Shown: piece by piece, positions 1 to 64,000 of the stretch | Position numbering within the stretch: position 1 is the first letter of the stretch | How the letters are laid out: each line of letters opens with the position of its first letter | Origin: an uncultured Gammaproteobacteria bacterium | GTDB taxonomy: Bacteria > Pseudomonadota > Gammaproteobacteria > Steroidobacterales > Rariloculaceae | NCBI GenBank assembly: GCA_963805435.1 | Contig: CAWDUG010000001.1 | Coordinates: 199,145 to 263,144, forward strand | DNA length: 64,000 nucleotides | Direction: 5' to 3' | Translations under genes and position numbers: made by a program | Notes under the pieces: model-generated | Told to the model about the DNA's origin: nothing | The model's database searches: none | The model's input: the letters and a program-made list of their open reading frames with translations, nothing else

Positions 1-302
1 CGGCGCCCGTCGGCTCGTTCCCGCCGAACGCCTTCGGTCTCTACGACATGTTCGGCAACGCGTTCGAGTGGATCGAGGACTGCTACCTCGAGGACCTACG
101 CAAAGGCCCGAGCGATGGTTCCGCGAACAAGAACGGCTCGTGCAACTCGCGCGAGTTTCGCTCCGGCTCGTTCATCAGCAATCCGCACATGCATCGCGCG
201 GGCAACCGCGTCCCCGGCTACGTGCCGACCACGCGCGGCCGGAACTACCTTTCGATTCGCGTGGCGAAGACGTTGAATGCCACGCGGCAGGTACATGAGT
301 GA
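1..302 (+). CDS. FGE-sulfatase (SUMF1-like) domain protein, C-terminal fragment; 5' end outside window
   Basis: Open in frame from the window edge to the stop at 300-302. The translation ...PVGSFPPNAFGLYDMFGNAFEWIEDCY... carries the G-x-YDM-x-GN-x-x-EW core typical of formylglycine-generating-enzyme type domains. Confidence 0.7.
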   Translation, partial: APVGSFPPNAFGLYDMFGNAFEWIEDCYLEDLRKGPSDGSANKNGSCNSREFRSGSFISNPHMHRAGNRVPGYVPTTRGRNYLSIRVAKTLNATRQVHE

Positions 303-329
303 GCGCCGCTCCGTCGGGCGATAGCGTAG

Positions 330-977
330 TCAGCCGACGCCGAGCTCGCGTTTGAGAGTGGCGAGCTGCTGCTCGAGATCCGCCACGCGTTGCTCGAGCA
401 CTGCCAGCGCGTCGCCGGAGCGCGGGCTTGGCGCATCGCGTAGCACGGGCTCGGCCGGAGCCGACTCGATCGGCCCGCCGAAGAGATGCGCGTACGCGTG
501 GTCCTGGCGCCGCGGCTCGCGCGGCAGCCGCGCGAGCGTACGGGCCGTCGGCTCGCGACATCAGCGACTCCAGGGCGGCCTCTACCTCTTGGGAGTTGCG
601 AACTCGTGCAGCCGACCGCTGCGAGCCTTCAGCTCGCCCGGCGTCTGCGGGCCACGCAGCAGCAGCAGACAGATCACCGCGTACTCGGCCGGCGAAAACT
701 GGATCAGCGCGAACTGCGTGTTGCAGAACCGCTGTCGATACTTGTCGACGCGCGAGTTCAGGTTTTCGATCATCACGTGCTTCTTCTCGGCGAGCTCGTT
801 CACCGTGCGCTGCACGGTGCCTTGATCGAGATTCAGCACGGGCTCGCGGCTCGACTTCTGGTTGCACGCGTTGACGAGCGCGTTCAGCGAGAGCGGGTAT
901 TGGTCGGGCGTGATGACCGACTTTTCCATGAGGCAGCCCAACACGCGGGCCTCGTTCGGGGTGAAGCGGATGTCCAA
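330..977 (-). pseudogene. yceH: YceH/DUF480-family protein interrupted by two frameshifts
   Basis: ORF 582..977 (MDIRFTPNEARVLGCLMEKSVITPDQYPLSLNALVNACNQKSSREP...) is collinear with E. coli YceH. The expected continuation lies in the two other minus-strand frames: first EVEAALESLMSRADGP, then LPREPRRQDHAYAHLFGG...LEQRVADLEQQLATLKRELGVG with a stop at 330-332. This implies indels near ~585 and ~545. Confidence 0.7.
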
Positions 978-1102
978 ATTGGGGTGCTCGGTGGGAAAAG
1001 GCGATTCTCCCCGACCGACGCGCTATCCGCCAGCGACTGGGCTTCCGATCGCGCAGCGATAAAGTAGACACTCTTGCGCGCAGCATCGACGGGAGAAGGG
1101 GT

Positions 1103-1981
1103 ATGCGCGGATTGCTCGTGGCTTCGGTCGTGTTCGTGGCGGTTGCCATGTCGTCCATTGTGCGGGCGCAAACAGCGCCACCTGGCGCAGCTTGCGAACT
1201 GGTTACCGCGTCCGGCGTGGCGGATCGGCAGCTGACTTCCGGCGGTCGTGCGCGCACCTATCGGTTGTTCGTGCCGCCCGGTTACGACGGCCATGCGCGG
1301 TTACCACTCGTCCTCGATCTGCACGGCAGCGGCGGCAACGCTGCCGGGCAAGCGGCGACCAGCCGCTTCGAAACGCTCGCGGCGCGCGAGGGCTTTTTCG
1401 TGGCATCGCTGCAGGCCGTGGACAGCCGCTGGAACGTGCCAGTGGCGGATGGCCGCGCTGACGACGTGGCGTATGCGTCCGATGTTATCGACGACGTGGC
1501 AGCACACGTCTGCGCCGACCTTACGCGCGTGTATGCCACGGGATTTTCCGGCGGCGCGCGCATGTCTTCGCTGCTCGGCTGTCGCCTCAATTCGCGCCTC
1601 GCGGCCATCGCGCCGATGGCGGGGCTGCGCTGGCCGGGTGCGTGCGAGGGGCGAGCCATTCCCGTGCTCACGCTGCACGGCCTCGCCGACCCGCAGAACA
1701 CTTACGACGGGCACGCGCCGAATCGCGGCAGCGAGTGGCTCGAGAGCGTGCCCGAGGCGCTCGCGGGTTGGGCGCAGCACGACGGGTGCCGTTCCGACGC
1801 CGTGCTCGAGGACCCGCCGGGGCCGCTCTCCACGGTGCGTTACGCGGGGTGCAAGGACGGCGCCGAGGTGCAACTGATCCGCATCGACGGTCTGCGGCAC
1901 GAATGGGCGCGCGACGAGGTGGATGCCACGGCCGCGATGTGGCAGTTCTTCAAGAGGCACTCGCTCATGAGTACCCGGTGA
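1103..1981 (+). CDS. secreted alpha/beta-hydrolase, PHB-depolymerase/LpqC-type esterase
   Basis: Signal peptide ...IVRAQ. LVLDLHGSGG oxyanion-type segment and a GFSGG nucleophile elbow (G-x-S-x-G). Layout matches COG3509-type esterases. Confidence 0.75.
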   Translation: MRGLLVASVVFVAVAMSSIVRAQTAPPGAACELVTASGVADRQLTSGGRARTYRLFVPPGYDGHARLPLVLDLHGSGGNAAGQAATSRFETLAAREGFFVASLQAVDSRWNVPVADGRADDVAYASDVIDDVAAHVCADLTRVYATGFSGGARMSSLLGCRLNSRLAAIAPMAGLRWPGACEGRAIPVLTLHGLADPQNTYDGHAPNRGSEWLESVPEALAGWAQHDGCRSDAVLEDPPGPLSTVRYAGCKDGAEVQLIRIDGLRHEWARDEVDATAAMWQFFKRHSLMSTR

Positions 1982-2043
1982 CGCGCTCGAACTGAGGGTT
2001 GCAGATCCGCGGCCGTCGCTGACGGCAGCGGCTTGCGAATGCG

Positions 2044-3471
2044 TCAGAGGGCCGAGAGAGGTCGTGCGACGTTCTCGAGCGGTTGTCGCTCGGCGTCGAC
2101 ACCGATCCGCAGCGCGACACCGGCTGCCACGCACATCAGCACGGCGGCACCCGCGTATCCCCAGAACAGCGAGCCGCGCTCGCCGGTATCGATCAGCGCG
2201 CCATAGAGAGCCGGGCCCACGAAACCGCCGACGCCGGTGCCGATCGCGTAGAACAGCGAGATCGCCATGGCTCGCATCTCGAGTGGAAACACCTCGCTGA
2301 CCGTGAGGTAGGCGGAGCTCGCGGCGGCGGATGCGAAGAAGAAGACCGCGGACCAGCACCAGGCCTGGCTCACGGCGTCGAGCCACCCCTGATCGAATGC
2401 GTACGCCGTGGCGAGCAACCCGACGCCGGACAATGCGTACGTGGCCGCGATCATCTTGCGCCGACCGACGCGGTCGAAAAGGCTGCCGAGCAGAAGCGGT
2501 CCCAGGAAGTTACCGATCGCGAACGGAAAGATGTAGTAGCCCACGCCGGCGACGGAGACGCCGAAGAAATTGGTAAGCACCAGCGCGTACGTGAAGAAGA
2601 TGGCGTTGTAGAAGAACGCCTGGCTCGCCATGAGCACGAAGCCAAGCAGTGCGCGGCGTCGATAATGGGTGGCGATCAGGCGCGCGATCTCGCGCCAGGA
2701 CACGAGCTCGCGCACGCGGATGGTGAGCGGCTCGCCGTGTTGCGTCGGCAGCGTGTGGCGCTGCGCGACGTGCGCTTCTATGCCCTCGATCACTCGCTCC
2801 GCTTCCGCAAAGTGCCCGTGCGTCATGAGCCAGCGCGGACTTTCGGGCAGGTAGCGGCGGACGAGCAGGATCGCAATCGCAAGCAAGGCGCCAAGCACGA
2901 ACGCGAGCCGCCAACCGACGTCCGGGTCGAATCGGCTGGGGTCGAGCAGCACGATGCTGATAGCCGCGCCCGCGGCCGCGCCGACCCAGAAACTACCGTT
3001 GATCGCGAGATCCACGAGGCCGCGGACACGCGCGGGGATCAGCTCGTCGATCGCTGAGTTGATCGCGGCGTATTCGCCGCCGATGCCGAAGCCGGTGAGG
3101 AATCGGCATAGCGCGAACGTCGCGAAACTCCACGTGAGCGACGTGAGCAGAGTCGCGGCGAGATAAACGGCCAGTGTGACGAGAAACAGCCGTTTGCGTC
3201 CGAAACGATCGGCGAGTCGGCCGAACACCAGTGCGCCGCAGACCGCTCCCGCTACATAGACCGATCCTGCCCAGCCGACCTCGCCGGCGGTGAGCCCGAG
3301 CGTGGCACGCTGCTGCAGCGCCGGGCCGAGGGAACCGACGATCGTGACCTCGAGCCCGTCGAGAATCCACGTAATGCCGAGCGCAATCACGACGCGCCAG
3401 TGCCAGTGCGACCACGGTAGCGCGTCGAGCCGCGCGGGCAGCGTGCTGCTGTATGTCGTTTCGGCGCTCAT
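2044..3471 (-). CDS. MFS transporter (metabolite/sugar:H+ symporter type)
   Basis: Internal ATG at 3469-3471 gives MSAETTYSSTLPARLDALPWSHWHWRVV... with 12 hydrophobic spans and the GRLADRFGRKR loop 2-3 motif. The longer 549-aa ORF has an Arg/Pro-rich non-coding-like N terminus. Confidence 0.85.
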   Translation of the reverse strand: MSAETTYSSTLPARLDALPWSHWHWRVVIALGITWILDGLEVTIVGSLGPALQQRATLGLTAGEVGWAGSVYVAGAVCGALVFGRLADRFGRKRLFLVTLAVYLAATLLTSLTWSFATFALCRFLTGFGIGGEYAAINSAIDELIPARVRGLVDLAINGSFWVGAAAGAAISIVLLDPSRFDPDVGWRLAFVLGALLAIAILLVRRYLPESPRWLMTHGHFAEAERVIEGIEAHVAQRHTLPTQHGEPLTIRVRELVSWREIARLIATHYRRRALLGFVLMASQAFFYNAIFFTYALVLTNFFGVSVAGVGYYIFPFAIGNFLGPLLLGSLFDRVGRRKMIAATYALSGVGLLATAYAFDQGWLDAVSQAWCWSAVFFFASAAASSAYLTVSEVFPLEMRAMAISLFYAIGTGVGGFVGPALYGALIDTGERGSLFWGYAGAAVLMCVAAGVALRIGVDAERQPLENVARPLSAL

Positions 3472-3691
3472 CGACTGGTCTGATAGGTGGCGGGCGCGTG
3501 CGCCGGGCGATCCGGTCCGCCGCGCCCCTCGCTCTCGACGAAGCAGGGGCACGACTGTATTTTGACCGAGCACGAGCGGCGATGGAACGGAGGTCGGAAG
3601 TGTGGCGAGCACGGAAAAAAACTTCGATTCTCGCGAGCGGAGGCCTCTGGGGCATGCAGGACGGCTCGGGTCGACAGTCGGAGGAGGCCGC

Positions 3692-5080
3692 ATGAGGGGG
3701 TTGTTTGCGACTGGATCGGTCCTCGCTGCGCTGTTGCTCGCCGCCTTGGTCGGTGCTCAGAGCACCCGCAGCGTAGGTCGCGGGGCACCGGTGTTGAAAG
3801 CGCTGCCGCACCCGAAAGGCGGGCCGCCACAGCTGTCGCAATACCTCGCCGAGTACCCGGTCGTCGGCCCGTTTCTCATCAAGCGCGGCGACAAGACGAT
3901 CCGGGTCGGGTCTGCCTGGGACGGTGCCGCTCCACCCGGCGTAACGCCTTTGCCGGTCGACATCTTCACGAGCAAGGATTTCTACAAAGACCGGGCGCTG
4001 TGGAGCGACCCGCGCTACTTCCGGTGCAATAGCAGTCTCGCGGTCGAGCAGCAGCACGGCGCCAGCAACTTCAGCGTTGCCGCGATCCATGGCGGTGCCG
4101 AGACCGCGGCCTGGGGCTACTGCGATCGCGACTATCCGCGCGCCGCGATCGTGAGCCCATATCCCTTCAAGACCGCGCAGGCGCACTACGAGGCGTTGCT
4201 CGCCGAGGCGAAGGCGCATGGCGGCCCCACCCAGCACACGCGCGCCAGCTTGCCGCTCGACTGGGACGGCCGTTACGGCAGCATCTCGATCGAGACCGTG
4301 ATCGGTACCTGGTACGGCATGGCCTGGAACCAGATCTCGACGATTCTTTCGCTTCTCACACCCGAGTATCAGACCCGCATGGTTCAACAGGAGTATCACG
4401 AGGGCACCACGAACGCGGCCCAGTGGCCGGGCATGTATTGCTGGCCCGAAGGCTTCATGCGTCGCTTCCACTTCGCGGGCACGGGCGTGAACCAGATCCT
4501 GGTGGCGCCAAAGCTCGTGCAGATCATGTCGTCGTTGGCAGGCAACTTCGTCACGGACATCAACATCGGCCGCCAATTCAACATGGAGGGTGTGGTGCCG
4601 CGGCTCGGCGCGGACGTGCCGCGCTGGTACGGCGAGACGATCGGCTTCTGGGACGGCGATGCTCTGATCACCTGGACGTCGAACATTCAGGGCTGGGCGT
4701 CGCACGGCGTGTTCGAGTTCTCGAGCAAGATGCAGACAGTCGAGATCTACACTCCGAATCGGGATGCCAGCGGCACGCTCGTGGGCCTGCACCATGAGGC
4801 GGTCTTTTACGACCCCGAAGCGCTCGTCGAGCCGATCCGCATCGTGCGCGACTTCGTCAAGCTGGGCGACTTCGACGAGGGCGAGCCGTATGTGTTCACG
4901 CAGTGCCTTCAGACGATCTACCCGATCAACGGGCTCGCCACACCGGTGGCGCCGCCGAAGGTGATCCCTTACGACGTCCTCGACATGTACAACCGGCCGT
5001 GGGCCCAGATCTGGGAGAAGTACTGGGAAAAGGGCATGAGCCGGCCCGAACCGACGGAGGACATCTTCAAGTTCGACTGA
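3692..5080 (+). CDS. secreted uncharacterised protein, large paralogue A (remote relative of the partner family)
   Basis: Start [24 protein letters not shown] (signal peptide). About 60 percent identical by eye to the 23069..24511 product. Shared blocks: [20 protein letters not shown] and [13 protein letters not shown][14 protein letters not shown]. Confidence 0.75.
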
Positions 5081-5178
5081 ACGCGGCCCGAGAGCACCGG
5101 CGCTTCGCGTCCCGGCAGGATGACGCAGATACGAGATCGGATGTCGCTGCGGTGTGCTCGCCGCGGTATGCTGATGCC

Positions 5179-5697
5179 ATGGCAAATACGGAAACGGCGA
5201 TTCTCGCGGGCGGGTGTTTCTGGGGCATGCAGGACCTGATCCGCAAGCTACCGGGCGTCGTATCGACGCGCGTCGGCTACAGCGGCGGCGACGTGCAGTA
5301 CGCCACGTACCGCAACCATGGCACGCACGCCGAGGCGATCGAAATCGTTTTCGATCCGTTGAAGACCTCGTACCGCGACTTGCTCGAGTTTTTCTTCCAG
5401 ATTCACGACCCCACGACGAAGAACCGCCAGGGCAACGACACGGGTGCGTCGTATCGTTCCGGCATCTACTATCTTTCCGAAGAGCAGCGCGCCGTGGCTG
5501 AGGACACGATCGCCGACGTCGACGCGTCGAAGCTTTGGCCCGGACGTGTGGTGACCGAAGTGAAGCCCGCGGGGCCGTTCTGGGAGGCCGAGCCCGAGCA
5601 TCAGGATTATCTGCTGCGTTACCCCGGTGGCTACACGTGCCATTTTCCGCGCCCGAACTGGCGGCTGCCGCGCCGTGCCAGCGCGAAGACGGCGTGA
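5179..5697 (+). CDS. msrA: peptide-methionine (S)-S-oxide reductase MsrA
   Basis: [19 protein letters not shown]... contains the GCFWG active-site motif. Full-length collinearity with MsrA. Confidence 0.95.
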
Positions 5698-5702
5698 CGC
5701 AC

Positions 5703-6173
5703 ATGAGCACCGAGAAAAGCGAATTGGCGAACGCGTTGCGTTGGTCGGGGGTGATCGAGCTCGCGCAGCACGGCAACGTGCCGCCACCGCGGCGCGTCGA
5801 GAAGAGCGATGCGGAATGGCGTAAGGCGCTCACGAACGAGCAGTACCACGTGGCCCGGGGTAAGGGCACCGAGCGCGCGTTCAGCTCGCAGATGTGCGCG
5901 CTATTCGAACCCGGCCGCTATCACTGTATCTGTTGCGACACACCGCTGTTCGATTCCACCACCAAGTTCGACAGCGGCACCGGCTGGCCGAGCTTCACCG
6001 CGCCGCTGACGCCCGACGTCGTGGCCTACCACCTCGATACCACCCACGGCATGCAGCGCGTCGAGACCACGTGCAACGTGTGCGACGCGCACTTGGGCCA
6101 TGTGTTCCCGGATGGTCCGCGGCCGAGCGGCCTGCGCTTTTGCATCAACGCGGTGTCGCTGAAGAAAGCGTAG
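5703..6173 (+). CDS. msrB: peptide-methionine (R)-S-oxide reductase MsrB
   Basis: CxxC...CxxC zinc motifs (CICCDTPLF, CNVCDAHLGHVF) and RFCINAVSL catalytic Cys segment. Starts 6 nt after the msrA stop. Confidence 0.95.
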   Translation: MSTEKSELANALRWSGVIELAQHGNVPPPRRVEKSDAEWRKALTNEQYHVARGKGTERAFSSQMCALFEPGRYHCICCDTPLFDSTTKFDSGTGWPSFTAPLTPDVVAYHLDTTHGMQRVETTCNVCDAHLGHVFPDGPRPSGLRFCINAVSLKKA

Positions 6174-6193
6174 AAAGACGGTGTCTTCACGCT

Positions 6194-6589
6194 TTACTGC
6201 GTCGTCTCCTGCGCGCCGAACAACTGCTTGCCGTCCGGCAGCGTGACCTTGTCCGCGGCCGCTTTCAGGCTGCCGTCGCGGGCGCGCGAACCCGTGATCG
6301 TGATGGTGGCGCCTTTCGCCAGCGAATCCTGGTTCCAGCCGTAGCGCATGAGGCGGTTCGGGCTGCCGAGCTCGAACGCCCATGCTTCAGCCGCGCCGGT
6401 GTCGTTCTTCACGTCGAGGTAGATCCACGTGTGCGGGTTCATCCACTCGATGCGCGTGACCGTGCCGGTCACCTGCACGGGTTTCGCCGCGTCGAAGATG
6501 GCGGCGAACGAGTGGTGCGCCGCGGCGGGTAAGCTCGCGCCGAGGAGCGCAGCGGTGAGGCCGAGGATCCAAGGGCTCCGACTATTCAT
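6194..6589 (-). CDS. small secreted HH-protein (DUF6152-like), copy 1
   Basis: Signal peptide ending PAAA, followed by HHSFAAIFD. Contains the conserved TGTVTRIEWMNPHTWIYLDV block. Paralogous to four other copies in the window. Confidence 0.8.
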   Translation of the reverse strand: MNSRSPWILGLTAALLGASLPAAAHHSFAAIFDAAKPVQVTGTVTRIEWMNPHTWIYLDVKNDTGAAEAWAFELGSPNRLMRYGWNQDSLAKGATITITGSRARDGSLKAAADKVTLPDGKQLFGAQETTQ

Positions 6590-6680
6590 AAACGCGCTCC
6601 CCCGATTGACCGAGCGCTCCTAGTCTAGTCCGCGGCCGCGAGGCGCGCACGTCCGGTGCCCGGCGGGGCGCCCGCGCTCG

Positions 6681-6709
6681 TTGACTCGCCCGCTGAACGG
6701 ACGTAGGTT
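6681..6709 (+). promoter_or_regulatory. sigma70-like promoter (TTGACT, 17-nt spacer, TAGGTT) inside a conserved 42-nt element, copy 1
   Basis: TTGACT at 6681-6686 and TAGGTT at 6704-6709. 35 of 42 nt are identical to the element at 11154-11195. The -10 hexamer ends 8 nt before the ATG at 6718. Confidence 0.4.
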
Positions 6710-6717
6710 CTTCACCC

Positions 6718-7569
6718 ATGTCGCGCACCGGGGGAATCAAGCTGCTGGCACCGCTTTGCGCGGTGCTTTTCCTGTGCTCCACGCCCCCCGTGTTCGCCCA
6801 GTGGCGCAACGCACCGCCCGAGGCCAACGTGCCGCGCACGCAGAGCGGTGAGGTCGATCTCGAAGCGCCCCCGCCGCGCCACGCCAACGGCCGCATCGAT
6901 CTTCAGGGCGTGTGGATGCCGAACGACAACCGCTACATCCGCGATCTCGCGCTCGACATCGGCGAAACCAAGGTTCCGTACCAGTCCTGGGCCCGACGCC
7001 TGACCGACGAGCGCAAGGACGGCTCGCATTCGCGTGAGGACCCGGATGCGCATTGCCTGCCGCAAGGCGTGCCGAAGATCGACTACGTGTCGTACCCGTG
7101 GAAGCTCGTCGAGACGCCGACGTCCGTCGTCATGATGTTCGAGACGTTCACGTTCTGGCGGCAGATCTTCACGGACGGCCGCACGGTGGACCCGAGCGCG
7201 AAACCCGCGTGGATGGGCTACTCAACGGGCCGTTGGGAGGGCGATACGCTCGTCGTCGAGACCACGGGTTTCAACGGCAAGCTCTGGCTCGACCAGATCG
7301 GTCACCCGACCACGGACCGCCTGCACGTGACCGAGCGCTTCACGCGGACGCACTACGGCCATATGCGCATCGACGTGACGATCGACGACCCGGGCGCCTA
7401 CACGGCGCCATGGTCCGCCTCGCAAGTCGTGCACTTGCGGCCGACGTGGGAGCCCCTCGAGTTCATCTGCGAAGAAAACAACCGGGATATGGAGAACCTG
7501 CCCGGCGACGCCTCGCTGGTCGGGGTCACGAACATCGAGGCTGCGCGGCGGAAGGGCTATCTCAAGTAG
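6718..7569 (+). CDS. secreted two-Cys partner protein, copy 1
   Basis: Signal peptide ...PPVFAQ. Family motifs present: IDLQGVW, CLPQGVP, GRWEGDTLVVETTGF, ERFT and the C-terminal FICEENN. Confidence 0.8.
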   Translation: MSRTGGIKLLAPLCAVLFLCSTPPVFAQWRNAPPEANVPRTQSGEVDLEAPPPRHANGRIDLQGVWMPNDNRYIRDLALDIGETKVPYQSWARRLTDERKDGSHSREDPDAHCLPQGVPKIDYVSYPWKLVETPTSVVMMFETFTFWRQIFTDGRTVDPSAKPAWMGYSTGRWEGDTLVVETTGFNGKLWLDQIGHPTTDRLHVTERFTRTHYGHMRIDVTIDDPGAYTAPWSASQVVHLRPTWEPLEFICEENNRDMENLPGDASLVGVTNIEAARRKGYLK

Positions 7570-7579
7570 GGGCCGGCGG

Positions 7580-8002
7580 TTATTCGGTCGCCGGCGCGCC
7601 GGTGCCGGGCGAGGTGATGAACAGCCGCTTGCCGTCCGGCAACGTCACGTCGCGGCCATTGGCGGCGTTCGAGCCGTTGCGGTGGCGGTAGCCGAAGACC
7701 ACGACTTCGGTGCCGGGCGGGATCGAGTCGCGCGTCATGCCGCGGCGCACGAGCGTGTTCGGGCTGCCGGCTTCGATCATCCAGCTCTCGACGGTGCCGT
7801 CGTCGCGCTTGACGTCGAGATGGATGAACGCGTGCGGATTGATCCACTCGACGCGCGTGATCGTTCCCTTGAGCGTGATGGGCTGCTTCGCATCGAACTC
7901 AGTCGAGAAGGCGTGATGCGCACCCGCAGCTCCCACGAGCGTCAGCAAGACGCCGCCGAGCGTCACGCCAAGGATGTTTCTCAGTAGCGCTCTTGCTTTC
8001 AT
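7580..8002 (-). CDS. small secreted HH-protein (DUF6152-like), copy 2
   Basis: MKARALLRNILG...GAAGA followed by HHAFSTEFD, then TRVEWINPHAFIHLDV. Its ATG (8000-8002) overlaps the TGA (7999-8001) of the upstream partner gene. Confidence 0.8.
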   Translation of the reverse strand: MKARALLRNILGVTLGGVLLTLVGAAGAHHAFSTEFDAKQPITLKGTITRVEWINPHAFIHLDVKRDDGTVESWMIEAGSPNTLVRRGMTRDSIPPGTEVVVFGYRHRNGSNAANGRDVTLPDGKRLFITSPGTGAPATE

Positions 8003-8973
8003 CGCTTGCCCTCCGCTGCCTTTCGCTCCTCTTCGCGCATCGCCGACAGGAGCCCTCGCATTCCGTAGTTGCCTTCGTGGCATGCGTACTCGACCATTTG
8101 TCCGCTCTGCGGATGCATGAAGATCTCCACGGTCCAAGGCGTCGTGAACACGGGGTCGTACACGGTCGCGCGATAACGGATCTGATCGGGTGCAGTGCGC
8201 GTGAATTGCTCCACGACGCGAAATTTGTCGCTCACGAGCGAGTCGAGCATTTGCACGCCGTAGTAATGTCGATTCGGTTTCTGGTTGGTCGTCTCGACGA
8301 CGAGCGTGTCGCCTTCCCATTTGCCGCGCGAGTCGCCGACCCATTGCGTGATGCGATTCGGGAAGTGGGCGCGGCCGTCGATCGGCACGATTCGCACCTC
8401 GTGATTCAGCTCGGCCATGATCGTGACGTAGTCCGGCGTTTGCACGATGTAGTAATTGTTGTTGTACGGCTCGGGCAGCATCGGTGCGTGTCCACCGCCG
8501 AAACCGATGCAGCGTTCCGTCAGATAGCGGTCCTCTGGCGTATCGGCCGGGTGCGCGGCGGCGTAGGCCACATCGCGGTCGAACTCGCGCTGCGCCGCGG
8601 CCGTGAACGGCGGCACGCGCCCGCTCTTGGGGTCGACGATCAGCGACGTTCGCCGCGTGGGCACGACGTCGTTGCCGCGGTCCATCCACGCGTCGTTGTA
8701 GGACCCGACGTTGCCGGCCGTCTTGTCCTGCTCGATGTTCTCGTCGCCGCTCTGCGCGGCGAGCCGCCGTTTCACGTACGCCTTGGCTTCCGCCGCCGTG
8801 AAGAACTCCTTGTCCTTGAGCTCGGCCGGGCGCTGCAACGGCGTCAGCGTCGCGTTGGACCAGGTTCCCTGCAGATCCGGGTCGCCCCACGGCGTGCGCG
8901 CCGGTTGTGCGCCGGCGAAAGGGCTCGCAAGTGCCAGCGGCAGCGCGATCATCACGAGCGAGTACGGTCTCAT
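7999..8973 (-). CDS. secreted two-Cys partner protein, copy 2
   Basis: Signal peptide ...FAGAQ. Motifs: PDLQGTW, ERCIGFG, RIVPIDGR, GKWEGDTLVVETT, EQFT and YACHEGN. Confidence 0.8.
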   Translation of the reverse strand: MRPYSLVMIALPLALASPFAGAQPARTPWGDPDLQGTWSNATLTPLQRPAELKDKEFFTAAEAKAYVKRRLAAQSGDENIEQDKTAGNVGSYNDAWMDRGNDVVPTRRTSLIVDPKSGRVPPFTAAAQREFDRDVAYAAAHPADTPEDRYLTERCIGFGGGHAPMLPEPYNNNYYIVQTPDYVTIMAELNHEVRIVPIDGRAHFPNRITQWVGDSRGKWEGDTLVVETTNQKPNRHYYGVQMLDSLVSDKFRVVEQFTRTAPDQIRYRATVYDPVFTTPWTVEIFMHPQSGQMVEYACHEGNYGMRGLLSAMREEERKAAEGKR

Positions 8974-8986
8974 GTCTTTCTCCTCG

Positions 8987-9745
8987 TCACTTCGGCCGCT
9001 TGTACAGATCGCCGTAGAGCAGTTCTTCGGTGAACGGCACGCACTTGAACTCCATCAGATGCGCGTGGCTGTCGGCATTCCTGAACAAGCGAAAGTGCAT
9101 CGACCACGGCCGGGAGAACGTCATCGGGTCCTCGAGCGTGGCCGAATAGTCGATCGCGTCGGGGCCCGCCGGAGTGTAGCGCTCCACCACGTGCAGCGCC
9201 GCGCTCGCGTGATTGCCCGCGCGATCGAGCCAGGCGAGCCCGTTGAAACCGCTCACGTCCACGACGAGCGTATCGCCGTCCCAACGCGCGTTCGACACGC
9301 CCATCCAGCTGTCGATCGCGGAGGGCTCCGGTTTGCCGAGGTTGATGATACGAGCGGTGCCGGCGAACTGATACGCGAAGAGCATGCGGCCATCCGAATG
9401 AAAGATCTGCAGCGGATACGGCATGTAGTTCGCACGCGGTACGCCGGGCATGAAGCATTTGACCTCGGGGTCTTCTTTCCAGCGATTCTCGTAGTTGCGC
9501 CGTTGCTGCTCGGCGGCTGCGGGCAGGTACGGAATTTCGTCGCCGTCGACGATGCCGTAGCCGGGCGGCGTCGCGAGCAGCGCGCCGTACTCGGGCGGGC
9601 CCGCGCTCGCGCCGTGTGTCAGGAGGTTCCAGTTGGCCGTCGTCGTTGCCTGCCACACACCGCTGAAGTTCGGTTTGCCGTTCGCGAGCCGCGGAAGGTC
9701 GCTCGCGCGCGAGCCTTGCGCGTGCGCGTTCGCGGCGAGCAGCAC
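8987..9745 (-). CDS. secreted two-Cys partner protein, copy 3; signal peptide probably disrupted by an indel
   Basis: Motifs: KPNFSGVW, KCFMPGVP, ARWDGDTLVVDVSGF, ERYT and FKCVPF. An ATG at 9778-9780 opens MRSTLAAS in another frame, which would complete a signal peptide (..TLCVLLAANAHAQ) if one indel near ~9755 is corrected. Confidence 0.75.
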   Translation of the reverse strand: MLLAANAHAQGSRASDLPRLANGKPNFSGVWQATTTANWNLLTHGASAGPPEYGALLATPPGYGIVDGDEIPYLPAAAEQQRRNYENRWKEDPEVKCFMPGVPRANYMPYPLQIFHSDGRMLFAYQFAGTARIINLGKPEPSAIDSWMGVSNARWDGDTLVVDVSGFNGLAWLDRAGNHASAALHVVERYTPAGPDAIDYSATLEDPMTFSRPWSMHFRLFRNADSHAHLMEFKCVPFTEELLYGDLYKRPK

Positions 9746-9792
9746 GCAAAGTGTCAGCTAGCAGCAAGTGTCGATCGCATCGTCGGTGTTTC

Positions 9793-11059
9793 TCAGTCGT
9801 GTGCAGGCTCGATTCGCAGAATCGAGCCGTTGGGTGTGAGCTTGGTGCTGCCGGGGCCGGATTGTCCGTCCCTTTCGACCGCCAGATAGAGGTTGCCGTC
9901 CGGACCTTGGCGCACGTCGCGCACGCGCGCGTCGAGCGACACGAGCATCGATTCGCGGCGCTCGAGTTGCGGCGGCGGCTGATCGAACGCGACGCGCAGC
10001 AACTGCTGGCCGCTCAGCGCTCCAATGAAGTAGTGGCCGCGCCAGAGCGGGAACTTATCGCCGGTGTAGATCATGAGGCTCGATGGGCTGATGGCGGGTA
10101 CCCAGAACATCACGGGGTTGTCCATGCCGGGTCGCGACCACGGCTGGTCCGAGGCGAGATGCCCGGTGTAGATCTTGCCGAGCGACACGAGTGGCCAGCC
10201 GTAGTTGTGCCCCGGAACGAGACGGTTCAGCTCGTCGCCACCCATCGGGCCGATCTCGGTAGCCCAGAGCTCGCCGGTTTGCGGATGCCAGGCGAGCCCC
10301 TGCACGTTGCGGTGGCCGTAGGTATAGATCTCGGGCTTGGCGTCCTTGCGGCCGACGAACGGATTGTCCGGGGCTGCGGTGCCGTCGTCGCGCAGCCGCA
10401 GAACCTTGCCGACGTGGGTATTGAGATCCTGCGCGAGCATGCGGTAGCTCGGGTTGTCGGTCGTGTTGCCGGCGTCGCGGTCGCCGACCGTCAGATAGAG
10501 CATCCGGTCGGGCCCAATCTCCAGGCGGCCGGCGGTCGCGCCCGTGCCCCAGGCGTCGGCGACGAACACGTCCTGCACGGCCTCGAGCGACGTGCCGTCG
10601 AACTTACCGCGCGCGAGCGCGATCGTCGTGTCGCCGCCGTCGCGCTGTTTCACGTACGAGAAATACAGCTGTTGGTTGCGCGCGAAATCCGGATGCAGCA
10701 CGACGGAGTTCATGCTGCGCGCATGCAGCGCATCGGCGGGCCAGCCGGCGACCGGTTTCGGCATCGAGCTTCCCGCCGCGCACGATGCGCAGGTCGCCGG
10801 GGAGCTCCGTCACGAGCATGTCGGTGCCGCCCGGCAGAAACGTCAGGTGCCAGGGCCGCACGAGCCCGTAGGCGACGGTGACGACGTGAATCCGCACGAG
10901 CTCGCCCGGTGGGCAGCCGCCGTGCGGCGAGCCGTTCGGCGAACAGGGGCCCGGCGTGTGGGTGTCGAACGTCCAGCTGGCGTTGTCGTCCTGCGCGCGG
11001 ACGAGCGGGGCCGCACACAACGCAGCGGCCGCGAGCATGATCGATCGAACCTGCAGCAT
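9793..11059 (-). pseudogene. PQQ-dependent sugar dehydrogenase (sGDH/YliI type), one frameshift
   Basis: C-terminal ORF 9793..10764 has YTYGHRNVQGLAWHPQTGELWATEIGPMGGDELN and NYGWP blocks typical of soluble aldose/sorbosone dehydrogenases. The N-terminal part (MLQVRSIML...signal...[15 protein letters not shown]) is in another frame, with the junction near ~10759. Confidence 0.8.
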
Positions 11060-11160
11060 CCCCCGCCCCCCGGCTGAGACCAACGTGGCCCGAACGACGA
11101 TAGGGGAGCGTGCGCGGCGGCGTCAAGGACAGCACGGATACCACCCGCGAGAACCGCTCG

Positions 11161-11189
11161 TTGACTCGCTCACCGAAGGGACGTAGGTT
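11161..11189 (+). promoter_or_regulatory. sigma70-like promoter (TTGACT, 17-nt spacer, TAGGTT) inside a conserved 42-nt element, copy 2
   Basis: TTGACT at 11161-11166 and TAGGTT at 11184-11189. Lies upstream of the plus-strand PQQ sugar dehydrogenase operon. Near-identical to the element at 6674-6715. Confidence 0.4.
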
Positions 11190-11242
11190 CTGCAGCGAGC
11201 CGCGCGCCCTCCGGATCGACCGGGTACCAAAAGAACTAGCGA

Positions 11243-12629
11243 TTGACGTACGGGCGCCGTCCTCGACGGGGGGTAATGATGAACGATCGCACGCTACGCT
11301 CGTGGTTTCTGCTGGCGTTACTGGCACTCGCGCAGGGCTGCACGCCGACCGCGCCACCCACTGCAGCCGCGAGCCCGCCCTCGCCGGCAGCGCCCGACCC
11401 GCTCGTGTTCGACACCTGGGTGCCGGGCCCGTGCTCGCCGAACGGTCAGCCGCAAGGCCAGTGCCCGCCGGGAGATCTGTTCCGCGTGCGCCTCGTCCCG
11501 GTGGCCGAAGGGCTCAGGAGCCCGCGCCACATCGCGTTCACGCCGGACGGCGATCTCCTGATCACCGAGCTTGCGGCGCCGGCGGGAGACCCCGGCGGGC
11601 GGCAATCAATCCGTGCAGGGTCAACCTGGCCGCGTGCGTATCGTGCATGCCGGAGTGCTCGCGTCAGAGCCACTCGCGGGTTGGCCCGCGCCGGGCATCA
11701 CGGCCGGCGCGTTGTGGTCGATCGTCGTGCACCCGCAGTTCGCGGCGAACCACCTCGTGTACCTGTACTACGTCAAGAAGCGCGACGGGATGTCGACGCG
11801 CGCGCTCGCGCGCGCGCGCCTCGAGGGCACTTCGCTGCTCGACGTGCAGGAGATCTTCGAAGCCGACGCGTGGATTCCGGGCGGGCCGATGGCGGGCCGC
11901 GCCGTCTTCGGGCCCGACGGCATGATCTATCTGACGGTGAACGATCACGTCGAGCACGACTACAAGAACGGCGGCGGCGAGCCGCTGCTCGCGCAACAGC
12001 TCGACAACGACATCGGCAAGGTCTTGCGTCTGCGCGACGACGGCGGCATTCCGGCCGACAACCCGTTCGTCGGGCGCAAGGGTGCGAAACCCGAGATCTA
12101 TACCTTCGGGCAGCGCAACGTGACGGACTTCGCCTGGCATCCGGAGACGGGCGAGCTCTGGACCACGGAGATCGCGCCCATGGGCGGCGACGAGATCAAC
12201 ATCCTGCACGCCGGGAAGAACTACGGTTGGCCGCTCGTATCGCTCGGCAAGAACTACAACTTGAAAGAGATGAACGACAACCACTGGTACCGGCCGGGCA
12301 TGGAAATGCCCGTCATGTACTGGACGCCCGCGATCAGTCCGTCGACGTTGACGTGGTACACGGGCGACAAGCTCGCGCCGTGGAAGGGGCATCTGTTCGT
12401 CGGCGCGCTGAACGGCCAGACGCTCGTGCGCGTGGCGTTCGATCAGCCCATGCCGCAAGGCGAACGGCGCGATTCGCTGTTCATGTCGCTCGGCCGGCGC
12501 TGGCGCCACGTGGTTCAGGGGCCGGACGGCTATCTGTATGCGCTGACGGAGAAGCGCACGCTCGGTAGCCCTGCGGATCCGAACGACGCGACGAGCGGGG
12601 TCGTTTACCGCATCGAGCCGGCGCAGTAG
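11243..12629 (+). pseudogene. PQQ-dependent sugar dehydrogenase (sGDH/YliI type) lipoprotein, one frameshift
   Basis: N terminus ...LLALLALAQGC has a lipobox; the true start may be the MMNDRT codons at ~11276. The C-terminal ORF 11571..12629 has YTFGQRNVTDFAWHPETGELWTTEIAPMGGDEIN and NYGWP. Frame junction is at ~11600-11625. Paralogue of 9793..11059, including the shared PGPCSPNG-x-P-x-G-x-CPPG segment. Confidence 0.8.
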
Positions 12630-12657
12630 CGTACTCGGCACAGATGGGAGACTGGCA

Positions 12658-13035
12658 GTGACGCGAAATCTTCTGGCCCTCCTTGCGTTCGCGGCGCCCG
12701 CGTTCGGCCATCATTCGGAGACTGCTGAGTTCAATCCCGACACCCCGGTGAAGGTGACCGGCACGATCGTGAAGGTGGAGTGGCTGAATCCTCACGTGTG
12801 GTTCTATGTCGACGTGAAGGACGAGAAAGGCAACGTGACGACGTGGGGATTTGCCGGAGCGCCTCCCGGTTCCCTGATGCGCAGGGGCATCACGAAGGAA
12901 GTCTTGAAGATCGGCTCCGTCGTCAACGTCGAAGGTTCGCGCGCGAGGGACGGCTCGAACAACGCGTCGAGCCGAAGCGTGACGTTCGCCGACGGCAGAA
13001 ACGTGTTCACCGCCACGAACGAGGGTTCGCGATGA
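12658..13035 (+). CDS. small secreted HH-protein (DUF6152-like), copy 3
   Basis: GTG start. Signal ...APAFG followed by HHSETAEFN, then VKVEWLNPHVWFYVDV. Its TGA (13033-13035) overlaps the ATG (13032-13034) of the next gene. Confidence 0.75.
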   Translation: MTRNLLALLAFAAPAFGHHSETAEFNPDTPVKVTGTIVKVEWLNPHVWFYVDVKDEKGNVTTWGFAGAPPGSLMRRGITKEVLKIGSVVNVEGSRARDGSNNASSRSVTFADGRNVFTATNEGSR

Positions 13036-13803
13036 AACGCGTCTGGCCACGGGCGAGCGGTCTTTTGGCGGTCGCTCACGCTCGCTGCGATCGCGATCGC
13101 GAGGGCGCGAGGACGTGCCCCGCATGCCGGACGGCAAACCGGACTTTTCTGGTATCTACACGCAGCCTTCCACGGTGAACGCGACGGGCCCGCGCGGCAA
13201 TCTGATCTTCAACGCGGACAAGATGGCGCCTGTGAAGCCCGGCGCCGAAAGCCTGCTCTACGAGCCGCGCAACGGCGACCCGCGTCACGACGAGCCGCGC
13301 GCGATGTGCCTGCCGGCAGGGTTCCCCGACGGCATGCTGTACATTCTGCCGATTCAGATCGTCCAGAACCCGAACACCATCGTGATCATTCCCGAGCTGC
13401 AGCGCGCGGCGCGGATCATCCCGACCGATGGCCGCCCGCATCAGCGACGGGCATCGAGCCCACGTACTACGGCGATTCGGTAGGGAAGTGGGAAGGCGAC
13501 ACGCTCGTGATCGACAGCGTGAACTTCAAGCGCTGGATCCTGGACGACTACCACTACACCGACCCGACGAAGACGCGCTGGCACAGCGACGCGCTGCACA
13601 CGACCGAACGCTTGAAGCGCGACGGCGACAAGCTCCTCTACCAGATCACGATCGACGATCCGAAGATCTTCACGAAGCCGTTCTCGCAGGATTTCGTGCT
13701 GACGTTGCGCCGTGACTGGGAGCAGCTCGGCCTTCTCGAGTACGTGTGCGAGGAGAACAATCGCTGCGCGGGCGGGCACTGCCGCGCCTCGGACGCGCAG
13801 TAG
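13032..13803 (+). pseudogene. secreted two-Cys partner protein, copy 4, about three frameshifts
   Basis: MKRVWPRASGLLAV (frame 1), LTLAAIAIARA (frame 2) and VPRMPDGKPDFSGIY...CLPAGFP...RIIPTDGRPH (ORF 13115..13483), then GKWEGDTLVIDSVNF...ERL...YVCEENN (ORF 13306..13803). Junctions near ~13072, ~13108 and ~13440. Confidence 0.7.
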
Positions 13804-13971
13804 CGTATCGAGCCCGCCGCGTGGGGCTCTTGGGTCGAGTCAAGCGGCCGGGGGTTGCCGTGTGCTGCCACCAGGGGCGGCGCTCGTATATGAACTCTCG
13901 TGAAGTGGGGTTCGTTTTCGGCGCGCGCCTGCTATCGTTAGAGGTCACCGCGCTCGAGTAGCCCACGAACA

Positions 13972-15189
13972 ATGAGAACAAGGACGCTCGCCTCGTTACC
14001 CATTTTCCTCGCCGTGCTGTGCACGGCGTGCAGCAAGCCCGCGCCGCCCGCGCCCGCACCGCCGACGGTGGAAGTGGGAACACCCCTGTCCCAGCGCGTC
14101 GCGGGTTGGGACGACTATTCCGGCCGCTTCGAGCCGGTGGACTGCCGTCGAGGTGCGGCCGCGCGTCTCGGGCGCGATCCAGTCGGTGCAACTTTCAGGA
14201 CGGCCAGCGTGGTGCAAGAAGGGCGACCTGCTGTTCGTCATCGACCCGCGGCCCTACGCCGCGCGATCTCGCCCAGGCGAAGGCGCAGGTGGCGGGCGCG
14301 CGGGCGCAGCTCGCCAACGCGGACGCGGAGCTGAAGCGCGCCGAGGCGCTGGTCGGGAAACGAGCTCGTCAGCGAGGCGCGAGGCCGAGGTGCGCATGGC
14401 CGCGCAGCTCAAGGCCGCCGCAGAGCTCGCCGCCGCCGAGGCGTCGGTGCAGACGAAGGAGCTGAACCTCTCGTTCACGCGCGTGACGGCGCCGCTCGCG
14501 GGCCGCGCGTCGTACCGGCGCCTGGCGCCGGGCAACATCGTGACGGCCGACACGACGGTGCTGACCACGATCGTCTCCGAGGATCCGATCCGCTTCGTGT
14601 TCGATGCGCCCGAGTCCGCGCTGCTGAAGTACAAGCGCGAGGCCGACGGCGGGCGTGCGGAGTCGCGTGGACATCCGGTTGCAGGACGAGACCGAGTATC
14701 GCTGGAAGGGCCGCCTCGATTTCCTCGACAACGCGCTCGACCGCAGCTCGGGCACGATCCGCGCTGCGCGCCGTCGTCGACAATCCCGACGGGTTCATCT
14801 CACCGGGCATGTTCGGCCAGCTGCGGCTGTACGCATCCGAGCCCTTCGACGCGTTGCTCGTCCCGGATCAGGCCATCGTCACCGACCAGACGCGCCAGGT
14901 CGTGTACGTGGTGAACGCCGAAGGCGTGGTCGCGCCAGAAGGTGGTGGAGCCCGGGCAGCCTCATGGACGGCCTGCGCGTGGTCCGCGAGCGGCCTCGAC
15001 GCCGCAGGACCGCGTGGTCATCAGCGGCGTGCAGCGCGCGCGCCCGGGCCGCAAGGTGACGGTGAACGAAAGCCACGGTGACGGCGTTCCCCACCGGCGT
15101 GTCGCGCGGCGAGAACAGCACGCTGTCGCTGCCCGAGCGCGCCGGCACCGGCGCAGCCCGGGCCGCGCCCCCAGCGCGGCGGCCGCTAG
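13972..15189 (+). pseudogene. RND efflux membrane fusion (periplasmic adaptor) lipoprotein, six or more frameshifts
   Basis: Lipobox LAVLCTAC. Collinear AcrA/MexA-like blocks are spread over all three frames: EVRPRVSGAIQSV, GDLLFVIDPRPY, AQAKAQVAGARAQLANADAELKRAEAL, ELNLSFTRVTAPLAGR, IRFVFDAPES, MFGQLRLY...ALLVPDQAIVTDQ and VVISGVQRARPG. The 3' end is uncertain. Confidence 0.7.
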
Positions 15190-15199
15190 AGCGTCGCGC

Positions 15200-18100
15200 A
15201 TGCGCCTCTCGCACTTCTTCATCGACCGGCCGATCTTCGCGGCCGCGGTGTCGGTGGTCATCACGCTGACCGGGCGTCATCTCGTACCTCACGCTGCCGG
15301 TCGACCAGTATCCGAACATCGCGCCGCCCACGGTGTCGGTCAACGCGCTGTATCCGGGCGCCACGGCCGAGGAGATCGCGGACACGGTGGCCGCGCCGCT
15401 CGAGCAGCAGATCAACGGCATCAGCCGACATGCTGTACATGTCGTCCTCGTCCACGAGCGAGGGGCGCATGACGATCACCGTCACGTTCAAGAACGGCAC
15501 GAACGTCGACATCGCGCAGGTGGACGTGCAGAACCGCATCCAGTCGGTGCTGCCGCAGCTGCCGCAGACCGTGCGCGACCTGGGCATCACGGTGCGCAAG
15601 GGCTCGACCGGACATTCTGCTGATCGTGCACATGTTCGCCACCGATGCGAGCGTGGACCGCAAGTACATCGCGAACTACGCGAACCTGCAGGTGCGCGAG
15701 CGGCTGCTGCGCACGCCGGGCGTGGGCGACGTGAACATGAACGCCGCGCGCGACTACGCCATGCGCGTGTGGATCGATCCGGAGCGCGCGGCCGCGCGCG
15801 ACCTCACCGTGCAGGAAATCGTCGATGCGCTGCGCAACAACAACCTGCAGGTCGCCGGCGGCGCCATCGGCTCGCCGCCGTTCAACGACAACCCCGCCGC
15901 GTACCAGCTGAACATGCGCGCGCAGGGCCGGCTCGAAACGCCGGAGGAATTCGCGGACGCCATCATCAAGCGCGATGCGCAGGGCCGCGTCACGCGCATC
16001 GGCGACGTGGCGCGCGTGGAGCTCGGCGCGCAGAACTACGCGCGTCAACGCGTACAAGAGCCTGGATCCCGCCGTGTCGCTCAGCGTGCAACAGGCGCCG
16101 AACACCAACGCGCTCGAGACGTGGGACAACATCCGCAGCACGATGGAGGAGCTGAAGACCCAGTTCCCGCCGGGCGTGGCCTACGAGATCATCTTCAACC
16201 CCGTGGCGTTCACGCGCGCGGCCGTGGAGGCCGTGCAGGAGACGCTGCTCGAGGCCATGATCCTCGCGGTCATCGTGGTCATGCTGTTCCTGCAGCGCTG
16301 GCGCACGGCCATGATCCCGCTGCTCGCGATTCCCGTGTCGCTGATCGGCACGCTGACGGTCATGTCGGCGTTCGGCTTCTCGCTGAACAACCTGTCGATG
16401 TTCGGGCTCGTGCTGTCGATCGGCATCGTGGTCGACGACGCGATCGTCGTGGTCGAGAACGCGGAGCGGCACATTCGCGCCGGCATGGCGCCGCGCGACG
16501 CCGCGCATCTCACGATGGACGAGTGCGGCGGCGCGCTGATCGGCATCGCGCTCGTGCTCGTGGCCGTGTTCGTGCCCGACGGCGTTCATGGGCGGCATCG
16601 CCGGCGCGTTCTACAAGCAGTTCGCGCTGACGATCGCGTCGGCCACGGTGATCTCGCTGGTCGTGTCGCTCACGCTGTCGCCGGCGCTCGCGGCCGTGAT
16701 CCTGACGCCGCACGATGCCGTGCACCGCGCGCACGGCGCTTCGGTGCGCGGCTGCACGCGCTGGCCGAGCGCGCGAATGGCTGGCTCGAGCGGCTCTCCG
16801 GCCGCTTACGCGCGCCTCACGCGGCGCTGCGCTGCGCCATCGCGCGATGCTGATCGGCGCTGTACGCGCGGACTGGTCGTGCTCACGGCCTGGCGCGTGA
16901 TCGACACGCCGCGCGGCTTCGTGCCCGTCGCAGGACCAGAACGACGTACTGATCCAGATCACGATGCCGCCGGGCACGAGCCTCGCGCGCACCGATGCCC
17001 TCGTGCAGCAGGTGATTCCCGATCATCCTGGGCACGCCCGGCGTGTCGTCGGCCTCCGTGTATGCCGGCATGGGCGGCGGCAGCTTCAGCAACTCCACGA
17101 ACTGCGGGCCAGATCTTCGCGATCTTCGATCCGTTCGAGAAGCGCCTGCCGAAGGGGCAGACGTTGCCGGTCGATCGCGGCCGAGCTGCGCAAGCGGCTG
17201 TCCGCTTTCACGGCCGCCGAGATCCGCGTCGTGAACCCGGCTTCGGTGCGCGGCATGGGCAACGCCGGTGGCTTTCAGCATGATGGTCGAGGACCGCGGC
17301 GGGCTCGGGTTATCGCGCGCTCGAGGACGCGGTGCAGCGGCTCACGGAAGCGGCGCTCGAAGGACCCGGCCATCTCGCAGGCGTTCAGCGACTTCAACAC
17401 GCGCAACCCGACGCTCGATGCCGTGGTGGATCGCGACAAGGCCGAGATGCTCGGCGTGCCGGTGCGCAACATGTTCGGCACGCTGCAGACCTATCTCGCC
17501 GGCACGTACGTCAACAACATCAACATGCTGGGCCACACGTTCCAGGTGATCGCGCAGGGCGACGCCAGCTACCGCCAGGACGCAGGAATGGGTGGGGCAG
17601 CTGAAGACGCGCTCGGCGTCCGGCGCCATGGTGCCGATCAGCGCGATCGCGAAGCTGCAGCCCGCCACCGCGCCGTATCGCGTGGTGCGCTACAACCTGT
17701 ATCCCGCCGCCGACATCCAGGGCGACACGGCCGCCGGCCATTCGTCCGGCGAAGCGATGGCCGCGATGGAGCGCATCGCGCGCGATACGCTGCCGGCCGG
17801 CATGAGCTTCGAGTGGACGGGCATCGCCTACCAGCAGCGCTTGTCCGGCGACGCCGGCGGGCTCGCGTTCGTCGCTCGGCGTGGTGTTCGTGTTCATCTT
17901 CCTCGCGGCGCTGTACGAGAGCCTGACGCTGCCGCTGGCCGTGATCCTGATCGTGCCGATGTGCCTGCTCGCCGCGATCCTCGGCGTGAACCTGCGCGGC
18001 CTCGACAACAACATCCTGACGCAGATCGGCATGGTGGTGCTGATCGGCCTCGCGGCGAAGAACGCGATCCTGATCGTCGAGTTCGCGCGCCAGGGCGAGG

Positions 18101-18390
18101 AGCACGGCTTGAACAGCGTCGACGCCGCGATCGCGGCCGCGAAGACGCGGTTGCGCCCGATCCTGATGACGTCGGCCGCGTTCATCTTCGGCGTGATTCC
18201 GCTCGCGTTCGCCAGCGGCCCCGGCGCGGAGCTGCGCCAGGCGCTCGGCGTGGGCGTGTTCTACGGCATGATCGGCGTGACCGTGTTCGGCCTCGTGTTC
18301 ACGCCGCTGTTCTACGTGCTGAGCCGCAAGCTCGCGCCAGCGCTTCTCGCGCGAGTCGCACGTGCCGCGCGTGCGTGTAGCGGGCGATAA
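15200..18390 (+). pseudogene. RND (HAE1, AcrB/MexB-like) efflux transporter, ten or more frameshifts
   Basis: [25 protein letters not shown] at 15200, then collinear AcrB-like segments that switch frame repeatedly. Examples: [90 protein letters not shown] and LPLAVILIVPMCLLAAILG...LIGLAAKNAILIVEFA. Stop at 18388-18390. Confidence 0.8.
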
Positions 18391-18470
18391 GCCCTCGGGC
18401 GGATCCGGTGGCACGTTGGCCGTTCGGCCGGCGAGCCCCGAGTGAAGTGCGGCGCGAGCGTGCAACGCCG

Positions 18471-19643
18471 ATGCCGCACGTGACGAGTTCCCTGACCGGC
18501 GAGCAAATACTCGCGAACACGCGTGCGCTCGCGCCCGAGATCGCCGCGCGCGCCGCCGAAGCTGCGGAGCTGCGGCGCTTGCCGCGCGACCTGGTCGACA
18601 AGCTCAAAGCCGCGGGCTGCTTTCGCGTGATGTTCCCGAAAGCATGGGGCGGGCCCGAGATGCCGCTGCCGATGCAGCTGCAGATGATCGAGACGCTCGC
18701 GCACGCCGACACGGCCGTCGCGTGGTGCGTGAAGATCGGCAGCGACAGCGGCCTTTTCGCCGCGTGGCTGAAGGAACCCGCCGCGCGCGAGCTCTACACC
18801 GACATCGATTTCGTCACAGCGGGGCAGGCACCGCCAAACGGCCGCGCCACGAAGGTGGATGGCGGCTACCGCGTGACGGGCCGCTGGGGCTTCGGCTCCG
18901 GCTGCACGCACGCCGACGTGATGATCGGCGGCTGCATCGTCGAGAACGCGCCGGCAGGCCCCGGGGGAATTCCTGCGGTCGTTCACGTGCTCGCGCCGGC
19001 CGCCGGATGGCAGATCGAGGACACCTGGTACGCCACGGGTCTCGCCGGCAGCGGCAGTCATCACTACTCCGCAAAAGATCTGTTCGTCCCGGAGCGCCAC
19101 GTCTTCGATCTTTTCGCACCGTCGGGTAGAAGCGAGCCGCTGTATCGATTGCCGATCACGGCGTCGGTATCCGTGCCGATGGCCGGCACGCCGCTCGGTC
19201 TCGCGCGGCGCGCGATCGACGAGCTCGTCGCGCTCGCCGGCAAGAAGATCGTCGCGATTCCGCCGCCGCCGGTGCTGATCAAGAACCTGCCGCGCGTGCG
19301 CCTCGCGGTCGCTCGCGCCGAGAGCCTGCTCGGTGCCGCGCGTGCCTATGTGTACGAGACCGTGAATCGACTGTGGCGCGAAGTCGAGCAGGGTGGTGTG
19401 GCGTCGATGCAGGCGCGTCGCGACGTCGGTCTCGCGCGCATCCATGCACATCGAATGGCCGCCGAGGTCGCCGAGCTGATGTTCGACGCGGCCGGGCCGG
19501 CCGCCGTGTACGCGAGCTCGCCGCTCGATCGGTTGCTGCGCGACGCTGTCACGATCAAGCAGCATCTGCTCTTCAACGACGGCGTGCTCGAGGAGCTCGG
19601 CGCGATGGCGCTCGGCGACGAGGTCGCGACGCGGTTCGTATAG
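18471..19643 (+). CDS. acyl-CoA dehydrogenase family protein (type-2/flavin monooxygenase-like)
   Basis: MPHVTSSLTGEQILANTRALAPEIAARAAEAAELRRLP... Contains the YRVTGRWGFGSGC motif and a C-terminal helical domain typical of ACAD-fold enzymes of the HsaA/DszC-like group. Confidence 0.7.
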   Translation: MPHVTSSLTGEQILANTRALAPEIAARAAEAAELRRLPRDLVDKLKAAGCFRVMFPKAWGGPEMPLPMQLQMIETLAHADTAVAWCVKIGSDSGLFAAWLKEPAARELYTDIDFVTAGQAPPNGRATKVDGGYRVTGRWGFGSGCTHADVMIGGCIVENAPAGPGGIPAVVHVLAPAAGWQIEDTWYATGLAGSGSHHYSAKDLFVPERHVFDLFAPSGRSEPLYRLPITASVSVPMAGTPLGLARRAIDELVALAGKKIVAIPPPPVLIKNLPRVRLAVARAESLLGAARAYVYETVNRLWREVEQGGVASMQARRDVGLARIHAHRMAAEVAELMFDAAGPAAVYASSPLDRLLRDAVTIKQHLLFNDGVLEELGAMALGDEVATRFV

Positions 19644-19662
19644 GCGGGGTTCGCCGCTCGCG

Positions 19663-22371
19663 CTATTTCAGCGTCGAGGTCCAGTTCAACACGACCTTGT
19701 AGGGTGGCGCGCTCGCGCCGGCGCCTTCCGGAACCGGAATCAGGAAGCGTTCGCCGTCGCGCGACACGTCGAAGAACAGGACATTCGGCGGCACCTTGAA
19801 CAAGGCTTGCGGCGGGCCGCTCACGCTGAAGGTCGGCTCGGTACTGATCGCCACGGACATCACCGTGCCGTCGGCCGCGAGGTAGAACAATTCCTTGCCG
19901 TCCCTGCGCCAGAACGCGCCGCCAAATGTGGCGCCGCCCTTCGAGACCAACACTTGACCGCCCACCGATAGCGGCGCACCGGGCGCAGCACTCGGGTTGA
20001 ACGGGCGCACGTAGATCTCGGTGGTGCCCGATGCGTCCGACGCGTATGCGAACCAGCGCCCGTCCGGAGAGAAGCGCGCGTTGGCCTCGTTGAATCCCGT
20101 GGTGCTCACGACGGGGATCGCTTCACGCGCCTCGGGCACGCGCGAGAGGTCTACAGCCTGGATGTCGGCGGGGCCGGGCAGCGGGCCCGTAAACAGCAGA
20201 AAGCGCCCGTCGGGTGAAATCGCGGACAGCACGCCCAGGTCGGCGGCGCGAAACAGCAGCTCTTCCTCGCCGGCCAGGTTGGCGGCCCTGCGATACCAGG
20301 CGCTGCTACCGCCGTCGAGTCGCGCGAAGAGGACCTGGGTGCCGTCCGGCGACCACACCGGTTGAACATCGCGGCGGGGATCGAACGTAAACCGATTGTT
20401 CACGCCGCGCGCGAATTCGAAGAGGTAGATGTCGATGTTCTGCGCGCCGGGGTCCGCACGCTCGAGCGCGACGAGCCTCTCATCCGGCGACAGAGCGAGA
20501 ATCCGATAAATACCGGGCTCGCCGACCGTGCTCAAGACGTGGCCCTGACGATCGAACCACGTGAGCTGCCCCCGCAGGATGCCCGGTATTCCGCCGGGGA
20601 CGATGCTGCTGTCCACGCTGTAGACGAGCACACCGGTGTCCGATGCGGAGAAGCCCCGCACCTGCTCCGCGATGGCGACCGGGTCGCCGAGCAGACGCAA
20701 CTGCCGCGGGTCGATTGGCTGTGCCATCAGCGTGCCCGTATCGCCTGGCGTGATTCCCCCGCGGAGGAACAGGACGTAGCCGAGATCGGGGCGCGGTGAC
20801 GGTGCGTACTGCACGAGCGACACGTCGGGCAAGATCTTGCGCGGGGCGCCCGCGCCCGGCGTCGCGACATAGATGCCGGCCTCCCGCGTAGCACCGACGC
20901 ACGCGCAATACACGAAATTCCCGCCGGGTAGTGCGGACAGCGTCACTAGGCCGTTGCCGCCCCCGCCGCCACCCGCGGGCAGCGGCACCGGTGTTCCGCC
21001 CGATGACGGTACCTGCATCGCGCCCAAGGCGACGTCCGCATACACGATCTTGTCGTCCTGCGACCAGAAACCCCCGAACACCGCGGTTTGGACGTCGCCG
21101 AGAATTTGCGAAGGACCGCCGGTAGCGTCGATCTTGCGGACTTTGCCTGAGGCGGAGAAAACGAGGTAGCGGCTGTCGGCAGACCAGAACGGCAGGCCTT
21201 GAACCGAGGTCGCGCCTTCGAGCGGTCGCGCTTCCTGAGTAGCCATCGAACGCACCCAGATCTGCTCCGACCCATCGGGCCGCGTTACCCCAAACGCGAG
21301 CTGCCGGCCATCCGGGGAAATGGCGATGAGCGGCGACGACGGGGCGCCGGGCCGGGCGATGTCGAAGCGCACGGCGTCGACCGGCACGACCGGAGCGGGG
21401 CGCCGCCAGACCAGGGCTCCGAGGACGAGTGCGGCCACCGCCACGCCGGCCGCGACGGCCGGCCACACCCAGCGATACGGGCTCGCGGTACTTCGAGCGG
21501 CCACGGCCCGGATCGGGTGCGACAGCGACGCCTGCAACAGAATGCGCACGTCGCCGATGTCGCGTAGCCGCTGGGTCGGGTCCTTCTGCAGGCAGCGCTC
21601 CATGAGCGCCTGCACGCCTGCCGGCAGCGGCGGCAGCTTCGCCCAGTCCGGCTCCTGCTCCATGACGTGCACGAGCACGTGCGCATCCGACTTGCCGTCG
21701 AACAGCCGCTTGCCCGTGAGCATCTCGTACAGCAGCACGCCGAACGACCAGACGTCCGTGCGTTTGTCGACGGGCCGGCCCTCGGCTTGCTCGGGGCTCA
21801 TGTAAGACGCCGTGCCCATGACCACGCCGGCCGCGGTGTGATGCCCACGCGCTTGCGTGGACGCGGTGCCGCCGGTCTGTGTGGACTCCGCAGCGAACGC
21901 CTTGGCGAGCCCGAAGTCGAGCACCTTGACCTTGCCGTCCGTCGTGAGCTTGACGTTGGCGGGCTTCAGGTCGCGGTGCACGATGCCCTTCTCGTGCGCC
22001 GCATCGAGCGCGTCGGCGATCTGCCCGGCGATTCTCAATGCTTCGGCCACGGGGATCGGGCCCGTGAGCAGGCGGTCGGCCAGTGTCGGCCCCTCGACGA
22101 GCTCGAGCACGAGGCAGGGAACGCCCTCGACGTGCTCGACGCCGTAGATGGCGGCGACGTGCGGATGATTCAGCGACGCGAGCAGCACCGCTTCCTGCTC
22201 GAAGCGCGCGAGCCGATCGGACTGCTCGGCGAAGTTCGGTGGCAGGACCTTGATCGCGACTTCGCGTTTGAGCTTGGTGTCCAGCGCGCGGTACACCTCG
22301 CCCATGCCCCCGGCCCCGAGCAGGCCGAGAATCTCGAAATGCGCCAAGCGTGATCCGGCGCGCAGCTCCAT
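19663..22371 (-). CDS. transmembrane Ser/Thr protein kinase with C-terminal TolB-like beta-propeller
   Basis: Hanks kinase motifs GAGGMGEVY, AIK, HRDLKPAN, DFG and SPE. One TM helix (WVWPAVAAGVAVAALVLGALVW). About 570 aa of repeated ..SPDG..L.F.. propeller blades follow. Confidence 0.9.
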   Translation of the reverse strand: MELRAGSRLAHFEILGLLGAGGMGEVYRALDTKLKREVAIKVLPPNFAEQSDRLARFEQEAVLLASLNHPHVAAIYGVEHVEGVPCLVLELVEGPTLADRLLTGPIPVAEALRIAGQIADALDAAHEKGIVHRDLKPANVKLTTDGKVKVLDFGLAKAFAAESTQTGGTASTQARGHHTAAGVVMGTASYMSPEQAEGRPVDKRTDVWSFGVLLYEMLTGKRLFDGKSDAHVLVHVMEQEPDWAKLPPLPAGVQALMERCLQKDPTQRLRDIGDVRILLQASLSHPIRAVAARSTASPYRWVWPAVAAGVAVAALVLGALVWRRPAPVVPVDAVRFDIARPGAPSSPLIAISPDGRQLAFGVTRPDGSEQIWVRSMATQEARPLEGATSVQGLPFWSADSRYLVFSASGKVRKIDATGGPSQILGDVQTAVFGGFWSQDDKIVYADVALGAMQVPSSGGTPVPLPAGGGGGGNGLVTLSALPGGNFVYCACVGATREAGIYVATPGAGAPRKILPDVSLVQYAPSPRPDLGYVLFLRGGITPGDTGTLMAQPIDPRQLRLLGDPVAIAEQVRGFSASDTGVLVYSVDSSIVPGGIPGILRGQLTWFDRQGHVLSTVGEPGIYRILALSPDERLVALERADPGAQNIDIYLFEFARGVNNRFTFDPRRDVQPVWSPDGTQVLFARLDGGSSAWYRRAANLAGEEELLFRAADLGVLSAISPDGRFLLFTGPLPGPADIQAVDLSRVPEAREAIPVVSTTGFNEANARFSPDGRWFAYASDASGTTEIYVRPFNPSAAPGAPLSVGGQVLVSKGGATFGGAFWRRDGKELFYLAADGTVMSVAISTEPTFSVSGPPQALFKVPPNVLFFDVSRDGERFLIPVPEGAGASAPPYKVVLNWTSTLK

Positions 22372-22412
22372 GGGGCTCCCGCAGCATCGACTTTCGTTGC
22401 GGGCTATCTTAG

Positions 22413-22901
<489 letters not shown>

Positions 22902-23068
22902 GCGTGTGAACGTGGCCTCACGCGCGACATTGCGCACGGTCACGAGACCGTGGCTCGAGTCTTGGAGAAACTGGATAGCGTGAGACTCCGCGTTACACGG
23001 CCAACCCGTGGACCGGGGGGTGACGGCCAGCGTACGATGCCCCGCAAGTAATCACTCGGGGAAGATCA

Positions 23069-24511
23069 GTGAAGTTCACTCAACGTCTCTGGACAACCGC
23101 TACCGCGGCATGCCTTGCGACCAGTTTCGCTGCGCCCGTCATTGCACAGCAGGTCGCGGACCCCGGCTTCAAGAGCGTGGGCCGCGGCGCGCCCGTGGCG
23201 GCGGCTATGCCCACGGTGACACTCCAGCTCGGACCACGGGCTGCAAACGTGGATCCCGCGGAGACGCAGCGGTCCATGGAAGTGGTAAACCGCGTGTTCG
23301 TCGGGCCGTTTGCGTTCGGCCCCGTGCGCGTCGTCGCCGCGCAAGACGGCGCCGTGCCGGCGGGCGTGCAGGCGCTACCGACCGACCTGTTCACGTCGAA
23401 GGACTTCTACTCCGATCGCGCGCTGTGGACCGACAAGCGCTACTTCCGCTGCAACAGCCCGCTCGCGCTCGAGTCGCAACGAGGCGCGATCGGGGGCGGG
23501 CTGATCGGTAAAGATCCGCCGCGCACAGCTGCGTGGGGATATTGCGATCGCGATTACCCGCGCGAAGGCATCGTGAGTCCCTACAAGTTCAAGACCGCGC
23601 AGGAGCACTACGAAGCGTTGCTCGCGGAAACGAAGAAGCGCGGCGGCCCCACGCAGCACACGTATGCCACCGTTCCGGGCGACGTGAACGGCCGCTACGC
23701 GCCGGGCGGCTTCTTCGATAACTGGTATTCCGCGATGCTCGCGGTGCAGCTCCCGACCGTGCTGTCGGTGCTGACGCCGGAATATCAGAAGCGCTTCGTT
23801 CAGGATATGTACCACCAGGGCAACACGAACGCGCCGCAGTGGCCGTCGCAGTACTGCTGGCCCGAGGGGTTCATGCGGCGCTGGTACTCGGCCGCCATCC
23901 AGTTCCCGCAGACCGTGATCGTGACGCCGTCGCTGTTTCACATCGAAGCCGGCGTCGCCGACAACTTCATCACGAACGTCTACATCGGCCGCACGTTCAA
24001 CATGGAGGATGTCGCGAAGGGCGGGGTCCCTCGCCTGGGCCCGGCGGTGCCGCGCTGGTACGGCGAGACGATCGGCTTCTGGGACAAGGACGCACTCATC
24101 ACGTGGACGTCGAACATCCAGGGCTGGGCCGGCCACGGCGTGTTCGAGTTCTCGAGCAAGCTGCAGACGATCGAGATCTACACGCCGGTGCGCGACCAGG
24201 CGGGCAAGGTTACGGCGCTGAACCACGAGTCCGTGTTCTACGACCCGGAAGCGTTCGTCGAGCCGATCCGCATCGTCCGCAACTACCGGCGGCTCTCCGG
24301 CTTCGAGGAAGGGGATCCTCCGCCCTTCATCGAATGCATTGCGACGATCTTCCCGATCAAGGGGCACTCGACGCCGGTGAGCCCCGGCACGACGATCGAG
24401 TACGAAGTGCCGGACATGTTCGGCCGGCCGTGGGCCCACCTCTGGGAGGAGTACTTCGAGAAGGGAATGAAGCGGCCCGACGAGAAGGACATCTTCGACT
24501 TCAGCAAGTGA
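23069..24511 (+). CDS. secreted uncharacterised protein, large paralogue B
   Basis: GTG start. Signal peptide ...FAAPVIAQQ. Collinear with the 3692..5080 product, sharing [35 protein letters not shown] and [24 protein letters not shown]. Confidence 0.75.
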   Translation: MKFTQRLWTTATAACLATSFAAPVIAQQVADPGFKSVGRGAPVAAAMPTVTLQLGPRAANVDPAETQRSMEVVNRVFVGPFAFGPVRVVAAQDGAVPAGVQALPTDLFTSKDFYSDRALWTDKRYFRCNSPLALESQRGAIGGGLIGKDPPRTAAWGYCDRDYPREGIVSPYKFKTAQEHYEALLAETKKRGGPTQHTYATVPGDVNGRYAPGGFFDNWYSAMLAVQLPTVLSVLTPEYQKRFVQDMYHQGNTNAPQWPSQYCWPEGFMRRWYSAAIQFPQTVIVTPSLFHIEAGVADNFITNVYIGRTFNMEDVAKGGVPRLGPAVPRWYGETIGFWDKDALITWTSNIQGWAGHGVFEFSSKLQTIEIYTPVRDQAGKVTALNHESVFYDPEAFVEPIRIVRNYRRLSGFEEGDPPPFIECIATIFPIKGHSTPVSPGTTIEYEVPDMFGRPWAHLWEEYFEKGMKRPDEKDIFDFSK

Positions 24512-24547
24512 GCCACGATCACACAGCCGAAGTGGAAGTTCGAGGGC

Positions 24548-24985
24548 GTGCGCGTCGTCCATGCGCACGAGCTCGACATCAACACGCCGCAGACGCCCGG
24601 TATGAATCGCGCCGCCGCGATCACGACCGCGCGCACCGGCGCGGAGAAGCTCTGGGCCGGCACGGTCACGATCCATCCGAAGGCGAAGACGGGCGCGCAT
24701 CACCACGGCCCGGTCGAGAGCGTGATCTACGTGGTGAGCGGCAAAGCGCGCATGCGCTGGGGCGAGCGGCTCGAGTTCGTCGCCGAGGCGGGCCCCGGCG
24801 ACTTCATCTTCGTGCCGCCGTACGTCCCGCACCAGGAGATCAACGCCTCCGACAGCGAGCCGCTGAACTGCGTGCTCTGCCGCTCGGGCCAGGAGCCGGT
24901 CGTCGTGAATCTCGACATCCCGGTCGTCGAAAAGCCGGAGGAAGTGCACTGGGTGGACAACATTCACCCGGCGCCGAAGGCGTAG
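24548..24985 (+). CDS. cupin domain protein
   Basis: GAHHHGPVESVIYVVSG...GDFIFVPPYVPHQE corresponds to cupin motifs 1 and 2. A GTG at 24508 (overlapping the upstream TGA) opens VSHDHT in another frame, so the N terminus may be frameshifted near ~24525. Confidence 0.7.
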   Translation: MRVVHAHELDINTPQTPGMNRAAAITTARTGAEKLWAGTVTIHPKAKTGAHHHGPVESVIYVVSGKARMRWGERLEFVAEAGPGDFIFVPPYVPHQEINASDSEPLNCVLCRSGQEPVVVNLDIPVVEKPEEVHWVDNIHPAPKA

Positions 24986-24998
24986 ACGCAACGTCGGA

Positions 24999-25379
24999 GT
25001 GATGCGCGTGGCTGAACGACGCTGCTTGCATTGCGGCATGGCCGCCACCGCGTTGCGGTTCGATCTCGACCAGGCGCCGCCGCGTCTCGATTGCTCGAAG
25101 TGTGACCAGAATCTCTACCTGCAGCACAACGGGCGTTTCCTCACCCGCGACATCGCGCACGGTCGCGAGACCGTGGCCCGGGCGTCGGCAAAACTGGACG
25201 CCGTGCTGCTCGAGGCGTGGCGCGGCTACGACCGCGGCGTGCGCATCATCGTGGGCGGCGGTCTGATCCGCGAGGAAGTGCTTCAGCGGCTGCGCTACTA
25301 CCGGGAGCGCGGCGTTGTGCGTGAGTACCACGAGGACAGCCCCAATCGCGGAGCCATCGTCGCGACCCTGCGCGACTGA
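24999..25379 (+). CDS. small zinc-ribbon plus Smr-like domain protein
   Basis: CLHCG...CSKC is a putative zinc ribbon. It is followed by DIAHGRETVARASAKLDAVLLEAWRGYDRGVRIIVGGG, which resembles the Smr (MutS2 C-terminal) H-G...I-I-x-G-x-G pattern. Confidence 0.5.
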   Translation: MMRVAERRCLHCGMAATALRFDLDQAPPRLDCSKCDQNLYLQHNGRFLTRDIAHGRETVARASAKLDAVLLEAWRGYDRGVRIIVGGGLIREEVLQRLRYYRERGVVREYHEDSPNRGAIVATLRD

Positions 25380-26424
25380 TCAGTGTTCGCCGGCCGTCAG
25401 GTGGCGTCGCGCGGTGGCCGGATCGCAGAGGTACTCCTGCAGCTTGTAGCCGGCGTTCAAGTTGAAGCGCTGCTCGTCCGTCACCGGCTTCGCGAGGTAC
25501 TCGGGGTCCGTCATCGTGAAGTGCAGCGTCAATCCGCGGCCGTCGTCGCTCAGCGTGTAACGCTCGACGGTCGTCTTGCGCTCGCTCGAGTCGACGCCTC
25601 GGCCGTTACCCCAGCGCACGGGCGCGAACTTCGCCGTCTCGATCACGAGCTCGCCGTTCTCGAGCCGGCCGATCGAGTGGCCGAGCGGCGAGGGCGCCAC
25701 GGCGGTCGGATGGGACGCCATGTTCAGATGCACGACGCGCTTCAGCTCGTTGACCTCGTAGTGGATCTCGAGCGTGTCGGCATTCGGCCGCGTGATCTGG
25801 AACGGATACGGGTAGCCCAGGATCTCCGGCATCGTCTGCGGTGAGCAGTCCCACTCGGGGTTGCTGATCGGGGTCGAAGTGATCGAGCTCGGCCTGACCC
25901 TTGGCCGTGACCGGCAGCGTGTTCACGACCACGGTGTCGGGGCGGTTGCGCCCGAGCACGTCGCCCTTGAACTGAATCCGCCACACGCCGGTGAAATCCG
26001 TCGACTTGGCCGCCAATTGCTCCGCGGAGGGCTTTGGTGGGGAGGTGAGTTGGGGGCCGCCCCAGGCCCAGATGTCCTTGCCGTCTCTGATGAACAGGTT
26101 CGCGTAAATGAAGTGCCGCTCGGCGTTCCGATCCGGGTTGCCGCGCGCGACCACGCGGTCGCCCTGCTTCAGCGTGTCGGGCGTCCAGCCGAACCGCATG
26201 AGCACCGGCGTGGAGTTCAGCTCGAACGTCCACTGCTCGACCGGGCCGTCGCCCTTTCTGCCTTCCACCACCGCGTAGGCGTGGGGATTGCGCCACGAGA
26301 ACTCCTTGACCGTACCCGTGATCTCGACCGTGGAGTCGAGATCGAAGTTCGCACGCGAGTGATGGGCGAGGGCGGGAGCTGCGACGAAGGCTGTCGCGAA
26401 TGCTGCAAGGGTGTGGGCACGCAT
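25380..26424 (-). pseudogene. fusion of HH-protein (DUF6152-like) and two-Cys partner domains, one frameshift
   Basis: N-terminal part: MRAHTLAAFATAFVAAPALA, then HHSRANFD...FSWRNPHAYAVVEG. Then TDFTGVW (partner N-terminal motif). After an indel in a C run near ~25853 comes EWDCSPQTMPEILGYPYP...GRLENGELVIETAKF...ERYT...YLCDP (ORF 25380..25832). Confidence 0.75.
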
Positions 26425-26514
26425 CTGGCTACTCCTCGACGGCAGGTGGGATGCGAGACCCAGTGTACTCGCGCGGGTATAGTCGCGGTGTGCATCTGGC
26501 ACTCGGGGGAAGTC

Positions 26515-27408
26515 ATGGCCAACATCATCAAGACCCACACGCTGCAACGGCGCAAACTGTTCGCGATCCTTGCGGCGGCGCCGCTGCTCGCGTCCCAGGC
26601 TGCGCGTGCGCTCGAGCCCGGAATCCGGCAGGGCAAGATCAAGCAGAGCGTCATGCCGTCCGTCTGGGGGAGCTTGAAGCTCAGCATCGAGGAGCGTTGC
26701 GAGGTCCTCGCCGCGCTCGGCTTCGCGGGCATGGATCTGCCGGCGCCCGATGAGATTCCCGTCCTCAAGAAGTACGGCCTCGCGCCGGCCATGATGGTGG
26801 GCACGGGCACGACGTTTCAGGACGGGCTGATCCGCCGCGAGCTGCACAACAAGATCGAGGAAGCGACGCGAGCCGGCATCGACCTCTGCGCAGAAGTCGG
26901 TTGCCGAAACCTCATCGCGCTACCGGGAGAGCGCCGCGGCATGTCGCGCCAGGAGGGCGCCGACAACGCTGTCGCGATTTTGAAGCGCATTGCGCCGTAC
27001 GCCGAACGCAAGGGCGTGTACGTCAGCATGGAGATCACGAACTCGAAGGTGCCGGGCGACAATCGCACGGACCAGGTATTCAACGACGTCAATTGGGGCT
27101 TCGACGTGTGCCGCCGGACGGGCTCTCCGAACATCAGGATCGTGTACGACATGTACCACGTGCAGATCATGAACGGCGACGTCGTGCGCACGATGCGCGA
27201 CAATCTCGGCCTCATCTGCCACGTGCACGTCGCCGGCGTGCCGACGCGCGGCGAGATCGATCACAACGAGCTCGACTTTCGCTACATCGCGCAGCAGATC
27301 GTCGACATGGGCTACGACGGTTTCGTCGCGCACGAGTGGCGGCCGAGCGCAGGAAGAAATCCGCTGATCGATCTTGCGATCGCCTACGACATCTTGACCG
27401 TGACTTGA
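26515..27408 (+). CDS. Tat-exported sugar phosphate isomerase/epimerase (xylose-isomerase-like TIM barrel)
   Basis: MANIIKTHTLQRRKLFAILAAAPLLASQAARA is a twin-arginine signal. MEITNSK, YDMYHVQIMNGD, HVHVAG and VAHEW blocks are typical of hydroxypyruvate-isomerase-like TIM barrels. Confidence 0.75.
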   Translation: MANIIKTHTLQRRKLFAILAAAPLLASQAARALEPGIRQGKIKQSVMPSVWGSLKLSIEERCEVLAALGFAGMDLPAPDEIPVLKKYGLAPAMMVGTGTTFQDGLIRRELHNKIEEATRAGIDLCAEVGCRNLIALPGERRGMSRQEGADNAVAILKRIAPYAERKGVYVSMEITNSKVPGDNRTDQVFNDVNWGFDVCRRTGSPNIRIVYDMYHVQIMNGDVVRTMRDNLGLICHVHVAGVPTRGEIDHNELDFRYIAQQIVDMGYDGFVAHEWRPSAGRNPLIDLAIAYDILTVT

Positions 27409-27571
27409 TTCACCGGTCGACCGGAGAGGTCGTGCCGACGTGCCGCGCCCGCAAAATGGGGCGGTGAACGGGCGGGCAGTCGCCCGCGGCCGGAAGCCAA
27501 GACTGGGGGGCCTGGCTGCCGCCGCGAGCGCGCCTGTTAATCACGCGCCGTAGGGGTTGCGTGGGTCCGCA

Positions 27572-28147
27572 TCAATCACGTGTTTTCACGACACCGTGAA
27601 TCGCAATGGTTCCGAAATGTACGGTCGCGGGGCCTGCGAAGGTCAGCGTGACGTTGGAATACTGCACCTCCGAACCCCCCGTCACGCAGATCTTGAGCGT
27701 CGACGGGCCCATCGATTCAAACGGCGCTGGGTTGCCGTTGCCAGTAACGCTGGCTGTTCCCGTGACCTGTAGCCCATTGCATCCGCTCGGGCTCTGCTCA
27801 ACGCTCGCATTGTGCATCGCGATGTGATGCGTATGGGGGCTGCGCAGCGCGGGATTGTCGATGTCCGACGGCGTTCGCGAGTAGTCGGAGAGCTCCATCG
27901 CGATCGCCGCCGAGAATTCGGCCTTCGTGGACTTCCGTTGCAGTTGCAGGGACCACTCGCCGTGAATCTGCCACGGCCCCAGCGGGCTCACGCCATTCTG
28001 GGCGGAGTAGTCATCGATCAGTCCGTTCAGCCGCTCGGTTCGTTTGTCGTCGTCGTCCGCCAGCACCCGCGTCGCAGCCGCCAGAGCTGCGGCCGAGCAC
28101 AGCAGTGCGACGGCCTTGGTCGACCACATTGATGTCTTACGGTTCAT
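27572..28147 (-). CDS. secreted hypothetical protein
   Basis: MNRKTSMWSTKAVALLCSAAALAAATRVLA signal peptide. No family recognised. Coding-like composition and an ATG at 28145-28147. Confidence 0.55.
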   Translation of the reverse strand: MNRKTSMWSTKAVALLCSAAALAAATRVLADDDDKRTERLNGLIDDYSAQNGVSPLGPWQIHGEWSLQLQRKSTKAEFSAAIAMELSDYSRTPSDIDNPALRSPHTHHIAMHNASVEQSPSGCNGLQVTGTASVTGNGNPAPFESMGPSTLKICVTGGSEVQYSNVTLTFAGPATVHFGTIAIHGVVKTRD

Positions 28148-28341
28148 CGATAGCACCTCCAAGTTTGTGTTCCGCCTAGCCGAGTCTCGTGCCTCCAGAC
28201 CATCCGCCAAGCCTGGACGCCGGGCAAACGGTGACACGCGGCAATGGGCCGGTTACCGTCAAATACCGTCTATTACCCTGCCGGCCCGAGCGATAGAATC
28301 GAGACACCTCCCTGGGACTCCCTGGTCGCTTAGAGCCAATC

Positions 28342-30465
28342 ATGGGATCAGCCCCGTCTCGACCAGCATCGTCAGACCGACCGCCGCCGGAGAGACTGGA
28401 TTCGTGGAAGGTCATCGCTGCCTACCTGAAGCGCGACGCCACCACCGTCCAACGGTGGGAGCGTCGCGAGGGGATGCCGGTGCACCGGCACCTCCACGAC
28501 AAACGCGGCTCGGTTTACGCGCTTTGTTCGGAGCTCGATGCTTGGCGTGAGCACCGAGGTGTAGTTCCGGAGACTGAATCGACGAACAAGGACGTGGCGC
28601 TGGACTCGTTTACGGCCGTCACCGCAAAGCCGCAGGTGTCGCTCGGCCCGCGGCGGGTACGGCGCAGGCTGGTAGGGTTGGGGCTCGTCGTTGTTGGTTT
28701 GATTGCGATGACCGCCCTCGGTTATCGCTATTGGGCCTCGAGCGCTGTACCGCCCAAGATCGCCTCGATTGCAGTTCTGCCGCTGCAGAATCTTTCGGGG
28801 GACCCTACCCAGGAGTACTTGGCCGACGGCATGACCGAGGCCGTCATCGCCCGGTTGACGGCAATCCGCGACTTGCGTGTCAGCTCGCACACGTCGGTGA
28901 TGCGTTTCAAGGCCCCGCAGGTGTCCCTCCCGGAAATCGGCCGGACCTTAGGCGTAGACGCTATCGTCGAAGGATCGATCTCGCGAGCAGGCGATCGAGT
29001 GCGCGTCGTCGTGCAACTCATTCGAGCGGCCAACGACGACCATCTGTGGTCGGAAACCTACGACCGTGATTTGCAGGATGTGCTCGCCCTACAGAGCGAG
29101 CTGGCTCAATCCATCGCTGCAAAGGTCGAGGTGACCGTTTCGGGTCGCGAGCGGCAGCTACTTGCCGCCACCCGCGTGGTCAGCCCGAAGGTCTATGAGA
29201 GCTATTTGCAGGGTCGGTTCGCGTACCGCCAAGACGTCAGCAAAGAGGTGCTCGCGCAAAGCGCGCGCTACTACGAGGACGCGATCCGCCTGGATCCGAC
29301 CTTCGCGCCCGCGTACGTCGGTTTAGCGCAAACCCTCAGCCGGCTCGGCACGGTGTTCATGGGCGGACTTCCGAACGACACGCGGCCCAGGGTCATGGAT
29401 GCGGCGCGTAAAGCGCTCGCGCTCGATCCCGATCTGGCCGATGCGCACGTGCTGCTCGCACGCGCGGAGCAGGCGCGGTTCCACTGGACGGTCGCCGAAA
29501 CCGAGTTCCGCCGTGCGCTCGAGTTGAGCCCGAATGACGGGCATGCTCACGCTGGGTTTGCTTCCTGGCTGATGTGCCAGGGGCGATTGGACGAGGCACT
29601 TCAGTGGGTCGAGCGCGGCCGGCGCCTCGATCCTCTGGCTGTTTCCGGTGCCGAGGTCGCCTGGATCCTGTTCCAAGCGCATCGATACGAGGAGGCGGAG
29701 CGCGAACTGCGCAGCCTCCTCGCCGTGCAGCCGGACCATGTCGATGGCTTGATAATACTTGGATTCGTGCTGAGCGCGGAGCGGCGCGACAGCGACGCCG
29801 TCGTGGTGTTGGAGCGGGCAGCAACCGTATCCGCGGGGAGCCCGGCGGCCACTGGAATGCTGATAAGGACTTATGCGCGGGCAGGCCGCAGGGACCAGGC
29901 AATGCAATTGTTGGCGGAGCTGCAGCAGCGCAACTCCGTAGAGTATGTGCCGACCGCCGCCTTCGTGAACGCGTATCTCGGATTGGGTGCGACGGACGAC
30001 GCGCTCGCCTGGCTAGAGCGCGCCTACGCCGAGAAATCGAACATCCTGCAGAGCATCAAGGTGCACCCGTTTTTCGACCCCCTTCGTGGCGAGACGCGAT
30101 TTGCGGACCTCGTGCAGCGCGTCTGGGGTGAGCCTGATCGACTAGCACGCTCAACGCTTGCGCGAGGTCGCGTACACTTCGATCCACGACACGTTGGTGC
30201 AGCCGGCCGTGCCGTGCCCGCCGCCGGGCATGAGATCGACGTAGCCGATCTCGTCCACGCGGCTCAAATCCGGGTTGTTCACTTCGAGCTTCACGACGAC
30301 CGTTTTCGGATCGAGCTCGAACCAGCGCTGATCGTCGAACGTCACCTCGGATACGACGAAGTTGCCGGTATATCCGGTCGCTCCCGTCATCCGCCGCTGC
30401 GGGCTCTGGAACGTCTGGCTGCCGACGAGCAGCTTGCCGTCCGCGAGCTTCACGACCGGATGTAG
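28342..30465 (+). CDS. membrane-anchored HTH / TolB-N-like / TPR regulator; 3' end probably mis-extended
   Basis: N-terminal LDSWKVIAAYLKRDATTVQRWERREGMPVH is HTH-like. One TM helix (LVGLGLVVVGLIAMTALGY). An IAVLPLQNLSGDPTQEYLADGMTEAVIARL module, then several TPR-like repeats. The homology-like sequence ends near ~30140. The remaining ~105 codons are antisense to gene 30151..30894. Confidence 0.65.
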   Translation: MGSAPSRPASSDRPPPERLDSWKVIAAYLKRDATTVQRWERREGMPVHRHLHDKRGSVYALCSELDAWREHRGVVPETESTNKDVALDSFTAVTAKPQVSLGPRRVRRRLVGLGLVVVGLIAMTALGYRYWASSAVPPKIASIAVLPLQNLSGDPTQEYLADGMTEAVIARLTAIRDLRVSSHTSVMRFKAPQVSLPEIGRTLGVDAIVEGSISRAGDRVRVVVQLIRAANDDHLWSETYDRDLQDVLALQSELAQSIAAKVEVTVSGRERQLLAATRVVSPKVYESYLQGRFAYRQDVSKEVLAQSARYYEDAIRLDPTFAPAYVGLAQTLSRLGTVFMGGLPNDTRPRVMDAARKALALDPDLADAHVLLARAEQARFHWTVAETEFRRALELSPNDGHAHAGFASWLMCQGRLDEALQWVERGRRLDPLAVSGAEVAWILFQAHRYEEAERELRSLLAVQPDHVDGLIILGFVLSAERRDSDAVVVLERAATVSAGSPAATGMLIRTYARAGRRDQAMQLLAELQQRNSVEYVPTAAFVNAYLGLGATDDALAWLERAYAEKSNILQSIKVHPFFDPLRGETRFADLVQRVWGEPDRLARSTLARGRVHFDPRHVGAAGRAVPAAGHEIDVADLVHAAQIRVVHFELHDDRFRIELEPALIVERHLGYDEVAGISGRSRHPPLRALERLAADEQLAVRELHDRM

Positions 30466-30894
30466 TACGTGCAGATTTTCCGTGCGCGTTCGCCAGCGCA
30501 TCCGCGTGAGGCCGGTCAGATCGAGGTAGGCGCCCTTGTGCTTCAGCGTCAGCGCCACGGGCGAGGTGGTGAAGCCGTTCCAGACGTCCGGGATGCCGTT
30601 GTGCGAGGTCACCTGGATGTTGGCCGAATCCGTCCCATAGAGCTTGAGCTCGAGGTCGGCGTTAGTCAGCGCCTGCGGCGTGATGCGGCGATTCTCGTCG
30701 GTCAGCGGCCCCGTGTGCGGCGGCTGCTGCCACACTTCGCGGAACAACAGCGGCGGCGTCACCGCGTCGTGCTCCAGGCCAAAGGGGCTGTTCAGATCGC
30801 CCGGCTGCGCGAGCGCGTTACCTGCGCCGCACGCTAGCAACAGAATCGAAGCCGTGACGGTCCACGCACGCGAACGAGAGTAGGTCGAGATCAT
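30151..30894 (-). CDS. secreted hypothetical protein
   Basis: MISTYSRSRAWTVTASILLLACGAGNALAQ signal peptide. No family recognised. The internal ATG at 30892-30894 is preferred over the 263-aa ORF start. Confidence 0.55.
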   Translation of the reverse strand: MISTYSRSRAWTVTASILLLACGAGNALAQPGDLNSPFGLEHDAVTPPLLFREVWQQPPHTGPLTDENRRITPQALTNADLELKLYGTDSANIQVTSHNGIPDVWNGFTTSPVALTLKHKGAYLDLTGLTRMRWRTRTENLHVLHPVVKLADGKLLVGSQTFQSPQRRMTGATGYTGNFVVSEVTFDDQRWFELDPKTVVVKLEVNNPDLSRVDEIGYVDLMPGGGHGTAGCTNVSWIEVYATSRKR

Positions 30895-31108
30895 GGCGCC
30901 CTCCGAAGGCCCCCCGTTGGGCCGTCGTAGATCGTACGTCACGGCCCGCGGGCCGGCTACAGTTGGCTGGACTTAGGCGTGAGGCTTGAGCATGGCCTGA
31001 ATGAGCGCGTGCCTGTGCAGTCGCTGCTCGAGAGCCGCGAGTTCCTCTACCGATTAACGAGGGCGTTGGCCGACCGAAAGTAGCTGTCTCGGGCGCCGAC
31101 GTCGGCGC

Positions 31109-31666
31109 TCAGTGCAGGCTGACAGATGCGCGATCGTTGCCGTAGTGAGCGCCATCGACGGTGCGATGCGACAGGTACACCCAGCGCCCGTCGCGGTTGG
31201 CGTAGACCTTCTCGTACCACACGGAGAACCAGCGGCGCCCTTCGGGCGAGCCCGGGATGTGACCGACGTAGTGGCCATACGTGATGGCCACGTCGCCATG
31301 CATCTCGATGGCTTGCACGTCGACGTCGATAGCTTCGTAGATCTTGCCGCTGACGCGCTTCATGAAGCTCGTGCGATCGTCGACGAGGGACGGCGCGTCG
31401 CCATGCGTCCAGCCGTCGCCGTGCACCATGACGAAGTCGGGCGCGATAGCCCTTTCCATGTAGGTGACATCGCCGCGAACGGTGGCTGCGGCCACCTCGC
31501 GCTCGAACGCGAGCACCTCGGCACCGGTGGCCGTCTGGCCTGGAGATGCAACGGTTGCGTGCGAAGACGCGTGCCCCGCTTGTGTGGGCGCTTGCGCGAG
31601 GCGGGTGCCGGCGACGAGGAGCGCGGCGGCCGTCGCGGCGAACACAGCCACTCTGAACGCGTTCAT
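31109..31666 (-). CDS. secreted SnoaL-like/DUF4440 (NTF2-fold) protein
   Basis: Signal peptide MNAFRVAVFAATAAALLVAG. LAFEREVAAATVRGDVTYMERAIAPDFVMVHGDG...GRWVYLSH is the typical DUF4440 pattern. Its ATG overlaps the stop of the upstream MFS gene (ATGA at 31663-31666). Confidence 0.65.
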   Translation of the reverse strand: MNAFRVAVFAATAAALLVAGTRLAQAPTQAGHASSHATVASPGQTATGAEVLAFEREVAAATVRGDVTYMERAIAPDFVMVHGDGWTHGDAPSLVDDRTSFMKRVSGKIYEAIDVDVQAIEMHGDVAITYGHYVGHIPGSPEGRRWFSVWYEKVYANRDGRWVYLSHRTVDGAHYGNDRASVSLH

Positions 31667-32929
31667 GCTCCGCCCTCTCCCGCTTGCGGCGGTTGCCGCT
31701 GCGGGATTGGAGCATGGGCTCGCTCGGCCGTCCAGGTTGCGGGTTGCCTGCTCGCTGCCGTCGCCAGCTGTTTCGCGAAAAACAGCGCGAGAAGCAGCAA
31801 GGCGATGCCGATCAAGACGAAGCTCGGGGTGTATCCGAACGCGGTGATCGCGCGGCCGAACAACGCCACGCCCAGGGCTTGGCCGCAGAACAGGCACAAC
31901 GCGAAGGCCGAGATGGCAGTGCCGCGGGCGCGTGCGTACATCTCGGTCGCTTTGGTCTGCAGCGTGTTGTGCAGCAGGTAGAAGCCGAAACCCGCCGAGC
32001 ATGCAGAGCGGGCCGACCACCTGCCAGTTCGGCGCAAACGGTAGAGAGACGAAGAACACGAGCAGCACGAGCGCGGCGGCGAGTGCGAAGCCCGCTTCGC
32101 TGAGTCGACGCAGCAACCAGCGCACGAGCACGCTATAGATCAATCCGCCAACACCGAATCCGGCCAGCATGGCGCCGACGATGAGATACGAGACATCGAA
32201 GGTTTCCTTCAGCCACGCGCCAGCGTAGGCAAAGCCGCCGTAGAACAGAGCGCCTTCCAGGAATACGACCAGCAGAACCGTGCGCACCCAGGGAACGCGA
32301 AGAAGGTCCTGATAGGTCCGCAGGAAGTTCTCCGGGGTGTGCGTCCTCGGCGTGCCGTCGGTGCGTCGGCGTTCGCTACGATCGAGCCGGAACAGCGCAA
32401 TGGCGACTATCAGAAACGCGCCTGTGAGCAGGTAGAGAACCTCGCGCCAGCTCAGCCACTCCGCCAGCGCGCCGCCGAGCGCGGGCCCCATGATCTGGCC
32501 CGTGATGCTGAAGCCGATGAAGCGCCCGAGTGTCGCCTGTCGGTTTTCGTAGGAGGTGTGATCACCGATCCAGGCAATCGACACCGGAATGATGCCGGCG
32601 GCGCCGATGCCGGCGATGAAGCGCAGCACGGTCAGCCACGTCAGCGTTGGCGCCAGCGCCGAGCCGAGCGAGCCCAAGCAGGCAATCAGCATCGCCACGG
32701 CAATGGTTCTGAGCCGGCCCACTCGGTCGCCGAGCGGGCCATGCACCAGCTGAAACACGCCGTAGGAAAAGGTGAACGCCGTGATGACGATGGAAGCGAC
32801 GGTCGGCGCAACCGCGAAGTCCTCCGCCAGCGTGGGCAGCAGCGCGTCGAACATTCTCAGGTTCGCGCCCGAGATGAACGCAGCGCTGGCGAGGAACGGG
32901 AACGCGGGGTTCAGGCGGCTGGTCGTCAA
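31663..32929 (-). pseudogene. MFS transporter, one frameshift
   Basis: TTG start. GPLGDRVGR motif and multiple TM spans. The last ~120 aa (GFGFYLLHNTLQTKATEMYARARGTAISAF...) are in ORF 31663..32037, with the junction near ~31990. Confidence 0.75.
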
Positions 32930-34053
32930 CCCGTGGCCTGCGTGAGCGCCTTCGTGAGCCGCGCCACGGTGCCGTCCACGTCACCGAACTTGTCGAGCCC
33001 GAAGAGCCCGATGCGAAACGCGCGGTAGTCCGCGGGCTCGCCGCACTGCAGCGGCACGCCGGCCGCGACTTGCGCGCCGGCTTTCGCGAAGCCCGCGACG
33101 ATGTTCGCGTCCTTTGTGTATGACACGACCACGCACGGCGCCTCGAAGCCCGCGCCTGCGACGCTCGGGAAGCCGCGCTCCTTCAGCAGCACGCGCACGC
33201 GCTGGCCGAGCTCGATCTGCCGCTCGCGCAGCTTCTCGAAGCCGAACTTTTCCGTCTCGATCATGAGGTCGCGCAGGCGCCGCAGGCTGTCGGTCGGCAT
33301 CGTGGCGTGATACGCGTGGCCGCCGCCTTCGTACGTCTCCATGATCTGCAGCCACTTTGCGAGATCCATCGCAAAGCTCGTGCTCTTCGTGGCGGTGACG
33401 CGCTCGCGAGCGCGTTCGCTCAACATCACGAGTCCCGCGCCCGGTGTGCCGGACCAGCCTTTCTGCGGCGCCGTGATCAGCACGTCGACGCCGGTCGCCT
33501 GCATGTTCACCCACAGCGTGCCGGACGCGATGCAGTCGAGCACGAACAGTCCGCCGACGGCGTGCACGGCGGTGGCGACGCGCTTCAGGTAGTCGTCCGG
33601 CAGCAGAATGCCGGACGCCGTCTCGACGTGCGGCGCGAACACCAGATCGGGACGCTCTTTATCGATGTGTGCCTCCACCTCCTCGATCGGCGCTGGCACC
33701 CACGGTGAATCGATGGCGGTGCCGGTGCGGCGCGCCTGCAGTACCGTGGCCGCGGCCGGGATGGAGCCGGTTTCGAAGATCTGCGTCCACCGGTAGCTGA
33801 ACCAGCCGTTGCGCAACACCAGGCAGCGCTTGCCCGTGGCGAGCTGGCGCGCGACGGATTCCATGCCGTACGTGCCGCCGCCGGGTACGACGGCGACTGA
33901 GCGTGCGCCATAGACCTTCTTCAAGGTGGCGGAGATGTCGCGCATCACCGCCTGGAAGCTTGCTGACATGTGGTTCAGCGAGCGGTCGGTGAAGACCACC
34001 GAGAATTCGAGCAAGCCGTCGGGATCGACGGCAGAGATGGGGTTCGTGGGCAT
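32926..34053 (-). CDS. class V (alanine-glyoxylate / serine-pyruvate type) aminotransferase
   Basis: VPGGGTYGMES, FVLDCIASG and the PLP-lysine context ITAPQKGWSG. Length and layout match AGXT/PhnW-like enzymes. Its stop overlaps the MFS TTG start. Confidence 0.8.
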   Translation of the reverse strand: MPTNPISAVDPDGLLEFSVVFTDRSLNHMSASFQAVMRDISATLKKVYGARSVAVVPGGGTYGMESVARQLATGKRCLVLRNGWFSYRWTQIFETGSIPAAATVLQARRTGTAIDSPWVPAPIEEVEAHIDKERPDLVFAPHVETASGILLPDDYLKRVATAVHAVGGLFVLDCIASGTLWVNMQATGVDVLITAPQKGWSGTPGAGLVMLSERARERVTATKSTSFAMDLAKWLQIMETYEGGGHAYHATMPTDSLRRLRDLMIETEKFGFEKLRERQIELGQRVRVLLKERGFPSVAGAGFEAPCVVVSYTKDANIVAGFAKAGAQVAAGVPLQCGEPADYRAFRIGLFGLDKFGDVDGTVARLTKALTQATG

Positions 34054-34243
34054 CCGTGCGCTCCGCAGATGAGCTTTTTGGGGGCGCTAGCATACCGCGG
34101 CGGGCCGTGTGCCGTGACCCGGCTCTGCGGGGTGGGTGACCGCGTTCGCTACAGGGAGCCGTCGGCGCCAACGGGCGTGCCGGCGGGGGCTGCCGCCGCG
34201 GGTTCGGCCGCGGGCTCACGTAGGGCAGCGGTGGCGCCGAGCG

Positions 34244-35071
34244 CTAGCGCGACGGCGGCGTCAGGATGAACTTGCCGTCGACGATGGGGTTGCGCTCCTC
34301 GCCTTCGCAATCCTCGTACACCATGCGGTGGATCTGCGTGACGCGCTGATACGTGCGCTTCATGTGCCAGGGTCCGGTGAGATTCTTGGGATCCACGATC
34401 GTGATTTCATTCTCCAGCAGATCCTTGTTCAGCATTCGGATGCGTTCGGTGAAGTGCGCGTCCGCGCTCAGGAACGCGATCATCTGCGATTCCTCGATGC
34501 CGCCGAAGGCGATCACGGCCGAGCCTTCGCGTCCCGGAAAGGCCGACTTCACCGCGATGGTATCGATGACGAGCGTCGCACCTTCCCAGTGGCCGATCGA
34601 ATCGCCCCAGGGCGTCGGCCACAGGTCGTCCTTGCCAGGGTGCTCGCGCCCATCCGTATACACGTGGCGGATCTCGCGGCTCGAGAAGATCAGCGCCGTC
34701 TCGTTCGGCGTCGGTAGAATCTCGAACATCAACGGCGACTCGAGCATCACCGTGGGATAGCCGAACGTGCAGGCCGTCACGGCGCCGCCCGGGTCCTTCC
34801 CTTGCCGCATGGCTTCCATGGCCGCACGCTGCCCCGCGACCACTCTGTCGATGACCGCTTGCGACTCGGGTCTAAGCGGCGGTGACCACTCGAGCTCTTT
34901 AAGCACCTGCTCGAGCGGCTCGTAGAACCCGCCGTCCGGGCTCGGCGTGGCGCCGACGTTCTCCCATTGGCCGCTCCAGTCCGGCAGCGGTGCTGGCGCC
35001 GGTGCGCACGCCACTGCCGCGCACGCGAGCAGCAGAGCCGCGGCGGCGCGTACCGAGAAACGCCCGCTCAC
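34244..35071 (-). CDS. secreted two-Cys partner protein, copy 5
   Basis: Lipoprotein-like signal ...LLLACAAVAC. Motifs: PDWSGQW, ACTFGYP, GHWEGATLVIDT, ERI and YEDCEGEE. The GTG start (35069-35071) overlaps the TGA of the upstream HH-protein gene. Confidence 0.75.
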   Translation of the reverse strand: MSGRFSVRAAAALLLACAAVACAPAPAPLPDWSGQWENVGATPSPDGGFYEPLEQVLKELEWSPPLRPESQAVIDRVVAGQRAAMEAMRQGKDPGGAVTACTFGYPTVMLESPLMFEILPTPNETALIFSSREIRHVYTDGREHPGKDDLWPTPWGDSIGHWEGATLVIDTIAVKSAFPGREGSAVIAFGGIEESQMIAFLSADAHFTERIRMLNKDLLENEITIVDPKNLTGPWHMKRTYQRVTQIHRMVYEDCEGEERNPIVDGKFILTPPSR

Positions 35072-35469
35072 TTGCGCGGCTCCGGTCGCGCGGGCGGTGC
35101 GCTGCCGATCAGGGGGCCGCCCGGCCCGATGCCCGAAAGGTACTGGCCGCCATGGTCGCCATCAACGAGGGGATGGATGTTCAGCGTGACCTGCTCGCCG
35201 GGCTTCAACGTGCCCGGTCGCCACCCGGTTCGCGCCAGGTGCTCGGGGCTGGTCATCTCGATGCTCCACTCGTCTTCGGCGCCTTGGGCGTTCTTCACGA
35301 GCACCTGGATGAAGACGTGCGGGTTGGTCCAGCGGAGCTCCTTGACGGCGCCTTGCAGCGTGACCGTCTTCGACTGGTCGAACATGGCGAACGAGTGATG
35401 CGCGAGGGCGGAGCCTGCTGCGAGCAGGATCGCGACGGCGATGGAGGCGCGATTTCGCAGTGTGCTCAT
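35068..35469 (-). CDS. small secreted HH-protein (DUF6152-like), copy 4
   Basis: MSTLRNRASIAVAILLAAGSALA followed by HHSFAMFD, then KELRWTNPHVFIQVLV. ATG at 35467-35469. Confidence 0.8.
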   Translation of the reverse strand: MSTLRNRASIAVAILLAAGSALAHHSFAMFDQSKTVTLQGAVKELRWTNPHVFIQVLVKNAQGAEDEWSIEMTSPEHLARTGWRPGTLKPGEQVTLNIHPLVDGDHGGQYLSGIGPGGPLIGSAPPARPEPRK

Positions 35470-35555
35470 TCGTTGTTCTCCTCGGGTCCGCCCGCCGAAG
35501 CTCGGATCGTCGCCGACTTCGCCGCGGGAACAATATTCGTCGTCTCCGAAGGCGC

Positions 35556-36248
35556 CTACCACTCGTGGCGGCTGCCGTTCCATTTCCAGAAGCCGCCGCT
35601 GTTTCCCAGGGCGAGCTGGTCGATGACCTTGGCGATTCCCTCGGCGCTGTCGGCCGGCGCTACGTGGGCGCTGGGGCCACCCATGTCCGTCTGCACCCAG
35701 CCCGGATGAATCAGGCCAATGGCGATGCCCTGGGGCTTGAGCTCGATCGCCGCCAGGCGCATGAACTTGTTCAACGCCGCCTTGCTTGCGGAGTACGCCA
35801 GCGAGAAAGCCATGTCGAGCGAGATCGCGCCGAGCTGGCTGGTGATATTCATCACCTTGGGATTCAGCGAACGCTTCAGCGCCGGCAACAGCGCCTGCAT
35901 GACTCTAGCGGGGCCCAGCGTGTTCACGTTCAGCGTCTCGGTCCACGCGGCGAAGTTCATGTGCGTCGCCGTCTGCTGCCCGGCTGGGCCACCGCTCATG
36001 CCCGCGTTGTTGATCAGCGTGTCGACCGAAGTGCCGGCGAGAACCTCGGCGAGCGCAGCCACGGATCTGTCGTCGCCTACATCGAGCGGAACCACGGTGA
36101 CCGCGTGTTTTCTTGCGAGGCCGTGGAGCTCTTCGGCCGTGCTCGGCGTACGGCAGCAGGCGAACACGGTGTCGCCACGCAGCGCATACAGCTTCGCCAG
36201 CGCCAGGCCTATGCCACGATTCGATCCGGTAATGACAACGTTGCTCAT
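35556..36248 (-). CDS. short-chain dehydrogenase/reductase (SDR)
   Basis: TGSNRGIG cofactor motif, NNAG, and the S...YSASK catalytic motif. Length ~230 aa. Confidence 0.85.
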   Translation of the reverse strand: MSNVVITGSNRGIGLALAKLYALRGDTVFACCRTPSTAEELHGLARKHAVTVVPLDVGDDRSVAALAEVLAGTSVDTLINNAGMSGGPAGQQTATHMNFAAWTETLNVNTLGPARVMQALLPALKRSLNPKVMNITSQLGAISLDMAFSLAYSASKAALNKFMRLAAIELKPQGIAIGLIHPGWVQTDMGGPSAHVAPADSAEGIAKVIDQLALGNSGGFWKWNGSRHEW

Positions 36249-36341
36249 GAGTTCGCTCGCAGCGGCCCGTGACGGCACGCTCGCGCGGTTCGCAAGGTAG
36301 CCCGGCGGGGAGCGCCGGGCTCTGGCAGGCCGTGGGTCCCG

Positions 36342-37655
36342 CTAGATCTGCAGCCGCCCCGTGCTCGCCCCGATCGAGTCGCAGCGCGCATTCGCGATAT
36401 CCGCGAACGCCACGAGCAGGTTCGCGGTCGGCTCCTTGTGGTCGACCGTGATGTGCCGGCCGCCCTTGAGCCGGCCGTTCGCGCCACCGAGCAGCACCGC
36501 GGGCGGGCTGTTGCGGTCGTGGGCGTTGCCGTTGCTCATGCCGGCACCCCAGTAGACGAGCGATGCGTCGAGCAACGTGCCGTCGCCGTCCGGCGTGGCC
36601 TGAAGCTTGCCGACGAACTCGGCGAATTTCGCGATCTGGTAGGTCACGAGCTTCGCGTACTTTTCGATGCCCTCCGGTTTGTCGCCGTGATGCGAGACCG
36701 GGTGATGCGGCTCGGGGATGCCGATGTGCGCGTAGCTGCGGCTGCTGCCCTCGTGACCGAGCATGAACGTGAAGACGCGCGTGATGTCGCCCTGGAACGC
36801 GAGATGCAACAAGTCGTACGTGACGGTCAGGTGATCGTCGAAGTTGTCCGGAATGCCGACGGGCGCATCGGGCGCAGCCGCGATCGTGTCCGAGCGCGTC
36901 TGCATCTTCTGTAGCGATTCCTCCACGCGGCGCACGTTCGTCAAGTACTCGTCGAGCACGGCGTTGTCGTGGCTGCCGAGCTTGCGCTCGAGGCGCGAGG
37001 TCTCGTCGGCGACCGAATCCAGGATGCTCTGCTTCCGGCGCAAGCGCGCCAAGCGCTGCTGCGCACTGCCAGGGTCGCCGAACATGCGCTCGAACGTGAC
37101 CTGCGGGTTGATGGCAACCGGCAGCGGACTCGTGTCGTCGCGCCACGCGAGCGTGTTGAAGAACACGCACGGGAAGCCGTCGCACGCGCCGGCAGCCGTG
37201 CCCATGTCCTCGGTACCGACTTCGAGCGAGCGCAGCGGCGTGTCTTCGGCCACCGCGTCCGCGATGAACTGGTCGACAGTCTTCTTCGACTCGATCTTGC
37301 CGTAGCTGCCCGCCGTGTTGACGGGACCAACGCCGTTCAGGAACGCGGCGCTCGCGCCGAGATGCACGGAGCCATCGGGCGCCTTCAGCTTGCTGATCGT
37401 GACGAGGCGCTCGCGATACGGCTCGAGCGGCTTCATGATCGGCTGGAAGTCGAACCCCGTGCCGACCTTCGTCGGATGCCAGAGCTGCGGATACACGCCG
37501 TTCGGCATGTAGATCGCGCCGAAGCGCAGCGGCCGCTTCGCGCTCGACTGGCCGAATGCCGGCAGCATCGAGTCGAGCAGCGGCAACGCGACCGCGACGC
37601 CGGCGCCGCGCAGGAAGGTACGGCGGTGCAAGTGCTTCTTCGTGATGAACGTCAT
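36342..37655 (-). CDS. DUF1552 domain protein (Tat signal), copy A
   Basis: MTFITKKHLHRRTFLRGAGVAVALPLLDSM twin-arginine signal. Contains HHPVSHH and GAGMSNGNAHD blocks. Lies directly downstream (2-nt gap) of a DUF1592-type gene, the known pairing for this family. Confidence 0.8.
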   Translation of the reverse strand: MTFITKKHLHRRTFLRGAGVAVALPLLDSMLPAFGQSSAKRPLRFGAIYMPNGVYPQLWHPTKVGTGFDFQPIMKPLEPYRERLVTISKLKAPDGSVHLGASAAFLNGVGPVNTAGSYGKIESKKTVDQFIADAVAEDTPLRSLEVGTEDMGTAAGACDGFPCVFFNTLAWRDDTSPLPVAINPQVTFERMFGDPGSAQQRLARLRRKQSILDSVADETSRLERKLGSHDNAVLDEYLTNVRRVEESLQKMQTRSDTIAAAPDAPVGIPDNFDDHLTVTYDLLHLAFQGDITRVFTFMLGHEGSSRSYAHIGIPEPHHPVSHHGDKPEGIEKYAKLVTYQIAKFAEFVGKLQATPDGDGTLLDASLVYWGAGMSNGNAHDRNSPPAVLLGGANGRLKGGRHITVDHKEPTANLLVAFADIANARCDSIGASTGRLQI

Positions 37656-37657
37656 GG

Positions 37658-40054
37658 CTACTCCCTCGTTTGCGCCACGGTGCTGAGCGCTTCCGGTTCG
37701 GCGAATTTGGTTCGCATCTGGAACGGCAGACTGTCGACAACGCCTAGAACGATAGCCGACAGTCGATAGTCGTCCTTTGCGGCGTTTCGCACAATGGTGC
37801 GAACGACGGGCATGTCCGCGGGGGTCAGACCGCGGCCCAATGCATAGATCAGGAGCTTCTCGGCTACGGTGCTCGCGAAGATGTCGGGCTTGGCCGTGAG
37901 CGCGGCCCGCAGCGCCACGGGGCCGTCGACGGCCGTGCCATCCGCGAGGATGCCCGCCGCGTCGATCGGCAGGCCGTCGATCGTCCGGTCGTGCCATTGG
38001 CCGACGGCGTCGAAGTTCTCGAGCGCGAAGCCCAAGGGGTCCAAGTTCCGGTGACAGGCGGCGCACGTCGGGTTCCTGCGGTGCAGCTCGAGCTGCTCAC
38101 GCACGGTCGACGGCCGGTCCTTCGGTTTGCTGTCCTCGAGCGCGGGCACGACGGCCGGCGGTTGCGGCGGCGGGCTGTTCAAGATGTTCGCCATGACGTA
38201 CTTGCCGCGGATGATCGGCGACGTGCGCGTGGCCGCGGAGGTGAGCGACAGGATGCTGCCGTGACCGAGCAGCCCGCGCCGCTGCGGGTCCGACAACGCG
38301 ACCTTCCGGAAGCGCGACCCGTAAACGCCCGGGATGCCGTAGTGGCGCGCCAGCCGCTCGTTCACGAACGTGTAGTCCGCCGTCAGTAGCTCGAGCACGC
38401 TGCGGTTCTCGCGCAGCACGTGGCCGAACAGCTGCTCCGTCTCGCGGCGAAACGCCTTTCTCAAGTTGTCGTCGAAATCCGGGAACATCAGCAGATCGGG
38501 CACCACCCGCTGCTCGAGGTTGCGCAGCTGGAGCCACTGGCCCGTGAAGTTCTCGACGAGCGCGTCGGCGCGTGGATCGGCAAGCATCCGGCGCACTTGC
38601 GCCTCGAGCTCGCGCGGCTTCGACAAATCGCCGTCGATCCCGAGCTTGAGGAGCTCGTCGTCCGGGATGCTCGACCAGAGGAAGAACGATAGCCGCGACG
38701 CGAGCTCGACGTCGCTGACTCGGTGCGCAGAGCCGGCCGGCAGGTCCGCGGCGTCGCTCTCGGCGCGAAACAGGAACGACGGGCTCACGAGCATCCGCGA
38801 GAGGCCCGCGCGGATGCCGCTGTCGAAGTTCCCGCCTTCCTCGCGTTCGCTGGCGTAGAACGATAGCGGTGCGGCGACGTCGTCGTCGTCCACGGGACGA
38901 CGGAACGCGCGTTTGGCGAGCGCCGCGAAGATGTCGTGCGCGCACGCCGGCTCCTCGGCGGGCGACGCGGGAGCGCAGACGAAGATCCGCGCGCGCGTAG
39001 GCGTGTCGCTCACGCCACGCACGTCGTACGGTCCCGCGACATTCGCCGTCTCGAGCCGCGGCAGGCCGGCCGGGTTGTGCGCCTCCTGCGAATCGCGCAG
39101 CGATGGCTGCCAAGCGTTCTGCTCGACCGCCGGCCGCTCGACCCACGTGAACGCGACCTCGTGCGGCCCCGCCATGATCGGAATACGCGGCGAGGTCATG
39201 CGTTCGTCGATCACGACGCGCGACGCGAGGATGTCGGCCGCGCTGCCCTTGTGGTCCTCGGGCCCGCCTACGAGCGCGGTGTAGACCTGCTCGCCGTCCA
39301 CGGCGATCACGAACTCGTACGGGGTATCGTGGCCTTCGACGCCGACGTAGCCCTCCGCCACCGTGCGCAGCAGCCGGCCCGAGAACACGTAGTCGGCGTC
39401 GGCCGGAAAGTTGTGCGTAACGACCGTGCCGCCGCGCGTGCCGAGCGGCAGGCCTTCGAGATGCGCTTCCTGCGTGACGTCGACCGGGATCTTGTAGGCC
39501 GCGTTGGTCGGCACCGCGTCGGGATTGCCGACGGCCGCATCCGCGATCCGCAGCGCTGCCGTGAGATAGCGCTCGAGCAGCAGCGGCGAGGTCGTGAGCA
39601 CGGCAGCGATGTTGTCGAACCCGAAGTCCCCGCCGTCGCTCGGCAAGAGCTCGGCAACGTTCATCTCGACGCCGAGCAGGTCGCGAATGGCGTTCGCGTA
39701 CTCGGCGCGGTTCAAGCGATGCACGGGTTGCCTGCCCGCGTACGGCGCGGCTGCGGCCGCGTCGTCGAGCGTGCGCTCGAGCGCAGTGGCGAAATCGTCG
39801 CGCAACGCGTGATCGGGTTGGGGCTCGTTGCGCGGCGGCATCATGCCGAGCCGGAGCTTCTTGATCGCGGCTTCCCAGATGCGGGCATCCTTCACGATGT
39901 TCTCGGGCCGCACGTGCTCGAACGAGATATCCGCCGTGAGCTCGGCGTCGTTGTGGCAGTCGACGCAGTACTTGTCGAGCATGGCCCAACGTTCGTGGAG
40001 CACCGTCTCGGGAGCGGATGCCGACTTCAGATACATCGCGACGCCCGCAGCCAC
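37658..40054 (-). CDS. DUF1592/DUF1587/DUF1595/DUF1588/DUF1585 multidomain protein with two CxxCH motifs, copy A
   Basis: YCVDCHN (39953-39967), LRLGMMPP, HRLNRAEYANAIRDLLGV, FGFDNIA, ELASRLSFFLWSS and TCAACHRNLDPLGFALENFD. A likely N-terminal TM segment (MRKSVLH, then IAGAGAVVAVAAG) begins at the ATG at ~40099 in another frame, so an indel near ~40078 is possible. Confidence 0.8.
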   Translation of the reverse strand: MAAGVAMYLKSASAPETVLHERWAMLDKYCVDCHNDAELTADISFEHVRPENIVKDARIWEAAIKKLRLGMMPPRNEPQPDHALRDDFATALERTLDDAAAAAPYAGRQPVHRLNRAEYANAIRDLLGVEMNVAELLPSDGGDFGFDNIAAVLTTSPLLLERYLTAALRIADAAVGNPDAVPTNAAYKIPVDVTQEAHLEGLPLGTRGGTVVTHNFPADADYVFSGRLLRTVAEGYVGVEGHDTPYEFVIAVDGEQVYTALVGGPEDHKGSAADILASRVVIDERMTSPRIPIMAGPHEVAFTWVERPAVEQNAWQPSLRDSQEAHNPAGLPRLETANVAGPYDVRGVSDTPTRARIFVCAPASPAEEPACAHDIFAALAKRAFRRPVDDDDVAAPLSFYASEREEGGNFDSGIRAGLSRMLVSPSFLFRAESDAADLPAGSAHRVSDVELASRLSFFLWSSIPDDELLKLGIDGDLSKPRELEAQVRRMLADPRADALVENFTGQWLQLRNLEQRVVPDLLMFPDFDDNLRKAFRRETEQLFGHVLRENRSVLELLTADYTFVNERLARHYGIPGVYGSRFRKVALSDPQRRGLLGHGSILSLTSAATRTSPIIRGKYVMANILNSPPPQPPAVVPALEDSKPKDRPSTVREQLELHRRNPTCAACHRNLDPLGFALENFDAVGQWHDRTIDGLPIDAAGILADGTAVDGPVALRAALTAKPDIFASTVAEKLLIYALGRGLTPADMPVVRTIVRNAAKDDYRLSAIVLGVVDSLPFQMRTKFAEPEALSTVAQTRE

Positions 40055-40096
40055 CGCAACGACGGCGCCCGCGCCAGCAATGTAGCACGGACTTCC

Positions 40097-41711
40097 TCAT
40101 TGCGCCGCGCGCACGTCTGCGGACGCCTGCGTCTCGACCGTGGGCCGCTTCGCGGCGTCGCGCAGCAGCGCGACGACCTCTTCGGGCTTCGCGCCGTCCT
40201 TGTTGCGTCCAGGGCCAAATGGATTTGCGTTCGGGTCGTCGGGCTTCAGCTTCAGCGCGAGATCGAGCGCCGTGAGGCCGTCGCTGTTCTTGGCCTTGAG
40301 GTCCGCTCCGCCTTCGATCAGAGCGCCGAGCGTATCGAGGTTGCGGAGATCGACGGCCTTCATCAGCGCCGTGGCGCCGTCGGGCCCGACGGCGTTCACG
40401 TTCGCGCCGGACGCGATCAGGAGCCGTGCGGCGTCGGCCGGCTTGCGGTTCGACGGCTCGCGAAACGGCGGCGGCCCGGCGCGCGAGTAGCCCGGGCCGG
40501 CGGACAGCGGCACGCCCTTGCCGCCGTTGATCGCGACCAGCAGCGCCGTCTTGCCGACGTTCGTGTTCGCGCCGGGGCCCGCCGTTCTTGGCGTTCGTCG
40601 GCGTCCACTCGAGATTCGCGCCGTGCGCGATCAACAGCTTCAGCGCCTCGACGTCGGCGGCGACCGCGGCGCGATAAAACGGCGACGCGTTCGCGAACGT
40701 GTCGCAGCACATCGACGCCGAGTGCATCTGGCCGACGAACGGCTTGTTCGGGTCGGCGCCCTTGTCGAGCAGCAGCGCGATCAGGTCGAGCGCCGTGCGC
40801 TCGTTCGCGAAGTTGTTGCGCAGCTTCGAGCCGTCGTGCGCGTACCAGTCCGTGGTCGCGTCGCGCATCTCGACGGCGTGATAGAGCGAGCCGTCGTTCA
40901 CGTCTGCGCCGAGGTCGACGAGCTTCGCCGCGAGGTCGAAGCGATCGTTGACGATCGTGATCATCAGCGCCGTGGCGCCATCGCCGTTGCGAGCGTTCAA
41001 GTCCGCGCCGGCCGCGACGAGCCGCCGCACGATGCCTTCGTGGCCATTGCGCGCGGCCCACATCAGCGCCGTGAAGCCGCCGGAGGGGTAGTCCGCGTTC
41101 TTGCGGTCCGTCAACACGTTCACGTGGGCTTGCGCGTTCGGATTCGCGCCTGCCGCGAGCAGCGCGTCGACGACCGCCTCGTGCCCTTCGGCCGCGGCCC
41201 ACATCAGCGCCGTCTGTTGCTGGAAGGACTCTTGCGCGTTCGGGTTCGCGCCGTGGGCGAGCAGCAGGCGCACGGCTTCGAGACCACCCGACTGCGCCGC
41301 GGCCATCAGCGGCGTCTCGCCGTCGGGATGTGCGAGGTCGGCGCTCGCGCCGGCATCGAGCAGCGCCTGCACGATGCCCGCATCGCCGGTTCGGCTCGCC
41401 TGCAGCAGCGGGGTGACGCCGTACTTGTTCGCGGCGTTCGCATCGGCGCGCGCGGCCGCGAGCGCCTTCACCATCTCGATATCGGAGTTGTACGCGGCCC
41501 ATAGCAGCGCGGTGGAGCCGTCGGGGGCGGGCAGGTTCACGTCCGCCCGCGACGCGATCAGCTGTTTCACGGTCGCGAGGTCGTCGGCGCGCGCGGCCTT
41601 GGCGATCGGACTATCGGCAGCCATTGCCGGCGCGGTCGCGAGCACCGCGGCCAATAGGACGAACCCGAGTGTGGACAGGCAGTGAATGCCCGGTTGCTTC
41701 TGCGTACGCAT
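40097..41711 (-). pseudogene. secreted ankyrin-repeat protein, copy A, one frameshift
   Basis: Signal MRTQKQPGIHCLSTLGFVLLAAVLATAPAMA. Repeated G-x-TALMWAA...GH...V..LL..GA-x-N units follow. The reading frame changes in a G/C run near ~40585; the tail is ORF 40097..40513. Confidence 0.75.
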
Positions 41712-41858
41712 CTCATCCCCCCGGCGAGGCGAACACTTGTTCAATAGGCCGACTGGCAGCGCTGCCGCCGGCCCCGCTTTTTCGCTGAGAATAGCGGCAA
41801 ATCGCGGAGGGTGCCACAACCAAAATACCCGTTGCCGAGAGCGGAGTCGCCGTCGGCG

Positions 41859-44229
41859 CTATGCCTCGGCCGCCTCGAGCGCCGCCAGCACGCGCTCCTT
41901 GCGGAACGGCGCCCGCCGCAGGCGCACGCCCGTCGCGTCGTGAATCGCGTTCGCCACCGCCGCAATCACGGGCTTGTGGCTCGCCTCGCCCGCGCCGTAG
42001 TGCGGCAGGTCGGGGCGATTCGGATTCGGGTCGCCGTTGACGATCACCACGTCGATCTTCTCCGGCGCGTCGGAATGCCGCAGGCTCGGGTGCGTGGCCC
42101 AGTCCACGCTCTTGACCTTCTCGGTATCGAACTGCACTTCTTCCCACAGCGCGCGGCTCAAGCCGTGCTGCATGCCGCACTCCACGGTGCGCGTGAGACC
42201 GAGCGGGTTGATCGTGAGCCCGCAGTCGTGCGCGCACACCAGGCGCTTCGTCCAGACGCGGCCGGTCTCGCGGTTGACTTCCACCTCGGCGATCACGGCG
42301 ACGACGGTGTTGCTGCGGTAGGTGTATGCGATGCCGCGGCCCGTGAGGACGGGGCCTTTGCCGCGCGGCTTCGGCGACGGCCGCGTGTCCCAGCCGAAGG
42401 TTTCGGTGGCCGCTTTGATCACGGCGAGCGAGCGCGCTTTCCTGAACACGTCGTCCTCGGTGCTGCCGGCGATCATGTCGAGCCTGGAATTTCACGGGAT
42501 CGGTCTTGGCGGCCGCCGCGAGCTCGTCGATGAACGACTCGAACGCGAACGTCACCTGCGGACCGTTCGGGTCGCGCAGGTTGCCGGTGCGCAGCGGCGT
42601 CTCCCAGATCATCGGCAGACTCACGACCTGCGCCGTCATGCGTTGATGCGCAATCGCGTACTGCACCGACGGTTTCTCCGCGTTGCCCGGGGCGGGCTTC
42701 GCAGGCCGCTTACCCATGAGCTGAGCGATGAGCACCGTGTCCGGATCGTTGTACCAGACGTGGTTGTAGTCGAGCGAGCGCGCGTCGTACTCGAGCGCCA
42801 CGAGCTTGCCGTTGGCGTCGAGCCCGCCGCGCAGCTTGAACGTGTAGGCCGGGCCTTTCGTATCCCACGCCGTTTCCTCGTGCCGCATCCACTGCACGCG
42901 CACCGGTACCCCAAGCTCATGCGCCAGGAACGCGGCCTCGAAGCCAACGTCGTCGGCGGCCGTGCGGCCATAGACCTGCGGCCCGTCCATGTAGACCACG
43001 CGCACGCGCTCGCGCGGCAGGCCTAAGAAGGTCGCCACGCCGTTGCGCTGGCCGTACGACTTCATGTCGTTGGTGTAGATCGTGAGCTGATCGCCGGTGG
43101 GGTCGGCCAACGCGTGTGCGGGGCCGATGGCGGTGTGGCCCTGGAACGGCACCTCGTACTCGGCTTCGACGACGCGAGCGGCGCCTTTCAGCGCGGCATC
43201 CGGGTCGCCCTTGATGTCGGGCTTCTCGCTCGACGTGGGTGTTGCGCTGCGTATGTAGTCGAACAGCTTGTCGGAAGCCGGGAACGGCGCCTCGGCCGGC
43301 GGCGTCCAGTCGGCTTTCAGCTGCCGTGCCGCCTGGATGGCCTGCTCCTCGCGTTCGCACACCACGGCCACGTAGTTGCCGCGGCGCACGACGCGGACGA
43401 GGCCGGGCACGCTCGCGACCGACGACTCGTCGATGCTGCGCAGCGTGGCGCCCGCGATCGGCGGTTTCACGTTGCGCGCATGCAGCATGCCGGGCAGCTT
43501 CATGTCCACGGCCCAAGTCAACGAGCCATCGACCTTGGCGGGAATGTCGTAGCGCTGGACGGGCGTGCCGACCACGCGCAGCTCCTGCACGGGCTTGACG
43601 CTGGCCGCGCCGGTGGTGAAGTCGACGTTGCGCCCGGTGAGCGCGACGTTGAAACGCTTGCCGCCGACGAGTTCGGCGTACGTGACGGACTTCGAGGGAT
43701 CGGCTTTCACCGCGATCGTGGCGTTGCGCACGGCGAGCCCAGCGACCGGCGTCTTCAGGTGCTCGGAGCCGAGCTCGAGCAACACGCGCCGCGCTTCGGC
43801 GGCGACTCTGCGCGCCGGCCAGCCGTCGCGCTCGATGGCATCGGAGCCGCCCGAGCCGCCCTGGTCCGGCGTGGTGTCGGTGCGGCCCATGACGAGGCGG
43901 GTCTTGTCGTACGCGATGTCGAGCTCGTCGCACATCATTTGTCGGAACGCCGTGCCGGTGCCCTGGCCGCCATCGGTTTTGCCCACGAGGAAGGTGGCGG
44001 TGTTATCCGGATGGATCACGATCCAGGTGTCGAGCTTCAGAAAGTCGGGATCCGGGTACGGCCCCGCGCCGACGGCCTGGGCGAGTGCGCGGCCGCCGGG
44101 GATGGCGCCCGCGCCGAGCGTCACGACCAGGGCGCCCGAGGACGCCAGGAAACTGCGGCGCGAAAGCGCCGGGTTGACGCTACGCAGCGCATCTTCGATC
44201 GCTTTCGGAAGCTTGAGGGGAGTGCTCAT
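41859..44229 (-). pseudogene. molybdopterin-binding dehydrogenase large subunit (IorB / aldehyde oxidase family), Tat signal, one frameshift
   Basis: MSTPLKLPK...LSRRSFLASSGALVV is a Tat signal. GGQGTGTAFRQMMCDELD, QGGSGGS and FQGHTAIGPA blocks are present. The C-terminal 205 aa are in ORF 41859..42476 (GAGEASHKPVIAAVANAI), with the junction near ~42480. Confidence 0.8.
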
Positions 44230-44711
44230 TTCTTGGCCTCCGTGGCGCTCGACAGGTTGCCCCGCACGACGCGCTTGATGGCTGCCTGAATGCGGTAGTA
44301 GGTCATGCAGCGACAGAGGATGCCTTCCATACGCTCGCGGATCTCGGCGTCCGTCGGGCTCGGGTTGCGGTCGAGCATGGCCTTCGCCGTCATGATCTGG
44401 CCGTTCTGGCAGTAGCCGCACTGCGGCACCTGTTCGTCGATCCACGCTTGCTGCAGCGGATGCAGCTTGCCGTCCTTCGCGAGACCCTCGAGCGTCGTGA
44501 TTTCGCCCTTGGTCTGGCCGACGGGCGTGATGCACGAGCGCATGGCCACGCCGTCGACGAGGACGGTGCACGCGCCGCACTGCGCGAGCCCGCAGCCGAA
44601 GCGCGGGCCCTGGAGCTCAAGATCGTTGCGCAGTACATATAGAAGAGGAGTGGACGGCTCGACGTCCACTTCGTGGGTGGCGCCGTTGACGCGCAAGGAA
44701 ACGACTGGCAT
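44226..44711 (-). CDS. (2Fe-2S)-binding small subunit of the Mo-dehydrogenase (IorA-like)
   Basis: MPVVSLRVNGATHEVDVEPSTPLLYVLRNDLELQGPRFGCGLAQCGACTV and QCGYCQNGQIM...CRC are the two [2Fe-2S] cysteine clusters. Its stop overlaps the large-subunit ATG (ATGA at 44226-44229). Confidence 0.9.
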   Translation of the reverse strand: MPVVSLRVNGATHEVDVEPSTPLLYVLRNDLELQGPRFGCGLAQCGACTVLVDGVAMRSCITPVGQTKGEITTLEGLAKDGKLHPLQQAWIDEQVPQCGYCQNGQIMTAKAMLDRNPSPTDAEIRERMEGILCRCMTYYRIQAAIKRVVRGNLSSATEAKK

Positions 44712-44843
44712 GGGATACCCCCGGGGAAGCGCAGGTGGCTTAGGCGTTGACCCTAGACCAAACGACGGCGGAATGGCAATGGCGGCGCGCGGCGAGCCGC
44801 CGGCTCGCATGACCTCGGCGCTGGGACCCGCGAGCGCTGGTGC

Positions 44844-45521
44844 CTAACTCCCGACGGCATTCGCGCGCTGTCGCCGTGGCCGGGCATGCCCCCGCGTGGG
44901 GGCGGCACTGGACGGAGCGCCGAAATCTCCGGGTGGCGTGAATACGAACAGCACGCGAGCCACGCGTCGGCTCGCGTTTGCGAAGCTGTGGGGGCGGTCG
45001 TAGGAGAAGACGAAGGTGTCGCCCGCCTCAACCTTGTGCGTCTTGCCGTCTACCGTCAACGCGATCCTGCCCTCCATGACAAAGCCGAGTTGCTCGCCGG
45101 CACCGTGTTGCAGCGACGGTTCCGATCCGGCGCCGGGCATCAGCTTCACCAGCGCCGCCTCCATGCGGTGGTCGGGGCTCGCGGGCAGGAGCTTCGTGAT
45201 CTCCATGCCCGTGACCGAGAACACCGGATGGTGGCCCGCCTTGGTGACGATGGAGCCGGGATCCCGAGGCGCCTGGAGCAACGTCGTCACGTCCAGACGC
45301 AATGCCTTGCAGATGCGGAACAGCATGCCGAACGACGGCGTGGTCTTGTCGTTCTCGATCTTCGACAGAACGCTCGGTGAGCAGCCGGCGCGCGTAGCAA
45401 GGTCGTCGAGCGTGAGGTGGCGAATGCGTCTCGCCTGTTTCAAAGCGTAACCGAAAGCGTGCTCTTTGCTAGGCGCGCGCTTCGTCGCGCGCGTCGAGGC
45501 CCGCTTGGCAGCGTTGGGCAT
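44844..45521 (-). CDS. XRE-family HTH transcriptional regulator with C-terminal cupin domain
   Basis: LKQARRIRHLTLDDLATRAGCSPSVLSKIENDKTTPS is an XRE HTH. It is followed by GEQLGFVMEGRIALTVDGKTHKVEAGDTFVF, a cupin. ATG at 45519-45521. Confidence 0.8.
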   Translation of the reverse strand: MPNAAKRASTRATKRAPSKEHAFGYALKQARRIRHLTLDDLATRAGCSPSVLSKIENDKTTPSFGMLFRICKALRLDVTTLLQAPRDPGSIVTKAGHHPVFSVTGMEITKLLPASPDHRMEAALVKLMPGAGSEPSLQHGAGEQLGFVMEGRIALTVDGKTHKVEAGDTFVFSYDRPHSFANASRRVARVLFVFTPPGDFGAPSSAAPTRGHARPRRQRANAVGS

Positions 45522-45647
45522 TCTCCGTCCTCCCCTTCGTAGACGTTCGCCACGGTTGTGCCGCGCGAGTCGTTCGCCGGAGATTCTAAAGCAGTTTCGG
45601 TGTCGCGCCCGAGTGATCGGGCGCAACGCGCGACCAGGAAAGAAAAC

Positions 45648-45676
45648 TTGACTGGCAAGCAAGACTCTTATATTAG
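45648..45676 (+). promoter_or_regulatory. candidate sigma70 promoter (TTGACT, 17-nt spacer, TATTAG) in the only AT-richer stretch of the window
   Basis: TTGACT at 45648-45653 and TATTAG at 45671-45676. Located between the divergent XRE-cupin regulator and the TonB-dependent receptor, ~400 nt upstream of the receptor ATG. Confidence 0.35.
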
Positions 45677-46082
45677 TCACCCGTCGTTTGCGACTGGCCA
45701 TTCTCATTTTGACCATCTCACCGGCAACGTTGGCGCCCGACGTGACTTCTAACTGTTTTGCGGGCCAGGCGGAAACGACGATGGGTGTCGTGGTCGCGAC
45801 CCGCGGTTCTGCACGGTGACGACATGGAGCGCTCGGGCGGTGGGGGTTGATCTCCGGCCGCGCGCAAACGCGCCATCGAAAATGGAAGCGATGCTGCTCT
45901 CTCGAGGGATGGAAGGGCAGCTTCTCGATCGACGCAACGCTACCCGGGGCAACGTAATGGATGACGCGCCGTCGGCGAACCGCTGATCGGTGGCGCTGCC
46001 GTGCGGATCGATTTCGCGAGGAAAGGGCACACTAAAGAGTTGCAGGATTAACAATCTCCATGAACCCACAGGGGGGTGTCGA

Positions 46083-49000
46083 ATGGAAATCCGATCGAGC
46101 CGCTGTAGCCTTGGAAGCCGAATCGCGCGCGAGACGCATCGACCTCGAGTCGTGGCCGCCACCTGTTGCCTGCTGGCGCTATGGTTCAGTGCCACGGCCG
46201 TGTCTCAAGAGCGGACAACAGAGGCGACTGCGCAGCCAAACGCCAGGCTGGAGGAAGTCGTAGTTACCGGGTCCCGCATCCGCCGGCAAGACTTCACCGC
46301 CAACAGCCCGATCGCGACCGTCACCAGCGAAACGTTCGAGCAGACGAGCACGATCGGCATCGAAACCGTGCTGAACCAGCTGCCGCAGTTCGTTCCCGGC
46401 GTCACGCAGTTCACGACGACCGATGTGCAGAACACCGCGACGAATACCGTCGGCGCATCGACGATCAGCCTCCGCGGTCTCGGCGCCAATAGAAACGTGG
46501 TGCTCATCGATGGCCGCCGTGGCATGCCCGTGAACGCCCAGTTGGTGGTGGATACCAACAGCATTCCGGCTGCAGCCATTCAGCGGGTCGAGGCGATCTC
46601 TGGCGGCGCTTCGGCCGTCTATGGTGCGGACGCCGTGGGCGGCGTGGTGAACTTCATTCTGCGGAAGGATTTCCAAGGCGCCACCATCGATGCTCGCTAT
46701 GGCTCCACGGAGTACGGAGACAACGACGAGTTCACCATCTCCGGACTATTCGGTGCCAACTTCGAAGACGGCCGGGGCAACGTCATGGTGGCGCTCGAAC
46801 ACTCGCAGCGCGGGGCAGTGCTGGCGACGGCGCGCGATTGGCAACGTGAAGACCTTGCCAATCCCAACATCGCTGGCACGCAGGTGTTCTTCTCGAACAC
46901 TTATATCACCACCAACACCGCTGGCAACTTTCCGTCTCAGGCGGCCGTAAATGCCGCGTTTCCTGCGCTGTCGGCGGGGGCGATTCCGCGCAATGCCTTT
47001 CTTTACATCAACCCAACGCCCGACGGCACCGGCACGGTTTTTACCGGCGCAGACAACACCCAAGCCGCGGCGGCGCGAGGCACATATAGATTCAACGGCC
47101 CTCTGACGGATCCGGACCATCCGGACGCCACCTACAGAAAGTACATGGCCAACGGTCAGCTCGAGGAGAATTCGCTCGACCGCTGGAGCTCGATTCCCCT
47201 GAGCCGCTATTCGTTTCTCGGGCGTGGCCGTTACGACCTCAACGATCGACTCACCGCTTCGATGTCGTTGAACTTCTCCAGAAACCGCGCCGAGACGTTG
47301 CTCGGAATTCCCGGCGCAGGCCTCAACGCGAACAACGCCGTCGTGCCTTACGGAACGGAGGTGTATGCGCCTTCACTCGCCGCCGACGGCGTCACGACGA
47401 GGCCTGCGTATCTACCTGGGGGGACTTACGGCCTGAACTGTGCGCCCACGGGTGGTTGCACGGAATCCCAGGCGTTTCCTCTTCCCACAGAAATCCAAGC
47501 TCTACTCAATTCCCGTGCGAATCCGAATGACGACATTCGCGTCAATCGGCTGCTCGATTTCATGGGAGGGCGGCGCAGCGTCGACGAGTCGCAAACGTAC
47601 CAGTTCGTGTTCGGCTTCAACGGCAGCGCCTTCAAGGACGCGGAATGGGACATCAACTACTCGGTCGGGCATACCGAGAGCGTGATCAATTTCGAAGGCA
47701 TGACGGCCCGCGAGCGCTGGCGCGCGGTCGTTTCATCGCCGAACTTCGGTGTGGGCTTTCTCCGGCAGGGTAACGCTCAGGGCGCGGGATTCGCGGGCGG
47801 CCTCGCCACCTGCGAGACGGGCCTGCCGATCGTGCGCGACTTCGTTCCTTCGCAGGACTGCATCGAGGCGCTGCGCGCCAACCTGCAGAACAACTCTCAG
47901 CTCGATCAAACGATCTTGGAGGGTACGCTCACCGGTACTGCTGCGAAGACTTGGGCAGGCTCCATGCAGTACGCCGTAGGCGTAACGAACCGAGAGGAGC
48001 GGTTTGGGTTCCACACGGACAATTACACGACGAACGAATCGTTCACGGAAACGGGTCTCGGTCTGTTCCCGACGTCGAACACCGTCGGAAAGTTCGATGT
48101 TAAGGAGCTGTACGGCGAGTTGCTCGTGCCCCTGGCTTCTGGGCACAAGGGAGTCGAGCATTTCAACCTGGAGCTCGGCGGTCGCTCCTCCGACTACAGC
48201 AGCGTAGGCAAGATCGATACGTACAAGGCGCTGTTCGACTGGGGGGTCACGTCGTGGGCGCGTCTCAGAGGCGGAGTCAACCGCGCGAATCGCGCGCCGA
48301 ATCTGGGCGAGCTATTCCTTTCGCGCACCCAGGTGGCAGGAAACGCGGGCGGCGTCTACGGCGATCAGTGCTCGGAGAACAGCCTCGAGGGACCGTACAG
48401 CGCCAATCCGAACGTCAACGTGAACGGCGTCGACGGCGCGGCGTTCGCAAGAGCGCTGTGTGCCGCGTTGATGGGGCCCACGGGAACGAGCATCTACTAT
48501 GGCCGCCCGGTGTCGACCCAGCCGACCGTTGGTGCGACGGGTCTCCCGAACACGACGGGCAACGACCAGCTGCAGTCGGAGAAGGCCGATACGCTGACGT
48601 TCGGCCTGGTGATCACCCCGCACTTCGAAGCGCCTTTCTTGAGGGCCATGACGCTGTCACTGGACTACTACAACATCGACATCAAGGACATGATCGCCGT
48701 CGAGGATGCGGACTCCGTGTTCCAGCGCTGTCTCGATCCCGCGTTGAACCCCACGAGCAATGTGAACACACCTGCGTGTCTGGGTCTCGTGCGCGATCCG
48801 TTGAGCGGCGATCCCGTTTCCATCGACTTGAGCTATACGAATGAGGGCCGGTCGATCACCTCGGGTATAGACCTGCAGCTGAATTGGTCGACTCGGCTCG
48901 CCAATGGCAGTTCACTGAGCCTCAACGTGCTCGCGAACAAGAATCTCGAGAACATCACCCAGGTCGCGGCCGTGTTGCCCGAGATCGATTGGGCCGGAAC

Positions 49001-49385
49001 CGAGGGCTGCGCACTGCAGCTGCAATGCATGGGGTACGACTATCGATTGTTCTCGACTTTTACGTACTCCAAGGGGCCGTGGACGATGTCGATGCGCTGG
49101 CAGCACTGGCCATCTATCAAGGCTGCTGCTTACGCAACGACGCCGACGACGGTTCAAACGGGCGTCGAGGATAGCTACGATCTGTTCGCGTTGAGCGCGA
49201 GCTACAACGTAGGCCGGAAGTATTCGATTCGGATGGGTGTGGAGAATTTGTTCGACACCGATCCCCCGCTGAATAACGGGAATCCGGCTGCGACGCCTTT
49301 CCCGATCGCTCCGTCCCATGCCGGCGGCGCCACCTACGATCCACTCGGCCGTCGTTTCTTCGTCGGAGCGAAGATCGACTTCTGA
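46083..49385 (+). CDS. TonB-dependent outer-membrane receptor (long, ~1100 aa)
   Basis: Signal peptide, then a plug region (LEEVVVTGSRIRRQDF, ISLRGLGANRNVVLIDGRR, ISGGASAVYGADAVGGVVNFI). Long beta-barrel and terminal ...FFVGAKIDF aromatic residue. Confidence 0.9.
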   Translation: MEIRSSRCSLGSRIARETHRPRVVAATCCLLALWFSATAVSQERTTEATAQPNARLEEVVVTGSRIRRQDFTANSPIATVTSETFEQTSTIGIETVLNQLPQFVPGVTQFTTTDVQNTATNTVGASTISLRGLGANRNVVLIDGRRGMPVNAQLVVDTNSIPAAAIQRVEAISGGASAVYGADAVGGVVNFILRKDFQGATIDARYGSTEYGDNDEFTISGLFGANFEDGRGNVMVALEHSQRGAVLATARDWQREDLANPNIAGTQVFFSNTYITTNTAGNFPSQAAVNAAFPALSAGAIPRNAFLYINPTPDGTGTVFTGADNTQAAAARGTYRFNGPLTDPDHPDATYRKYMANGQLEENSLDRWSSIPLSRYSFLGRGRYDLNDRLTASMSLNFSRNRAETLLGIPGAGLNANNAVVPYGTEVYAPSLAADGVTTRPAYLPGGTYGLNCAPTGGCTESQAFPLPTEIQALLNSRANPNDDIRVNRLLDFMGGRRSVDESQTYQFVFGFNGSAFKDAEWDINYSVGHTESVINFEGMTARERWRAVVSSPNFGVGFLRQGNAQGAGFAGGLATCETGLPIVRDFVPSQDCIEALRANLQNNSQLDQTILEGTLTGTAAKTWAGSMQYAVGVTNREERFGFHTDNYTTNESFTETGLGLFPTSNTVGKFDVKELYGELLVPLASGHKGVEHFNLELGGRSSDYSSVGKIDTYKALFDWGVTSWARLRGGVNRANRAPNLGELFLSRTQVAGNAGGVYGDQCSENSLEGPYSANPNVNVNGVDGAAFARALCAALMGPTGTSIYYGRPVSTQPTVGATGLPNTTGNDQLQSEKADTLTFGLVITPHFEAPFLRAMTLSLDYYNIDIKDMIAVEDADSVFQRCLDPALNPTSNVNTPACLGLVRDPLSGDPVSIDLSYTNEGRSITSGIDLQLNWSTRLANGSSLSLNVLANKNLENITQVAAVLPEIDWAGTEGCALQLQCMGYDYRLFSTFTYSKGPWTMSMRWQHWPSIKAAAYATTPTTVQTGVEDSYDLFALSASYNVGRKYSIRMGVENLFDTDPPLNNGNPAATPFPIAPSHAGGATYDPLGRRFFVGAKIDF

Positions 49386-49471
49386 GCCGCATTTGCGGCG
49401 ACTGCCACGGTAGCGGCTCGACAAATGTGCGCGGCGCATGTCGGTTGCGCACAGTGGCCTTTGGGGGGTGT

Positions 49472-51118
49472 ATGAGATATGTCTCGCTGATGCGCGGGCT
49501 CGGTGTCGTCGCAGCGTTGGTCTTGGCCGCGTGCACGCGGGCGCCGACGCCGGCCGACGCGAGCGCCGAGCGTAGGCCGAACATCCTGTTCATCATGGCT
49601 GACGATCTTGGGTACTCGGACCTCAGCGCGTTCGGCAGCGAGATTCCGACGCCGAACCTCGATGCGCTAGCGCGTGACGGCATGCTGCTGACGGATTTCC
49701 ACGCGGGCATGTCCTGCGCGCCCACTCGCGCGATGCTGATGTCCGGGATGGATCATCATCGGGCTGGAATGGGCGTGCAGGGCGCGCCGACGCGCGCCGA
49801 TCAGCGCGGCCAACCGGGGTACGAGGGGTACTTGAACTTCCGCGTGGCCTCGTTGGCCGAGCTCATGAGCGATGCCGGCTACGATACGTACATGGCCGGC
49901 AAATGGCATCTGGGCGAAGAAGTGGAACAGGGACCACGCGCACGTGGGTTCAAGCGCTCGTTCGTGTTGCTGGGAGGCGCCGCCGCGCATCTCGGCGGCT
50001 GGGATTGGCGCGGTCCCAATCCCGCTCAGTATCGAGATGGCGAAGAGGCCGTGCAGGTCGGCGACGACTTCTACTCCACGCGCCAGTACACGCAACGAAT
50101 GATCAACTACATCGAGCAGGATCGCGGCGACGGTAGGCCTTTCTTTGCCTACCTTGCCTATACCGCACCGCACTGGCCTCTGCAGGCTCCCGATGAGTCG
50201 ATCGCCCGCTTCAAGGGGCGTTACGACGCGGGATACGAGGCGCTGTACGCGAGCCGCTTAGGACGTTTGAAGGAGCTCGGGTTCGTTAGTCGCGACGCCG
50301 AGCCGATCGACGACGCACGTTTTCAGCCGCGCTGGAGCGAGCTATCGGAGGACGAGCGACGGTTCGAGGCGCGTCGCATGGAGATCTACGCGGCGATGGT
50401 GAGCGATCTCGACGCCTATGTCGGCGAGGTCATCGCGTACCTCAAACGTGTCGGTGAGCTCGATAATACGTTCATCATGTTCATGTCCGACAATGGCCCG
50501 GAGCCGTCGCGGCTCGATCTCCGGCCACCGATCAGCGCGCAGATCGGTCCGGTGTACGACAACAGCTTGGCCAACCTGGGGCGCGCCAATAGCTATGTCA
50601 TGTACGGCCGCAATTGGGCGAGCGTCAGCGCCTCGCCGTACTTCGGCCACAAGGTGACGGGCTTCGAGGGCGGTGTCCGCGTGCCCGCGTTCGTGTATTT
50701 CCCGCGCCTCGTGCCGCGAGGTCGGCGTAACGATGGCGCGGCCACGGTCATGGACCTGCTACCCACCTTCCTTGCCCTCGCGGGCACGGTGCCGCCGGGC
50801 GATCTGTACCGCGGCCGCCCCGTGTTGCCGGTCCAGGGCGTCTCTCTGCTGCCGGTGTTCGCGGGTGAAGCGGCAGGGGTGCATCCCAATGATGCGGTCT
50901 TCGGCTTCGAGCTGCTCGGCCAGCGCGCCGTGCGGCAAGGCGGCTGGAAGGTCGTCTGGGATCGGCGGTTGCCCCCGGCGCAGCAGCACTGGCAATTATT
51001 CGATCTCGCGACCGACCCGTTTGAGCAACACGACGAGAGCTCCGTTCAGCCGGCGCAGCTGGCACTCATGGAGCGCCTTTGGCAGCGGTACGACGAGGAG
51101 AACGGAGTCATCTACTGA
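49472..51118 (+). CDS. arylsulfatase (formylglycine-dependent), lipoprotein
   Basis: Lipobox LVLAAC. NILFIMADDLGYSD, the sulfatase signature SCAPTRAMLMSG (C-x-P-x-R) and GKWHLG. Confidence 0.9.
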   Translation: MRYVSLMRGLGVVAALVLAACTRAPTPADASAERRPNILFIMADDLGYSDLSAFGSEIPTPNLDALARDGMLLTDFHAGMSCAPTRAMLMSGMDHHRAGMGVQGAPTRADQRGQPGYEGYLNFRVASLAELMSDAGYDTYMAGKWHLGEEVEQGPRARGFKRSFVLLGGAAAHLGGWDWRGPNPAQYRDGEEAVQVGDDFYSTRQYTQRMINYIEQDRGDGRPFFAYLAYTAPHWPLQAPDESIARFKGRYDAGYEALYASRLGRLKELGFVSRDAEPIDDARFQPRWSELSEDERRFEARRMEIYAAMVSDLDAYVGEVIAYLKRVGELDNTFIMFMSDNGPEPSRLDLRPPISAQIGPVYDNSLANLGRANSYVMYGRNWASVSASPYFGHKVTGFEGGVRVPAFVYFPRLVPRGRRNDGAATVMDLLPTFLALAGTVPPGDLYRGRPVLPVQGVSLLPVFAGEAAGVHPNDAVFGFELLGQRAVRQGGWKVVWDRRLPPAQQHWQLFDLATDPFEQHDESSVQPAQLALMERLWQRYDEENGVIY

Positions 51119-52098
51119 TGCGGCGTGCCGCCCCGCTGTTGCTCGGTCTGACGTTGGCAGCAGCCACCTGGCTCGCGCGAGAGAAGTCGTCGAGCCTGGT
51201 TGAAAACGCCGCCGGGCTTCGTGCCTGCGGACCGAGCGGCGCGGATTCTCCCCGGCCCGGGATGGTGTTCGTGCCGGGCGGGGAATTTACGATGGGCGCC
51301 GACTCGACGCTGCCCGAAGAGGGGCCCGCGGTTCGCCAAGCCGTAACCGGCTTCTGGGTGGATCGAACGGAAGTGACGAACGCCGAGTTTGCGGCATTCG
51401 TCGCTGCGACCGGTTACCGAACGCTCGCGGAGCGCGGTGTGCGTGTGACCACCAGTCCGAAATCGCCAGTGGTATCCGGCTCGGCTGTGTTCCACGCGCC
51501 GAGCGCAGGTGGCGTCGGGGGGCCCGGAGACTGGTGGAAGTTCGTGCCGGGAGCGAATTGGCTCGCGCCCGAAGGCCCCGGCTCAACGATTGACGGCCGG
51601 GCGCACTATCCGGTCGTGCACGTGGCTTGGGAAGACGCGATGGCTTACGCAGCCTGGGCCGGCCGCACCCTACCGACCGAAGCGCAGTTCGAGTACGCCG
51701 CCCAGACCAGCCGCCGGGTGAATCCCGCCGGTCAGCACGTCGCGAACACGTGGCAAGGCCTGTTTCCGCTCGCGAACGACGCTGCTGACGGCTATGTGGA
51801 CGCGGCGCCGGTGGCTTGCTACGCACCGAATCAGCTCGGGATCTACGATTTGATCGGTAACGTCTGGGAGTGGACGGCGAGTGCCTACTACCCGCGGCAC
51901 GATTTTGCCGCCCCGACCGACTACCCGGAAGGGTATGACCCGAGCCAACCGAGCGAGGCCGTGGCCGTGCTGAAGGGCGGCTCCTATCTGTGTGCTCCGA
52001 ACTATTGCATGCGCTACCGGCCGGAAGCCCGTCTCGGGCAGAGCAAAGGCCTCGGGGCCTCCCATATCGGGTTTCGTACGGTGCTCAATGAAGACTGA
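51118..52098 (+). CDS. formylglycine-generating enzyme (FGE/SUMF1 family)
   Basis: MVFVPGGEFTMGAD, FWVDRTEVTNAEFAAFV, HPVVHVAWEDAMAYAAWAG, YDLIGNVWEWT and GGSYLC blocks. Its ATG overlaps the sulfatase stop (TGATG at 51116-51120). Confidence 0.9.
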   Translation: MRRAAPLLLGLTLAAATWLAREKSSSLVENAAGLRACGPSGADSPRPGMVFVPGGEFTMGADSTLPEEGPAVRQAVTGFWVDRTEVTNAEFAAFVAATGYRTLAERGVRVTTSPKSPVVSGSAVFHAPSAGGVGGPGDWWKFVPGANWLAPEGPGSTIDGRAHYPVVHVAWEDAMAYAAWAGRTLPTEAQFEYAAQTSRRVNPAGQHVANTWQGLFPLANDAADGYVDAAPVACYAPNQLGIYDLIGNVWEWTASAYYPRHDFAAPTDYPEGYDPSQPSEAVAVLKGGSYLCAPNYCMRYRPEARLGQSKGLGASHIGFRTVLNED

Positions 52099-52250
52099 CC
52101 GAGCGTAGGGGCGCTCTCGACGAGGTCCCGGGCCCCGCCGCGGCTGAGGATCGTCCCAAGCTTGAGAAGTGCGAAGGTTGCCCGGCGTGGATTCCGGCCG
52201 CGCCGCTTCTGCGCGACAATCCCAGGATGGATGTCGATCCTTGAGCCGAA

Positions 52251-54690
52251 ATGCGACGTAATCTCTGGCTGGCCGGCGCCGCGGTCGCGGTCGTGGCCGC
52301 CGTGGCCGTCGGTCGTCGGTCACGCGTTTCGAGCAGCGGCGCGAGCAGCAGCGCTTCGCGCTGTTCACGAAATACTGCACGGACTGCCATAACGCCGCGG
52401 ACTTCGCGGGTAACCTGTCGTTCGAGCAGGTGACGCCGGACTCCGTGCCGCAGCACGCCGCGCAGTTCGAGGCCGCCATCGTGAAGCTGCGCGGCCGGCT
52501 CATGCCGCCGCCCGGCAATCCGCAGCCCTCGAAGGCCGACGTCGACGGGCTCATCGCGACGCTCGAGCGCACGATCGACGAGCATGCGCCGCAGCAGATC
52601 GGCTACGTGGCCGCGCAGCGGCTCGACCGCACGGAATACGCGAACGCCGTGAAGGCGTTGCTCGACGTCGACATCGATCCGAAGGAATACCTGCCGGCCG
52701 AGATCGAGATCCACGGCTTCACGAACATCGCGGCCGCGCTCAGCACGTCGCCCTCGTTCGTCGAGCAATACGTCGACGCCGCGGGCGCCGTCGCGCACCT
52801 CGCCGTCGGCGAGCCGAATCCGAAGGTGGCCAACGCGTACTTTCCGCCGCCCACGGCGCGCCAGGACGCGTACGTGCCGGGCCTGCCGCTCGGCACGCGC
52901 GGCGGCACGAAGTTCACGCATACGTTCCCGGCCGACGGCGAGTATCGGCTCACGATCGCCGATCTCGGCCTGGGGCTGTACCCGCGCGCGGTCGAGACGC
53001 GGCAGACGCTCGTGGTGCTCGTCGATCGCGCCGAGCAGTTCCGCGCCGACATCGGCGGGCCCGAGGACTTGGCGCTCGTGAACTTGGGCGGCGCGCCCGC
53101 GCGCGCGGAGGTCATGAGCCGCTTCAAGAACATTCCGCTGAAGGTCACGGCCGGCACGCACGAGGTGGCCGTCACGTTCATCGAGCGCTCGCGCGCGGCG
53201 GACGACGAGCAGATCGCCGACTACGGCCCGAGCGCCGGCTTCTCGTTCTCGAGCGCGCAGCGCGTCGCGGGCATCATCGGCGGCATCAACATGGTGGGCC
53301 CGTTCAATTCCACGGGCTCACGAAGACCGAGAGCCGCAAGAAGCTCTTCGTCTGCGAGCCCGAAGTCGCGGCGCGCGAGCGCGAGTGCGCGCTTGAAATC
53401 ACGGCCAACCTCGCGCGGCGCGCGTTCCGCCGGCCCGTGGGCCAGGCGGACGTCGACCGGCTCATGCCGTTCTTCGACGAGGGCCGCAAGGGCGCGGGCG
53501 GCTTCGACGAAGGCATCGAGCTCATGACCACGGCGGTGCTCGCGAGCCCCGATTTCCTGTATCGCTCGATCGCGCCGGCGCAGGACGCTGCCGCCGCGAG
53601 CCACGCGCTCACGGCGCTCGAGCTCGCGTCGCGGCTCTCGTTCTTCCTGTGGAGCCAGGGCCCCGACGACGAGCTGCTGAAGCTCGCGGAGTCGGGGGAG
53701 CTCGCGCGCCCGAACGTGCTCGCGGCGCAAGTCTCGCGCATGCTCGCCGACCCGCGCGCCGAAGTGCTCGTGACGAGCTTCGCCGAGGGCTGGCTCGCGC
53801 GTCGACGATCTCGACGCCGTGCAGCCCGACAAGCTTCTGTACCCCGAGTTCACGCGCGGGGCTGCGCGAGGATTTCGCCGAGGAGATCCGCCTGTTCCTG
53901 ACGAGCGTGCTGCTCGAGGACCGCAACGTGCAGACGCTGCTCACGGCCGACTACACGTTCGTGAACGAGCGGCTCGCGCGCCACTACGGCATCGACGGCG
54001 TCGTCGGGCCGCAGTTCCGCCAGGTGAAGCTCGACAGATCCCGTGCGCCACGGCCTGCTCGGCAAGGGCGCGATGCTGCTGCGCACGTCGTACGGCAACC
54101 GCACGTCGCCCGTGCTGCGCGGCGCCTGGGTGCTCGACAAGCTCATGGGCACGCCGCCGACGCCGCCGCCGCCCGGGGTCGAGACGAATCTCGACACGCC
54201 CGAGGGCGAGCAGCCGAAGACCGTGCGCGAGCGGCTGCAGCAGCATCGCAAGAATCCCACCTGCGCCGCGTGTCACGGCGTGATCGATCCGTACGGGCTG
54301 GCGCTCGAGAATTTCACGGCCACCGGCGCCTGGCGCACGGTCGACACGGAAGCCGGGGCGCCGATCGACCCGCACTCGGAGCTCTCGGGCGGCAGGCCCG
54401 TCGACGGCCCGGCGGCGCTCACCGCCGCGCTGCTCGCGCGCGACGACCAGTTCGTGCAAGCGCTGACCGAAAAGCTCATGATGTATGCGCTCGGGCGCGA
54501 GCTCGAGTACTACGACATGCCGCAGGTGCGCGCGATCGTGCACGCCGCGAAGGGGCAGAATTACAGGTTCTCGGCGCTGGTCGCCGGCATCGTGCAGAGC
54601 GACGCGTTTCGCATGCAGGCCGCGGCGCCCAGGGGAGAATCTTCGAATCGAGGCTCGGCGCAGGCGTCGCTCGGCGCCGCCGGCCGGTAG
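52251..54690 (+). pseudogene. DUF1592-type multidomain protein with two CxxCH motifs, copy B, five or more frameshifts
   Basis: MRRNLWLAGAAVAVVAAVAV (TM segment), then FTKYCTDCHNAADFAGNLSFEQV, LRGRLMPPPG, QRLDRTEYANAVKALLDV, ELASRLSFFLWSQ, LLTADYTFVNERLARHYG and TCAACHGVIDPYGLALENF. These are spread over ORFs 52251, 52430, 53437, 53819, 53649 and 54043 in different frames. Confidence 0.75.
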
Positions 54691-54704
54691 CCAAGGGGAA
54701 GCTC

Positions 54705-56049
54705 ATGTTCATCACGAAGAAGCATCTGTCCCGCCGCACGGTGCTGAAGGCCGCCGGCGTTTAGCTTGAGCCTGCCGCTGCTCGACGCGATGATCCCGGC
54801 GGCCACGGCGCTCGCGCAGACCGCGGCAAAGCCGAAGCTCCGCGCCGGGTTCTTCTACATTCCGCACGGCGCGATCATGTGGAACACGCCGTACGGCAAG
54901 GACATGGACCACTGGACGCCGAGCGGCGCGGGCGCCGACTTCAAGTTGAGCCCGATCTTGAAGCCGCTCGAGAACTACAAGCGCTACGTAGCCACGTTCG
55001 GCAACCTCGAGAACAAGCTGCCGCAGGGCTCCGTGCACACGATCGTGCCGGCCACGTGGCTCTCGAGCGTCAAGCCGGACCAGAAGGCCACGGGCGCGCA
55101 CATGGCGCAGACGATCGACCAGATGATCGCGGCGAAGATCGGCGGCGACACCGTGCTGCCGAGTCTCGAGGTGGCGTCCGAGACCACCACGCAGAGCGCC
55201 GCGTGCGGCACGGGCGCGTGCTACTACAGCTCGACGCTGTCGTTCCGCAACGCCACCACGCCGCTGCCGATGGAGTTCAACCCGCGCAAGGTGTTCGTGC
55301 AGCTGTTCGGCGCCGGCGACACGGCCGAGGAGCGCGCGACGCTCGCGCACCGGCGCGCGAGCGTGCTCGACATGATCAGCGGCCGCACGCAGGAGTTGAA
55401 GCGCGAGCTCGGCCCCGCCGATCAGCGCGTGCTCGACGGCTACCTCGAGTCCGTGCGCGAGACGGAGCGGCGCGTCGCGAAGGCGTCCGAGCGCGATCTC
55501 ACCGGCATCGACCTGCCCGGCGCGCCGATCGGCGAGCTGCCGGATTTCGATGAGCAGGTGAAGCTCATGTTCGATCTGATCCACCTCGCGTATCAGGCGA
55601 ACATCACGCGCGTGGCGTCGTACATCATGGTGGCCGAGGGCACGAACCGCACGTACAACCACATCGGCGTGTCCGACGCGTTCCACCCGCTGTCGCACCA
55701 CGCGAACAACAAGGACCGCATCGAGAAGCTCGTGAAGGTGCAGACCTACCACGTGCAGCGCTTCGCGGACTTCTTCGACAAGCTCGCGAAGACGCCCGAC
55801 GGCGAAGGCTCGCTGCTCGATCACTCGCTGCTGATGTACGGCTCGAACATGAGCAACAGCGATCGGCACAACAACTATCCGCTGCCGATCCTGCTCGCCG
55901 GCGGCGCGAACGGCGCGTTGAAGGGCGGGCAGCACGTGATGTTGCCCGAGTACACCACGTTCTCGAATCTGCATCTCACCGTTTTGAACAAGGCCGGGCT
56001 CGAGCAGAAGAGCATCGGCGACAGCACGGGCGAGATCGCGGGCGTCTAG
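54705..56049 (+). pseudogene. DUF1552 domain protein (Tat signal), copy B, one frameshift in the signal region
   Basis: MFITKKHLSRRTVLKAAGV stops at 54762-54764. ...LSLPLLDAMIPA continues in ORF 54766..56049, which carries FHPLSHH and GSNMSNSDRHN. Junction at a TTT run near ~54762. Confidence 0.8.
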
Positions 56050-56066
56050 GCGGAGCGTGGGGGCGC

Positions 56067-57026
56067 ATGTCCTTCGCAACGGCAATCAACCGGCGCGATG
56101 TGATGCGCGGGCTCGCGGCGCTGAGTCTGGCGCCGCTCGCCGTGTCCGTCGCGCGCGCGGCGGATGCACTCACCGTTACCGATGTTGGGCCCGACATCAA
56201 AGTGATCTGCCGGTGGGGGCGGCAACATCGTGGTGCTGGCGACCAGCGCCGGGCTCGTCCTGGTCGACAGTGGTTCGGCGGAGGCGCGGCAAGAGACTCT
56301 CGCCAGGATCGCCAGGATCGCCAGGGAAGACAAGAAGAGCGGTGGGGCCGGTGCGAAGGTGGTCGCACTCGTGAACACTCACTGGCATCCCGATCAGACC
56401 GGGGCGAATGAGGCGCTCGGGACGGCCGGGGCGACGATCATTGCGCACGCGAAGACGCGGCAGCGGCTGACCGCCGGGTGGTACGTGCCGGCGGACGATC
56501 GGTACGAGAAGCCCCTGGCTGTTGCTGGTCGGCCTACGAAGACGTTCTTCACGTACGGACGCGGTGACGTTCGGCGACAGGCAGCGTCGAGCTCGGCTAT
56601 CTGATCGAGGCGCACACCGACGGCGACGCGTACGTGCGGCTTCCCGACGGAACGTGATTGTGGCGGGCGACGCGGTCTCTCCGCAGCGCGACCCCGTGCT
56701 CGATTGGTTCGGCGGCGGCTGGCTCGGCGGCCGCGTCGATGCGCTCGCGAAGCTGCTCGCGCATGGGCGACGCGCGCACGCGGTACGTGCCGAGCTTCGG
56801 CCCCGTGATCGGGCGCACCGAGGTGCAGGCCGAGCACGACCTCATGCTCACGATCTTCGACCGCATCGTCGTGAACTTGCGGCAGGGCCAAACGGCCGCC
56901 GACATGCAGAAGGCGGGCGTGCTCGACGGTCTGCCGCGCACGTTCGAGGACCCCGCCAAGTTTCTGTACGACGCGGACAAGGGTTTCTGGGCGCATCACA
57001 ACAAGCTCATGCCGGACATCGTATGA
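56067..57026 (+). pseudogene. Tat-exported metallo-beta-lactamase-fold hydrolase, four or more frameshifts
   Basis: MSFATAINRRDVMRGLAALSLAPLAVS is a Tat signal. VALVNTHWHPDQTG is an H-x-H-x-D-type motif with Gln in the last position. EAHTDGDAY, VIVAGDAV and the C-terminal ...GFWAHHNKLMPDIV lie in several frames. Confidence 0.65.
56301..56325. repeat. 9-bp tandem repeat (CGCCAGGAT x2 plus a partial unit) inside the MBL-fold gene
   Basis: cgccaggat cgccaggat cgccagg read directly from the sequence. It encodes ARIARIAR in frame. Confidence 0.8.
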
Positions 57027-58590
57027 ACAAGCTGCCTTCATGGCTGCGGTTCTGGCTCTGACCTCGAGCGCGGCGCTCGCGGACAGCCCGCTCGCCGACG
57101 CGATCGAGAACGGCCGGCGCGACGTCGCGCTCGATGCTCATCGAGCAGGGCGCGGACGTGAACGCCGCGCAAGGTGACGGCACCACGCCGCTGCACTGGG
57201 CCGCGTACAAGCTCGACGCCGATCTCGTCGAGCGCCTCGTGAAGCGCGGCGCGCACGCGGCCACGCAGAACCGCTTCGGCGCCACGCCGCTCGGTGAGGC
57301 CGCGAAGGCCGCCAACCTCGAAGATCGTGAGGCTGCTGCTCAAGGCCGGCGCCGCCGTCGACGCGGCGAACGGCGACGGCGAGACGGCGCTGATGCTTGC
57401 TGCGCACACGGGCTCGGTCGATGTGGTGAGCGCGCTGATCGCCGCCGGCGCCAACGTCAACGCACGCGAGGCGTGGCGCGACCAGACCGCGCTGATGTGG
57501 GCGGCCGAAGGCGCGTACGCCGATCTCGTCGAAGCTCTTGATCCAGCACGGCGCCGACGTGCACGCGCGCGCCGCGGCCAACGACTGGGGCTCACAGATC
57601 ACGAACGAGCCGCGCGCGCAGTACCGCCCCACGGGTGGTCTGACGCCGCTGCTGTATGCCGCGCGCTCGGGTTGCGCCGAGTGCGTGCGCGCCATTCTCG
57701 CCGCGGGCGAGAACGTGGATCGGCCGACGCCCGACGGCGAGACCGCGCTGCTGCTCGCGATCGACAACTACGAGTTCGATACCGCGAAGGTGCTGCTCGA
57801 CGCGGGCGCGAATCCGCTAGCCACCGATTGGTGGGGCCGCACGGCGCTGTATCTCGCCGTCGACATGAACACGCTACGTGCCGCGCACGGGCGAGCCCCA
57901 TCCGCGCTCGAAGACCACCACGGCCATGGATCTCGTGCGTGCGCTGATCAGTGCCGGGCGTGGACGTGAACGCACAGCTGAACTTCCATCGGCCCGGGCG
58001 CGGCGGCAACAGCGCGCGGTTCGTCGACGATCTTCTGACGACGGGTGCCACGCCGCTGCTGCGTGCCGCGATCATGCACGACAACGACGCGCTGCGCGCG
58101 CTGCTCGCAGCTGGCGCAGAGGTGGATCTGCCGAACGTCATGGGCGTGACGCCGCTGATGGCCGCGGCCGGCGTGGGCGTGCGCGAGCCCGGGTTCGGCG
58201 CGAATCGTGCGCCGGACTTCACGAGCAAGAAGATCGAGAGCGAGGTCATCGCGTCGCTCGACATCCTGCTCGCGGCCGGCGCCAACGTGAACGCTCGAAA
58301 TCACGGATTTGCAAAGCCGTACGGCCCGCATCGCGCGCTTGAACTCGATGACGGATCGGCAGGGGCAAACGGCGCTGCACCAGGCGGCTGGGCGCGGTTG
58401 GACCGAGGTCGTGGGGTACCTGCTCGCGCACGGCGCGAACCCTGGCGTGAAAGACACGCTCGGCCGCACGGCGCTGAATCTCGCCACCACGCCCGTACAG
58501 GGCCGGCCCGTGCCGAACGGCGACAAGATCGCCGAGATGCTCAAAGTGGCTGCCGCCGGCGGCAGCGCGACCGCGCGCGCGGGAAACTGA
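57023..58590 (+). pseudogene. secreted ankyrin-repeat protein, copy B, six or more frameshifts
   Basis: The ATG at 57023 overlaps the MBL stop (ATGA). Signal ...AVLALTSSAALA. Ankyrin units (GDGTTPLHWAAY, GDGETALMLAAHTGSVDVVSALIAAGANVNA, QTALMWAAEG, GQTALHQAAGRGWTEVVGYLLAHGANP) are dispersed over ORFs 57134, 57294, 57538, 57951 and 58309. Collinear with copy A. Confidence 0.7.
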
Positions 58591-58608
58591 TAGGGGGAGT
58601 TACAACGT

Positions 58609-60435
58609 ATGCGAATCGATTCGAAGCGCGCGGCAGTCGCGGCGCTCGCGGCGGCCGCTGGGTTCGGCGGCCGCGCTGGCTCAGCACGCACCCGCTGCGC
58701 CGCCGAAGTTCACGGCGAAACAGCTCGCGGCACCCGGTACCGACGGCTGGATCACGAACGGCGGTAACGTCTACAACCAGCGCTACTCGCCACTCGCGCT
58801 CATCAACAGAGACAACGTGGCGAAGCTGAAGCCGAGCTGGCGCACGCACTTGAACGGCTCGGCCACGGAGAGCAAATACTCGGGCCAGGCGCAGCCCATC
58901 GTCTACGACGGCGTGATCTACATTTCTACCGGCGCGAACGACGTGTTCGCGCTCGACGCGGACACGGGCAAGATCGTGTGGAGCTACGAGGCGCACCTCG
59001 ACGCCGGCATCACCGTCGTGTGCTGCGGCTGGGAGAGCCGCGGCGTCGCGATCGGCGACGGCAAGGTGTTTGCCGGCCAGCTCGACGGCAAGCTCGTCGC
59101 GCTCGACTACAAGACCGGCAAGGTTGCGTGGCAGGTGCAGGCGGAGACGAACGCGGACGGCTTCAGCATCACCACCGCGCCGCTGTATTACGACGGCCTC
59201 GTGATCACGGGTTTCGCGGGCGGCGACAAGGCCTCTCGCGGCCGCGTGAAAGCGTTCGACGCGAAGCAACGGCAAGCTCGTATGGACGTTCTACACGGTG
59301 CCGGCGCCGGGCGAAGCTGGGCCACGACACCTGGCCCAGCAGCAACGAAACGTGGAAGCACGGGGGCGCGGCCGTATGGCAAACGCCAGCCGTCGATCCC
59401 GAGCTCGGCCTCGTGTACTTCTCCACGGGCAACCCAGGCCCCGATCTGAACGGCTCCGTGCGGCCCGGCGACAACCTGTTCACCGTGTCGATCGTGGCCA
59501 TCGAGGCGAAGACCGGCAAGTACCGCTGGCACTTCCAGCAGGTGCATCACGATCTGTGGGACTACGATTCGCCGAATCCCGTGGTGCTGTTCGACGCCGT
59601 GGTCAACGGCGCGCTCGCGCAAGGGTATCGTCGAGATCGGCAAGACGGGCTACGTGTACATTCTCGACCGCGTGACGGGCAAGCCGCTCGTCGGCATCGA
59701 GGAGCGGCCTGTGCCGCAGGAGCCGCGCCAGGCGACGGCCAGCGACGCAGCCGATTCCGCTCGGCGACGAGGTCATTCCGCACGAGATCGACATCGAGCC
59801 CGAGGGCTTCAAGCTCGTCAACAAGGGCCGCATCTTCACACCGTTCTGGGACACGCCCGTGGTCGTGAAGCCGCTCGGCACGGGGGGTGCGAACTGGCCG
59901 CCGAGCTCGTACGACCCCGAGACGAATCTCTTCTATGTGTGCACGGGCGACGGCGCCGCCGCGTACTCCACGAAGGAGGGCGGCGTGGAATGGGTGATGC
60001 CGAAGCCGGGCGGCCGCTATTTCGGCGGCGATTACACGCGCTCGCGCGTGCCGCGCCGCGGCGTGCTGGCCGCCGTGGACGTGCGCACCAACCGCCTCGC
60101 CTGGCGGCAACAGTGGGGAGAGCTCTGCTACGCGGGCTCCACCGTCACGCGCGGCGGCCTGCTCTTCATCGGCCGCAACGACGGTCGCTTGCAAGCGCTC
60201 GATAAATCAGACGGCAGCCTGCTCTGGGAGTACGAAACGGACGCCGGCATTCATGCGGCCGTGAGCACGTTCGAGCGCGGGCAGCCAGCAGTACGTGGTG
60301 GCGCTCTCGGCCGGCGGGTTCTTTCCGGGCACGAAGCGCGGCGACAGCGTGTACCTGTTCGCGCTCGATGGCGGCGGGTTGCCGAGTGGCGGCAAGGCGG
60401 AGCCTTCGGGCGGCGGGGTGGAGCTCACGCACTAG
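58609..60435 (+). pseudogene. PQQ-dependent alcohol dehydrogenase (quinoprotein, no cytochrome domain), five or more frameshifts
   Basis: Signal peptide. NQRYSPL, IYISTGANDVFALDADTGK, the vicinal VVCCGW cysteines, WQTPAVDPELGLVYFSTGNPGPD, HHDLWDYDSPNP and GANWPPSSYDPETNLFYV are spread over ORFs 58817, 58978, 59654 and 59859. Confidence 0.8.
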
Positions 60436-60483
60436 CGTTCGCCGGCACGGCGACGCTCGTTCCGTGAGCGGCGCGCTGCCGAT

Positions 60484-60879
60484 CTAACTCACCTTTGCCA
60501 CTCTGGCGCCCACGTACATCAGCGGCGGAATCGAGATCGGGACGAGAAGGTTGTACCAGCTGGGGTAAACGCCCCACAGCGTGTAGTAGTGCATGAACGC
60601 GGCGTAGAGCGCCATGATGCCCGCGACGATCCATACGGCGTTTCGTCTTTTGCCGATGACGGCCGTCACCCAACCTGCAACGGGATTGACCCAAAGATAC
60701 ATCGACAAGAACAGCGTCCACATGGGTGTCGTGAGCTGCGAGAAATCACCGGTTGCCAGTGCCGGCCTGGTCGCTTCGTACAAAGCTGGCCATGCAAATA
60801 CGAAAGCGATCAGCGACGCGTAGAACGCGATCCACCAAGTCACTAGCCCCGCGACAGCGGCCAATACGGTTCGTGTCAT
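60484..60879 (-). CDS. integral membrane hypothetical protein (about 4 TM helices)
   Basis: 131-aa ORF with four hydrophobic spans (e.g. VLAAVAGLVTWWIAFYASLIAFVFAW). No family recognised. Confidence 0.5.
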   Translation of the reverse strand: MTRTVLAAVAGLVTWWIAFYASLIAFVFAWPALYEATRPALATGDFSQLTTPMWTLFLSMYLWVNPVAGWVTAVIGKRRNAVWIVAGIMALYAAFMHYYTLWGVYPSWYNLLVPISIPPLMYVGARVAKVS

Positions 60880-60912
60880 TTCGCTGCTCCGTGTGGGAAT
60901 GGTGACAAACGC

Positions 60913-61449
60913 TCAAGCAGGGAACGCGAGCTCGACGCCGGCGGGCGCGCTGAAGTCGTAGCCCTTCGTGAAGCCGATCCAGCGGCCGAGCAGCACCACG
61001 GCCGCCCAGAGCAGCAGCGACGCGAAGCCTGCGACGCGGGCCGCGCGCGGCGCCCCGCTTTCAAGCCAAGCCGCCGCTCCGCGCGCCGTAACGAGCTGAA
61101 ACACCGCCATGTTGAGCCCCGCGCCGAACAGCGCGAGCGCCTTCAGCTGGAACGCAGCGTTGTAGAAGTAGGTCTGCGGGCTCGTCGTGAACATCAGCGA
61201 GCCCGTGATCGCGGAGACCACGAACGCGAGCCACGTGAAGTGCAATGTCTCGCGGCTTACGCGCGTGTACGCTCGCTGCGAATCGGCGAGCCCGAGCAGG
61301 CGCAGGTCCACGATCAGCACCGTGCCGAACAGCAGCACGGCGGCCAGCACGTGCGTGGCCTCGACGACGGGCATGGCGGGGTTCGCGTACCGCATCCAGT
61401 TCGCGAGCGCGGAGCCTTGGATGCTCTCGAGCAAGGACTGCGTGCTCAT
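60913..61449 (-). CDS. integral membrane hypothetical protein, paralogue 2 of a tandem pair
   Basis: MSTQSLLESIQGSALANW... with ATHVLAAVLLFGTVLIVDLRLLGL and LLLWAAVVLLGRWIGF segments, mirrored in the upstream gene. Its ATG overlaps the upstream stop (61446-61449). Confidence 0.6.
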   Translation of the reverse strand: MSTQSLLESIQGSALANWMRYANPAMPVVEATHVLAAVLLFGTVLIVDLRLLGLADSQRAYTRVSRETLHFTWLAFVVSAITGSLMFTTSPQTYFYNAAFQLKALALFGAGLNMAVFQLVTARGAAAWLESGAPRAARVAGFASLLLWAAVVLLGRWIGFTKGYDFSAPAGVELAFPA

Positions 61450-61949
61450 GTGCGCCCCGACAGGCTGCCCCAGATTGCGCGGTCGTACGCGATCATGCGG
61501 CCGAGCAGTGGGATCACGAGCCACAGTAAGACGAGTCCTACCGCCGCGAGCTTTGCGGAGAACGGGAAGCCGGCCACTGGCGGTGGGCGCCGCGCGGCAC
61601 GGGCGAGCCACAACGTGCCCAGCGCGCAGCCGAGCACCAGCGCCAACTTGAGCCAGTAGGAGAAGGACGTGAATTCGCGCACGGGGTCGCCGAGCGACTG
61701 GGCGACGCCGGTCAACACCATGATGCCCAAGCCGGCCGCCAGCCATGGCGCGAAGCGCGCCCACACCGCTTCGAAGGGCTGGTCCGCACGCTGAAGCCCA
61801 AGCACCCTCAGCGCAATCATCAGCCCCGCTACGGCCACGACGCCGGCGGTGATCAGGTGCGCGGCCTGCAACAAGCGTATGAACCAGAACGCCGATTGGA
61901 TCGCGACGCTGGGGGCGGTTAAGGAGAGCCATTGGGCGAAGGCGCGCAC
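61446..61949 (-). CDS. integral membrane hypothetical protein, paralogue 1 of a tandem pair
   Basis: AAHLITAGVVAVAGLMIALRVLGL and LVLLWLVIPLLGRMIAY segments parallel those of 60913..61449. The start codon is uncertain. Confidence 0.55.
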   Translation of the reverse strand: MRAFAQWLSLTAPSVAIQSAFWFIRLLQAAHLITAGVVAVAGLMIALRVLGLQRADQPFEAVWARFAPWLAAGLGIMVLTGVAQSLGDPVREFTSFSYWLKLALVLGCALGTLWLARAARRPPPVAGFPFSAKLAAVGLVLLWLVIPLLGRMIAYDRAIWGSLSGRT

Positions 61950-62022
61950 GCGGTTGTCGATGCTAAGGGATGCGCCGCGCTCGCGCTAACGTTTTCGCAG
62001 CGCCGCGGGCCCCGTGCGCCGG

Positions 62023-62682
62023 TCAACGCACGCGCAGCAGCGTTAGCCCCTCGCCTACCGTCAGCATCGCGTGATCCACGCGTTCGTCTTTGCGCACGAG
62101 TTCGTTGAACGCCACCATCGCTTTCGCGTTCGTGGAACCCTGCGCCATCACCGGCGCGCCCGCGAGTGCCAGCGTGTTGTCGACGGCGATCAGACCGCCG
62201 CGGCGTACGAGCTTCAGGAGGCGTTCGTAGTAGGCGGCGTAGTTCGGCTTGTCTGCGTCGATGAACGCGAAGTCGAAGCGGCCCGATTCACCGGCCGCGA
62301 GTAGCGCGTCCAGCGTCTCAAGCGCGGGGCCGAGACGCAGATCGATGCGGTCGGCTACGCCGGCCTGGTGCCAGAACGGCTGACCGACGGCGGTCCATTC
62401 GGCGCTCGTGTCGCATGTGATGAGCGTGCCGTCCGCGGGCAGCGCGAGCGCCACGGCGAGCGCCGAGTAGCCCGTGTACGTGCCGAGCTCGATGCAGCGG
62501 CGCGCGCCGATGAGTCGCACGAGTAGCGCCATCAGTTGGCCCTGATCCGCGCCGATCTGCATTACGTTGTTCGGTACCGAAGCCGTGGCGGCACGTAGCT
62601 GCGCGAGCACCGTGGGCTCGCGCGTGGAGCTGCGCACGTACTCGTATACGTCGGCGGGTAGTAGCTGAGTTCGTCCTGTCAT
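62023..62682 (-). CDS. class I SAM-dependent O-methyltransferase (caffeoyl-CoA OMT / MdmC-like)
   Basis: CIELGTYTGYSALAVALALPADGTLITCD (SAM motif I), FDFAFIDADK and GGLIAVDNTL, as in Methyltransf_3 enzymes. Confidence 0.85.
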   Translation of the reverse strand: MTGRTQLLPADVYEYVRSSTREPTVLAQLRAATASVPNNVMQIGADQGQLMALLVRLIGARRCIELGTYTGYSALAVALALPADGTLITCDTSAEWTAVGQPFWHQAGVADRIDLRLGPALETLDALLAAGESGRFDFAFIDADKPNYAAYYERLLKLVRRGGLIAVDNTLALAGAPVMAQGSTNAKAMVAFNELVRKDERVDHAMLTVGEGLTLLRVR

Positions 62683-62701
62683 GGGGCTGCGTCCTTAGTG
62701 C

Positions 62702-62950
62702 TTAAGGGTCGCCGTAGGCGAGCCGGTCCATCATATCGGCGAATGCCGTCCAGTTGATGCGCTTGCTCTTGTGCCGGTTGCGGCCGTACCAGTAGAGCGA
62801 GCCGCGGCCCACTTCGAGCTCGCCGATTTTTTCCTGGGCGGCATAGATCTGAAGGTTCAGGGAGGACCCGGCTTTCGCCAGGTCGAAGTGGGCCAGCGCG
62901 GCCTTCACTTCGTGTCTGTGTTTCGGGCGGCTGCGTTTTTTCGTTGCCAT
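62702..62950 (-). CDS. small basic hypothetical protein (82 aa)
   Basis: MATKKRSRPKHRHEVKAALAHFDLAKAG...WYGRNRHKSKRINW. An internal ATG is preferred because the upstream part of the 171-aa ORF is Arg-rich and non-coding-like. No family recognised. Confidence 0.4.
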   Translation of the reverse strand: MATKKRSRPKHRHEVKAALAHFDLAKAGSSLNLQIYAAQEKIGELEVGRGSLYWYGRNRHKSKRINWTAFADMMDRLAYGDP

Positions 62951-63056
62951 GGGCTCGTTCTCAGCGGTCCACGTTGGCGCGATCATGGAACCGTTTGGCG
63001 CCACGCGCAACGGCATTTCCAGTGCAGGAACCCCAATTCGACTGTGCACCCGCGAG

Positions 63057-64000
63057 TTACTGCGCGTGCGGTTCGGCGCCGCCGGCGGCCGCGCGCTTCG
63101 CGTCTTCTTCCGCCTTCGCCGAGTGCGCCAGCGACACGATGTACTCGCGAATCGCTGACGCATCGTCGCGCGATAGCGCCGCCGCGAACGAGGCCATGCC
63201 GTTCGGCTCGCGCGCACCGCCGAGCACGATGGCGTCGAACAGCGCCTGCGTCTGAATCGCGGGCGACACCTTCAAATCCGGAAAATTGCTGATGTTGTTG
63301 CCGTGGCACTGCACGCAGTTCTGACCGTAGAGCTCGGTGCCGTGCGCGAGCACGTCCGCGGTCGCGGTGCTCGCCGGCGGATTCAGCGGCGGCGGCACGT
63401 ACGTGGCGGCAATCGGCAACGTCGCTTTGCCGCCGCGCTTGAATACGAGAAGCCGCGAGTAGTTCGGTTGGTAATACGGCTGCAGGCCGCGCCCAGCGGC
63501 CACGGCGACGTACTGCACGCCGTCGAGCTCGTAGCTCACGGGGCCGGCCGCAACGCCCGTTTGCGCGTCGAAGCTCCACACCCGCTCGCCGGTGTCGGCG
63601 CGATACGCAATGAATTCGTTGCTGCCGCCGCCGGCGAACACGAGGTCGCCCGCCGTGGCCAGGGTGCCTCCGTCGATGCCGTTGCCGGGGTTCACAGTGC
63701 GCCAGCGCGGTTTGCGCGCGACGGGGTCCCAGCCAATCAGCGCGCCGCGATCGGCGAACTGCAAGTCGGGCCGCTTCGCCAGTTCCGCCTCGAGCTCCGG
63801 CGGCACCGGGCGCGTGATGCCGACGTTCGTCCCGACCTTGGTCACGGTGAACTTGTCGGCCGGCGTGGGAATGTACACCTGCGCGTTGTGCCGGCTGCCG
63901 AAGTACACGAGCCCGGTCTTCGGGCTGAAGCTCATCGGCCGCCAGTTGTGTGCGCCTTGGCCCGTGGGCGTGACGAACGCGGGGCGGCCGGTCTGGTCGT
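63057..64000 (-). CDS. quinohemoprotein (PQQ plus cytochrome c) alcohol dehydrogenase, C-terminal part; 5' end outside window
   Basis: The frame is open to the window edge (..GQGAHNWRPMSFSPKTGLVYF..). Propeller blades (GGTLATAGDLVFAGG, VAAGPVSYELDGVQYVAV) are followed by a C-terminal heme domain with CVQCHG. Confidence 0.85.
   Translation of the reverse strand, partial: DQTGRPAFVTPTGQGAHNWRPMSFSPKTGLVYFGSRHNAQVYIPTPADKFTVTKVGTNVGITRPVPPELEAELAKRPDLQFADRGALIGWDPVARKPRWRTVNPGNGIDGGTLATAGDLVFAGGGSNEFIAYRADTGERVWSFDAQTGVAAGPVSYELDGVQYVAVAAGRGLQPYYQPNYSRLLVFKRGGKATLPIAATYVPPPLNPPASTATADVLAHGTELYGQNCVQCHGNNISNFPDLKVSPAIQTQALFDAIVLGGAREPNGMASFAAALSRDDASAIREYIVSLAHSAKAEEDAKRAAAGGAEPHAQ

Follow-up and report, generated by a model that had tools for sequence, protein, structure and literature searches.

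Duplicated cassettes of DUF6152 and a barrel-like secreted partner recur, facultatively, beside GSDH-family propeller genes

INTRODUCTION

Three kinds of described protein bear on the locus analyzed here. His144 of the PQQ-dependent dehydrogenase sGDH is the catalytic general base, is required for sugar oxidation, and is conserved in Asd and in fungal AA12 (PMC6881789). The histidine-brace or N-terminal-His copper proteins, which include LPMOs, CopC, and YcnI, have been defined as a group (PMC10952591). CusF demonstrates that an OB fold is able to carry a metal site (PMC10656224).

We analyzed a 64-kb stretch of DNA, referred to here as the window, in which two genes of the GSDH family lie beside genes for two small secreted proteins, an HH-protein and its partner. 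The initial annotation had proposed that these make up a three-component periplasmic system. The host of the locus is described as a soil bacterium.

RESULTS

The window contains two divergent operons, a divergent gene pair beside them, and two further cassettes. The features are as follows, with mature N termini as predicted from signal-peptide cleavage.

6194-6589, minus strand: DUF6152, mature N terminus HHSF (Pfam E 8.3e-33), divergent from the partner at 6718-7569
6718-7569, plus strand: partner copy, 283 aa (ORF), used as the reference in alignment A1 and for the AF2 model
7580-8002, minus strand: DUF6152, mature N terminus HHAF (Pfam PF19649, E 7.8e-34; AF2 model; Foldseek OB-fold matches)
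7999-8973, minus strand: partner copy, 324 aa, with signal peptide (ORF; partner HMM, E 7e-71)
8987-9757, minus strand: partner copy, predicted calycin-like barrel (partner HMM, E 8e-78)
9793-11059, minus strand: GSDH-family propeller A, sGDH/YliI-like, secreted (Pfam PF07995, E 1.6e-93)
11060-11275, unstranded: divergent intergenic region common to both operons
About 11276-12629, plus strand: GSDH-family propeller B, with a lipoprotein-like AQGC motif and then a Pro/Ala linker
12658-13035, plus strand: DUF6152, mature N terminus HHSE (Pfam E 1.1e-24)
13032-13803, plus strand: partner copy (partner HMM match), overlapping DUF6152
25380-26424, minus strand: fused ORF, N-terminal DUF6152 (mature HHSR) and a partner domain without its own signal peptide
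34244-35071, minus strand: divergent partner copy (partner HMM, E 9e-14), its GTG start overlapping the DUF6152 stop (GTGA)
35068-35469, minus strand: DUF6152, mature N terminus HHSF

The gene content, order, and orientation of both operons and of the divergent pair were as first annotated, and the same divergent pair was found in four other loci (L002-L005). The two ATGA overlaps were also confirmed: one at 7999-8002, where the ATG of DUF6152 overlaps the partner stop codon, and one at 13032-13035. So was the 28-nt gap that separates the GSDH-family gene from DUF6152 on the plus strand. Minus-strand gaps of 12 to 13 nt had been claimed as well; we found a clean 13-nt gap at the 8973/8987 junction only. 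The shared intergenic region, put at about 200 bp, measured about 216 bp, and a promoter scan of it gave a single weak sigma-70-like hit, on the minus strand, that was not above chance. The count of five DUF6152 and six partner copies was correct, with the additional pairs running from 26424 to 25380 and from 35469 to 34244; the window thus holds 11 cassette genes in five cassettes. The two GSDH genes form DNA inverted repeats (9886-10628 versus 11794-12539, 71 to 78%), and at the protein level their orthologues in L005, a syntenic relative, share 52% identity. The two operons are old paralogues whose genes are ordered differently (P-P-H versus H-P, for partner and HH-protein), so the proposed mirror image is not exact.

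The annotated genes are present, but several are not intact as written, and frame corrections against L005 were needed in both GSDH genes, in the partner at 13032-13803, and, for the partner at 8987-9757, at its 5' end. Compared with the intact L005 locus, the window carries 1-nt insertions at about 13452, 13440, 13113, 13071, 11599, 10761, and 9757-9790. The frame of propeller A is broken near 10761 and that of propeller B near 11599 (L005 orthologue of B, 450 aa, intact). The partner at 13032-13803 required about four 1-nt corrections (L005 orthologue, 253 aa, intact), and in the partner at 8987-9757 the indels at 9757-9790 obscure the signal peptide and the 5' end (L005 orthologue, 265 aa, intact). 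The fused ORF has one frameshift, near 25922. Because the same locus is intact in the related MAG L005, the insertions are probably assembly errors. With at least seven 1-nt insertions breaking four genes, the locus could instead be read as decaying pseudogenes with real frameshifts. We find this hardly credible: similar breaks hit unrelated genes, such as an RND pump at 14 to 19 kb, every insertion is on the window side relative to the intact L005 and L088 orthologues, and codon-position GC3 remains high across the breaks.

Both propeller genes match the GSDH HMM (PF07995; 314 bits against a cutoff of 25 for 9793-10764), and the match to PDB 7cdy has an E value of 5e-62. We assigned the position of His144 by alignment to 7cdy, 2g8s, and 5min. 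It is occupied by Ala in propeller A (minus strand) and by Pro in propeller B (plus strand), and the nearest His is more than 10 residues away. His144 is present in all five solved enzymes and absent from 72 of 79 metagenome relatives. The PQQ-binding Arg228/Asn229 of propeller A are kept within GHRNVQG (HRN), and its segment ARVRDVRQGPDG aligns with YliI RIRDVRTGPDG (RxRD, Arg406/Arg408). Propeller B keeps R228/N229 but reads Q-R-N. HRN and RxRD are kept while His144 is absent. On these alignments, the label of PQQ sugar dehydrogenase applies to the window propellers at family level only: the GSDH assignment stands, but the catalytic His144 is missing in both.

As first annotated, no function is known for either small protein. 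The HH-protein belongs to DUF6152, and the partner had no match among the Pfam and NCBIfam models or the PDB sequences. Four DUF6152 copies scored 87 to 116 bits against a PF19649 cutoff of 27, and the fifth was recognized by the family HMM built in this analysis (E 4e-28). The HH pair lies 23 to 24 residues ahead of WxNPH in 52 of 53 sequences and, in 52 of 53 homologues, directly follows a signal-peptidase-type site with A or G at -1 (cleavage predicted from sequence); the mature protein has about 105 residues. The second invariant His, His57 of WxNPH, is at a fixed spacing from the N-terminal pair. The AF2 model (pLDDT 81) is an OB fold, as are its Foldseek matches, and its N-terminal segment has a pLDDT below 50. 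There was no match to the CusF or BOF Pfam profiles at E≤10, and the only other OB-fold profile match was a weak one to tRNA_anti-codon OB (E 0.016). Since the N-terminal His-His is invariant, it is plausible that DUF6152 binds metal through it. In one fused homologue (L095), QH and WxNPY replace HH and WxNPH, which we counted against the explanation that we prefer below.

The partner family is large: clustering at 50% identity divides it into about 20,000 groups. The motifs first noted in the window copies are real and conserved over 167 homologues, at D61, G64, W66, C113, G117, R148, D153-G154-R155, G171-x-W173-x-G175-D176-T-L-V-V, E206-R207, and C251. Across these sequences C113 is conserved in 100% and C251 in 98%, G64-x-W66 in 98% and 92%, and R148, D153, R155, D176, E206, R207, R210, D224, and E248 in about 84 to 99%; there is no invariant His. 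The AF2 model (pLDDT 72) is an eight-stranded, calycin-like barrel, which models as stapled by a Cys113-Cys251 disulfide. Its Foldseek matches are of the FABP/CRBP/avidin type (CRBP, E 6e-4), with TM scores of 0.26 to 0.32 on the query and 0.5 to 0.6 on the target, and no Pfam lipocalin model matched. Partner domains are found fused to CarboxypepD_reg, to OmpA_C and, in one homologue (P0413), to a cytochrome c domain. DUF6152 does not adjoin 87 of 126 partner genes, which suggests that the barrel can act alone.

We then scored the adjacency of the families. In 80 partner-centred genome loci, 36 of 38 DUF6152 genes had a partner gene no more than 300 bp away. The same was true in 15 of 17 cases in 80 GSDH-centred metagenome loci, which were chosen without selection for DUF6152 or the partner and are independent of the first set. 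Chance expectation is about 6% or less, from 0.04 to 0.10 cassette genes per kb. Of 44 same-strand junctions, 30 are 30 nt or shorter or overlapping, and ATGA or GTGA overlaps are frequent. There are seven fused ORFs, one in the window and six elsewhere; DUF6152 is N-terminal in every one, and the partner lacks its own signal peptide. The cassette is also present in cultured Novosphingobium humi and Croceibacterium atlanticum. These results bear out the claim of a conserved secreted two-protein module, and the unit that is robustly conserved is the cassette of two genes rather than a system of three parts.

The surroundings of the cassette are heterogeneous: 82 neighbouring proteins fall into 109 Pfam families, among which copper- and metal-homeostasis genes are not enriched. 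L078 and L083 contain tandem arrays of cassettes. The cassette is a modular unit, present in many duplicates, that attaches to different periplasmic or outer-membrane functions. One reading is that it is an envelope binding pair that scavenges nutrients or metals with TonB-dependent receptors, its propeller link being secondary. Such receptors lie directly beside cassettes in L088 and in Croceibacterium (L169), and they also occur as 3 of the 82 same-strand neighbours. Both folds, calycin and OB, are typical of binding modules, and partner domains are fused to OmpA_C and to CarboxypepD_reg, an N-terminal domain typical of these receptors. However, receptors are a small minority of cassette neighbours, none of the five window cassettes adjoins one, and there is no consistently linked transporter or regulator. 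We regard this reading as improbable.

The link between propeller and cassette is recurrent but facultative. No other family lies beside this GSDH clade as often as the cassette (13 flanks versus 7 for the next family). The cassette adjoins the GSDH gene in 13 of 70 loci of the clade and does not in the other 57. Of the 26 loci with a cassette gene, between 13 and 15 have it immediately adjoining, the number varying with the flank filter. The enrichment is modest, about 2- to 5-fold against a background that is biased upward. Seen from the partner, a GSDH gene lies next to only 3 of the 126 copies in other genomes, and 3 of the 5 window cassettes are without one.

These numbers argue against the view that the three components generally form one dedicated periplasmic system, with the PQQ sugar dehydrogenase passing electrons to the HH-protein as redox or metal carrier and the partner as a third subunit. 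Two paralogous operons with tight junctions, conserved in L005, L007, and L088 (intact and syntenic in L005 and L088), do favor such a system. So do GSDH genes followed on the same strand by a partner or a DUF6152-partner fusion in L024, L036, and L039, which are Acidobacteriota loci with a partner, and in L128 and L164, as well as the cytochrome c fusion of P0413 and the retained PQQ-binding Arg/Asn. However, the 123 of 126 partner genes and 57 of 70 GSDH loci that stand apart, the diversity of cassette neighbours, and the loss of the catalytic His144 (PMC6881789) all speak against it. Cytochrome c also does not replace the cassette beside the propeller in GSDH loci that lack one. We consider the three-component system doubtful.

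The opposite reading is that the adjacency is incidental: a cassette so abundant and mobile in these genomes would land beside many genes, hitchhiking in particular lineages with no shared function. The density of cassette genes (11 in the window, and the background given above in the flanks of other loci), the tandem arrays, and the mixed neighbours fit this, as do the many convergent arrangements among non-orthologous GSDH cases (six are convergent and not cotranscribed). Against it, same-strand GSDH junctions of 8 to 47 nt persist where protein identity has fallen to 85%, and one GSDH subclade recurs beside the cassette in Acidobacteriota and Gammaproteobacteria with differing gene orders. 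Moreover, about half of the cassette-bearing loci have the cassette immediately adjoining rather than spread through the flank, and it ranks first among neighbours. Incidental adjacency is unlikely, although we give it somewhat more weight than the two readings above.

DISCUSSION

We favor, at a probability of about 0.5, a two-gene cassette of jointly acting secreted proteins that handles a metal or ligand and is accessory to the propellers. DUF6152 and its partner would function jointly, probably in a complex. A site for Cu, Ni, or Zn that resembles a histidine brace or an amino-terminal site could be formed by the second His and the free N-terminal His of DUF6152, and the partner barrel, with its conserved Arg/Asp/Glu cluster, may bind a small polar or anionic ligand. 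In this locus the cassette would be cotranscribed twice with GSDH-family propellers. Since these keep the PQQ-binding Arg/Asn without the catalytic His, the cassette is probably their accessory, serving in metal, cofactor, or redox handling. More broadly, the likeliest role in our view is that of a periplasmic complex that handles metals or ligands as an accessory to various enzymes. A bolder version, which we think quite improbable, is that DUF6152 is a new class of OB-fold, N-terminal-His metalloprotein that docks on the barrel partner and acts on or with PQQ-type propellers that have lost their catalytic His, either providing in trans the His or metal centre that they lack or serving as their dedicated electron acceptor. 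If true, this would add a periplasmic redox system not known before, one that is widespread among soil Acidobacteriota and Proteobacteria.

Each component can be set beside a known system. Like the histidine-brace proteins, DUF6152 has a strictly conserved His at its predicted mature N terminus and a second invariant His (WxNPH). Unlike them, it has an OB fold rather than an Ig-like or cupredoxin-like sandwich, starts with two consecutive His, and has no sequence relationship to them. The CusF/SilF metallochaperones and the BOF proteins (YgiW/YdeI) are also small, secreted OB-fold proteins of the Gram-negative envelope; DUF6152 differs in conserving His-His/NPH, not Met/Trp/His, and in having an obligate genomic partner.

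The partner may share with the calycins (lipocalins, FABP/CRBP, avidins, and bacterial Blc) an eight-stranded antiparallel barrel; its model is predicted to have one, with GxW on the first strand, conserved Arg residues later, and a Foldseek probability of about 1 for CRBP, FABP, and streptavidin. In contrast to the calycins, it has about 60 additional residues in a helical region at the N terminus and an invariant, predicted disulfide that joins the CxPxG loop to the C-terminal CxExN, and its conserved cluster is polar and charged, not a hydrophobic cavity.

Finally, the propellers belong to the same secreted, six-bladed family as the PQQ glucose/aldose dehydrogenases (A. calcoaceticus sGDH and E. 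coli YliI/Asd; 7cdy, 2g8s, and 1c9u), and they keep the PQQ-contacting HRN (R228/N229) and RxRD (R406/R408). They differ in the replacement of His144 by Ala (A) or Pro (B), EHGP/EQGP becoming EIGP/EIAP, and in an N-terminal extension with a two-Cys loop. The window operons join GSDH with DUF6152 and the partner, which no characterized member of the family does.

RESULTS

Listing the ORFs, scanning six frames for motifs and searching with HMMs bore out both the gene layout of the initial annotation and its count of five HH-protein and six partner genes in the window. The HH-protein belongs to Pfam family DUF6152 (profile match E 1e-24 to 1e-34); we call a DUF6152-partner gene pair a cassette. 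The GSDH-family (PF07995) beta-propellers are called A (minus strand) and B (plus strand). The last two features below lie outside the region of the original finding.

11059 to 9793, minus: GSDH-family gene (propeller A), first gene of the minus operon
~9757 to 8987, minus: partner, second in the minus operon
8973 to 7999, minus: partner, third in the minus operon
8002 to 7580, minus: DUF6152, last in the minus operon; its ATG overlaps the partner stop codon
~11276 to 12629, plus: GSDH-family gene (propeller B), first of the plus operon; 28-nt gap to DUF6152
12658 to 13035, plus: DUF6152, second in the plus operon
13032 to 13803, plus: partner; ATGA overlap with DUF6152
6194-6589 and 6718-7569: divergent DUF6152/partner pair
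26424 to 25380: fused DUF6152-partner ORF
35469 to 35068 and 35071 to 34244: DUF6152 and partner, joined by a GTGA overlap

We observed frame changes in both GSDH genes, in the partner gene at 13032-13803 and at the 5' end of the partner gene at 8987, and the RND pump downstream of the plus operon was broken up likewise. Many genes across the window are split in this way, including an RND efflux adaptor and pump (13972-19000). Real pseudogenisation of the locus genes would produce such breaks. However, all these genes are intact and in identical order in L005, a related MAG contig (GCA_039933105.1), and all frame-breaking differences within genes in an alignment to it were single-base insertions in the window. 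Therefore, we treated the breaks as assembly errors, and pseudogenisation is very improbable. The single-nucleotide nature of the insertions where the two were compared suggests an unpolished long-read assembly.

The two operons had been described as mirror images. Their divergent paralogous layout stands, and a DNA inverted-repeat match persists between the GSDH genes (71 to 78%), but a recent mirror duplication does not fit: gene order is unlike between the operons, and the L005 orthologues of the two propellers share 52% protein identity. Window partner copies are ~33% identical to one another and DUF6152 copies 31 to 47%. The two operons are old paralogues. A promoter and terminator scan of 6000-14200 gave nothing above chance. 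Directly adjoining the divergent cassette are msrA and msrB (5100-6173, plus strand), an adjacency also present in L005 and in another comparison locus, L007.

We then examined the cassette in 80 partner-centred genome loci, mostly from Acidobacteriota with some Gammaproteobacteria and Gemmatimonadota, and in 80 GSDH-centred metagenome loci picked independently of DUF6152 and the partner. A partner gene lay within 300 bp of a DUF6152 gene in 36/38 cases in the first set. In the second set it adjoined one in 15 of the 17 evaluable cases, where the gene density seen would give about 6% at most by chance. The adjacency of the two families that the initial annotation had proposed to score was thus confirmed. 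Only 39 of the 126 partner genes in the partner-centred loci had a DUF6152 neighbor; DUF6152 appears to rely on the barrel, and the barrel appears able to stand alone. Both gene orders were found, and 30 of 44 same-strand junctions were 30 nt or shorter or overlapping. Seven ORFs, one in the window and six elsewhere, fuse the two families. In all seven DUF6152 comes first, the order expected if its N-terminal His must stay free, and the partner domain has no signal peptide of its own. On RefSeq plasmids of the cultured Novosphingobium humi and Croceibacterium atlanticum, a "DUF6152 family protein" adjoins a "hypothetical" partner; DUF6152 sequences from these species include WP_273620494.1 (N. 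humi G5) and WP_046903031.1 (C. atlanticum). These gene arrangements support a physical or stepwise partnership of DUF6152 and the partner.

A Pfam census of 82 same-strand cassette neighbors, made in search of a constant third gene, returned 109 families, none dominant; the commonest were the metallo-beta-lactamase fold (4), TonB receptors (3), zinc ADH (3) and GSDH (2). An envelope scavenging role together with TonB receptors would fit those three neighbors, but receptors are a small minority in the census, and this role is unlikely.

Other genes near cassettes were noted. TonB-dependent receptor genes directly adjoin cassettes in L088 (4225-6402), which is closely related to the window locus, and in L169 (5593-8052) from C. 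atlanticum. A DUF6644-like gene lies in the window at 61449-61985 (minus strand), and two DUF6644 genes adjoin the cassette of the N. humi plasmid (L168, 2110-3085); DUF6644 may be a recurrent cassette neighbor. An uncharacterised duo, a DUF1592/DUF1588/DUF1587/DUF1585/DUF1595 protein with DUF1552 (HXXSHH), occurs twice, at 36345-40096 (minus), just upstream of the fifth cassette and on its strand, and at 52262-56046 (plus).

Searches of Pfam (with the threshold relaxed to E<=10), NCBIfam and PDB sequences yielded no match to the partner. A profile search at E<=1e-3 found 20,429 clusters (50% identity), 10,602 of them with E below 1e-10, and all source names seen were "hypothetical protein." In the AF2 model (pLDDT 72), a helical N-terminal region precedes an eight-stranded antiparallel barrel; Foldseek matches to CRBP, FABP and streptavidin were weak. 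Among 167 sequences, C113 and C251 (numbering of the 6718-7569 copy) are essentially invariant, and G64-x-W66, G171-x-W173-x-G175-D176 and a polar set (R148, D153, R155, E206, R207, R210, D224, E248) are 84 to 99% conserved. Comparing partners with and without an adjacent DUF6152 revealed no diagnostic metal-ligand column; differences were confined to an N-terminal subfamily segment.

Partner domains also occur in other architectures, seen in P0413, P0381, P0416/P0435/P0456, P0317 and similar proteins: behind an N-terminal cytochrome c (P0413), with a C-terminal OmpA domain or an N-terminal CarboxypepD_reg, with C-terminal DUF3471 in many proteins of ~355 aa, and as tandem doubles of 480 to 530 aa. 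Two paralogous secreted proteins of 492 and 495 aa (3602-5080 and 23024-24508, both plus; ~57% mutual identity; no Pfam match), with orthologues in L005 and L007, weakly resemble the partner barrel in its C-terminal half (E 1e-4).

The AF2 model of DUF6152 (39 sequences; pLDDT 81) is an OB fold of three strands, a helix and two strands, matched by Foldseek to PriB, SSB and the LysRS anticodon-binding domain. For both models Foldseek gave fold-level matches only and no functional homologue, and we found no paper on DUF6152 in the literature searched. A His-His pair stands 23 to 24 residues ahead of an invariant WxNPH and immediately after a signal-peptidase-type site in 52 of the 53 homologues, which come from several phyla. 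Therefore, the predicted mature protein starts with His-His. A natural variant is the fused protein of L095 (5921-7060), which has QH for HH and WxNPY for WxNPH.

The initial annotation had proposed a three-component periplasmic system of cassette proteins and dehydrogenase. From the cassette side the link to the propeller was weak, with 3 of the 126 partner genes adjoining a GSDH gene. From the propeller side it was stronger: among the 70 GSDH loci whose flanks could be used, 13 had a cassette gene immediately adjacent (8/65 once near-orthologues were removed), and 26/80 had one anywhere in the flank. The cassette was the commonest neighbor of this GSDH clade (13 flanks), followed by eight-bladed PQQ dehydrogenases (7) and MacB (4). 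Because these genomes are rich in cassette genes (0.04 to 0.10 per kb of flank, an estimate biased upward), the enrichment is modest, perhaps 2- to 5-fold, and six GSDH-cassette cases are convergent and not co-transcribed; both observations would suit an incidental adjacency. However, tight same-strand arrangements with differing gene orders occur in four or more lineages: twice in that of the window, in Bryobacteraceae (L024/L036/L039), in L128, and in L164, whose propeller gene precedes a fused cassette. Incidental adjacency is thus unlikely, and we take the coupling to be genuine though facultative; it recurs, but the proposed system is not general.

An obligate electron-transfer system would agree with this recurrence. 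A cytochrome c substituting for the cassette would have supported an electron-acceptor role, but CxxCH neighbors were rare and showed no complementary pattern in cassette-less GSDH loci. Such a system is improbable. We found nothing pertinent in a PQQ chemoproteomics study (PMC13088180).

Both propellers are clear PF07995 members, with 7cdy and Escherichia coli YliI (2g8s) as the nearest solved structures. The catalytic residue of sGDH, His144, is conserved in Asd and fungal AA12 enzymes (PMC6881789). In an alignment to five solved enzymes, this position is occupied by Ala in propeller A and by Pro in propeller B, and neither has a His nearby. The propellers have EIGP/EIAP where the solved enzymes have EHGP/EQGP, whereas HRN and RxRD are kept. 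Among metagenome relatives, 72/79 lack the catalytic His, most commonly replaced by Asn. Since this residue is absent, the alignment makes "PQQ sugar dehydrogenase" an unsafe statement of function for both genes, although their family assignment holds. A cassette was nearby in 0/7 His-containing and 25/72 His-less loci (p about 0.06 by hand, short flanks), a difference that is suggestive only.

The plus-strand propeller carries a lipoprotein-like LAQGC followed by a Pro/Ala/Thr-rich linker (11276-11400), also present in its L005 orthologue, and the minus-strand propeller has an ordinary signal peptide; therefore, one copy may be membrane-tethered. Both (10900-11000 and 11400-11480) are extended at the N terminus by a region carrying a two-Cys loop, GPCSPNGxPxGxCPPGE, absent from solved sGDH/Asd structures. 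The organism probably uses PQQ, because the C-terminal portion of a quinohaemoprotein, an eight-bladed PQQ dehydrogenase with a fused cytochrome c, is encoded at 63060-63998 (minus). The gene at 19666-22413 (minus) encodes a Ser/Thr protein kinase of 916 aa whose C-terminal region consists of PD40/WD40-like beta-propeller repeats.

DISCUSSION

Two proteins predicted to be secreted are genetically locked together and sometimes fused. We infer that DUF6152 and the partner form a complex, in which the His-His N terminus and His57 (the His of WxNPH) would make a putative metal site comparable to amino-terminal or histidine-brace sites (PMC10952591). The ligand of the barrel would be small and either polar or anionic. 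In both operons, the pair may serve as an accessory to a propeller with a PQQ pocket but without the base. If the cassette is a metal or redox accessory, it would bear on which partners soluble GSDH-type propellers have in the cell.

Although very large, with about 20,000 clusters at 50% identity in the searched library, the partner family lacks a name, a model and a structure. Its pairing with DUF6152, sometimes as a fusion, is a concrete starting point for study, and the free predicted His-His N terminus kept across phyla is another. Cultured Novosphingobium and Croceibacterium would allow the cassette to be tested. Routine annotation of this GSDH clade is probably misleading, because most relatives lack the catalytic histidine. 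The catalogue entry for DUF6152 is no more than a DUF, and the partner is uncatalogued; their pairing, fusions and conserved His-His N terminus match no described system that we found.

Follow-up and report, generated by a model that had tools for sequence, protein, structure and literature searches.

DUF6152 (PF19649) is a family of exported proteins in which three histidines, a His-His pair at the predicted mature N-terminus and a third in a downstream NPH turn, are kept almost without exception, and whose genes have a near-obligatory beta-barrel partner. The partner is the main contextual fact about the family, and was missed by the preliminary description of the window (the whole 64,000-nucleotide stretch of DNA analysed here), which had proposed a histidine-brace-type metal site in five small secreted proteins. 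Taken as a whole, the best explanation is that DUF6152 is an exported OB-fold domain with a His-triad metal site, probably a copper site of a histidine-brace-like kind, that acts together with the barrel partner; we advance it tentatively, as falling a little short of an even chance.

The window contains five DUF6152 copies, given here with the junction between the predicted signal peptide and the mature protein.

6194–6589, minus strand: DUF6152 copy 1, 131 aa, junction PAAA/HHSFAAIFD, PF19649 match with E = 8e-33
6518–6589, minus strand: signal peptide of copy 1
6512–6517, minus strand: His1-His2 codons of copy 1
6431–6445, minus strand: W-M-N-P-H of copy 1
7580–8002, minus strand: DUF6152 copy 2, 140 aa, junction AAGA/HHAFSTEFD, Pfam match
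12658–13035, plus strand: DUF6152 copy 3, 125 aa, junction PAFG/HHSETAEFN, Pfam match
35068–35469, minus strand: DUF6152 copy 4, 133 aa, junction SALA/HHSFAMFD, Pfam match
from 26424 downwards, minus strand: DUF6152 copy 5, the N-terminal domain of a fusion gene, junction PALA/HHSRANFD
25380–26424, minus strand: DUF6152–partner fusion gene, with the DUF6152 domain at 26056–26424 and the partner domain at 25404–25865

All five copies matched PF19649 at 87–116 bits (E from 1e-24 to 1e-34), for which the curated gathering threshold is 27 bits, and none had a further Pfam match at E ≤ 0.01. Copies 2–5 share 33–48% identity with copy 1, and the alignment of the five has 17 invariant columns, including H25, H26, W49, N51, P52 and H53 (copy 1 numbering). 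The preliminary description had read His-His directly behind an A-x-A-type signal-peptidase site, and further downstream the pattern G-x-[VI]-x-x-[VIFL]-x-W-x-N-P-H-x-[WFY]; both readings hold for all five copies, with A-x-A or A-x-G at the site, about 27–28 residues from His-His to the pattern, and the ORFs as claimed. At 25380–26424 it had correctly placed an N-terminal domain carrying HH, and was mistaken in treating the locus as a single continuous ORF: the frames of the two domains differ by one base near 25873–25885, at a CCCC run, and the C-terminal frame spans 25380–25865. Splits affect at least five other genes of the window, and on that ground we favour assembly error here and reject a programmed frameshift.

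DUF6152 is a large family, with 17332 representatives at 50% identity and E ≤ 1e-3, and 10649 at E ≤ 1e-10. Its genomic occurrences come chiefly from soil MAGs, those of Acidobacteriota (Terriglobia, Bryobacterales, Vicinamibacterales) and Gammaproteobacteria, with some Alphaproteobacteria, and there are many paralogues per genome, as with the five copies within 64 kb here. The PF19649 entry holds no functional annotation (family of unknown function). A literature search on DUF6152 and PF19649 returned no paper mentioning the family, and one on the histidine brace combined with the OB-fold or other context returned nothing on DUF6152. Neither DUF6152 nor the partner family had a relative in the PDB by sequence and profile searches, and NCBIfam had no model matching the copies or the partner.

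Invariance of the three histidines in database homologues had been set beforehand as a test of the metal-site proposal. The H-H...H triad was kept in 368 of 371 first or only DUF6152 domains (a set of representatives, close homologues, 80 genome loci and the window copies), and the three exceptions were truncated or frameshifted. Among the best 150 representatives, which share <50% pairwise identity, 148 had HH and x-P-H set 27 or 28 residues apart; the remaining two were artefacts of the motif search, and the triad was present in the later alignment. Position −1 was Ala in 137 and Gly in 9 of these 150 representatives, and a Trp stood four residues ahead of the loop His in 136. Across the 371 domains, D33, W49, W70 and E73 were 93–99% conserved, and G42, G65, L80, G84 and G93 were further columns conserved at ≥93%. 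The profiles that chose the main samples contain the motif, and we therefore sampled additionally through the partner gene. In this blind sample of 80 metagenome loci, picked via the partner alignment and searched with a DUF6152 HMM whose five site columns were masked, HH and NPH were present in 16 of the 16 matches covering the N-terminus. At the level of sequence, the motif is a family signature, far beyond chance and kept across proteins less than 50% identical.

Export features were equally regular. In 361 sequences, the 22 residues upstream of HH held a ten-residue window with a Kyte–Doolittle value of ≥1.6 in 98.9% of cases, and at least one Lys or Arg lay upstream of HH in 99.4%. Position −1 was A or G in 357 of the 361, and a single sequence had anything other than A, V, L, I, S, T or G at −3. 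All five window copies combine the −3/−1 rule with a hydrophobic core and a basic n-region, and reading their sequences revealed neither a lipobox Cys nor a twin-arginine motif. From these features across the 361 sequences, we therefore infer that cleavage making His residue 1 is to be expected; by the −3/−1 rule, the predicted cleavage leaves no residue ahead of His, as the preliminary description had supposed.

The AlphaFold2 model of copy 1, for which the input alignment consisted of the five paralogues only, had an OB-fold core with a pLDDT of about 90 and low confidence for the signal peptide and the HH segment. Its modelled DSSP order, b1-b2-b3-helix-b4-b5, is the OB-fold pattern with the helix between strands 3 and 4. 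Foldseek returned LysRS anticodon-binding domains, PriB and SSB (E of about 5e-4), a generic OB-fold result. Strands 1, 2 and 3 came out as paired in mean-field DCA (Meff 228), which for the N-terminal segment gave one weak non-trivial coupling, F28–E73, resting on 3 sequences, and the others involved invariant columns.

A partner-family gene lies beside or near every DUF6152 copy in the window (5 of 5), one of them as the fusion described above. The separate genes are as follows.

6718–7569, plus strand: partner-family protein, 283 aa, secreted, divergent from copy 1
7999–8973, minus strand: partner-family protein, 324 aa, in the operon of copy 2
8987–9745, minus strand: second partner-family protein in the operon of copy 2, 252 aa
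13115–13803, plus strand: partner-family gene, frameshifted near 13440–13460, with HMM matches in two frames (model positions 44–155 and 157–251)
34244–35071, minus strand: partner-family protein, 275 aa, downstream of copy 4

Two junctions are 4-nt overlaps, between the stop of the upstream partner and the start of copy 2 (7999–8002) and between the stop of copy 4 and the start of the downstream partner (35068–35071), which suggests translational coupling. The partner family had no match in Pfam, as in NCBIfam and the PDB. It has at least 7997 homologues, all unnamed or 'hypothetical', and the closest named ones among the matches listed come from Gammaproteobacteria MAGs. Its conserved residues are Trp, Gly, Asp, Glu, Arg and two Cys, the latter probably forming a disulfide; no His is conserved in the family. 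In 80 genome loci chosen via DUF6152 from Acidobacteriota, Alphaproteobacteria and Gammaproteobacteria, a partner gene lay ≤400 bp from 76 of 96 DUF6152 domains, and BLAST clustering found a partner-type ORF in all 80 loci. The reverse linkage was weak, with DUF6152 in just 5 of the 24 partner-chosen metagenome loci (L081–L160) that had full 2.5-kb flanks. The partner family is therefore the larger of the two and the dependence runs mainly one way; DUF6152 looks like an accessory to part of the partner family.

We modelled the two domains together in the mature form of an intact fusion (P0268), aligned with 104 other fusions. The model had a mean pLDDT of 92.3 and a pTM of 0.87, with a pLDDT of 77 for the first ten residues, and ran from the OB domain through a linker and two short helices to a beta domain of ten strands (pLDDT >90). 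The high pTM of this model indicates a defined arrangement of the OB and barrel domains. In a Foldseek search with the whole fusion, OB-fold matches dominated, and the best non-OB match was the dinoflagellate luciferase barrel 1vpr (prob 0.93, TM 0.25); nothing significant was returned for the barrel domain. With its ten predicted strands the partner may be compared with calycin/lipocalin-like barrels of eight to ten antiparallel strands, to which the structural resemblance of the model is weak, as the 1vpr match illustrates. Two secreted proteins of about 495 aa (3602–5080 and 23024–24511, both on the plus strand), which share 56% identity and match nothing in Pfam or NCBIfam, align weakly with the partner barrel over their C-terminal ~170 residues (hhalign probability 58%, E 1e-4). 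Possibly these two proteins represent a larger and remote branch of the partner family.

Two of the window copies belong to operons headed by PQQ-type dehydrogenases.

9793–11083, minus strand: PF07995 PQQ-type soluble glucose/sorbosone dehydrogenase, frameshift-split into 10604–11083 and 9793–10764
11243–12629, plus strand: second PF07995 dehydrogenase, with the Pfam match in 11562–12626 and the N-terminal part apparently in another frame

For the second gene, 11243–11600 was assigned as an extension by reading the ORF translations and holds no Pfam match. The minus-strand operon, from 11083 to 7580, has its dehydrogenase at the head, then the partners and DUF6152 copy 2; the plus-strand operon, from 11243 to 13803, has its dehydrogenase at the head, then copy 3, which starts 29 nt past the dehydrogenase, and a partner. 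The two operons diverge. Elsewhere, PF07995 was adjacent to DUF6152 in just 2 of the 80 other loci; PQQ beta-propeller dehydrogenases of the PF01011 type were present in 13 of the 80 DUF6152 loci by BLAST and in 22 of the 80 by clustering, sometimes directly adjacent, and TonB-type outer-membrane proteins in 11 of the 80. Genes for CopA/B/C/D, CusF, multicopper oxidase, Sco or PCuAC were neither found near the window copies nor recurrent in the 80 loci.

Several other features of these neighbourhoods were recorded. A family of small secreted ORFs of about 141 aa with no Pfam match (for example, L013:779-1201) occurs beside DUF6152–partner clusters in 8 of the 80 loci. In the window, genes for the methionine sulfoxide reductases MsrA (PF01625; 5185–5694, plus strand) and MsrB (PF01641; 5700–6170, plus strand) directly adjoin copy 1 and are convergent with it, giving it an oxidative-repair neighbourhood. 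Two sets of DUF1552 (HXXSHH) and DUF1587/1592/1588/1585/1595 'PSD'-type proteins, uncharacterised and exported, lie at 36342–40096 (minus strand) and 52262–56049 (plus strand). The window also encodes further PQQ beta-propeller dehydrogenases at 58478–59865 (plus strand) and 63060–63998 (minus strand), one of which is a quinohaemoprotein by virtue of a cytochrome c domain at its C-terminus.

Splits by a single frameshift recur along the window, in partner genes (13440–13460 and 25873–25885), in the PF07995 genes (10604–11083 versus 9793–10764, and 11243–11600 versus 11571–12629), in an AcrB-type pump (15912–16853 versus 17806–18390) and in the PQQ dehydrogenase at 58478–59865. Partner genes are likewise split in many loci from long-read 'MFD' MAGs. 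These widespread splits look like assembly indel errors, not pseudogenes or programmed frameshifting.

The position of the domain within longer proteins proved informative about the triad. Two DUF6152 domain matches were found in 11 proteins, of which two (P0133 and P0239) look like fragments and nine are informative. None of the nine internal domains has the full triad: five are without HH, their loop reading DPH, NPA, DPI, GAS or NPF, and four keep HH with the loop His replaced by N or R. In fusions with the partner, DUF6152 comes first in 106 of 106 database cases and in the sole fused ORF of the genome loci (L023); among unfused pairs, the order partner-then-DUF6152 is the commoner (41, against 28 for the reverse). 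At 90% identity the fusions make up at least 105 clusters; they extend to identities as low as 26% and include intact proteins of about 345 aa outside the window. Absence of the triad from internal domains and the DUF6152-first order of the fusions fit a need for a free N-terminus, with the caveats that second domains may simply be degenerate and that a DUF6152-first protein served as the seed of the fusion set. The four internal domains with HH and without the NPH His imply that HH may also have a role independent of the terminus.

These observations allow us to propose how DUF6152 might work. The protein would be a Sec-exported periplasmic OB-fold domain that signal-peptidase cleavage leaves with a His-His start. 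His1, His2 and the invariant His of the NPH turn, in the loop between strands 1 and 2, would probably converge on one mononuclear metal site, to which Asp9 and Glu49 (mature numbering) may add. The likeliest chemistry would be copper bound by His1, through both its free amine and its imidazole, together with additional imidazoles, in a histidine-brace-like manner. DUF6152 would thus be a metal-bearing accessory subunit, or N-terminal domain, of an unannotated ten-stranded beta-barrel protein, and periplasmic PQQ dehydrogenases, which share an operon with the pair in part of the family, could supply electrons. A histidine brace takes its ligands from an N-terminal His, through NH2 and pi-N, and from another His, through tau-N (PMC10952591); a brace of this kind is a plausible reading of DUF6152. 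The copper brace-like mode leads because the free chelate of an N-terminal His is expected to favour Cu(II) (PMC10952591) and because only N-terminal domains keep the triad.

The same residues could instead make an imidazole-only Zn, Fe, Ni or Mn site, of a three-His or two-His-one-carboxylate type, in which the N-terminal amine is uninvolved and the terminal position of the His is incidental. His1 and His2 are equally invariant, D33 and E73 are conserved, the neighbourhood lacks copper genes and four internal domains retain HH, all of which such a site would accommodate. It needs no N-terminal placement, however, yet there are no internal full triads and every fusion is DUF6152-first; a free periplasmic His1 amine would, moreover, be expected to chelate Cu(II) anyway (PMC10952591). 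We therefore judge an imidazole-only site unlikely.

It also seems improbable that no metal is involved and that HH and the NPH loop serve acid–base or ligand contacts at the OB/barrel interface, tetrapyrrole or quinone binding, or plugging of the barrel. Three invariant histidines together with Asp, Glu and two Trp are more typical of a metal site, and no evidence of an organic ligand was obtained, whereas the linkage and fusion to a barrel that weakly resembles ligand-binding calycin-type barrels, a pTM suggestive of a fixed domain interface, the many paralogues per genome and the nearby PQQ enzymes would all suit such a role. A copper or metal trafficking or buffering chaperone like CopC, YcnI or CusF, not part of an enzyme, is quite doubtful: CusF is likewise a periplasmic OB-fold copper chaperone, but a chaperone would not usually occur five times within 64 kb and many times per genome, adjacent genes for metal transporters or copper handling are absent, the protein tightly coupled to DUF6152 is a barrel and not a transporter, and CusF homology was undetectable (hhalign probability 1.3% against a CusF sequence). 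In favour of that assignment, the bacterial brace-like proteins known so far have mostly been assigned to copper transport (PMC10952591).

If the copper brace-like site preferred here is confirmed, the metal site of DUF6152 would be of a known kind, and its scaffold and dedicated partner would be new. To our knowledge, few protein scaffolds carry histidine-brace copper sites, and these sites perform some of biology's hardest oxidations, in LPMOs and in methane and ammonia monooxygenases. The reach of brace chemistry in soil bacteria would then be wider, with thousands of clusters and many copies per genome, and two large orphan families, DUF6152 and a barrel family without a Pfam entry, would gain a testable function. 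In its most far-reaching form, the proposal would make DUF6152 a large unrecognised bacterial class of copper histidine-brace proteins on an OB-fold that forms, with the barrel, a periplasmic oxidative enzyme fed by PQQ dehydrogenases in some lineages and is abundant and multi-copy in soil Acidobacteriota and Proteobacteria; we regard that as a long shot. Were the metal not copper, what would stand is a conserved periplasmic module, of two genes or fused, whose candidate active site is sharply defined.

Compared with known systems, DUF6152 shares a predicted secreted His1 and a distal conserved His with the brace proteins (LPMO AA9–AA17, PmoB CuB and X325/Bim1) and with the variants CopC, PmoF1 and YcnI, a likeness that is drawn from sequence. 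The scaffold of LPMO, X325, CopC and PmoB is a beta-sandwich, immunoglobulin- or cupredoxin-like, whereas DUF6152 is modelled as an OB-fold, which no brace protein is known to have; a canonical brace, in which one copper ion sits in T-shaped N3 geometry with the tau-N of the distal His trans to His1, has no need of His2, whereas DUF6152 has an invariant second His at position 2; and, unlike that of known brace proteins, the gene context is without copper genes. With an OB-fold model and no match to the Pfam models of LPMO, X325, CopC or PmoB, the DUF6152 proteins are an OB-fold class outside the LPMO, X325, CopC, PmoB, YcnI and CusF families. The brace interpretation in the preliminary description thus survives in part: the predicted cleavage position and the conservation of the histidines support it, and the fold and gene context argue against simply filing DUF6152 as a brace protein.

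CusF, a periplasmic OB-fold Cu(I)/Ag(I) chaperone with a His/Met/Met/Trp Cu(I) site, resembles DUF6152 in its small size, periplasmic location and OB-fold, and in having a conserved Trp close to the proposed site and a His near the N-terminus. It differs in that no Met is found among the DUF6152 columns conserved at ≥80%. We rejected homology to CusF on the hhalign result given above and the absence of a PF11604 match. The remaining likeness is to the fungal pair of LPMO and AA12, in which the PQQ AA12 dehydrogenase is known to drive LPMOs (PMC5960967): by analogy only, two operons in the window set an sGDH-type PQQ dehydrogenase beside a candidate N-terminal-His metalloprotein.

Follow-up and report, generated by a model that had tools for sequence, protein, structure and literature searches.

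A fused gene joins a DUF6152 domain to a FABP-like barrel in a secreted gammaproteobacterial protein

A secreted protein of two domains

Positions 25380–26424, minus strand, of a 64,000-nucleotide stretch of DNA from an uncultured gammaproteobacterium (hereafter the window) are taken up by one gene, which encodes a secreted protein with two domains. The gene joins a DUF6152 domain, an OB-like barrel, to a C-terminal FABP-like barrel of a partner family. The reading that best accounts for the data as a whole is that this is one fused gene, that the extra base interrupting its frame is most likely an artefact, and that the two families, denoted H (DUF6152) and P (partner), act together; we hold it with good confidence, and a proposal concerning metal and ligand binding is graded apart from it. 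As a family member the gene is unremarkable apart from slight damage; its value is that of a pointer linking two large families.

The gene spans 1045 nt, comprising a 1044-nt coding sequence and one extra base, and its repaired product has 347 residues. A GAGGAG ribosome-binding site precedes the start ATG at 26424. The N-terminus reads as a Sec-type signal peptide of 20 residues (26365–26424; MRAHTLAAFATAFVAAPALA|HH) followed by HHSRANFD; with cleavage predicted at ALA|HH, His21 would become residue 1 of the mature protein. The DUF6152 domain (26050–26364) matches Pfam PF19649 over residues 13–104 with an E-value of 2.5e-27 and a score of 95.2 bits against a cut-off of 27, covering profile positions 4–95 of 98, and is predicted to form an OB-like β-barrel on the basis of AlphaFold2 strands at residues 33–119 and OB-fold matches in the PDB. 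A Pro/Ser/Ala-rich interdomain linker (residues 126–140; 26005–26049), variable in both length and sequence in the homologue alignment, leads into the partner-type domain (residues 141–347; 25383–26004), which profile–profile alignment, the AlphaFold2 model, and calycin/FABP matches in the PDB together describe as a FABP-like ten-strand barrel into which a helical segment is inserted after strand 1. In the window the fused gene is solitary, with opposite-strand genes on either side. The earlier note had claimed both modules in order on one minus-strand unit, and the signal peptide, the complete DUF6152 domain, and a partner-homologous domain beginning at TDFTGVW were all found there. Its assignment of TDFTGVW to the linker fared differently, as the AlphaFold model places this motif on strand 1 of the partner barrel (residues 146–151).

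The AlphaFold model of the fusion (pLDDT 89, pTM 0.81) comprises a β-barrel at residues 33–119 and a barrel of about ten strands at residues 146–322, with helices between strands 1 and 2 and short helices at the C-terminus; its N-terminus is of low confidence (pLDDT 45–74). The pTM of 0.81 suggests that the two predicted domains sit in a fixed arrangement. Foldseek matches of this model in the PDB are weak (E ~1e-3) and fall among very common folds, namely OB folds (LysRS N-domain, SSB, and OBody) and calycin-type barrels (UnaG, avidins, and SAHS). The model of the stand-alone partner encoded at 6718–7569 (pLDDT 82) gave a more uniform set, its top 50 PDB fold matches all being CRBP, CRABP, or FABP structures, with a probability of ~1, TM-scores of 0.5–0.6 on the target, ~12% identity, and weak E-values of 1e-3 to 3e-2. 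The order of secondary-structure elements in the fusion and partner models fits a ten-strand barrel with helices between strands 1 and 2. A sequence search of the PDB with the family profile returned nothing below an E-value of 0.25. Given such iLBP fold matches in the absence of any Pfam or PDB sequence match, the partner is predicted to be FABP-like in fold and is not a member of that family by sequence. The likeness to FABP, CRBP, CRABP, myelin P2, and UnaG thus lies in the predicted ten-strand barrel and the helical insert between strands 1 and 2, whereas the partner domain is ~60–70 residues longer than FABP-type proteins, is secreted, and carries a conserved Cys pair (C193/C333) and a conserved Glu/Arg/Glu/Asp set of its own. 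On these models the relation is one of fold resemblance, not membership.

Kinship between the C-terminal half of the fusion and the stand-alone partners is evident from sequence comparison. In a tblastn search of the window, the C-terminal half retrieved 6718–7569 (E 3e-12), 8987–9745, 13447–13752, and 34559–34747. Profile–profile alignment by hhalign of the C-domains from 113 fused homologues with a partner profile, built from 6718–7569, its database relatives, and three window paralogues, yielded a probability of 99.6% and an E-value of 5.7e-25 over 193 columns. The aligned stretch opens at the GxW motif, takes in the first conserved Cys and then the G-x-S-x-G...LVxxT, ER, and DP motifs, and closes at the last Cys. 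Controls were negative, with probabilities of 0.4% for the N-domain against the partner profile and 0.1% for the C-domain against the reversed partner alignment. All signature motifs align between the fusion and the 6718–7569 protein: the strand-1 GxW, C-x-P...P, G-x-S-x-G...LV(V/I)xT, ER, DP, and the C-terminal Cys. The proposal that the C-terminal half is a partner-type domain, which an absence of profile–profile relatedness would have undone, is therefore borne out. Pfam returned nothing for the C-domain of the fusion at E ≤ 1 and nothing for four partners at E ≤ 0.1, and NCBIfam had no match for the fusion, the partners, or stand-alone DUF6152. The Pfam model stops after the first ~100 residues, and the C-terminal 200 residues of the fusion, like their kinship to a family of neighboring genes, are without annotation in the databases searched.

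A database search with the repaired protein gave 344 matches, including more than 110 full-length, intact clusters of ~345–360 residues at 88–38% identity. All of these align with 100% coverage and contain PF19649, and where named they appear in NCBI and JGI records as "DUF6152 family protein". The gene is therefore a damaged member of a family already sequenced and uncharacterised under that name. Alignments of the fused homologues display conservation over the whole length. When GTDB was scanned with one genome for each species, 220 relatives emerged, hosted by metagenome-assembled genomes (MAGs) of unclassified Gammaproteobacteria, Rariloculaceae, Woeseiaceae, and Arenicellaceae and by some Alphaproteobacteria (Euryhalocaulis, Rhodospirillaceae). 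In 83 loci analyzed with a crude ORF caller and HMMs, 122 fused ORFs were counted, often two to four side by side. The same loci contain stand-alone genes as well, 19 of H and 26 of P. For 121 of 123 fused N-domains the nearest relative also belonged to a fused protein, so that the fused proteins form one coherent clade derived from one or a few old fusion events and not from repeated recent accidents. The fused form is thus an established lineage of soil and marine Gammaproteobacteria and some Alphaproteobacteria, where a single locus often has several paralogues, and the search for further fused architectures that the earlier note had recommended found them in abundance. Both parent families are large. 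The DUF6152 profile retrieved 17,346 clusters at 50% identity, the best 150 of which are mostly stand-alone proteins of 130–145 residues, and the partner family comprises at least 7,977 clusters at 90% identity, the number of matches among 8,000 scored candidates.

Conserved residues fall in both domains. Conserved positions in the DUF6152 domain of the fusion include H21, H22, S23, N46, P47, and H48; across 113 fused homologues, A20, H21, and H22 are at least 90% conserved and N46, P47, and H48 are invariant. The same His-His and Asn-Pro-His residues are invariant in stand-alone DUF6152 copies, and the only polar residues conserved in both fused and stand-alone forms are the His-His pair that directly follows the predicted cleavage site and the histidine of the NPH motif. 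Invariant in the partner-type domain are G146, W148, C193, E223, R229, G248, S250, W271, E287, D306, C333, R340, and H341. The C-terminal R340-H341-L motif is confined to the fused clade: the fusion has a C-terminal CDPxxxRRHL where the stand-alone partners have CxExN instead.

The frame break at position 25863

The reading frame of the fused gene is interrupted once. After ...HFDPDQ, a change of one base is needed to reach the frame encoding ...PEWDCSPQTMPEILGYPYP...TAGEH*, which ends at 25380. Nucleotide alignment with the closest genome locus, from an uncultured gammaproteobacterial MAG (CAVSMD010000004.1, locus L004) that is partly syntenic with the window, revealed exactly one indel inside the fused coding sequence, an extra base at 25863 (C on the coding strand, G on the plus strand) between codons Q187 and N188. 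The coding strand at the break reads GATCAG[C]AACCCCGAG, or in longer form GATCAG-C-AACCCCGAGTGGGACTGC. Twelve related loci lack the extra base; they read CAG/AAG/GAG/GAT AAC/AAT CC(C/G) G.. TGG and encode Q/K/E/D-N-P at the junction. The earlier note had described the sole interruption as a 1-nt shift inside a C-run near 25853. The shift is indeed of a single nucleotide, and its site is a different one. A slip in that run was rejected, as the C-run at 25857–25860 (AACCCCGAG) is identical in L003, L004, L005, and L008; together with the extra base at 25863, which lies outside any homopolymer, this identifies the lesion as a C inserted between Q187 and N188. The repaired junction, DPDQNPEWDC as opposed to DPDQQPEWDC, matches the family consensus, and the repaired coding sequence of 1044 nt equals that of L004 in length and encodes a protein with 92% amino acid identity to its counterpart.

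Could the two halves instead be separate genes, each translated independently, as in a natural split? Such an arrangement would have precedent, in that split H and P genes are the commoner organization overall, but this reading fails on the structure of the C-terminal half. Its first available start is the ATG at 25832, which lies past barrel strand 1, the helical lid, and the invariant Cys193, and no signal peptide accompanies it. The N-terminal half, for its part, runs on for 82 codons into out-of-frame sequence, and once one base is taken out the gene is again exactly colinear with more than 110 intact fused homologues. An independent C-terminal gene was accordingly discarded as a candidate, and a natural split is highly improbable. 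The earlier claim of one gene and not two, which independent genes with their own starts would have contradicted, stands on the ATG at 25832 and the intact fused ORFs. Scarcely conceivable is a bypass of the shift by programmed +1 frameshifting or transcriptional slippage, by which the full fusion would still be made. The intact downstream frame is the sole point for it; the site has neither a slippery run nor a 0-frame stop, and since the extra base is absent from all relatives, no recoding site is conserved.

The choice that matters is between an assembly error and a fresh pseudogene of the fused family. If the insertion is real, the gene would at most produce a secreted DUF6152 protein with an 82-codon out-of-frame tail ending at 25606, without the partner domain. 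Long-read errors concentrate in homopolymers, and the position of the extra base outside one is a point in favor of a genuine insertion. So are the many paralogues of both families in the lineage, which would make one loss cheap, and the fact that a second family member, the partner at 13040–13800, is also frame-broken. The pattern of substitution argues the other way. Comparison of the window with L004 gave Ka/Ks values of 0.13 upstream of the shift and 0.10 downstream, as low as in the upstream part, so that the sequence 3′ of the break has remained under purifying selection and has not drifted; furthermore, the 1044 nt contain no other lesion.

The surroundings of the gene tell in the same direction. 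At least four other, unrelated genes in the window are frame-broken: an RND pump, with ACR_tran profile positions 267–448 and 873–1019 on different ORFs and the part between them in further frames; a PQQ dehydrogenase, in which PF01011 positions 25–198 and 497–589 are likewise split between ORFs; a DUF1587...DUF1585 gene, which has an intact paralogue at 37658–40054; and the partner at 13040–13800. Compared with L004, the RND gene still looks coding, with substitutions mostly in the GC-rich third-codon phase and the phase jumping at every indel. Indels that are recent or artefactual leave just such a pattern. So many broken genes in 64 kb fit an error-prone assembly better than a free-living bacterium. 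Because the RND gene is broken in L004 too, the indels there are not all attributable to the window. Dam/GATC-linked nanopore error was rejected as the cause of the indels, only 4 of 33 lying near GATC against a background of 14.6% (p 0.73). Taking the low downstream Ka/Ks together with the other frame-broken genes, we regard an assembly or sequencing error at 25863 as most likely and hold that view quite firmly, leaving a minor but real chance that the insertion marks a recent pseudogene. With several frame-broken genes present, split ORFs in the window should not be taken as biology without the reads.

Stand-alone genes and the functional link

HMM searches of the six-frame translation of the window identified five DUF6152 domains, the fusion included, and six clear partner domains: that of the fusion, those of 6718–7569, 7999–8973, 8987–9745, and 34244–35071, and that of the frame-broken 13040–13800. 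Two distant partner-like proteins were also observed at 3602–5080 and 23069–24511. The stand-alone genes form four sets. A DUF6152 gene at 6194–6589 on the minus strand is divergent from the partner gene at 6718–7569 on the plus strand, which encodes 283 residues with a signal peptide and was recovered by tblastn and HMM searches as well as modeled. On the minus strand, an operon at 7580–9745 runs from P (8987–9745) to P (7999–8973) to H (7580–8002), with the H start overlapping the P stop. The plus-strand set at 12658–13800 consists of H (12658–13035) followed by P (~13040–13800), which is split over two frames, and the minus-strand set at 34244–35469 consists of H (35068–35469) followed by P (34244–35071), with overlapping stop and start codons. 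Three of these four pairs are thus head-to-tail on one strand, their stop and start codons overlapping or nearly abutting, and the four separately encoded pairs of which the earlier note had spoken could all be assigned coordinates.

To what extent the arrangement recurs outside the window was gauged in a census of metagenome contigs scanned with a stand-alone DUF6152 of the 35068–35469 type, which retrieved 80 loci with relatives at 47–84% identity. A partner-domain gene lies within 600 nt of the stand-alone DUF6152 gene in 59 of the 80, and H precedes P in 41 of the 80. Where at least 1200 nt of flanking sequence was available on both sides, the partner was adjacent in 29 of 31 loci; among these 29, 18 have H followed by P on one strand, 3 have the reverse order, and 8 are divergent. 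The divergent arrangement of 6194–6589 and 6718–7569 recurs at another locus (L084), where a fused gene lies 600 bp away. Fusion in one lineage and near-obligatory adjacency in three orientations argue that H and P function together, and we conclude that they very probably do. The inference that the earlier note had drawn from the fusion thereby gains independent backing from the well-flanked loci. On the further question of physical association, the gene fusion and the near-obligatory adjacency suggest that H and P are probably in contact or form a complex, with the pTM of 0.81 as the one structural hint.

The wider neighborhood is heterogeneous. When ~1,100 neighboring ORFs from the 83 loci were clustered, sulfatase, TonB-dependent receptor, aldo-keto reductase, cupin, MBL-fold hydrolase, and GSDH formed the largest clusters, but each occurs in at most 11 loci. 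Two of the top neighbor clusters consisted of antisense ORFs, artefacts of the crude gene caller. Other neighbors of H/P and fused loci include an esterase and α/β hydrolases; the cupin is secreted, and the GSDH proteins are PQQ dehydrogenases. A conserved operon partner that would reveal function was sought among the neighbors of these 83 loci and discarded as an explanation, as no family dominates.

Candidate chemistry and known systems

Conservation suggests a set of candidate residues for chemistry: H21, H22, and H48 in the DUF6152 domain; the Cys pair C193/C333 and E223, R229, E287, and D306 in the partner domain; and the R340-H341-L motif of the fused clade. As a working model, the three conserved histidines (H48 being that of NPH) may together make up a metal site at the N-terminus or close to it, the partner barrel may hold a small hydrophobic or amphipathic ligand, and the H+P pair could work as a unit in the periplasm to bind that ligand or alter it chemically, with different specificities within catabolic loci provided by the many paralogues. 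We offer this model, drawn from sequence patterns, only tentatively. A bolder version, in which DUF6152 and its FABP-like partner would be an unrecognised, very widespread periplasmic two-component module whose N-terminal His-His metal centre, on the OB-like domain, would act on or gate the hydrophobic ligand in the barrel, is doubtful; if true, it would amount to a novel class of secreted protein, metallo-lipid-binding or acting as a small-molecule oxidase, which paralogy has diversified in Proteobacteria that degrade organic matter. A literature search returned no paper with "DUF6152" and none in which "histidine brace" and "OB-fold" occur together.

Several known systems offer partial precedents. 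CusF (copper) and CcmE (haem) are OB-fold periplasmic chaperones with the key histidine or histidines on or near a flexible terminal segment. Like them, DUF6152 proteins are predicted to be small, secreted, OB-like barrels with histidines on or near such a segment, but they lack the Met ligands of CusF and the HxxxY of CcmE; no conserved Met corresponding to the His/Met/Met set of CusF, which has a capping Trp, occurs in the DUF6152 alignments, and neither CusF nor CcmE appears in the top 50 fold matches. Histidine-brace copper proteins include LPMOs, CopC, YcnI, and PmoB. The possible likeness here consists of the predicted N-terminal His of mature DUF6152, a distal conserved His, and the conserved AxA|HH context, whereas DUF6152 is OB-like, not Ig- or cupredoxin-like, and has a second His adjacent to the first. 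In tandem DUF6152 proteins, moreover, the second repeat bears an internal HH in some cases and none in others, which speaks against any strict requirement that the histidine be free at the N-terminus. The fusion itself may be compared with AdcA, a fusion of ZnuA and ZinT and a classic Rosetta-stone case among periplasmic proteins; ZinT is a zinc protein with a calycin-type barrel and a His-rich N-terminus. By analogy, secreted proteins that are separate in most genomes and fused in one lineage would be expected to cooperate. The difference is that the fusion has no sequence relationship or detected fold relationship to ZnuA or ZinT.

These precedents invite a reading in which the pair is a metal-trafficking system of the CusF or ZinT kind, with the barrel serving as a docking or metal-buffering module and not as a ligand carrier. 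In its favor are the three conserved histidines on an OB-like domain in the periplasm and a weak, sub-threshold CcmE-like Pfam signal (E 0.047). Gene number tells against it: the 64 kb contain five H genes and no fewer than six for P, other genomes have as many as four fused paralogues next to one another, and metal homeostasis usually requires far fewer copies. Nor do metal transporters or metal regulators recur beside the H/P or fused loci examined, and both CusF and ZinT are missing from the top 50 fold matches. We judge metal trafficking decidedly unlikely. A different role, in which the pair would assist periplasmic oxidoreductases or accept electrons from them, above all from PQQ-dependent soluble glucose/sorbosone dehydrogenases (GSDH), is prompted by gene order. 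Both GSDH genes of the window (9793–10764 and 11571–12629) lie directly upstream of an H/P set (7580–9745 and 12658–13800, respectively), and at other loci the GSDH cluster adjoins a family gene in three of five occurrences. Yet these numbers are small, a GSDH gene is lacking at most H/P and fused loci, and the fused gene of the window stands alone between opposite-strand genes, so that this role is improbable.

Whatever the chemistry, the fusion and the adjacency in 29 of 31 well-flanked loci tie PF19649, with its more than 17,000 clusters, to a second family that has no Pfam or NCBIfam model. Experimenters thereby gain a defined pair for co-expression and a natural single-chain form for structural work, with H21, H22, H48, C193, C333, R340, and H341 as residues for mutation.

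Frame-broken genes in the window

The fused gene is not the only member of the DUF6152/partner system with a broken frame. A second is the stand-alone partner gene at 13040-13800 (plus strand), which lies downstream of the stand-alone DUF6152 gene at 12658-13035 and is spread over two reading frames, with indels at 13074, 13107, and 13444 relative to L004 (CAVSMD010000004.1), the closest locus from another genome. Outside the system, an RND efflux pump gene at 15600-18400 (plus strand) is fragmented, with separate ORFs holding ACR_tran profile positions 267-448 and 873-1019. Comparison with L004, in which this gene is also broken, revealed 19 frame-breaking indels, 16 of which look like insertions in the window, while the substitutions retain third-codon periodicity. 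Two further plus-strand genes are each broken across several frames: a PQQ-dependent dehydrogenase gene (58817-60467) and a DUF1587/DUF1595/DUF1592/DUF1588/DUF1585-type gene (52430-54690). The latter has an intact paralogue at 37658-40054, adjoined by a DUF1552 (HXXSHH) gene at 36342-38066.

Neighbors of the DUF6152 and partner genes

Two paralogous genes for GSDH-type (PF07995) soluble PQQ sugar dehydrogenases each stand immediately 5′ of a set of stand-alone DUF6152 (H) and partner (P) genes, one at 9793-10764 on the minus strand (GSDH→P→P→H) and the other at 11571-12629 on the plus strand (GSDH→H→P). At other loci, a GSDH cluster adjoins genes of the families in three of its five occurrences.

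A distant partner-like domain was detected at approximately residues 324-425 of two secreted paralogues of 480-492 aa with no Pfam family, encoded on the plus strand at 3602-5080 and 23069-24511 (HMM E-values of 3e-5 and 1.5e-4). Orthologues of these paralogues lie directly 5′ of a fused gene at two loci from other genomes (L062 and L071); in the window, ∼900 bp separate 23069-24511 from the fused gene.

Divergent from the fused gene is a gene for a secreted xylose-isomerase-like TIM-barrel protein (26536-27408), which appears to carry a twin-arginine-type signal. The divergent promoter region between the two genes lacks, at 26472, a 35-nt segment that L004 possesses. Elsewhere, a small secreted cupin (∼144 aa) immediately adjoins a fused gene in 6/7 of the cupin occurrences, a count that is not independent because the Rariloculaceae loci concerned (L023, L026-L028, and L056) may be orthologous.

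Other DUF6152 architectures

Two other architectures occur among sequences P0241, P0257, P0306, and P0336 and 316-aa ORFs at loci L059, L066, and L067. In one, DUF6152 forms tandem doublets, with an HH inside the second repeat in some cases and no HH there in others. In the other, DUF6152 is fused to an unrelated C-terminal domain of ∼190 aa, which resembles the N-terminal part of an α/β-hydrolase-linked protein at locus L053.

Follow-up and report, generated by a model that had tools for sequence, protein, structure and literature searches.

A DUF1592/DUF1552/ankyrin cassette apparently inserted into a molybdenum dehydrogenase operon, and probably one copy of an autonomous periplasmic enzyme module

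The pairing of PSCyt3/PSD proteins with DUF1552 proteins was reportedly first seen in Rhodopirellula baltica, in work attributed to Studholme and co-workers in 2004. The large partner (DUF1587, DUF1595, DUF1592, DUF1588, DUF1585) carries CxxCH motifs, an adjacent gene encodes a Tat-signal DUF1552 protein and many paralogues occur per genome (He et al. 2017; PMC5615132). Relatives with CBM domains have been described as well (PMC5615132; PMC6004670). The locus described here, located in a window of 64,000 nucleotides (the whole stretch of DNA that was analysed), shares this domain architecture, the motifs, the Tat-signal neighbour and the gene multiplicity, and the pair is a known one, as the initial annotation had stated. 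It differs in having a fixed third member, a gene for an exported ankyrin-repeat protein of ~500-550 aa, and, in one subtype, a gene for an MBL-fold protein. In the literature no description was found of an ankyrin protein as third partner of DUF1592/DUF1552.

The PSCyt1/PSCyt2/PSD1 + DUF1501 module of the PVC (Planctomycetes-Verrucomicrobia-Chlamydiae) group resembles the trio in that it joins a Tat-signal enzyme-like protein to a large exported partner bearing cytochrome c motifs, and in being heavily duplicated; a role in electron transport has been proposed for it (Kamneva et al. 2012; PMC3542564). Both partners, however, belong to other Pfam families and no ankyrin partner is described there. 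DUF1501 gave only two matches in the genome studied here, against ~17 DUF1552 loci. Exported ankyrins of the AnkB/Cj1386 type are much smaller than the ~540-aa protein found here. KatB-AnkB of Pseudomonas aeruginosa, KatA-Cj1386 of Campylobacter jejuni and the Leptospira katE operon likewise combine an exported ankyrin and a haem protein in one operon, and it is thought that these periplasmic ankyrins stabilise the haem protein or aid its haem loading (PMC10294975). Their partner is a catalase, whereas here it is a c-type cytochrome or a phosphatase-fold protein; furthermore, the ankyrin of the present system is found together with DUF1552 or MBL proteins at places where no haem protein gene is adjacent. 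Three-subunit membrane-bound Mo aldehyde dehydrogenases and NicAB-type enzymes carry a cytochrome c subunit or domain. Compared with these enzymes as generally described, the window shares the 2Fe-2S small subunit and the Tat-exported molybdopterin large subunit, but the ~10 IorAB loci of this genome are without cytochrome c and DUF1592 is not a conserved neighbour. Cbp2D of Cellvibrio japonicus, a redox protein that is exported, combines c-type cytochrome domains, DUF1587 (PSD3) and a carbohydrate-binding module in one multidomain chain, and LPMOs receive electrons from one of its haem domains in vitro (Branch et al. 2021; PMC8981238). Its architecture otherwise differs (CBM2, X158, FN3, X183, X132), neither a DUF1552 nor an ankyrin partner accompanies it, and the relationship amounts to one shared domain.

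Pfam analysis of the window (Table 1) bore out the order and strand initially given for IorA, IorB, ankyrin, DUF1592-type and DUF1552, as well as their tight spacing: the stop of IorA and the start of IorB overlap as ATGA, the same overlap is found at the ankyrin/DUF1592 junction, and the gaps measure 147 nt (IorB-ankyrin) and 2 nt (DUF1592-DUF1552). IorA is a gene of the host operon, outside cassette A; every NCBIfam match of it fell under the equivalog cut-offs. The SDR gene is counted as a member of the same operon because it directly follows IorB in the relative L107. The host operon, in the order IorA, IorB, SDR gene and a DUF6152 pair, probably encodes a periplasmic two-subunit molybdenum hydroxylase or aldehyde dehydrogenase. 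Ankyrin A has a signal peptide (...APAMA/AD). DUF1592-type A, in which the haem-c-type motifs YCVDCHN and TCAACH are found, consists of an N-terminal membrane anchor, a class-I-like cytochrome c domain (C30xxC33H34 ... M72PP) and PSD3, followed by a CBM-like beta-sandwich, PSD5, PSD4, PSCyt3 (C664xxC667H668) and PSD2.

Table 1 Features of the window discussed in the text
Feature	Coordinates	Strand	Evidence
IorA-like 2Fe-2S small subunit, xanthine-dehydrogenase-family Mo enzyme	44226..44711	-	Pfam Fer2_2 (E 3e-31) and Fer2
IorB-like molybdopterin-binding large subunit, Tat motif SRRSFL	41859..44229	-	Pfam MoCoBD_1 and MoCoBD_2, both pieces
Cassette A, whole unit	36342..41737	-	blastn vs L026, L024, L027, L058, L025, L028; vs L107
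Exported ankyrin-repeat protein A, ~537 aa, cassette A gene 1	40097..41711	-	Pfam Ank_2 (E 5e-49, N-terminal piece; E 1e-8, C-terminal piece)
DUF1592-type protein A	37658..40100	-	Pfam PSD3, PSD5, PSD4, PSCyt3, PSD2; weak PSCyt1
DUF1552 (HXXSHH) protein A, 437 aa, intact, Tat motif HRRTFL, last cassette A gene	36342..37655	-	Pfam HXXSHH (E 4e-81)
SDR-family oxidoreductase	35556..36278	-	NCBIfam SDR family matches; collinear with L107 2799-3492
DUF1592-type protein B, several frameshifts, coordinates approximate	52251..54700	+	tblastn and ORF pieces; collinear with intact 811-aa L107 gene
DUF1552 protein B, frame change near 54760	54705..56049	+	
Tat-exported MBL-fold protein, fourth gene of the copy-B type module, frameshifted	56067..57026	+	Lactamase_B in orthologous loci L107-L110; tblastn in own genome
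Exported ankyrin-repeat protein B, frameshifted, end approximate	57023..58590	+	
Type-I PQQ alcohol dehydrogenase without cytochrome domain, frameshifted, start approximate	58620..60437	+	

We read the window, with moderate confidence, as a host IorAB operon plus an inserted cassette A that is one copy of an autonomous periplasmic enzyme module and not the missing cytochrome of IorAB, the frameshifts in the block being most likely assembly errors. Sequence comparison indicates that cassette A was recently inserted between IorB and the SDR gene. DNA similarity (blastn) to the orthologous trios of six relatives spans 41737..36342 only, i.e. the exact trio, and in none of these six does IorAB lie beside the orthologous trio; the intact trios sit in other contexts. 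In L107 (~85% nucleotide identity), which encodes orthologues of IorA and IorB with 84% and 94% amino acid identity, IorA-IorB-SDR are contiguous without the trio and collinear on both sides, which argues that trio A is a 5.5-kb insertion in this lineage. Since the trio is repeated, self-contained and recently inserted, its neighbourhood is no evidence that it serves the Mo-dehydrogenase. It was correctly noted initially that this dehydrogenase lacks a cytochrome subunit, but that does not set it apart: essentially all of the ~10 IorAB loci of this genome are without such a subunit, and its absence in the window is therefore unremarkable.

The trio was found to be the unit of conservation, duplication and relocation. 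An ankyrin gene is adjacent at ~14 of the ~17 DUF1592/DUF1552 loci of this genome. The same is true, in two fixed layouts, for almost every one of 81 loci in Rariloculaceae-type Gammaproteobacteria and Acidobacteriota, so that the ankyrin as additional component holds in two phyla. In 48 genomes of related Gammaproteobacteria and Acidobacteriota the copy number of DUF1552 runs from 6 to over 38. The ankyrin gene is confined to this clade of DUF1552 systems, and none was present within 8 kb at five single-copy DUF1592/DUF1552 pairs of other Pseudomonadota. Pairs of DUF1552 and ankyrin without DUF1592 also occur (L084, L090, L091, L101 and contig C13:476989 of the own genome), as do MBL and ankyrin pairs standing alone, e.g. 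L124. The other neighbours suspected initially did not follow the ankyrin: of 81 trio loci elsewhere, only 3 have IorAB at a distance of up to 10 kb, about chance level, and PQQ dehydrogenases are not enriched beside trios generally. Within 200 nt and in the same direction, trios most often have a small mono- or di-haem cytochrome c as neighbour; among 69 co-directional neighbour genes Cytochrome_CBB3 matched 10 and Cytochrom_C 5, the two families overlapping on the same proteins.

The second copy that had been reported in the window is real, but its order is DUF1592, DUF1552, MBL-fold and ankyrin, it includes the extra MBL-fold gene and it is riddled with frameshifts. Copy B belongs to a four-gene MBL-containing subtype, and its DUF1552 orthogroup, present in many metagenomes, shows 82-97% identity. 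The adjacent PQQ alcohol dehydrogenase, intact orthologues of which carry HDLWDYDSPNP, was rightly described as lacking a cytochrome, no CxxCH being found in the window gene up to its end or in a 606-residue intact orthologue. It is possible, as a tentative alternative, that the modules, or at least the MBL subtype, work with this type-I enzyme, either as electron acceptor or in producing or processing a substrate or cofactor. MBL-type modules have a real excess of PQQ dehydrogenase neighbours, to which they are moderately linked: the dehydrogenase is the next gene in 8 of ~41 and one gene away in another, where a flanking gene would be expected to be one in ~2% of cases. In gammaproteobacterial orthologues the linkage to the same 'DYD' enzyme persists, in a downstream or a divergent upstream position, and 6 of the 17 trios of this genome lie within 10 kb of a PQQ dehydrogenase, the expectation being 2.7 (P = 0.04). 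However, such genes are abundant (33 loci in this genome, at least 25-33 genes per genome), and a rough chance estimate places one within 10 kb at 10-18% of any loci. A directly adjacent PQQ dehydrogenase is missing from some 80% of MBL-type modules and from nearly all plain trios, no such gene lies within 10 kb of the paralogue closest to copy B in this genome (contig C13:618168), and outside the gammaproteobacterial group the neighbours belong to other PQQ subfamilies. The linked loci are also phylogenetically close and represent few independent events (about 5). A link of the MBL subtype with a quinoprotein dehydrogenase is thus possible, given these next-gene cases and a linkage that survives rearrangements among the gammaproteobacterial orthologues.

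Conservation and predicted structures bear on the chemistry of the module. Among 56 homologues of the DUF1592-type protein, C33, H34, C664, C667 and H668 are invariant, as is M72-P73-P74, and C30 is kept in at least 90%; the two CxxCH motifs pointed out initially are thus present and conserved. Foldseek searches with its AF2 model (pLDDT 89, pTM 0.89) gave no global PDB match, and only local matches of CBM6/35/36 and BcsB type. The model of DUF1552 A (pLDDT 80, pTM 0.81) matched sulfatases, LtaS, phosphonate monoester hydrolase and YejM; all top matches were alkaline-phosphatase-superfamily enzymes, with a probability of about 1 and modest TM-scores (about 0.4). DUF1552 models as an alkaline-phosphatase/sulfatase-superfamily fold. 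Its residues H98, D128, C158, C163, H318, S321, H322, D363 and H379 are invariant, and R11 and R12 of the Tat signal are conserved in at least 90% of sequences. Judged from sequence and secondary structure, it has no conserved acidic residue after the first beta-strand and no outstanding Ser/Thr/Cys at the expected nucleophile position, with conserved histidines instead. The fold matches raise the question whether the module works without redox chemistry, as a hydrolase or transferase system that scavenges phosphate or sulfate esters or modifies envelope polymers, in which DUF1552 performs the chemistry and the haem motifs of DUF1592 are structural or sensory. The CBM-like beta-sandwich and the CBM-bearing relatives mentioned above would fit, as would the sulfatase, FGE and TonB receptor genes between the two copies in the window. 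We nevertheless consider this unlikely: L107 is without the sulfatase block, essentially all 56 homologues retain the two CxxCH motifs together with the Met-Pro-Pro ligand motif, and cytochrome c genes prevail among the co-directional neighbours.

Three of the five block genes (IorB, ankyrin A and DUF1592-type A) carry +1 frame changes, which were placed by alignment to intact orthologues. The change in IorB lies near 42482-42486 (the L107 orthologue is intact, 789 aa), that in ankyrin A is a 1-nt insertion in a gggcccc run near 40575-40580, through which intact orthologues of 539 and 555 aa align, and that in DUF1592-type A falls inside the first ~6 codons, about 40085-40091. The uninterrupted ORF of DUF1592-type A begins with GTG at 40054; translation more probably starts at the ATG at 40100, codons 4-6 then containing a 1-nt insertion (MRKS..YIAGAG in the window vs MNKPIYIAAG and MKNRIYLGAG in orthologues). 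As the 8.4 kb of the block contain three frame changes and copy B many more, while 6 kb between the blocks are intact, the changes might be genuine and cassette A, IorB and copy B decaying pseudogenes in this organism, which we judge very improbable. Genome-wide, the 37 breaks that separate paralogue alignment pieces are without exception 1- or 2-nt frame changes, in-frame stops and deletions being absent, and the same type of break occurs in the closest relative of the same MAG series. The genome statistics (completeness 72%, 14 contigs, contamination 1.3%) are typical of an indel-rich long-read bin, the encoded pieces are still 77-94% identical to intact orthologues, and the only shift readable at base level, in ankyrin A, falls in a short G/C run. 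The three block frameshifts are most likely assembly errors.

Least probable of all is the initial proposal that DUF1592 cytochrome, DUF1552 and ankyrin supply the adjacent IorAB with the partner it lacks, for electron acceptance or maturation. In its favour, all genes point the same way at close spacing, no other CxxCH protein is encoded near IorAB in the window, a second IorAB locus (contig C13:473198) is followed by DUF1552 and ankyrin genes, and IorAB lies within 2 kb of 2 of the 17 trios here against 0.36 expected (P = 0.045, uncorrected). Against it, the collinear L107 operon is without trio A, orthologous trios never adjoin IorAB, trio loci elsewhere have it nearby at chance frequency, neither a cytochrome gene nor a trio is found near 8 of the ~10 IorAB loci of this genome, the DUF1592 cytochrome that the proposal requires is missing from the C13 locus, and a plain electron acceptor needs no enzyme-fold subunit. 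A loose functional neighbourhood of periplasmic redox genes is still conceivable, because of these two trios and because in L107 the same IorAB operon lies divergently beside module B.

In the reading that we favour, the trio is an autonomous periplasmic metalloenzyme module linked to haem, with the ankyrin protein as its dedicated partner. The three proteins would form a complex in which DUF1552 may be the metal-dependent catalytic subunit. The DUF1592-type protein, presumably anchored in the inner membrane and equipped with two putative haems, would carry electrons between DUF1552 and soluble c-type cytochromes, and its beta-sandwich may hold a ligand; such a redox link is suggested by cytochrome c being the commonest co-directional neighbour. 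The ankyrin would bind the Tat-exported subunit as a scaffold or chaperone dedicated to it, since its pairs with DUF1552 and with MBL proteins occur alone and AnkB and Cj1386 provide a precedent (PMC10294975).

The block at 36.3-44.7 kb of the window consists of five genes, in the order and with the spacing described in the initial annotation, and both heme-c-type motifs (YCVDCHN and TCAACH) were recovered from the open reading frames (ORFs) with their Pfam matches, with the caveat that several of the genes carry frameshifts. ATGA overlaps join the IorA and IorB genes as well as the ankyrin and DUF1592 genes on the minus strand, while gaps of 147 nt and 2 nt separate IorB from the ankyrin gene and DUF1592 from DUF1552, respectively. 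Both the 2Fe-2S small subunit and the molybdopterin large subunit of a Mo hydroxylase/aldehyde dehydrogenase are encoded, the latter with one frame change. A promoter and terminator scan of 35.9-46.1 kb gave no signal exceeding the shuffled background.

Genes of the 36.3-44.7 kb block (window positions)
Feature	Position	Strand	Evidence
IorA-like 2Fe-2S subunit	44711..44226	minus	ORF and Pfam Fer2_2
IorB-like molybdopterin subunit	44229..41859	minus	MoCoBD_1, MoCoBD_2; Tat motif SRRSFL
Ankyrin-repeat protein with signal peptide	41711..40097	minus	ORF and Pfam ANK repeats
DUF1592-type protein	40100..37658	minus	PSD3-PSD5-PSD4-PSCyt3-PSD2, weak PSCyt1
DUF1552/HXXSHH protein	37655..36342	minus	HXXSHH, E 4e-81; Tat motif HRRTFL

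Three of the five genes are broken, as judged by three-frame translation and alignment to intact orthologues. The breaks were placed using ankyrin (539 and 555 aa) and DUF1592-type (812 and 809 aa) orthologues from L024 and L025, homologous loci in other genomes. The ankyrin gene has a 1-nt insertion in a gggcccc run near 40575-40580, IorB changes frame near 42482, and the DUF1592 gene does so within its first six codons (MRKS../..YIAGAG in the window, MNKPIYIAAG in the orthologue). The assembly of this Rariloculaceae genome comprises 5.07 Mb in 14 contigs and is 72 % "complete". Alignment-piece breaks in its DUF1592, DUF1552 and IorAB paralogues were frame changes in 37 of 37 cases (25 of +1, 12 of +2), with no in-frame stops seen among them, and the closest relative, from a similar long-read MAG series, has the same defect. 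Judging from these alignments, the frame changes in the IorB, ankyrin and DUF1592 genes are candidate assembly indel errors, which is their most likely origin. The frameshift density also jumps along the window: many occur in copy B, the second module of this type, and the adjoining PQQ alcohol dehydrogenase (PQQ-ADH) gene (52190-60437), and none in the preceding 6 kb (46000-52100). This abrupt change suggests uneven polishing, coverage or strain mixing of the assembly rather than biology.

It had been proposed that the ankyrin, DUF1592 and DUF1552 genes (trio or cassette A) may supply a redox or maturation partner that the Mo-dehydrogenase encoded directly upstream lacks. This is contradicted by the orthologous loci and by the insertion structure of the region. 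When six orthologous loci, at best 83 % identical in nucleotide sequence, were compared with the window by blastn, the alignments were confined to 41737..36342, from 26 nt ahead of the ankyrin start to the DUF1552 stop, and the flanks were unrelated. IorAB genes are absent at the annotated orthologous loci L024 and L025. Locus L107 (~85 % nucleotide identity) shares three collinear blocks with the window: 33738-36249 with a DUF6152 pair and an SDR gene, 41869-44792 with IorB (94 % amino acid identity) and IorA (84 %), and 52190-60437 with module B and the PQQ-ADH. IorB of L107 is followed after ~50 nt by the SDR gene, without trio A in between, which identifies the trio as a 5.5-kb insertion that split an IorA-IorB-SDR operon in the present lineage. 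No terminal repeats or target duplications were found around the cassette, the only repetition seen being the 99-nt ankyrin periodicity. Neither the orthologous IorAB operon of L107 nor the flanks of IorAB elsewhere include the DUF1592 gene.

The wider distribution of IorAB agrees with the picture from L107: of 81 trio loci in other genomes, 3 have IorAB genes no more than 10 kb away, about chance level. In the own genome they lie within 2 kb of 2 of 17 trios against 0.36 expected (P = 0.045, uncorrected); the second IorAB-adjacent module (C13:473198) has DUF1552 and ankyrin genes without the DUF1592 cytochrome. In Mo aldehyde dehydrogenases with a cytochrome c subunit the other subunits match IorA and IorB, but the conserved operon cytochrome c is absent here. 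No multi-haem cytochrome gene was found within 4 kb of the ~10 IorAB loci that tblastn detected in the own genome, so that lacking a cytochrome is not special to the window locus; the IorAB locus on contig C4 has one single-CxxCH ORF two genes downstream. The main value of the locus is negative: tight co-directional gene strings in these genomes can stem from cassette insertion, and a position behind a dehydrogenase that lacks a cytochrome does not establish a functional link without a check of orthologous loci.

The surroundings of the cassette show further rearrangement. Window positions 44793-52189, with genes for a PuuR-like regulator, a 1131-aa TonB-dependent receptor, a sulfatase and an FGE-type (SUMF1) protein, are missing from L107, in which IorA and DUF1592-B are divergent and ~160 nt apart. 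This block is a second lineage-specific insertion in the region, frameshift-free unlike its flanks. A small DUF6152 protein and a ~270-aa partner without known family are encoded at window 34244-35469, at L107:671-1890, and in L024 and L025; several genomes have this pair close to such loci and to PQQ dehydrogenases. The mature N-terminus of a DUF6152-like protein from the own genome is of the AHHSF type.

As a unit the trio is widely conserved. The own genome harbours ~17 DUF1592/DUF1552 loci by tblastn, ~14 of them with an adjoining ankyrin gene, and a scan with one genome per species revealed 79 further loci, from Gammaproteobacteria of Candidatus Rariloculaceae/Rariloculus and from Acidobacteriota (Vicinamibacterales, Bryobacterales, Terriglobia). 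An ankyrin gene adjoins in nearly all loci of these two phyla having enough flank, which bears out the suggestion that it is a constant additional component; no published mention of an ankyrin partner for DUF1592/DUF1552 was found in a literature search. Two fixed layouts occur. The layout Ank-DUF1592-DUF1552 is the orthogroup of cassette A, its DUF1552 proteins being 54-86 % identical to that of the window, Acidobacteriota included; in the layout DUF1592-DUF1552-Ank the identity is 42-48 %. The layout-A DUF1552 proteins of the Acidobacteriota loci L032 and L036-L054 are 63-66 % identical to the window protein (36342-37655), and all but one of its own-genome paralogues share just 37-43 % identity with it. 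This identity pattern points to a probable history of old paralogy plus transfer between phyla.

DUF1552 copy numbers range from 6 to more than 38 in the 48 genomes behind the loci, and a search at E ≤ 1e-10 puts the size of the whole family at 8,250 cluster representatives. Outside the clade, DUF1552 was found in just five of 400 evenly sampled Pseudomonadota genomes, as a single copy accompanied by DUF1592, and no ankyrin gene lies within 8 kb of these five pairs. The ankyrin partner thus marks one expanded clade, not the entire DUF1552 family. NCBIfam has no model for DUF1592 or DUF1552, and for the ankyrin protein it returned only generic ANK-containing models, far below cut-offs. An "MCCD" motif of the ankyrin protein was considered as a metal or disulfide site and dropped, being conserved in layout A only and in less than 60 % of the family.

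Ankyrin genes also occur in smaller arrangements. Pairs of DUF1552 and ankyrin genes with start/stop overlap are present at L084, L090, L091 and L101 (DUF1552 at ~10001-11320, ankyrin directly after), and a further pair in the own genome (C13:476989-479741) lies behind IorA-IorB and a gene for a ~280-aa exported protein; no DUF1592-type gene was found within ~10 kb of these five pairs. At L124:9097-11664, and also at L120 and L133, a Tat-exported protein of the metallo-beta-lactamase-type (MBL) fold is paired with an exported ankyrin protein, with no DUF1552 or DUF1592 gene nearby, which shows that the ankyrin family is not tied to the cytochrome. The occurrence of the ankyrin gene with DUF1552 alone or with Tat-MBL alone suggests that the direct partner of the ankyrin protein is the Tat-exported enzyme-fold protein.

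The trio had also been reported beside a PQQ alcohol dehydrogenase without cytochrome domain. This holds for copy B: intact orthologues of this PQQ-ADH (606-621 aa) have PQQ and PQQ_2 matches and no CxxCH, and the window copy also ends without CxxCH. As a general link it does not hold. The own genome has 33 PQQ dehydrogenase loci, and at least 25-33 matches were found in each of 48 genomes save two, with 4 and 7; at such density, chance alone should, on a rough estimate, give 10-18 % of any loci a PQQ dehydrogenase no more than 10 kb away, and 12 of 81 trio loci have one. Any observation of PQQ adjacency in these lineages consequently needs a background estimate. For the 17 own-genome trios, the count with a PQQ dehydrogenase no farther than 10 kb away is 6, where 2.7 would be expected (P = 0.04), and at 500 bp it drops to zero.

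With the order DUF1592-DUF1552-MBL-Ank, copy B represents a separate subtype of four genes. At 37 of 40 sampled loci from both phyla, the homologue of its MBL protein (at least 42 % identical) sits in such a module, and the MBL-fold family has 2-24 copies per genome in the own genome and 47 others (G001-G047). Adjacency to PQQ dehydrogenases is seen in MBL-type modules and not in plain trios: the dehydrogenase gene directly adjoins the module at 8 of ~41 MBL-type loci and is one gene off at another. This exceeds the ~2 % expected per flanking gene and represents about five independent events, with 80 % of the modules lacking such a neighbour; the closest own-genome paralogue of copy B has no adjoining PQQ dehydrogenase. 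The gammaproteobacterial neighbours are one orthologous enzyme with the sequence HDLWDYDSPNP, linked in either position, downstream in some genomes and divergent upstream in others. Extension of this "DYD" type to all module-adjacent PQQ dehydrogenases was rejected, since it is true for the gammaproteobacterial orthologues only. That the MBL-type modules are linked to one PQQ alcohol dehydrogenase is a reasonable lead. For the enzyme beside copy B, the DUF1592 protein is a possible cognate cytochrome c.

The DUF1592-type protein of cassette A matches the Pfam families PSD4 (3e-48), PSCyt3 (7e-33), PSD3 (2e-24), PSD2 (2e-21) and PSD5 (7e-20), in the domain order expected for the DUF1592-type (PSCyt3/PSD) member of the pair. 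An alignment of 56 homologues shows no variation at C33, H34, C664, C667 and H668, and at least 90 % of the sequences retain C30; two haem-c sites (CxxCH) are predicted from these motifs. M72-P73-P74 is likewise invariant in the 56 homologues. A Met-Pro-Pro motif is typical for the distal Met ligand of class-I cytochromes c. The structure model is a single compact body (pLDDT 89, pTM 0.89) for which Foldseek found no global match in the PDB, and a PDB sequence search returned nothing meaningful. The one local similarity, to CBM6/35/36 modules and the carbohydrate-binding domain of BcsB (Foldseek probability 0.9-0.99 with weak E-values), concerns a beta-sandwich at residues ~183-347 of the protein (ORF at window 37658-40054), which lies between PSD3 and PSD5 and outside every Pfam match. 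This is consistent with published remarks that some DUF1592 relatives carry CBMs (PMC5615132, PMC6004670).

The DUF1552 gene adjoins the DUF1592 gene co-directionally, and its product has the HRRTFL Tat motif although the TAT_signal match is weak (E 0.002); R11 and R12 are retained in at least 90 % of 65 DUF1552 sequences. A profile search gave no meaningful sequence relatives in the PDB. With the structure model (pLDDT 80, pTM 0.81), Foldseek gave 13 matches with E ≤ 1e-3, every one from the alkaline-phosphatase superfamily (sulfatases, LtaS, phosphonate monoester hydrolase, YejM or related), with probabilities mostly of 0.98-1.0 (one 0.84) and TM scores of only about 0.4. The protein is accordingly modelled with the core alpha/beta fold of this superfamily. 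An hhalign comparison of the DUF1552 profile with the sulfatase of the window aligned the signal peptides alone. The invariant residues are mostly His (H98, H318, H322, H379), together with D128, D213, D230, D363, S321 and the pair C158/C163. In this superfamily an Asp metal ligand is expected behind strand 1 and a Ser, Thr or Cys(FGly) nucleophile where the next helix begins; for DUF1552, sequence and secondary structure tentatively place P51-(H/N)52-G53 behind strand 1 and invariant H98 at a helix start.

Most of the ~85 modules stand alone, given that only 69 co-directional genes occur within 200 nt of them. Genes for c-type cytochromes (mono-haem, di-haem, or HHH-domain fusions) form the commonest class among these neighbours, with 10 matches to Cytochrome_CBB3 and 5 to Cytochrom_C, two families that hit overlapping sets of proteins. 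These neighbours support a redox role of the modules, with soluble cytochromes c as partners. Two individual neighbourhoods were recorded. At L109/L110:12957-15557 the ankyrin gene of an MBL module is followed by genes for a 195-aa protein, a FAD_binding_4 flavoprotein and a 132-aa cytochrome c, an arrangement like that of p-cresol-methylhydroxylase-type flavocytochromes. At L088:12996-15686 genes for a small cytochrome c and a 745-aa Pfam peroxidase (PF00141, KatG-like) protein lie co-directionally behind the ankyrin gene.

The DUF1592/DUF1552 pair has been mentioned as unexplained (He et al. 2017, PMC5615132), and for the analogous PSCyt/DUF1501 module an electron-transport role was proposed (Kamneva et al. 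2012, PMC3542564). Cbp2D of Cellvibrio, which has DUF1587 in common with the DUF1592-type protein, includes a haem domain that transfers electrons (PMC8981238). An analogy for the ankyrin protein is offered by AnkB and Cj1386, periplasmic ankyrin proteins supporting catalases (PMC10294975): that of the trio is also exported (signal peptide, ANK repeats) and encoded in an operon with a putative haem protein, with an ATGA overlap, but its type of partner is not the same. Most likely the trio forms an autonomous periplasmic complex, in which DUF1552 would be a catalytic metalloprotein, the two-haem DUF1592 protein an electron conduit and ligand holder, and the ankyrin protein a scaffold.

Among the gene families of unknown function in abundant soil bacteria, few are as strongly expanded as the DUF1592/DUF1552 systems, and the fixed ankyrin partner, with the MBL-fold partner in one subtype, provides handles for pull-downs and co-expression. 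In its boldest form, which we consider unlikely, the proposal is that the cassette represents a new class of periplasmic haem-wired metalloenzymes, in which a phosphatase-fold protein with a His-ligated metal would perform redox rather than hydrolytic chemistry, a two-haem partner would connect it to the cytochrome c pool and the ankyrin protein would act as scaffold; the MBL subtype would be coupled specifically to "DYD"-type PQQ-ADHs. If true, the dozens of paralogues per genome would confer a broad substrate range on soil Acidobacteriota and Rariloculales.
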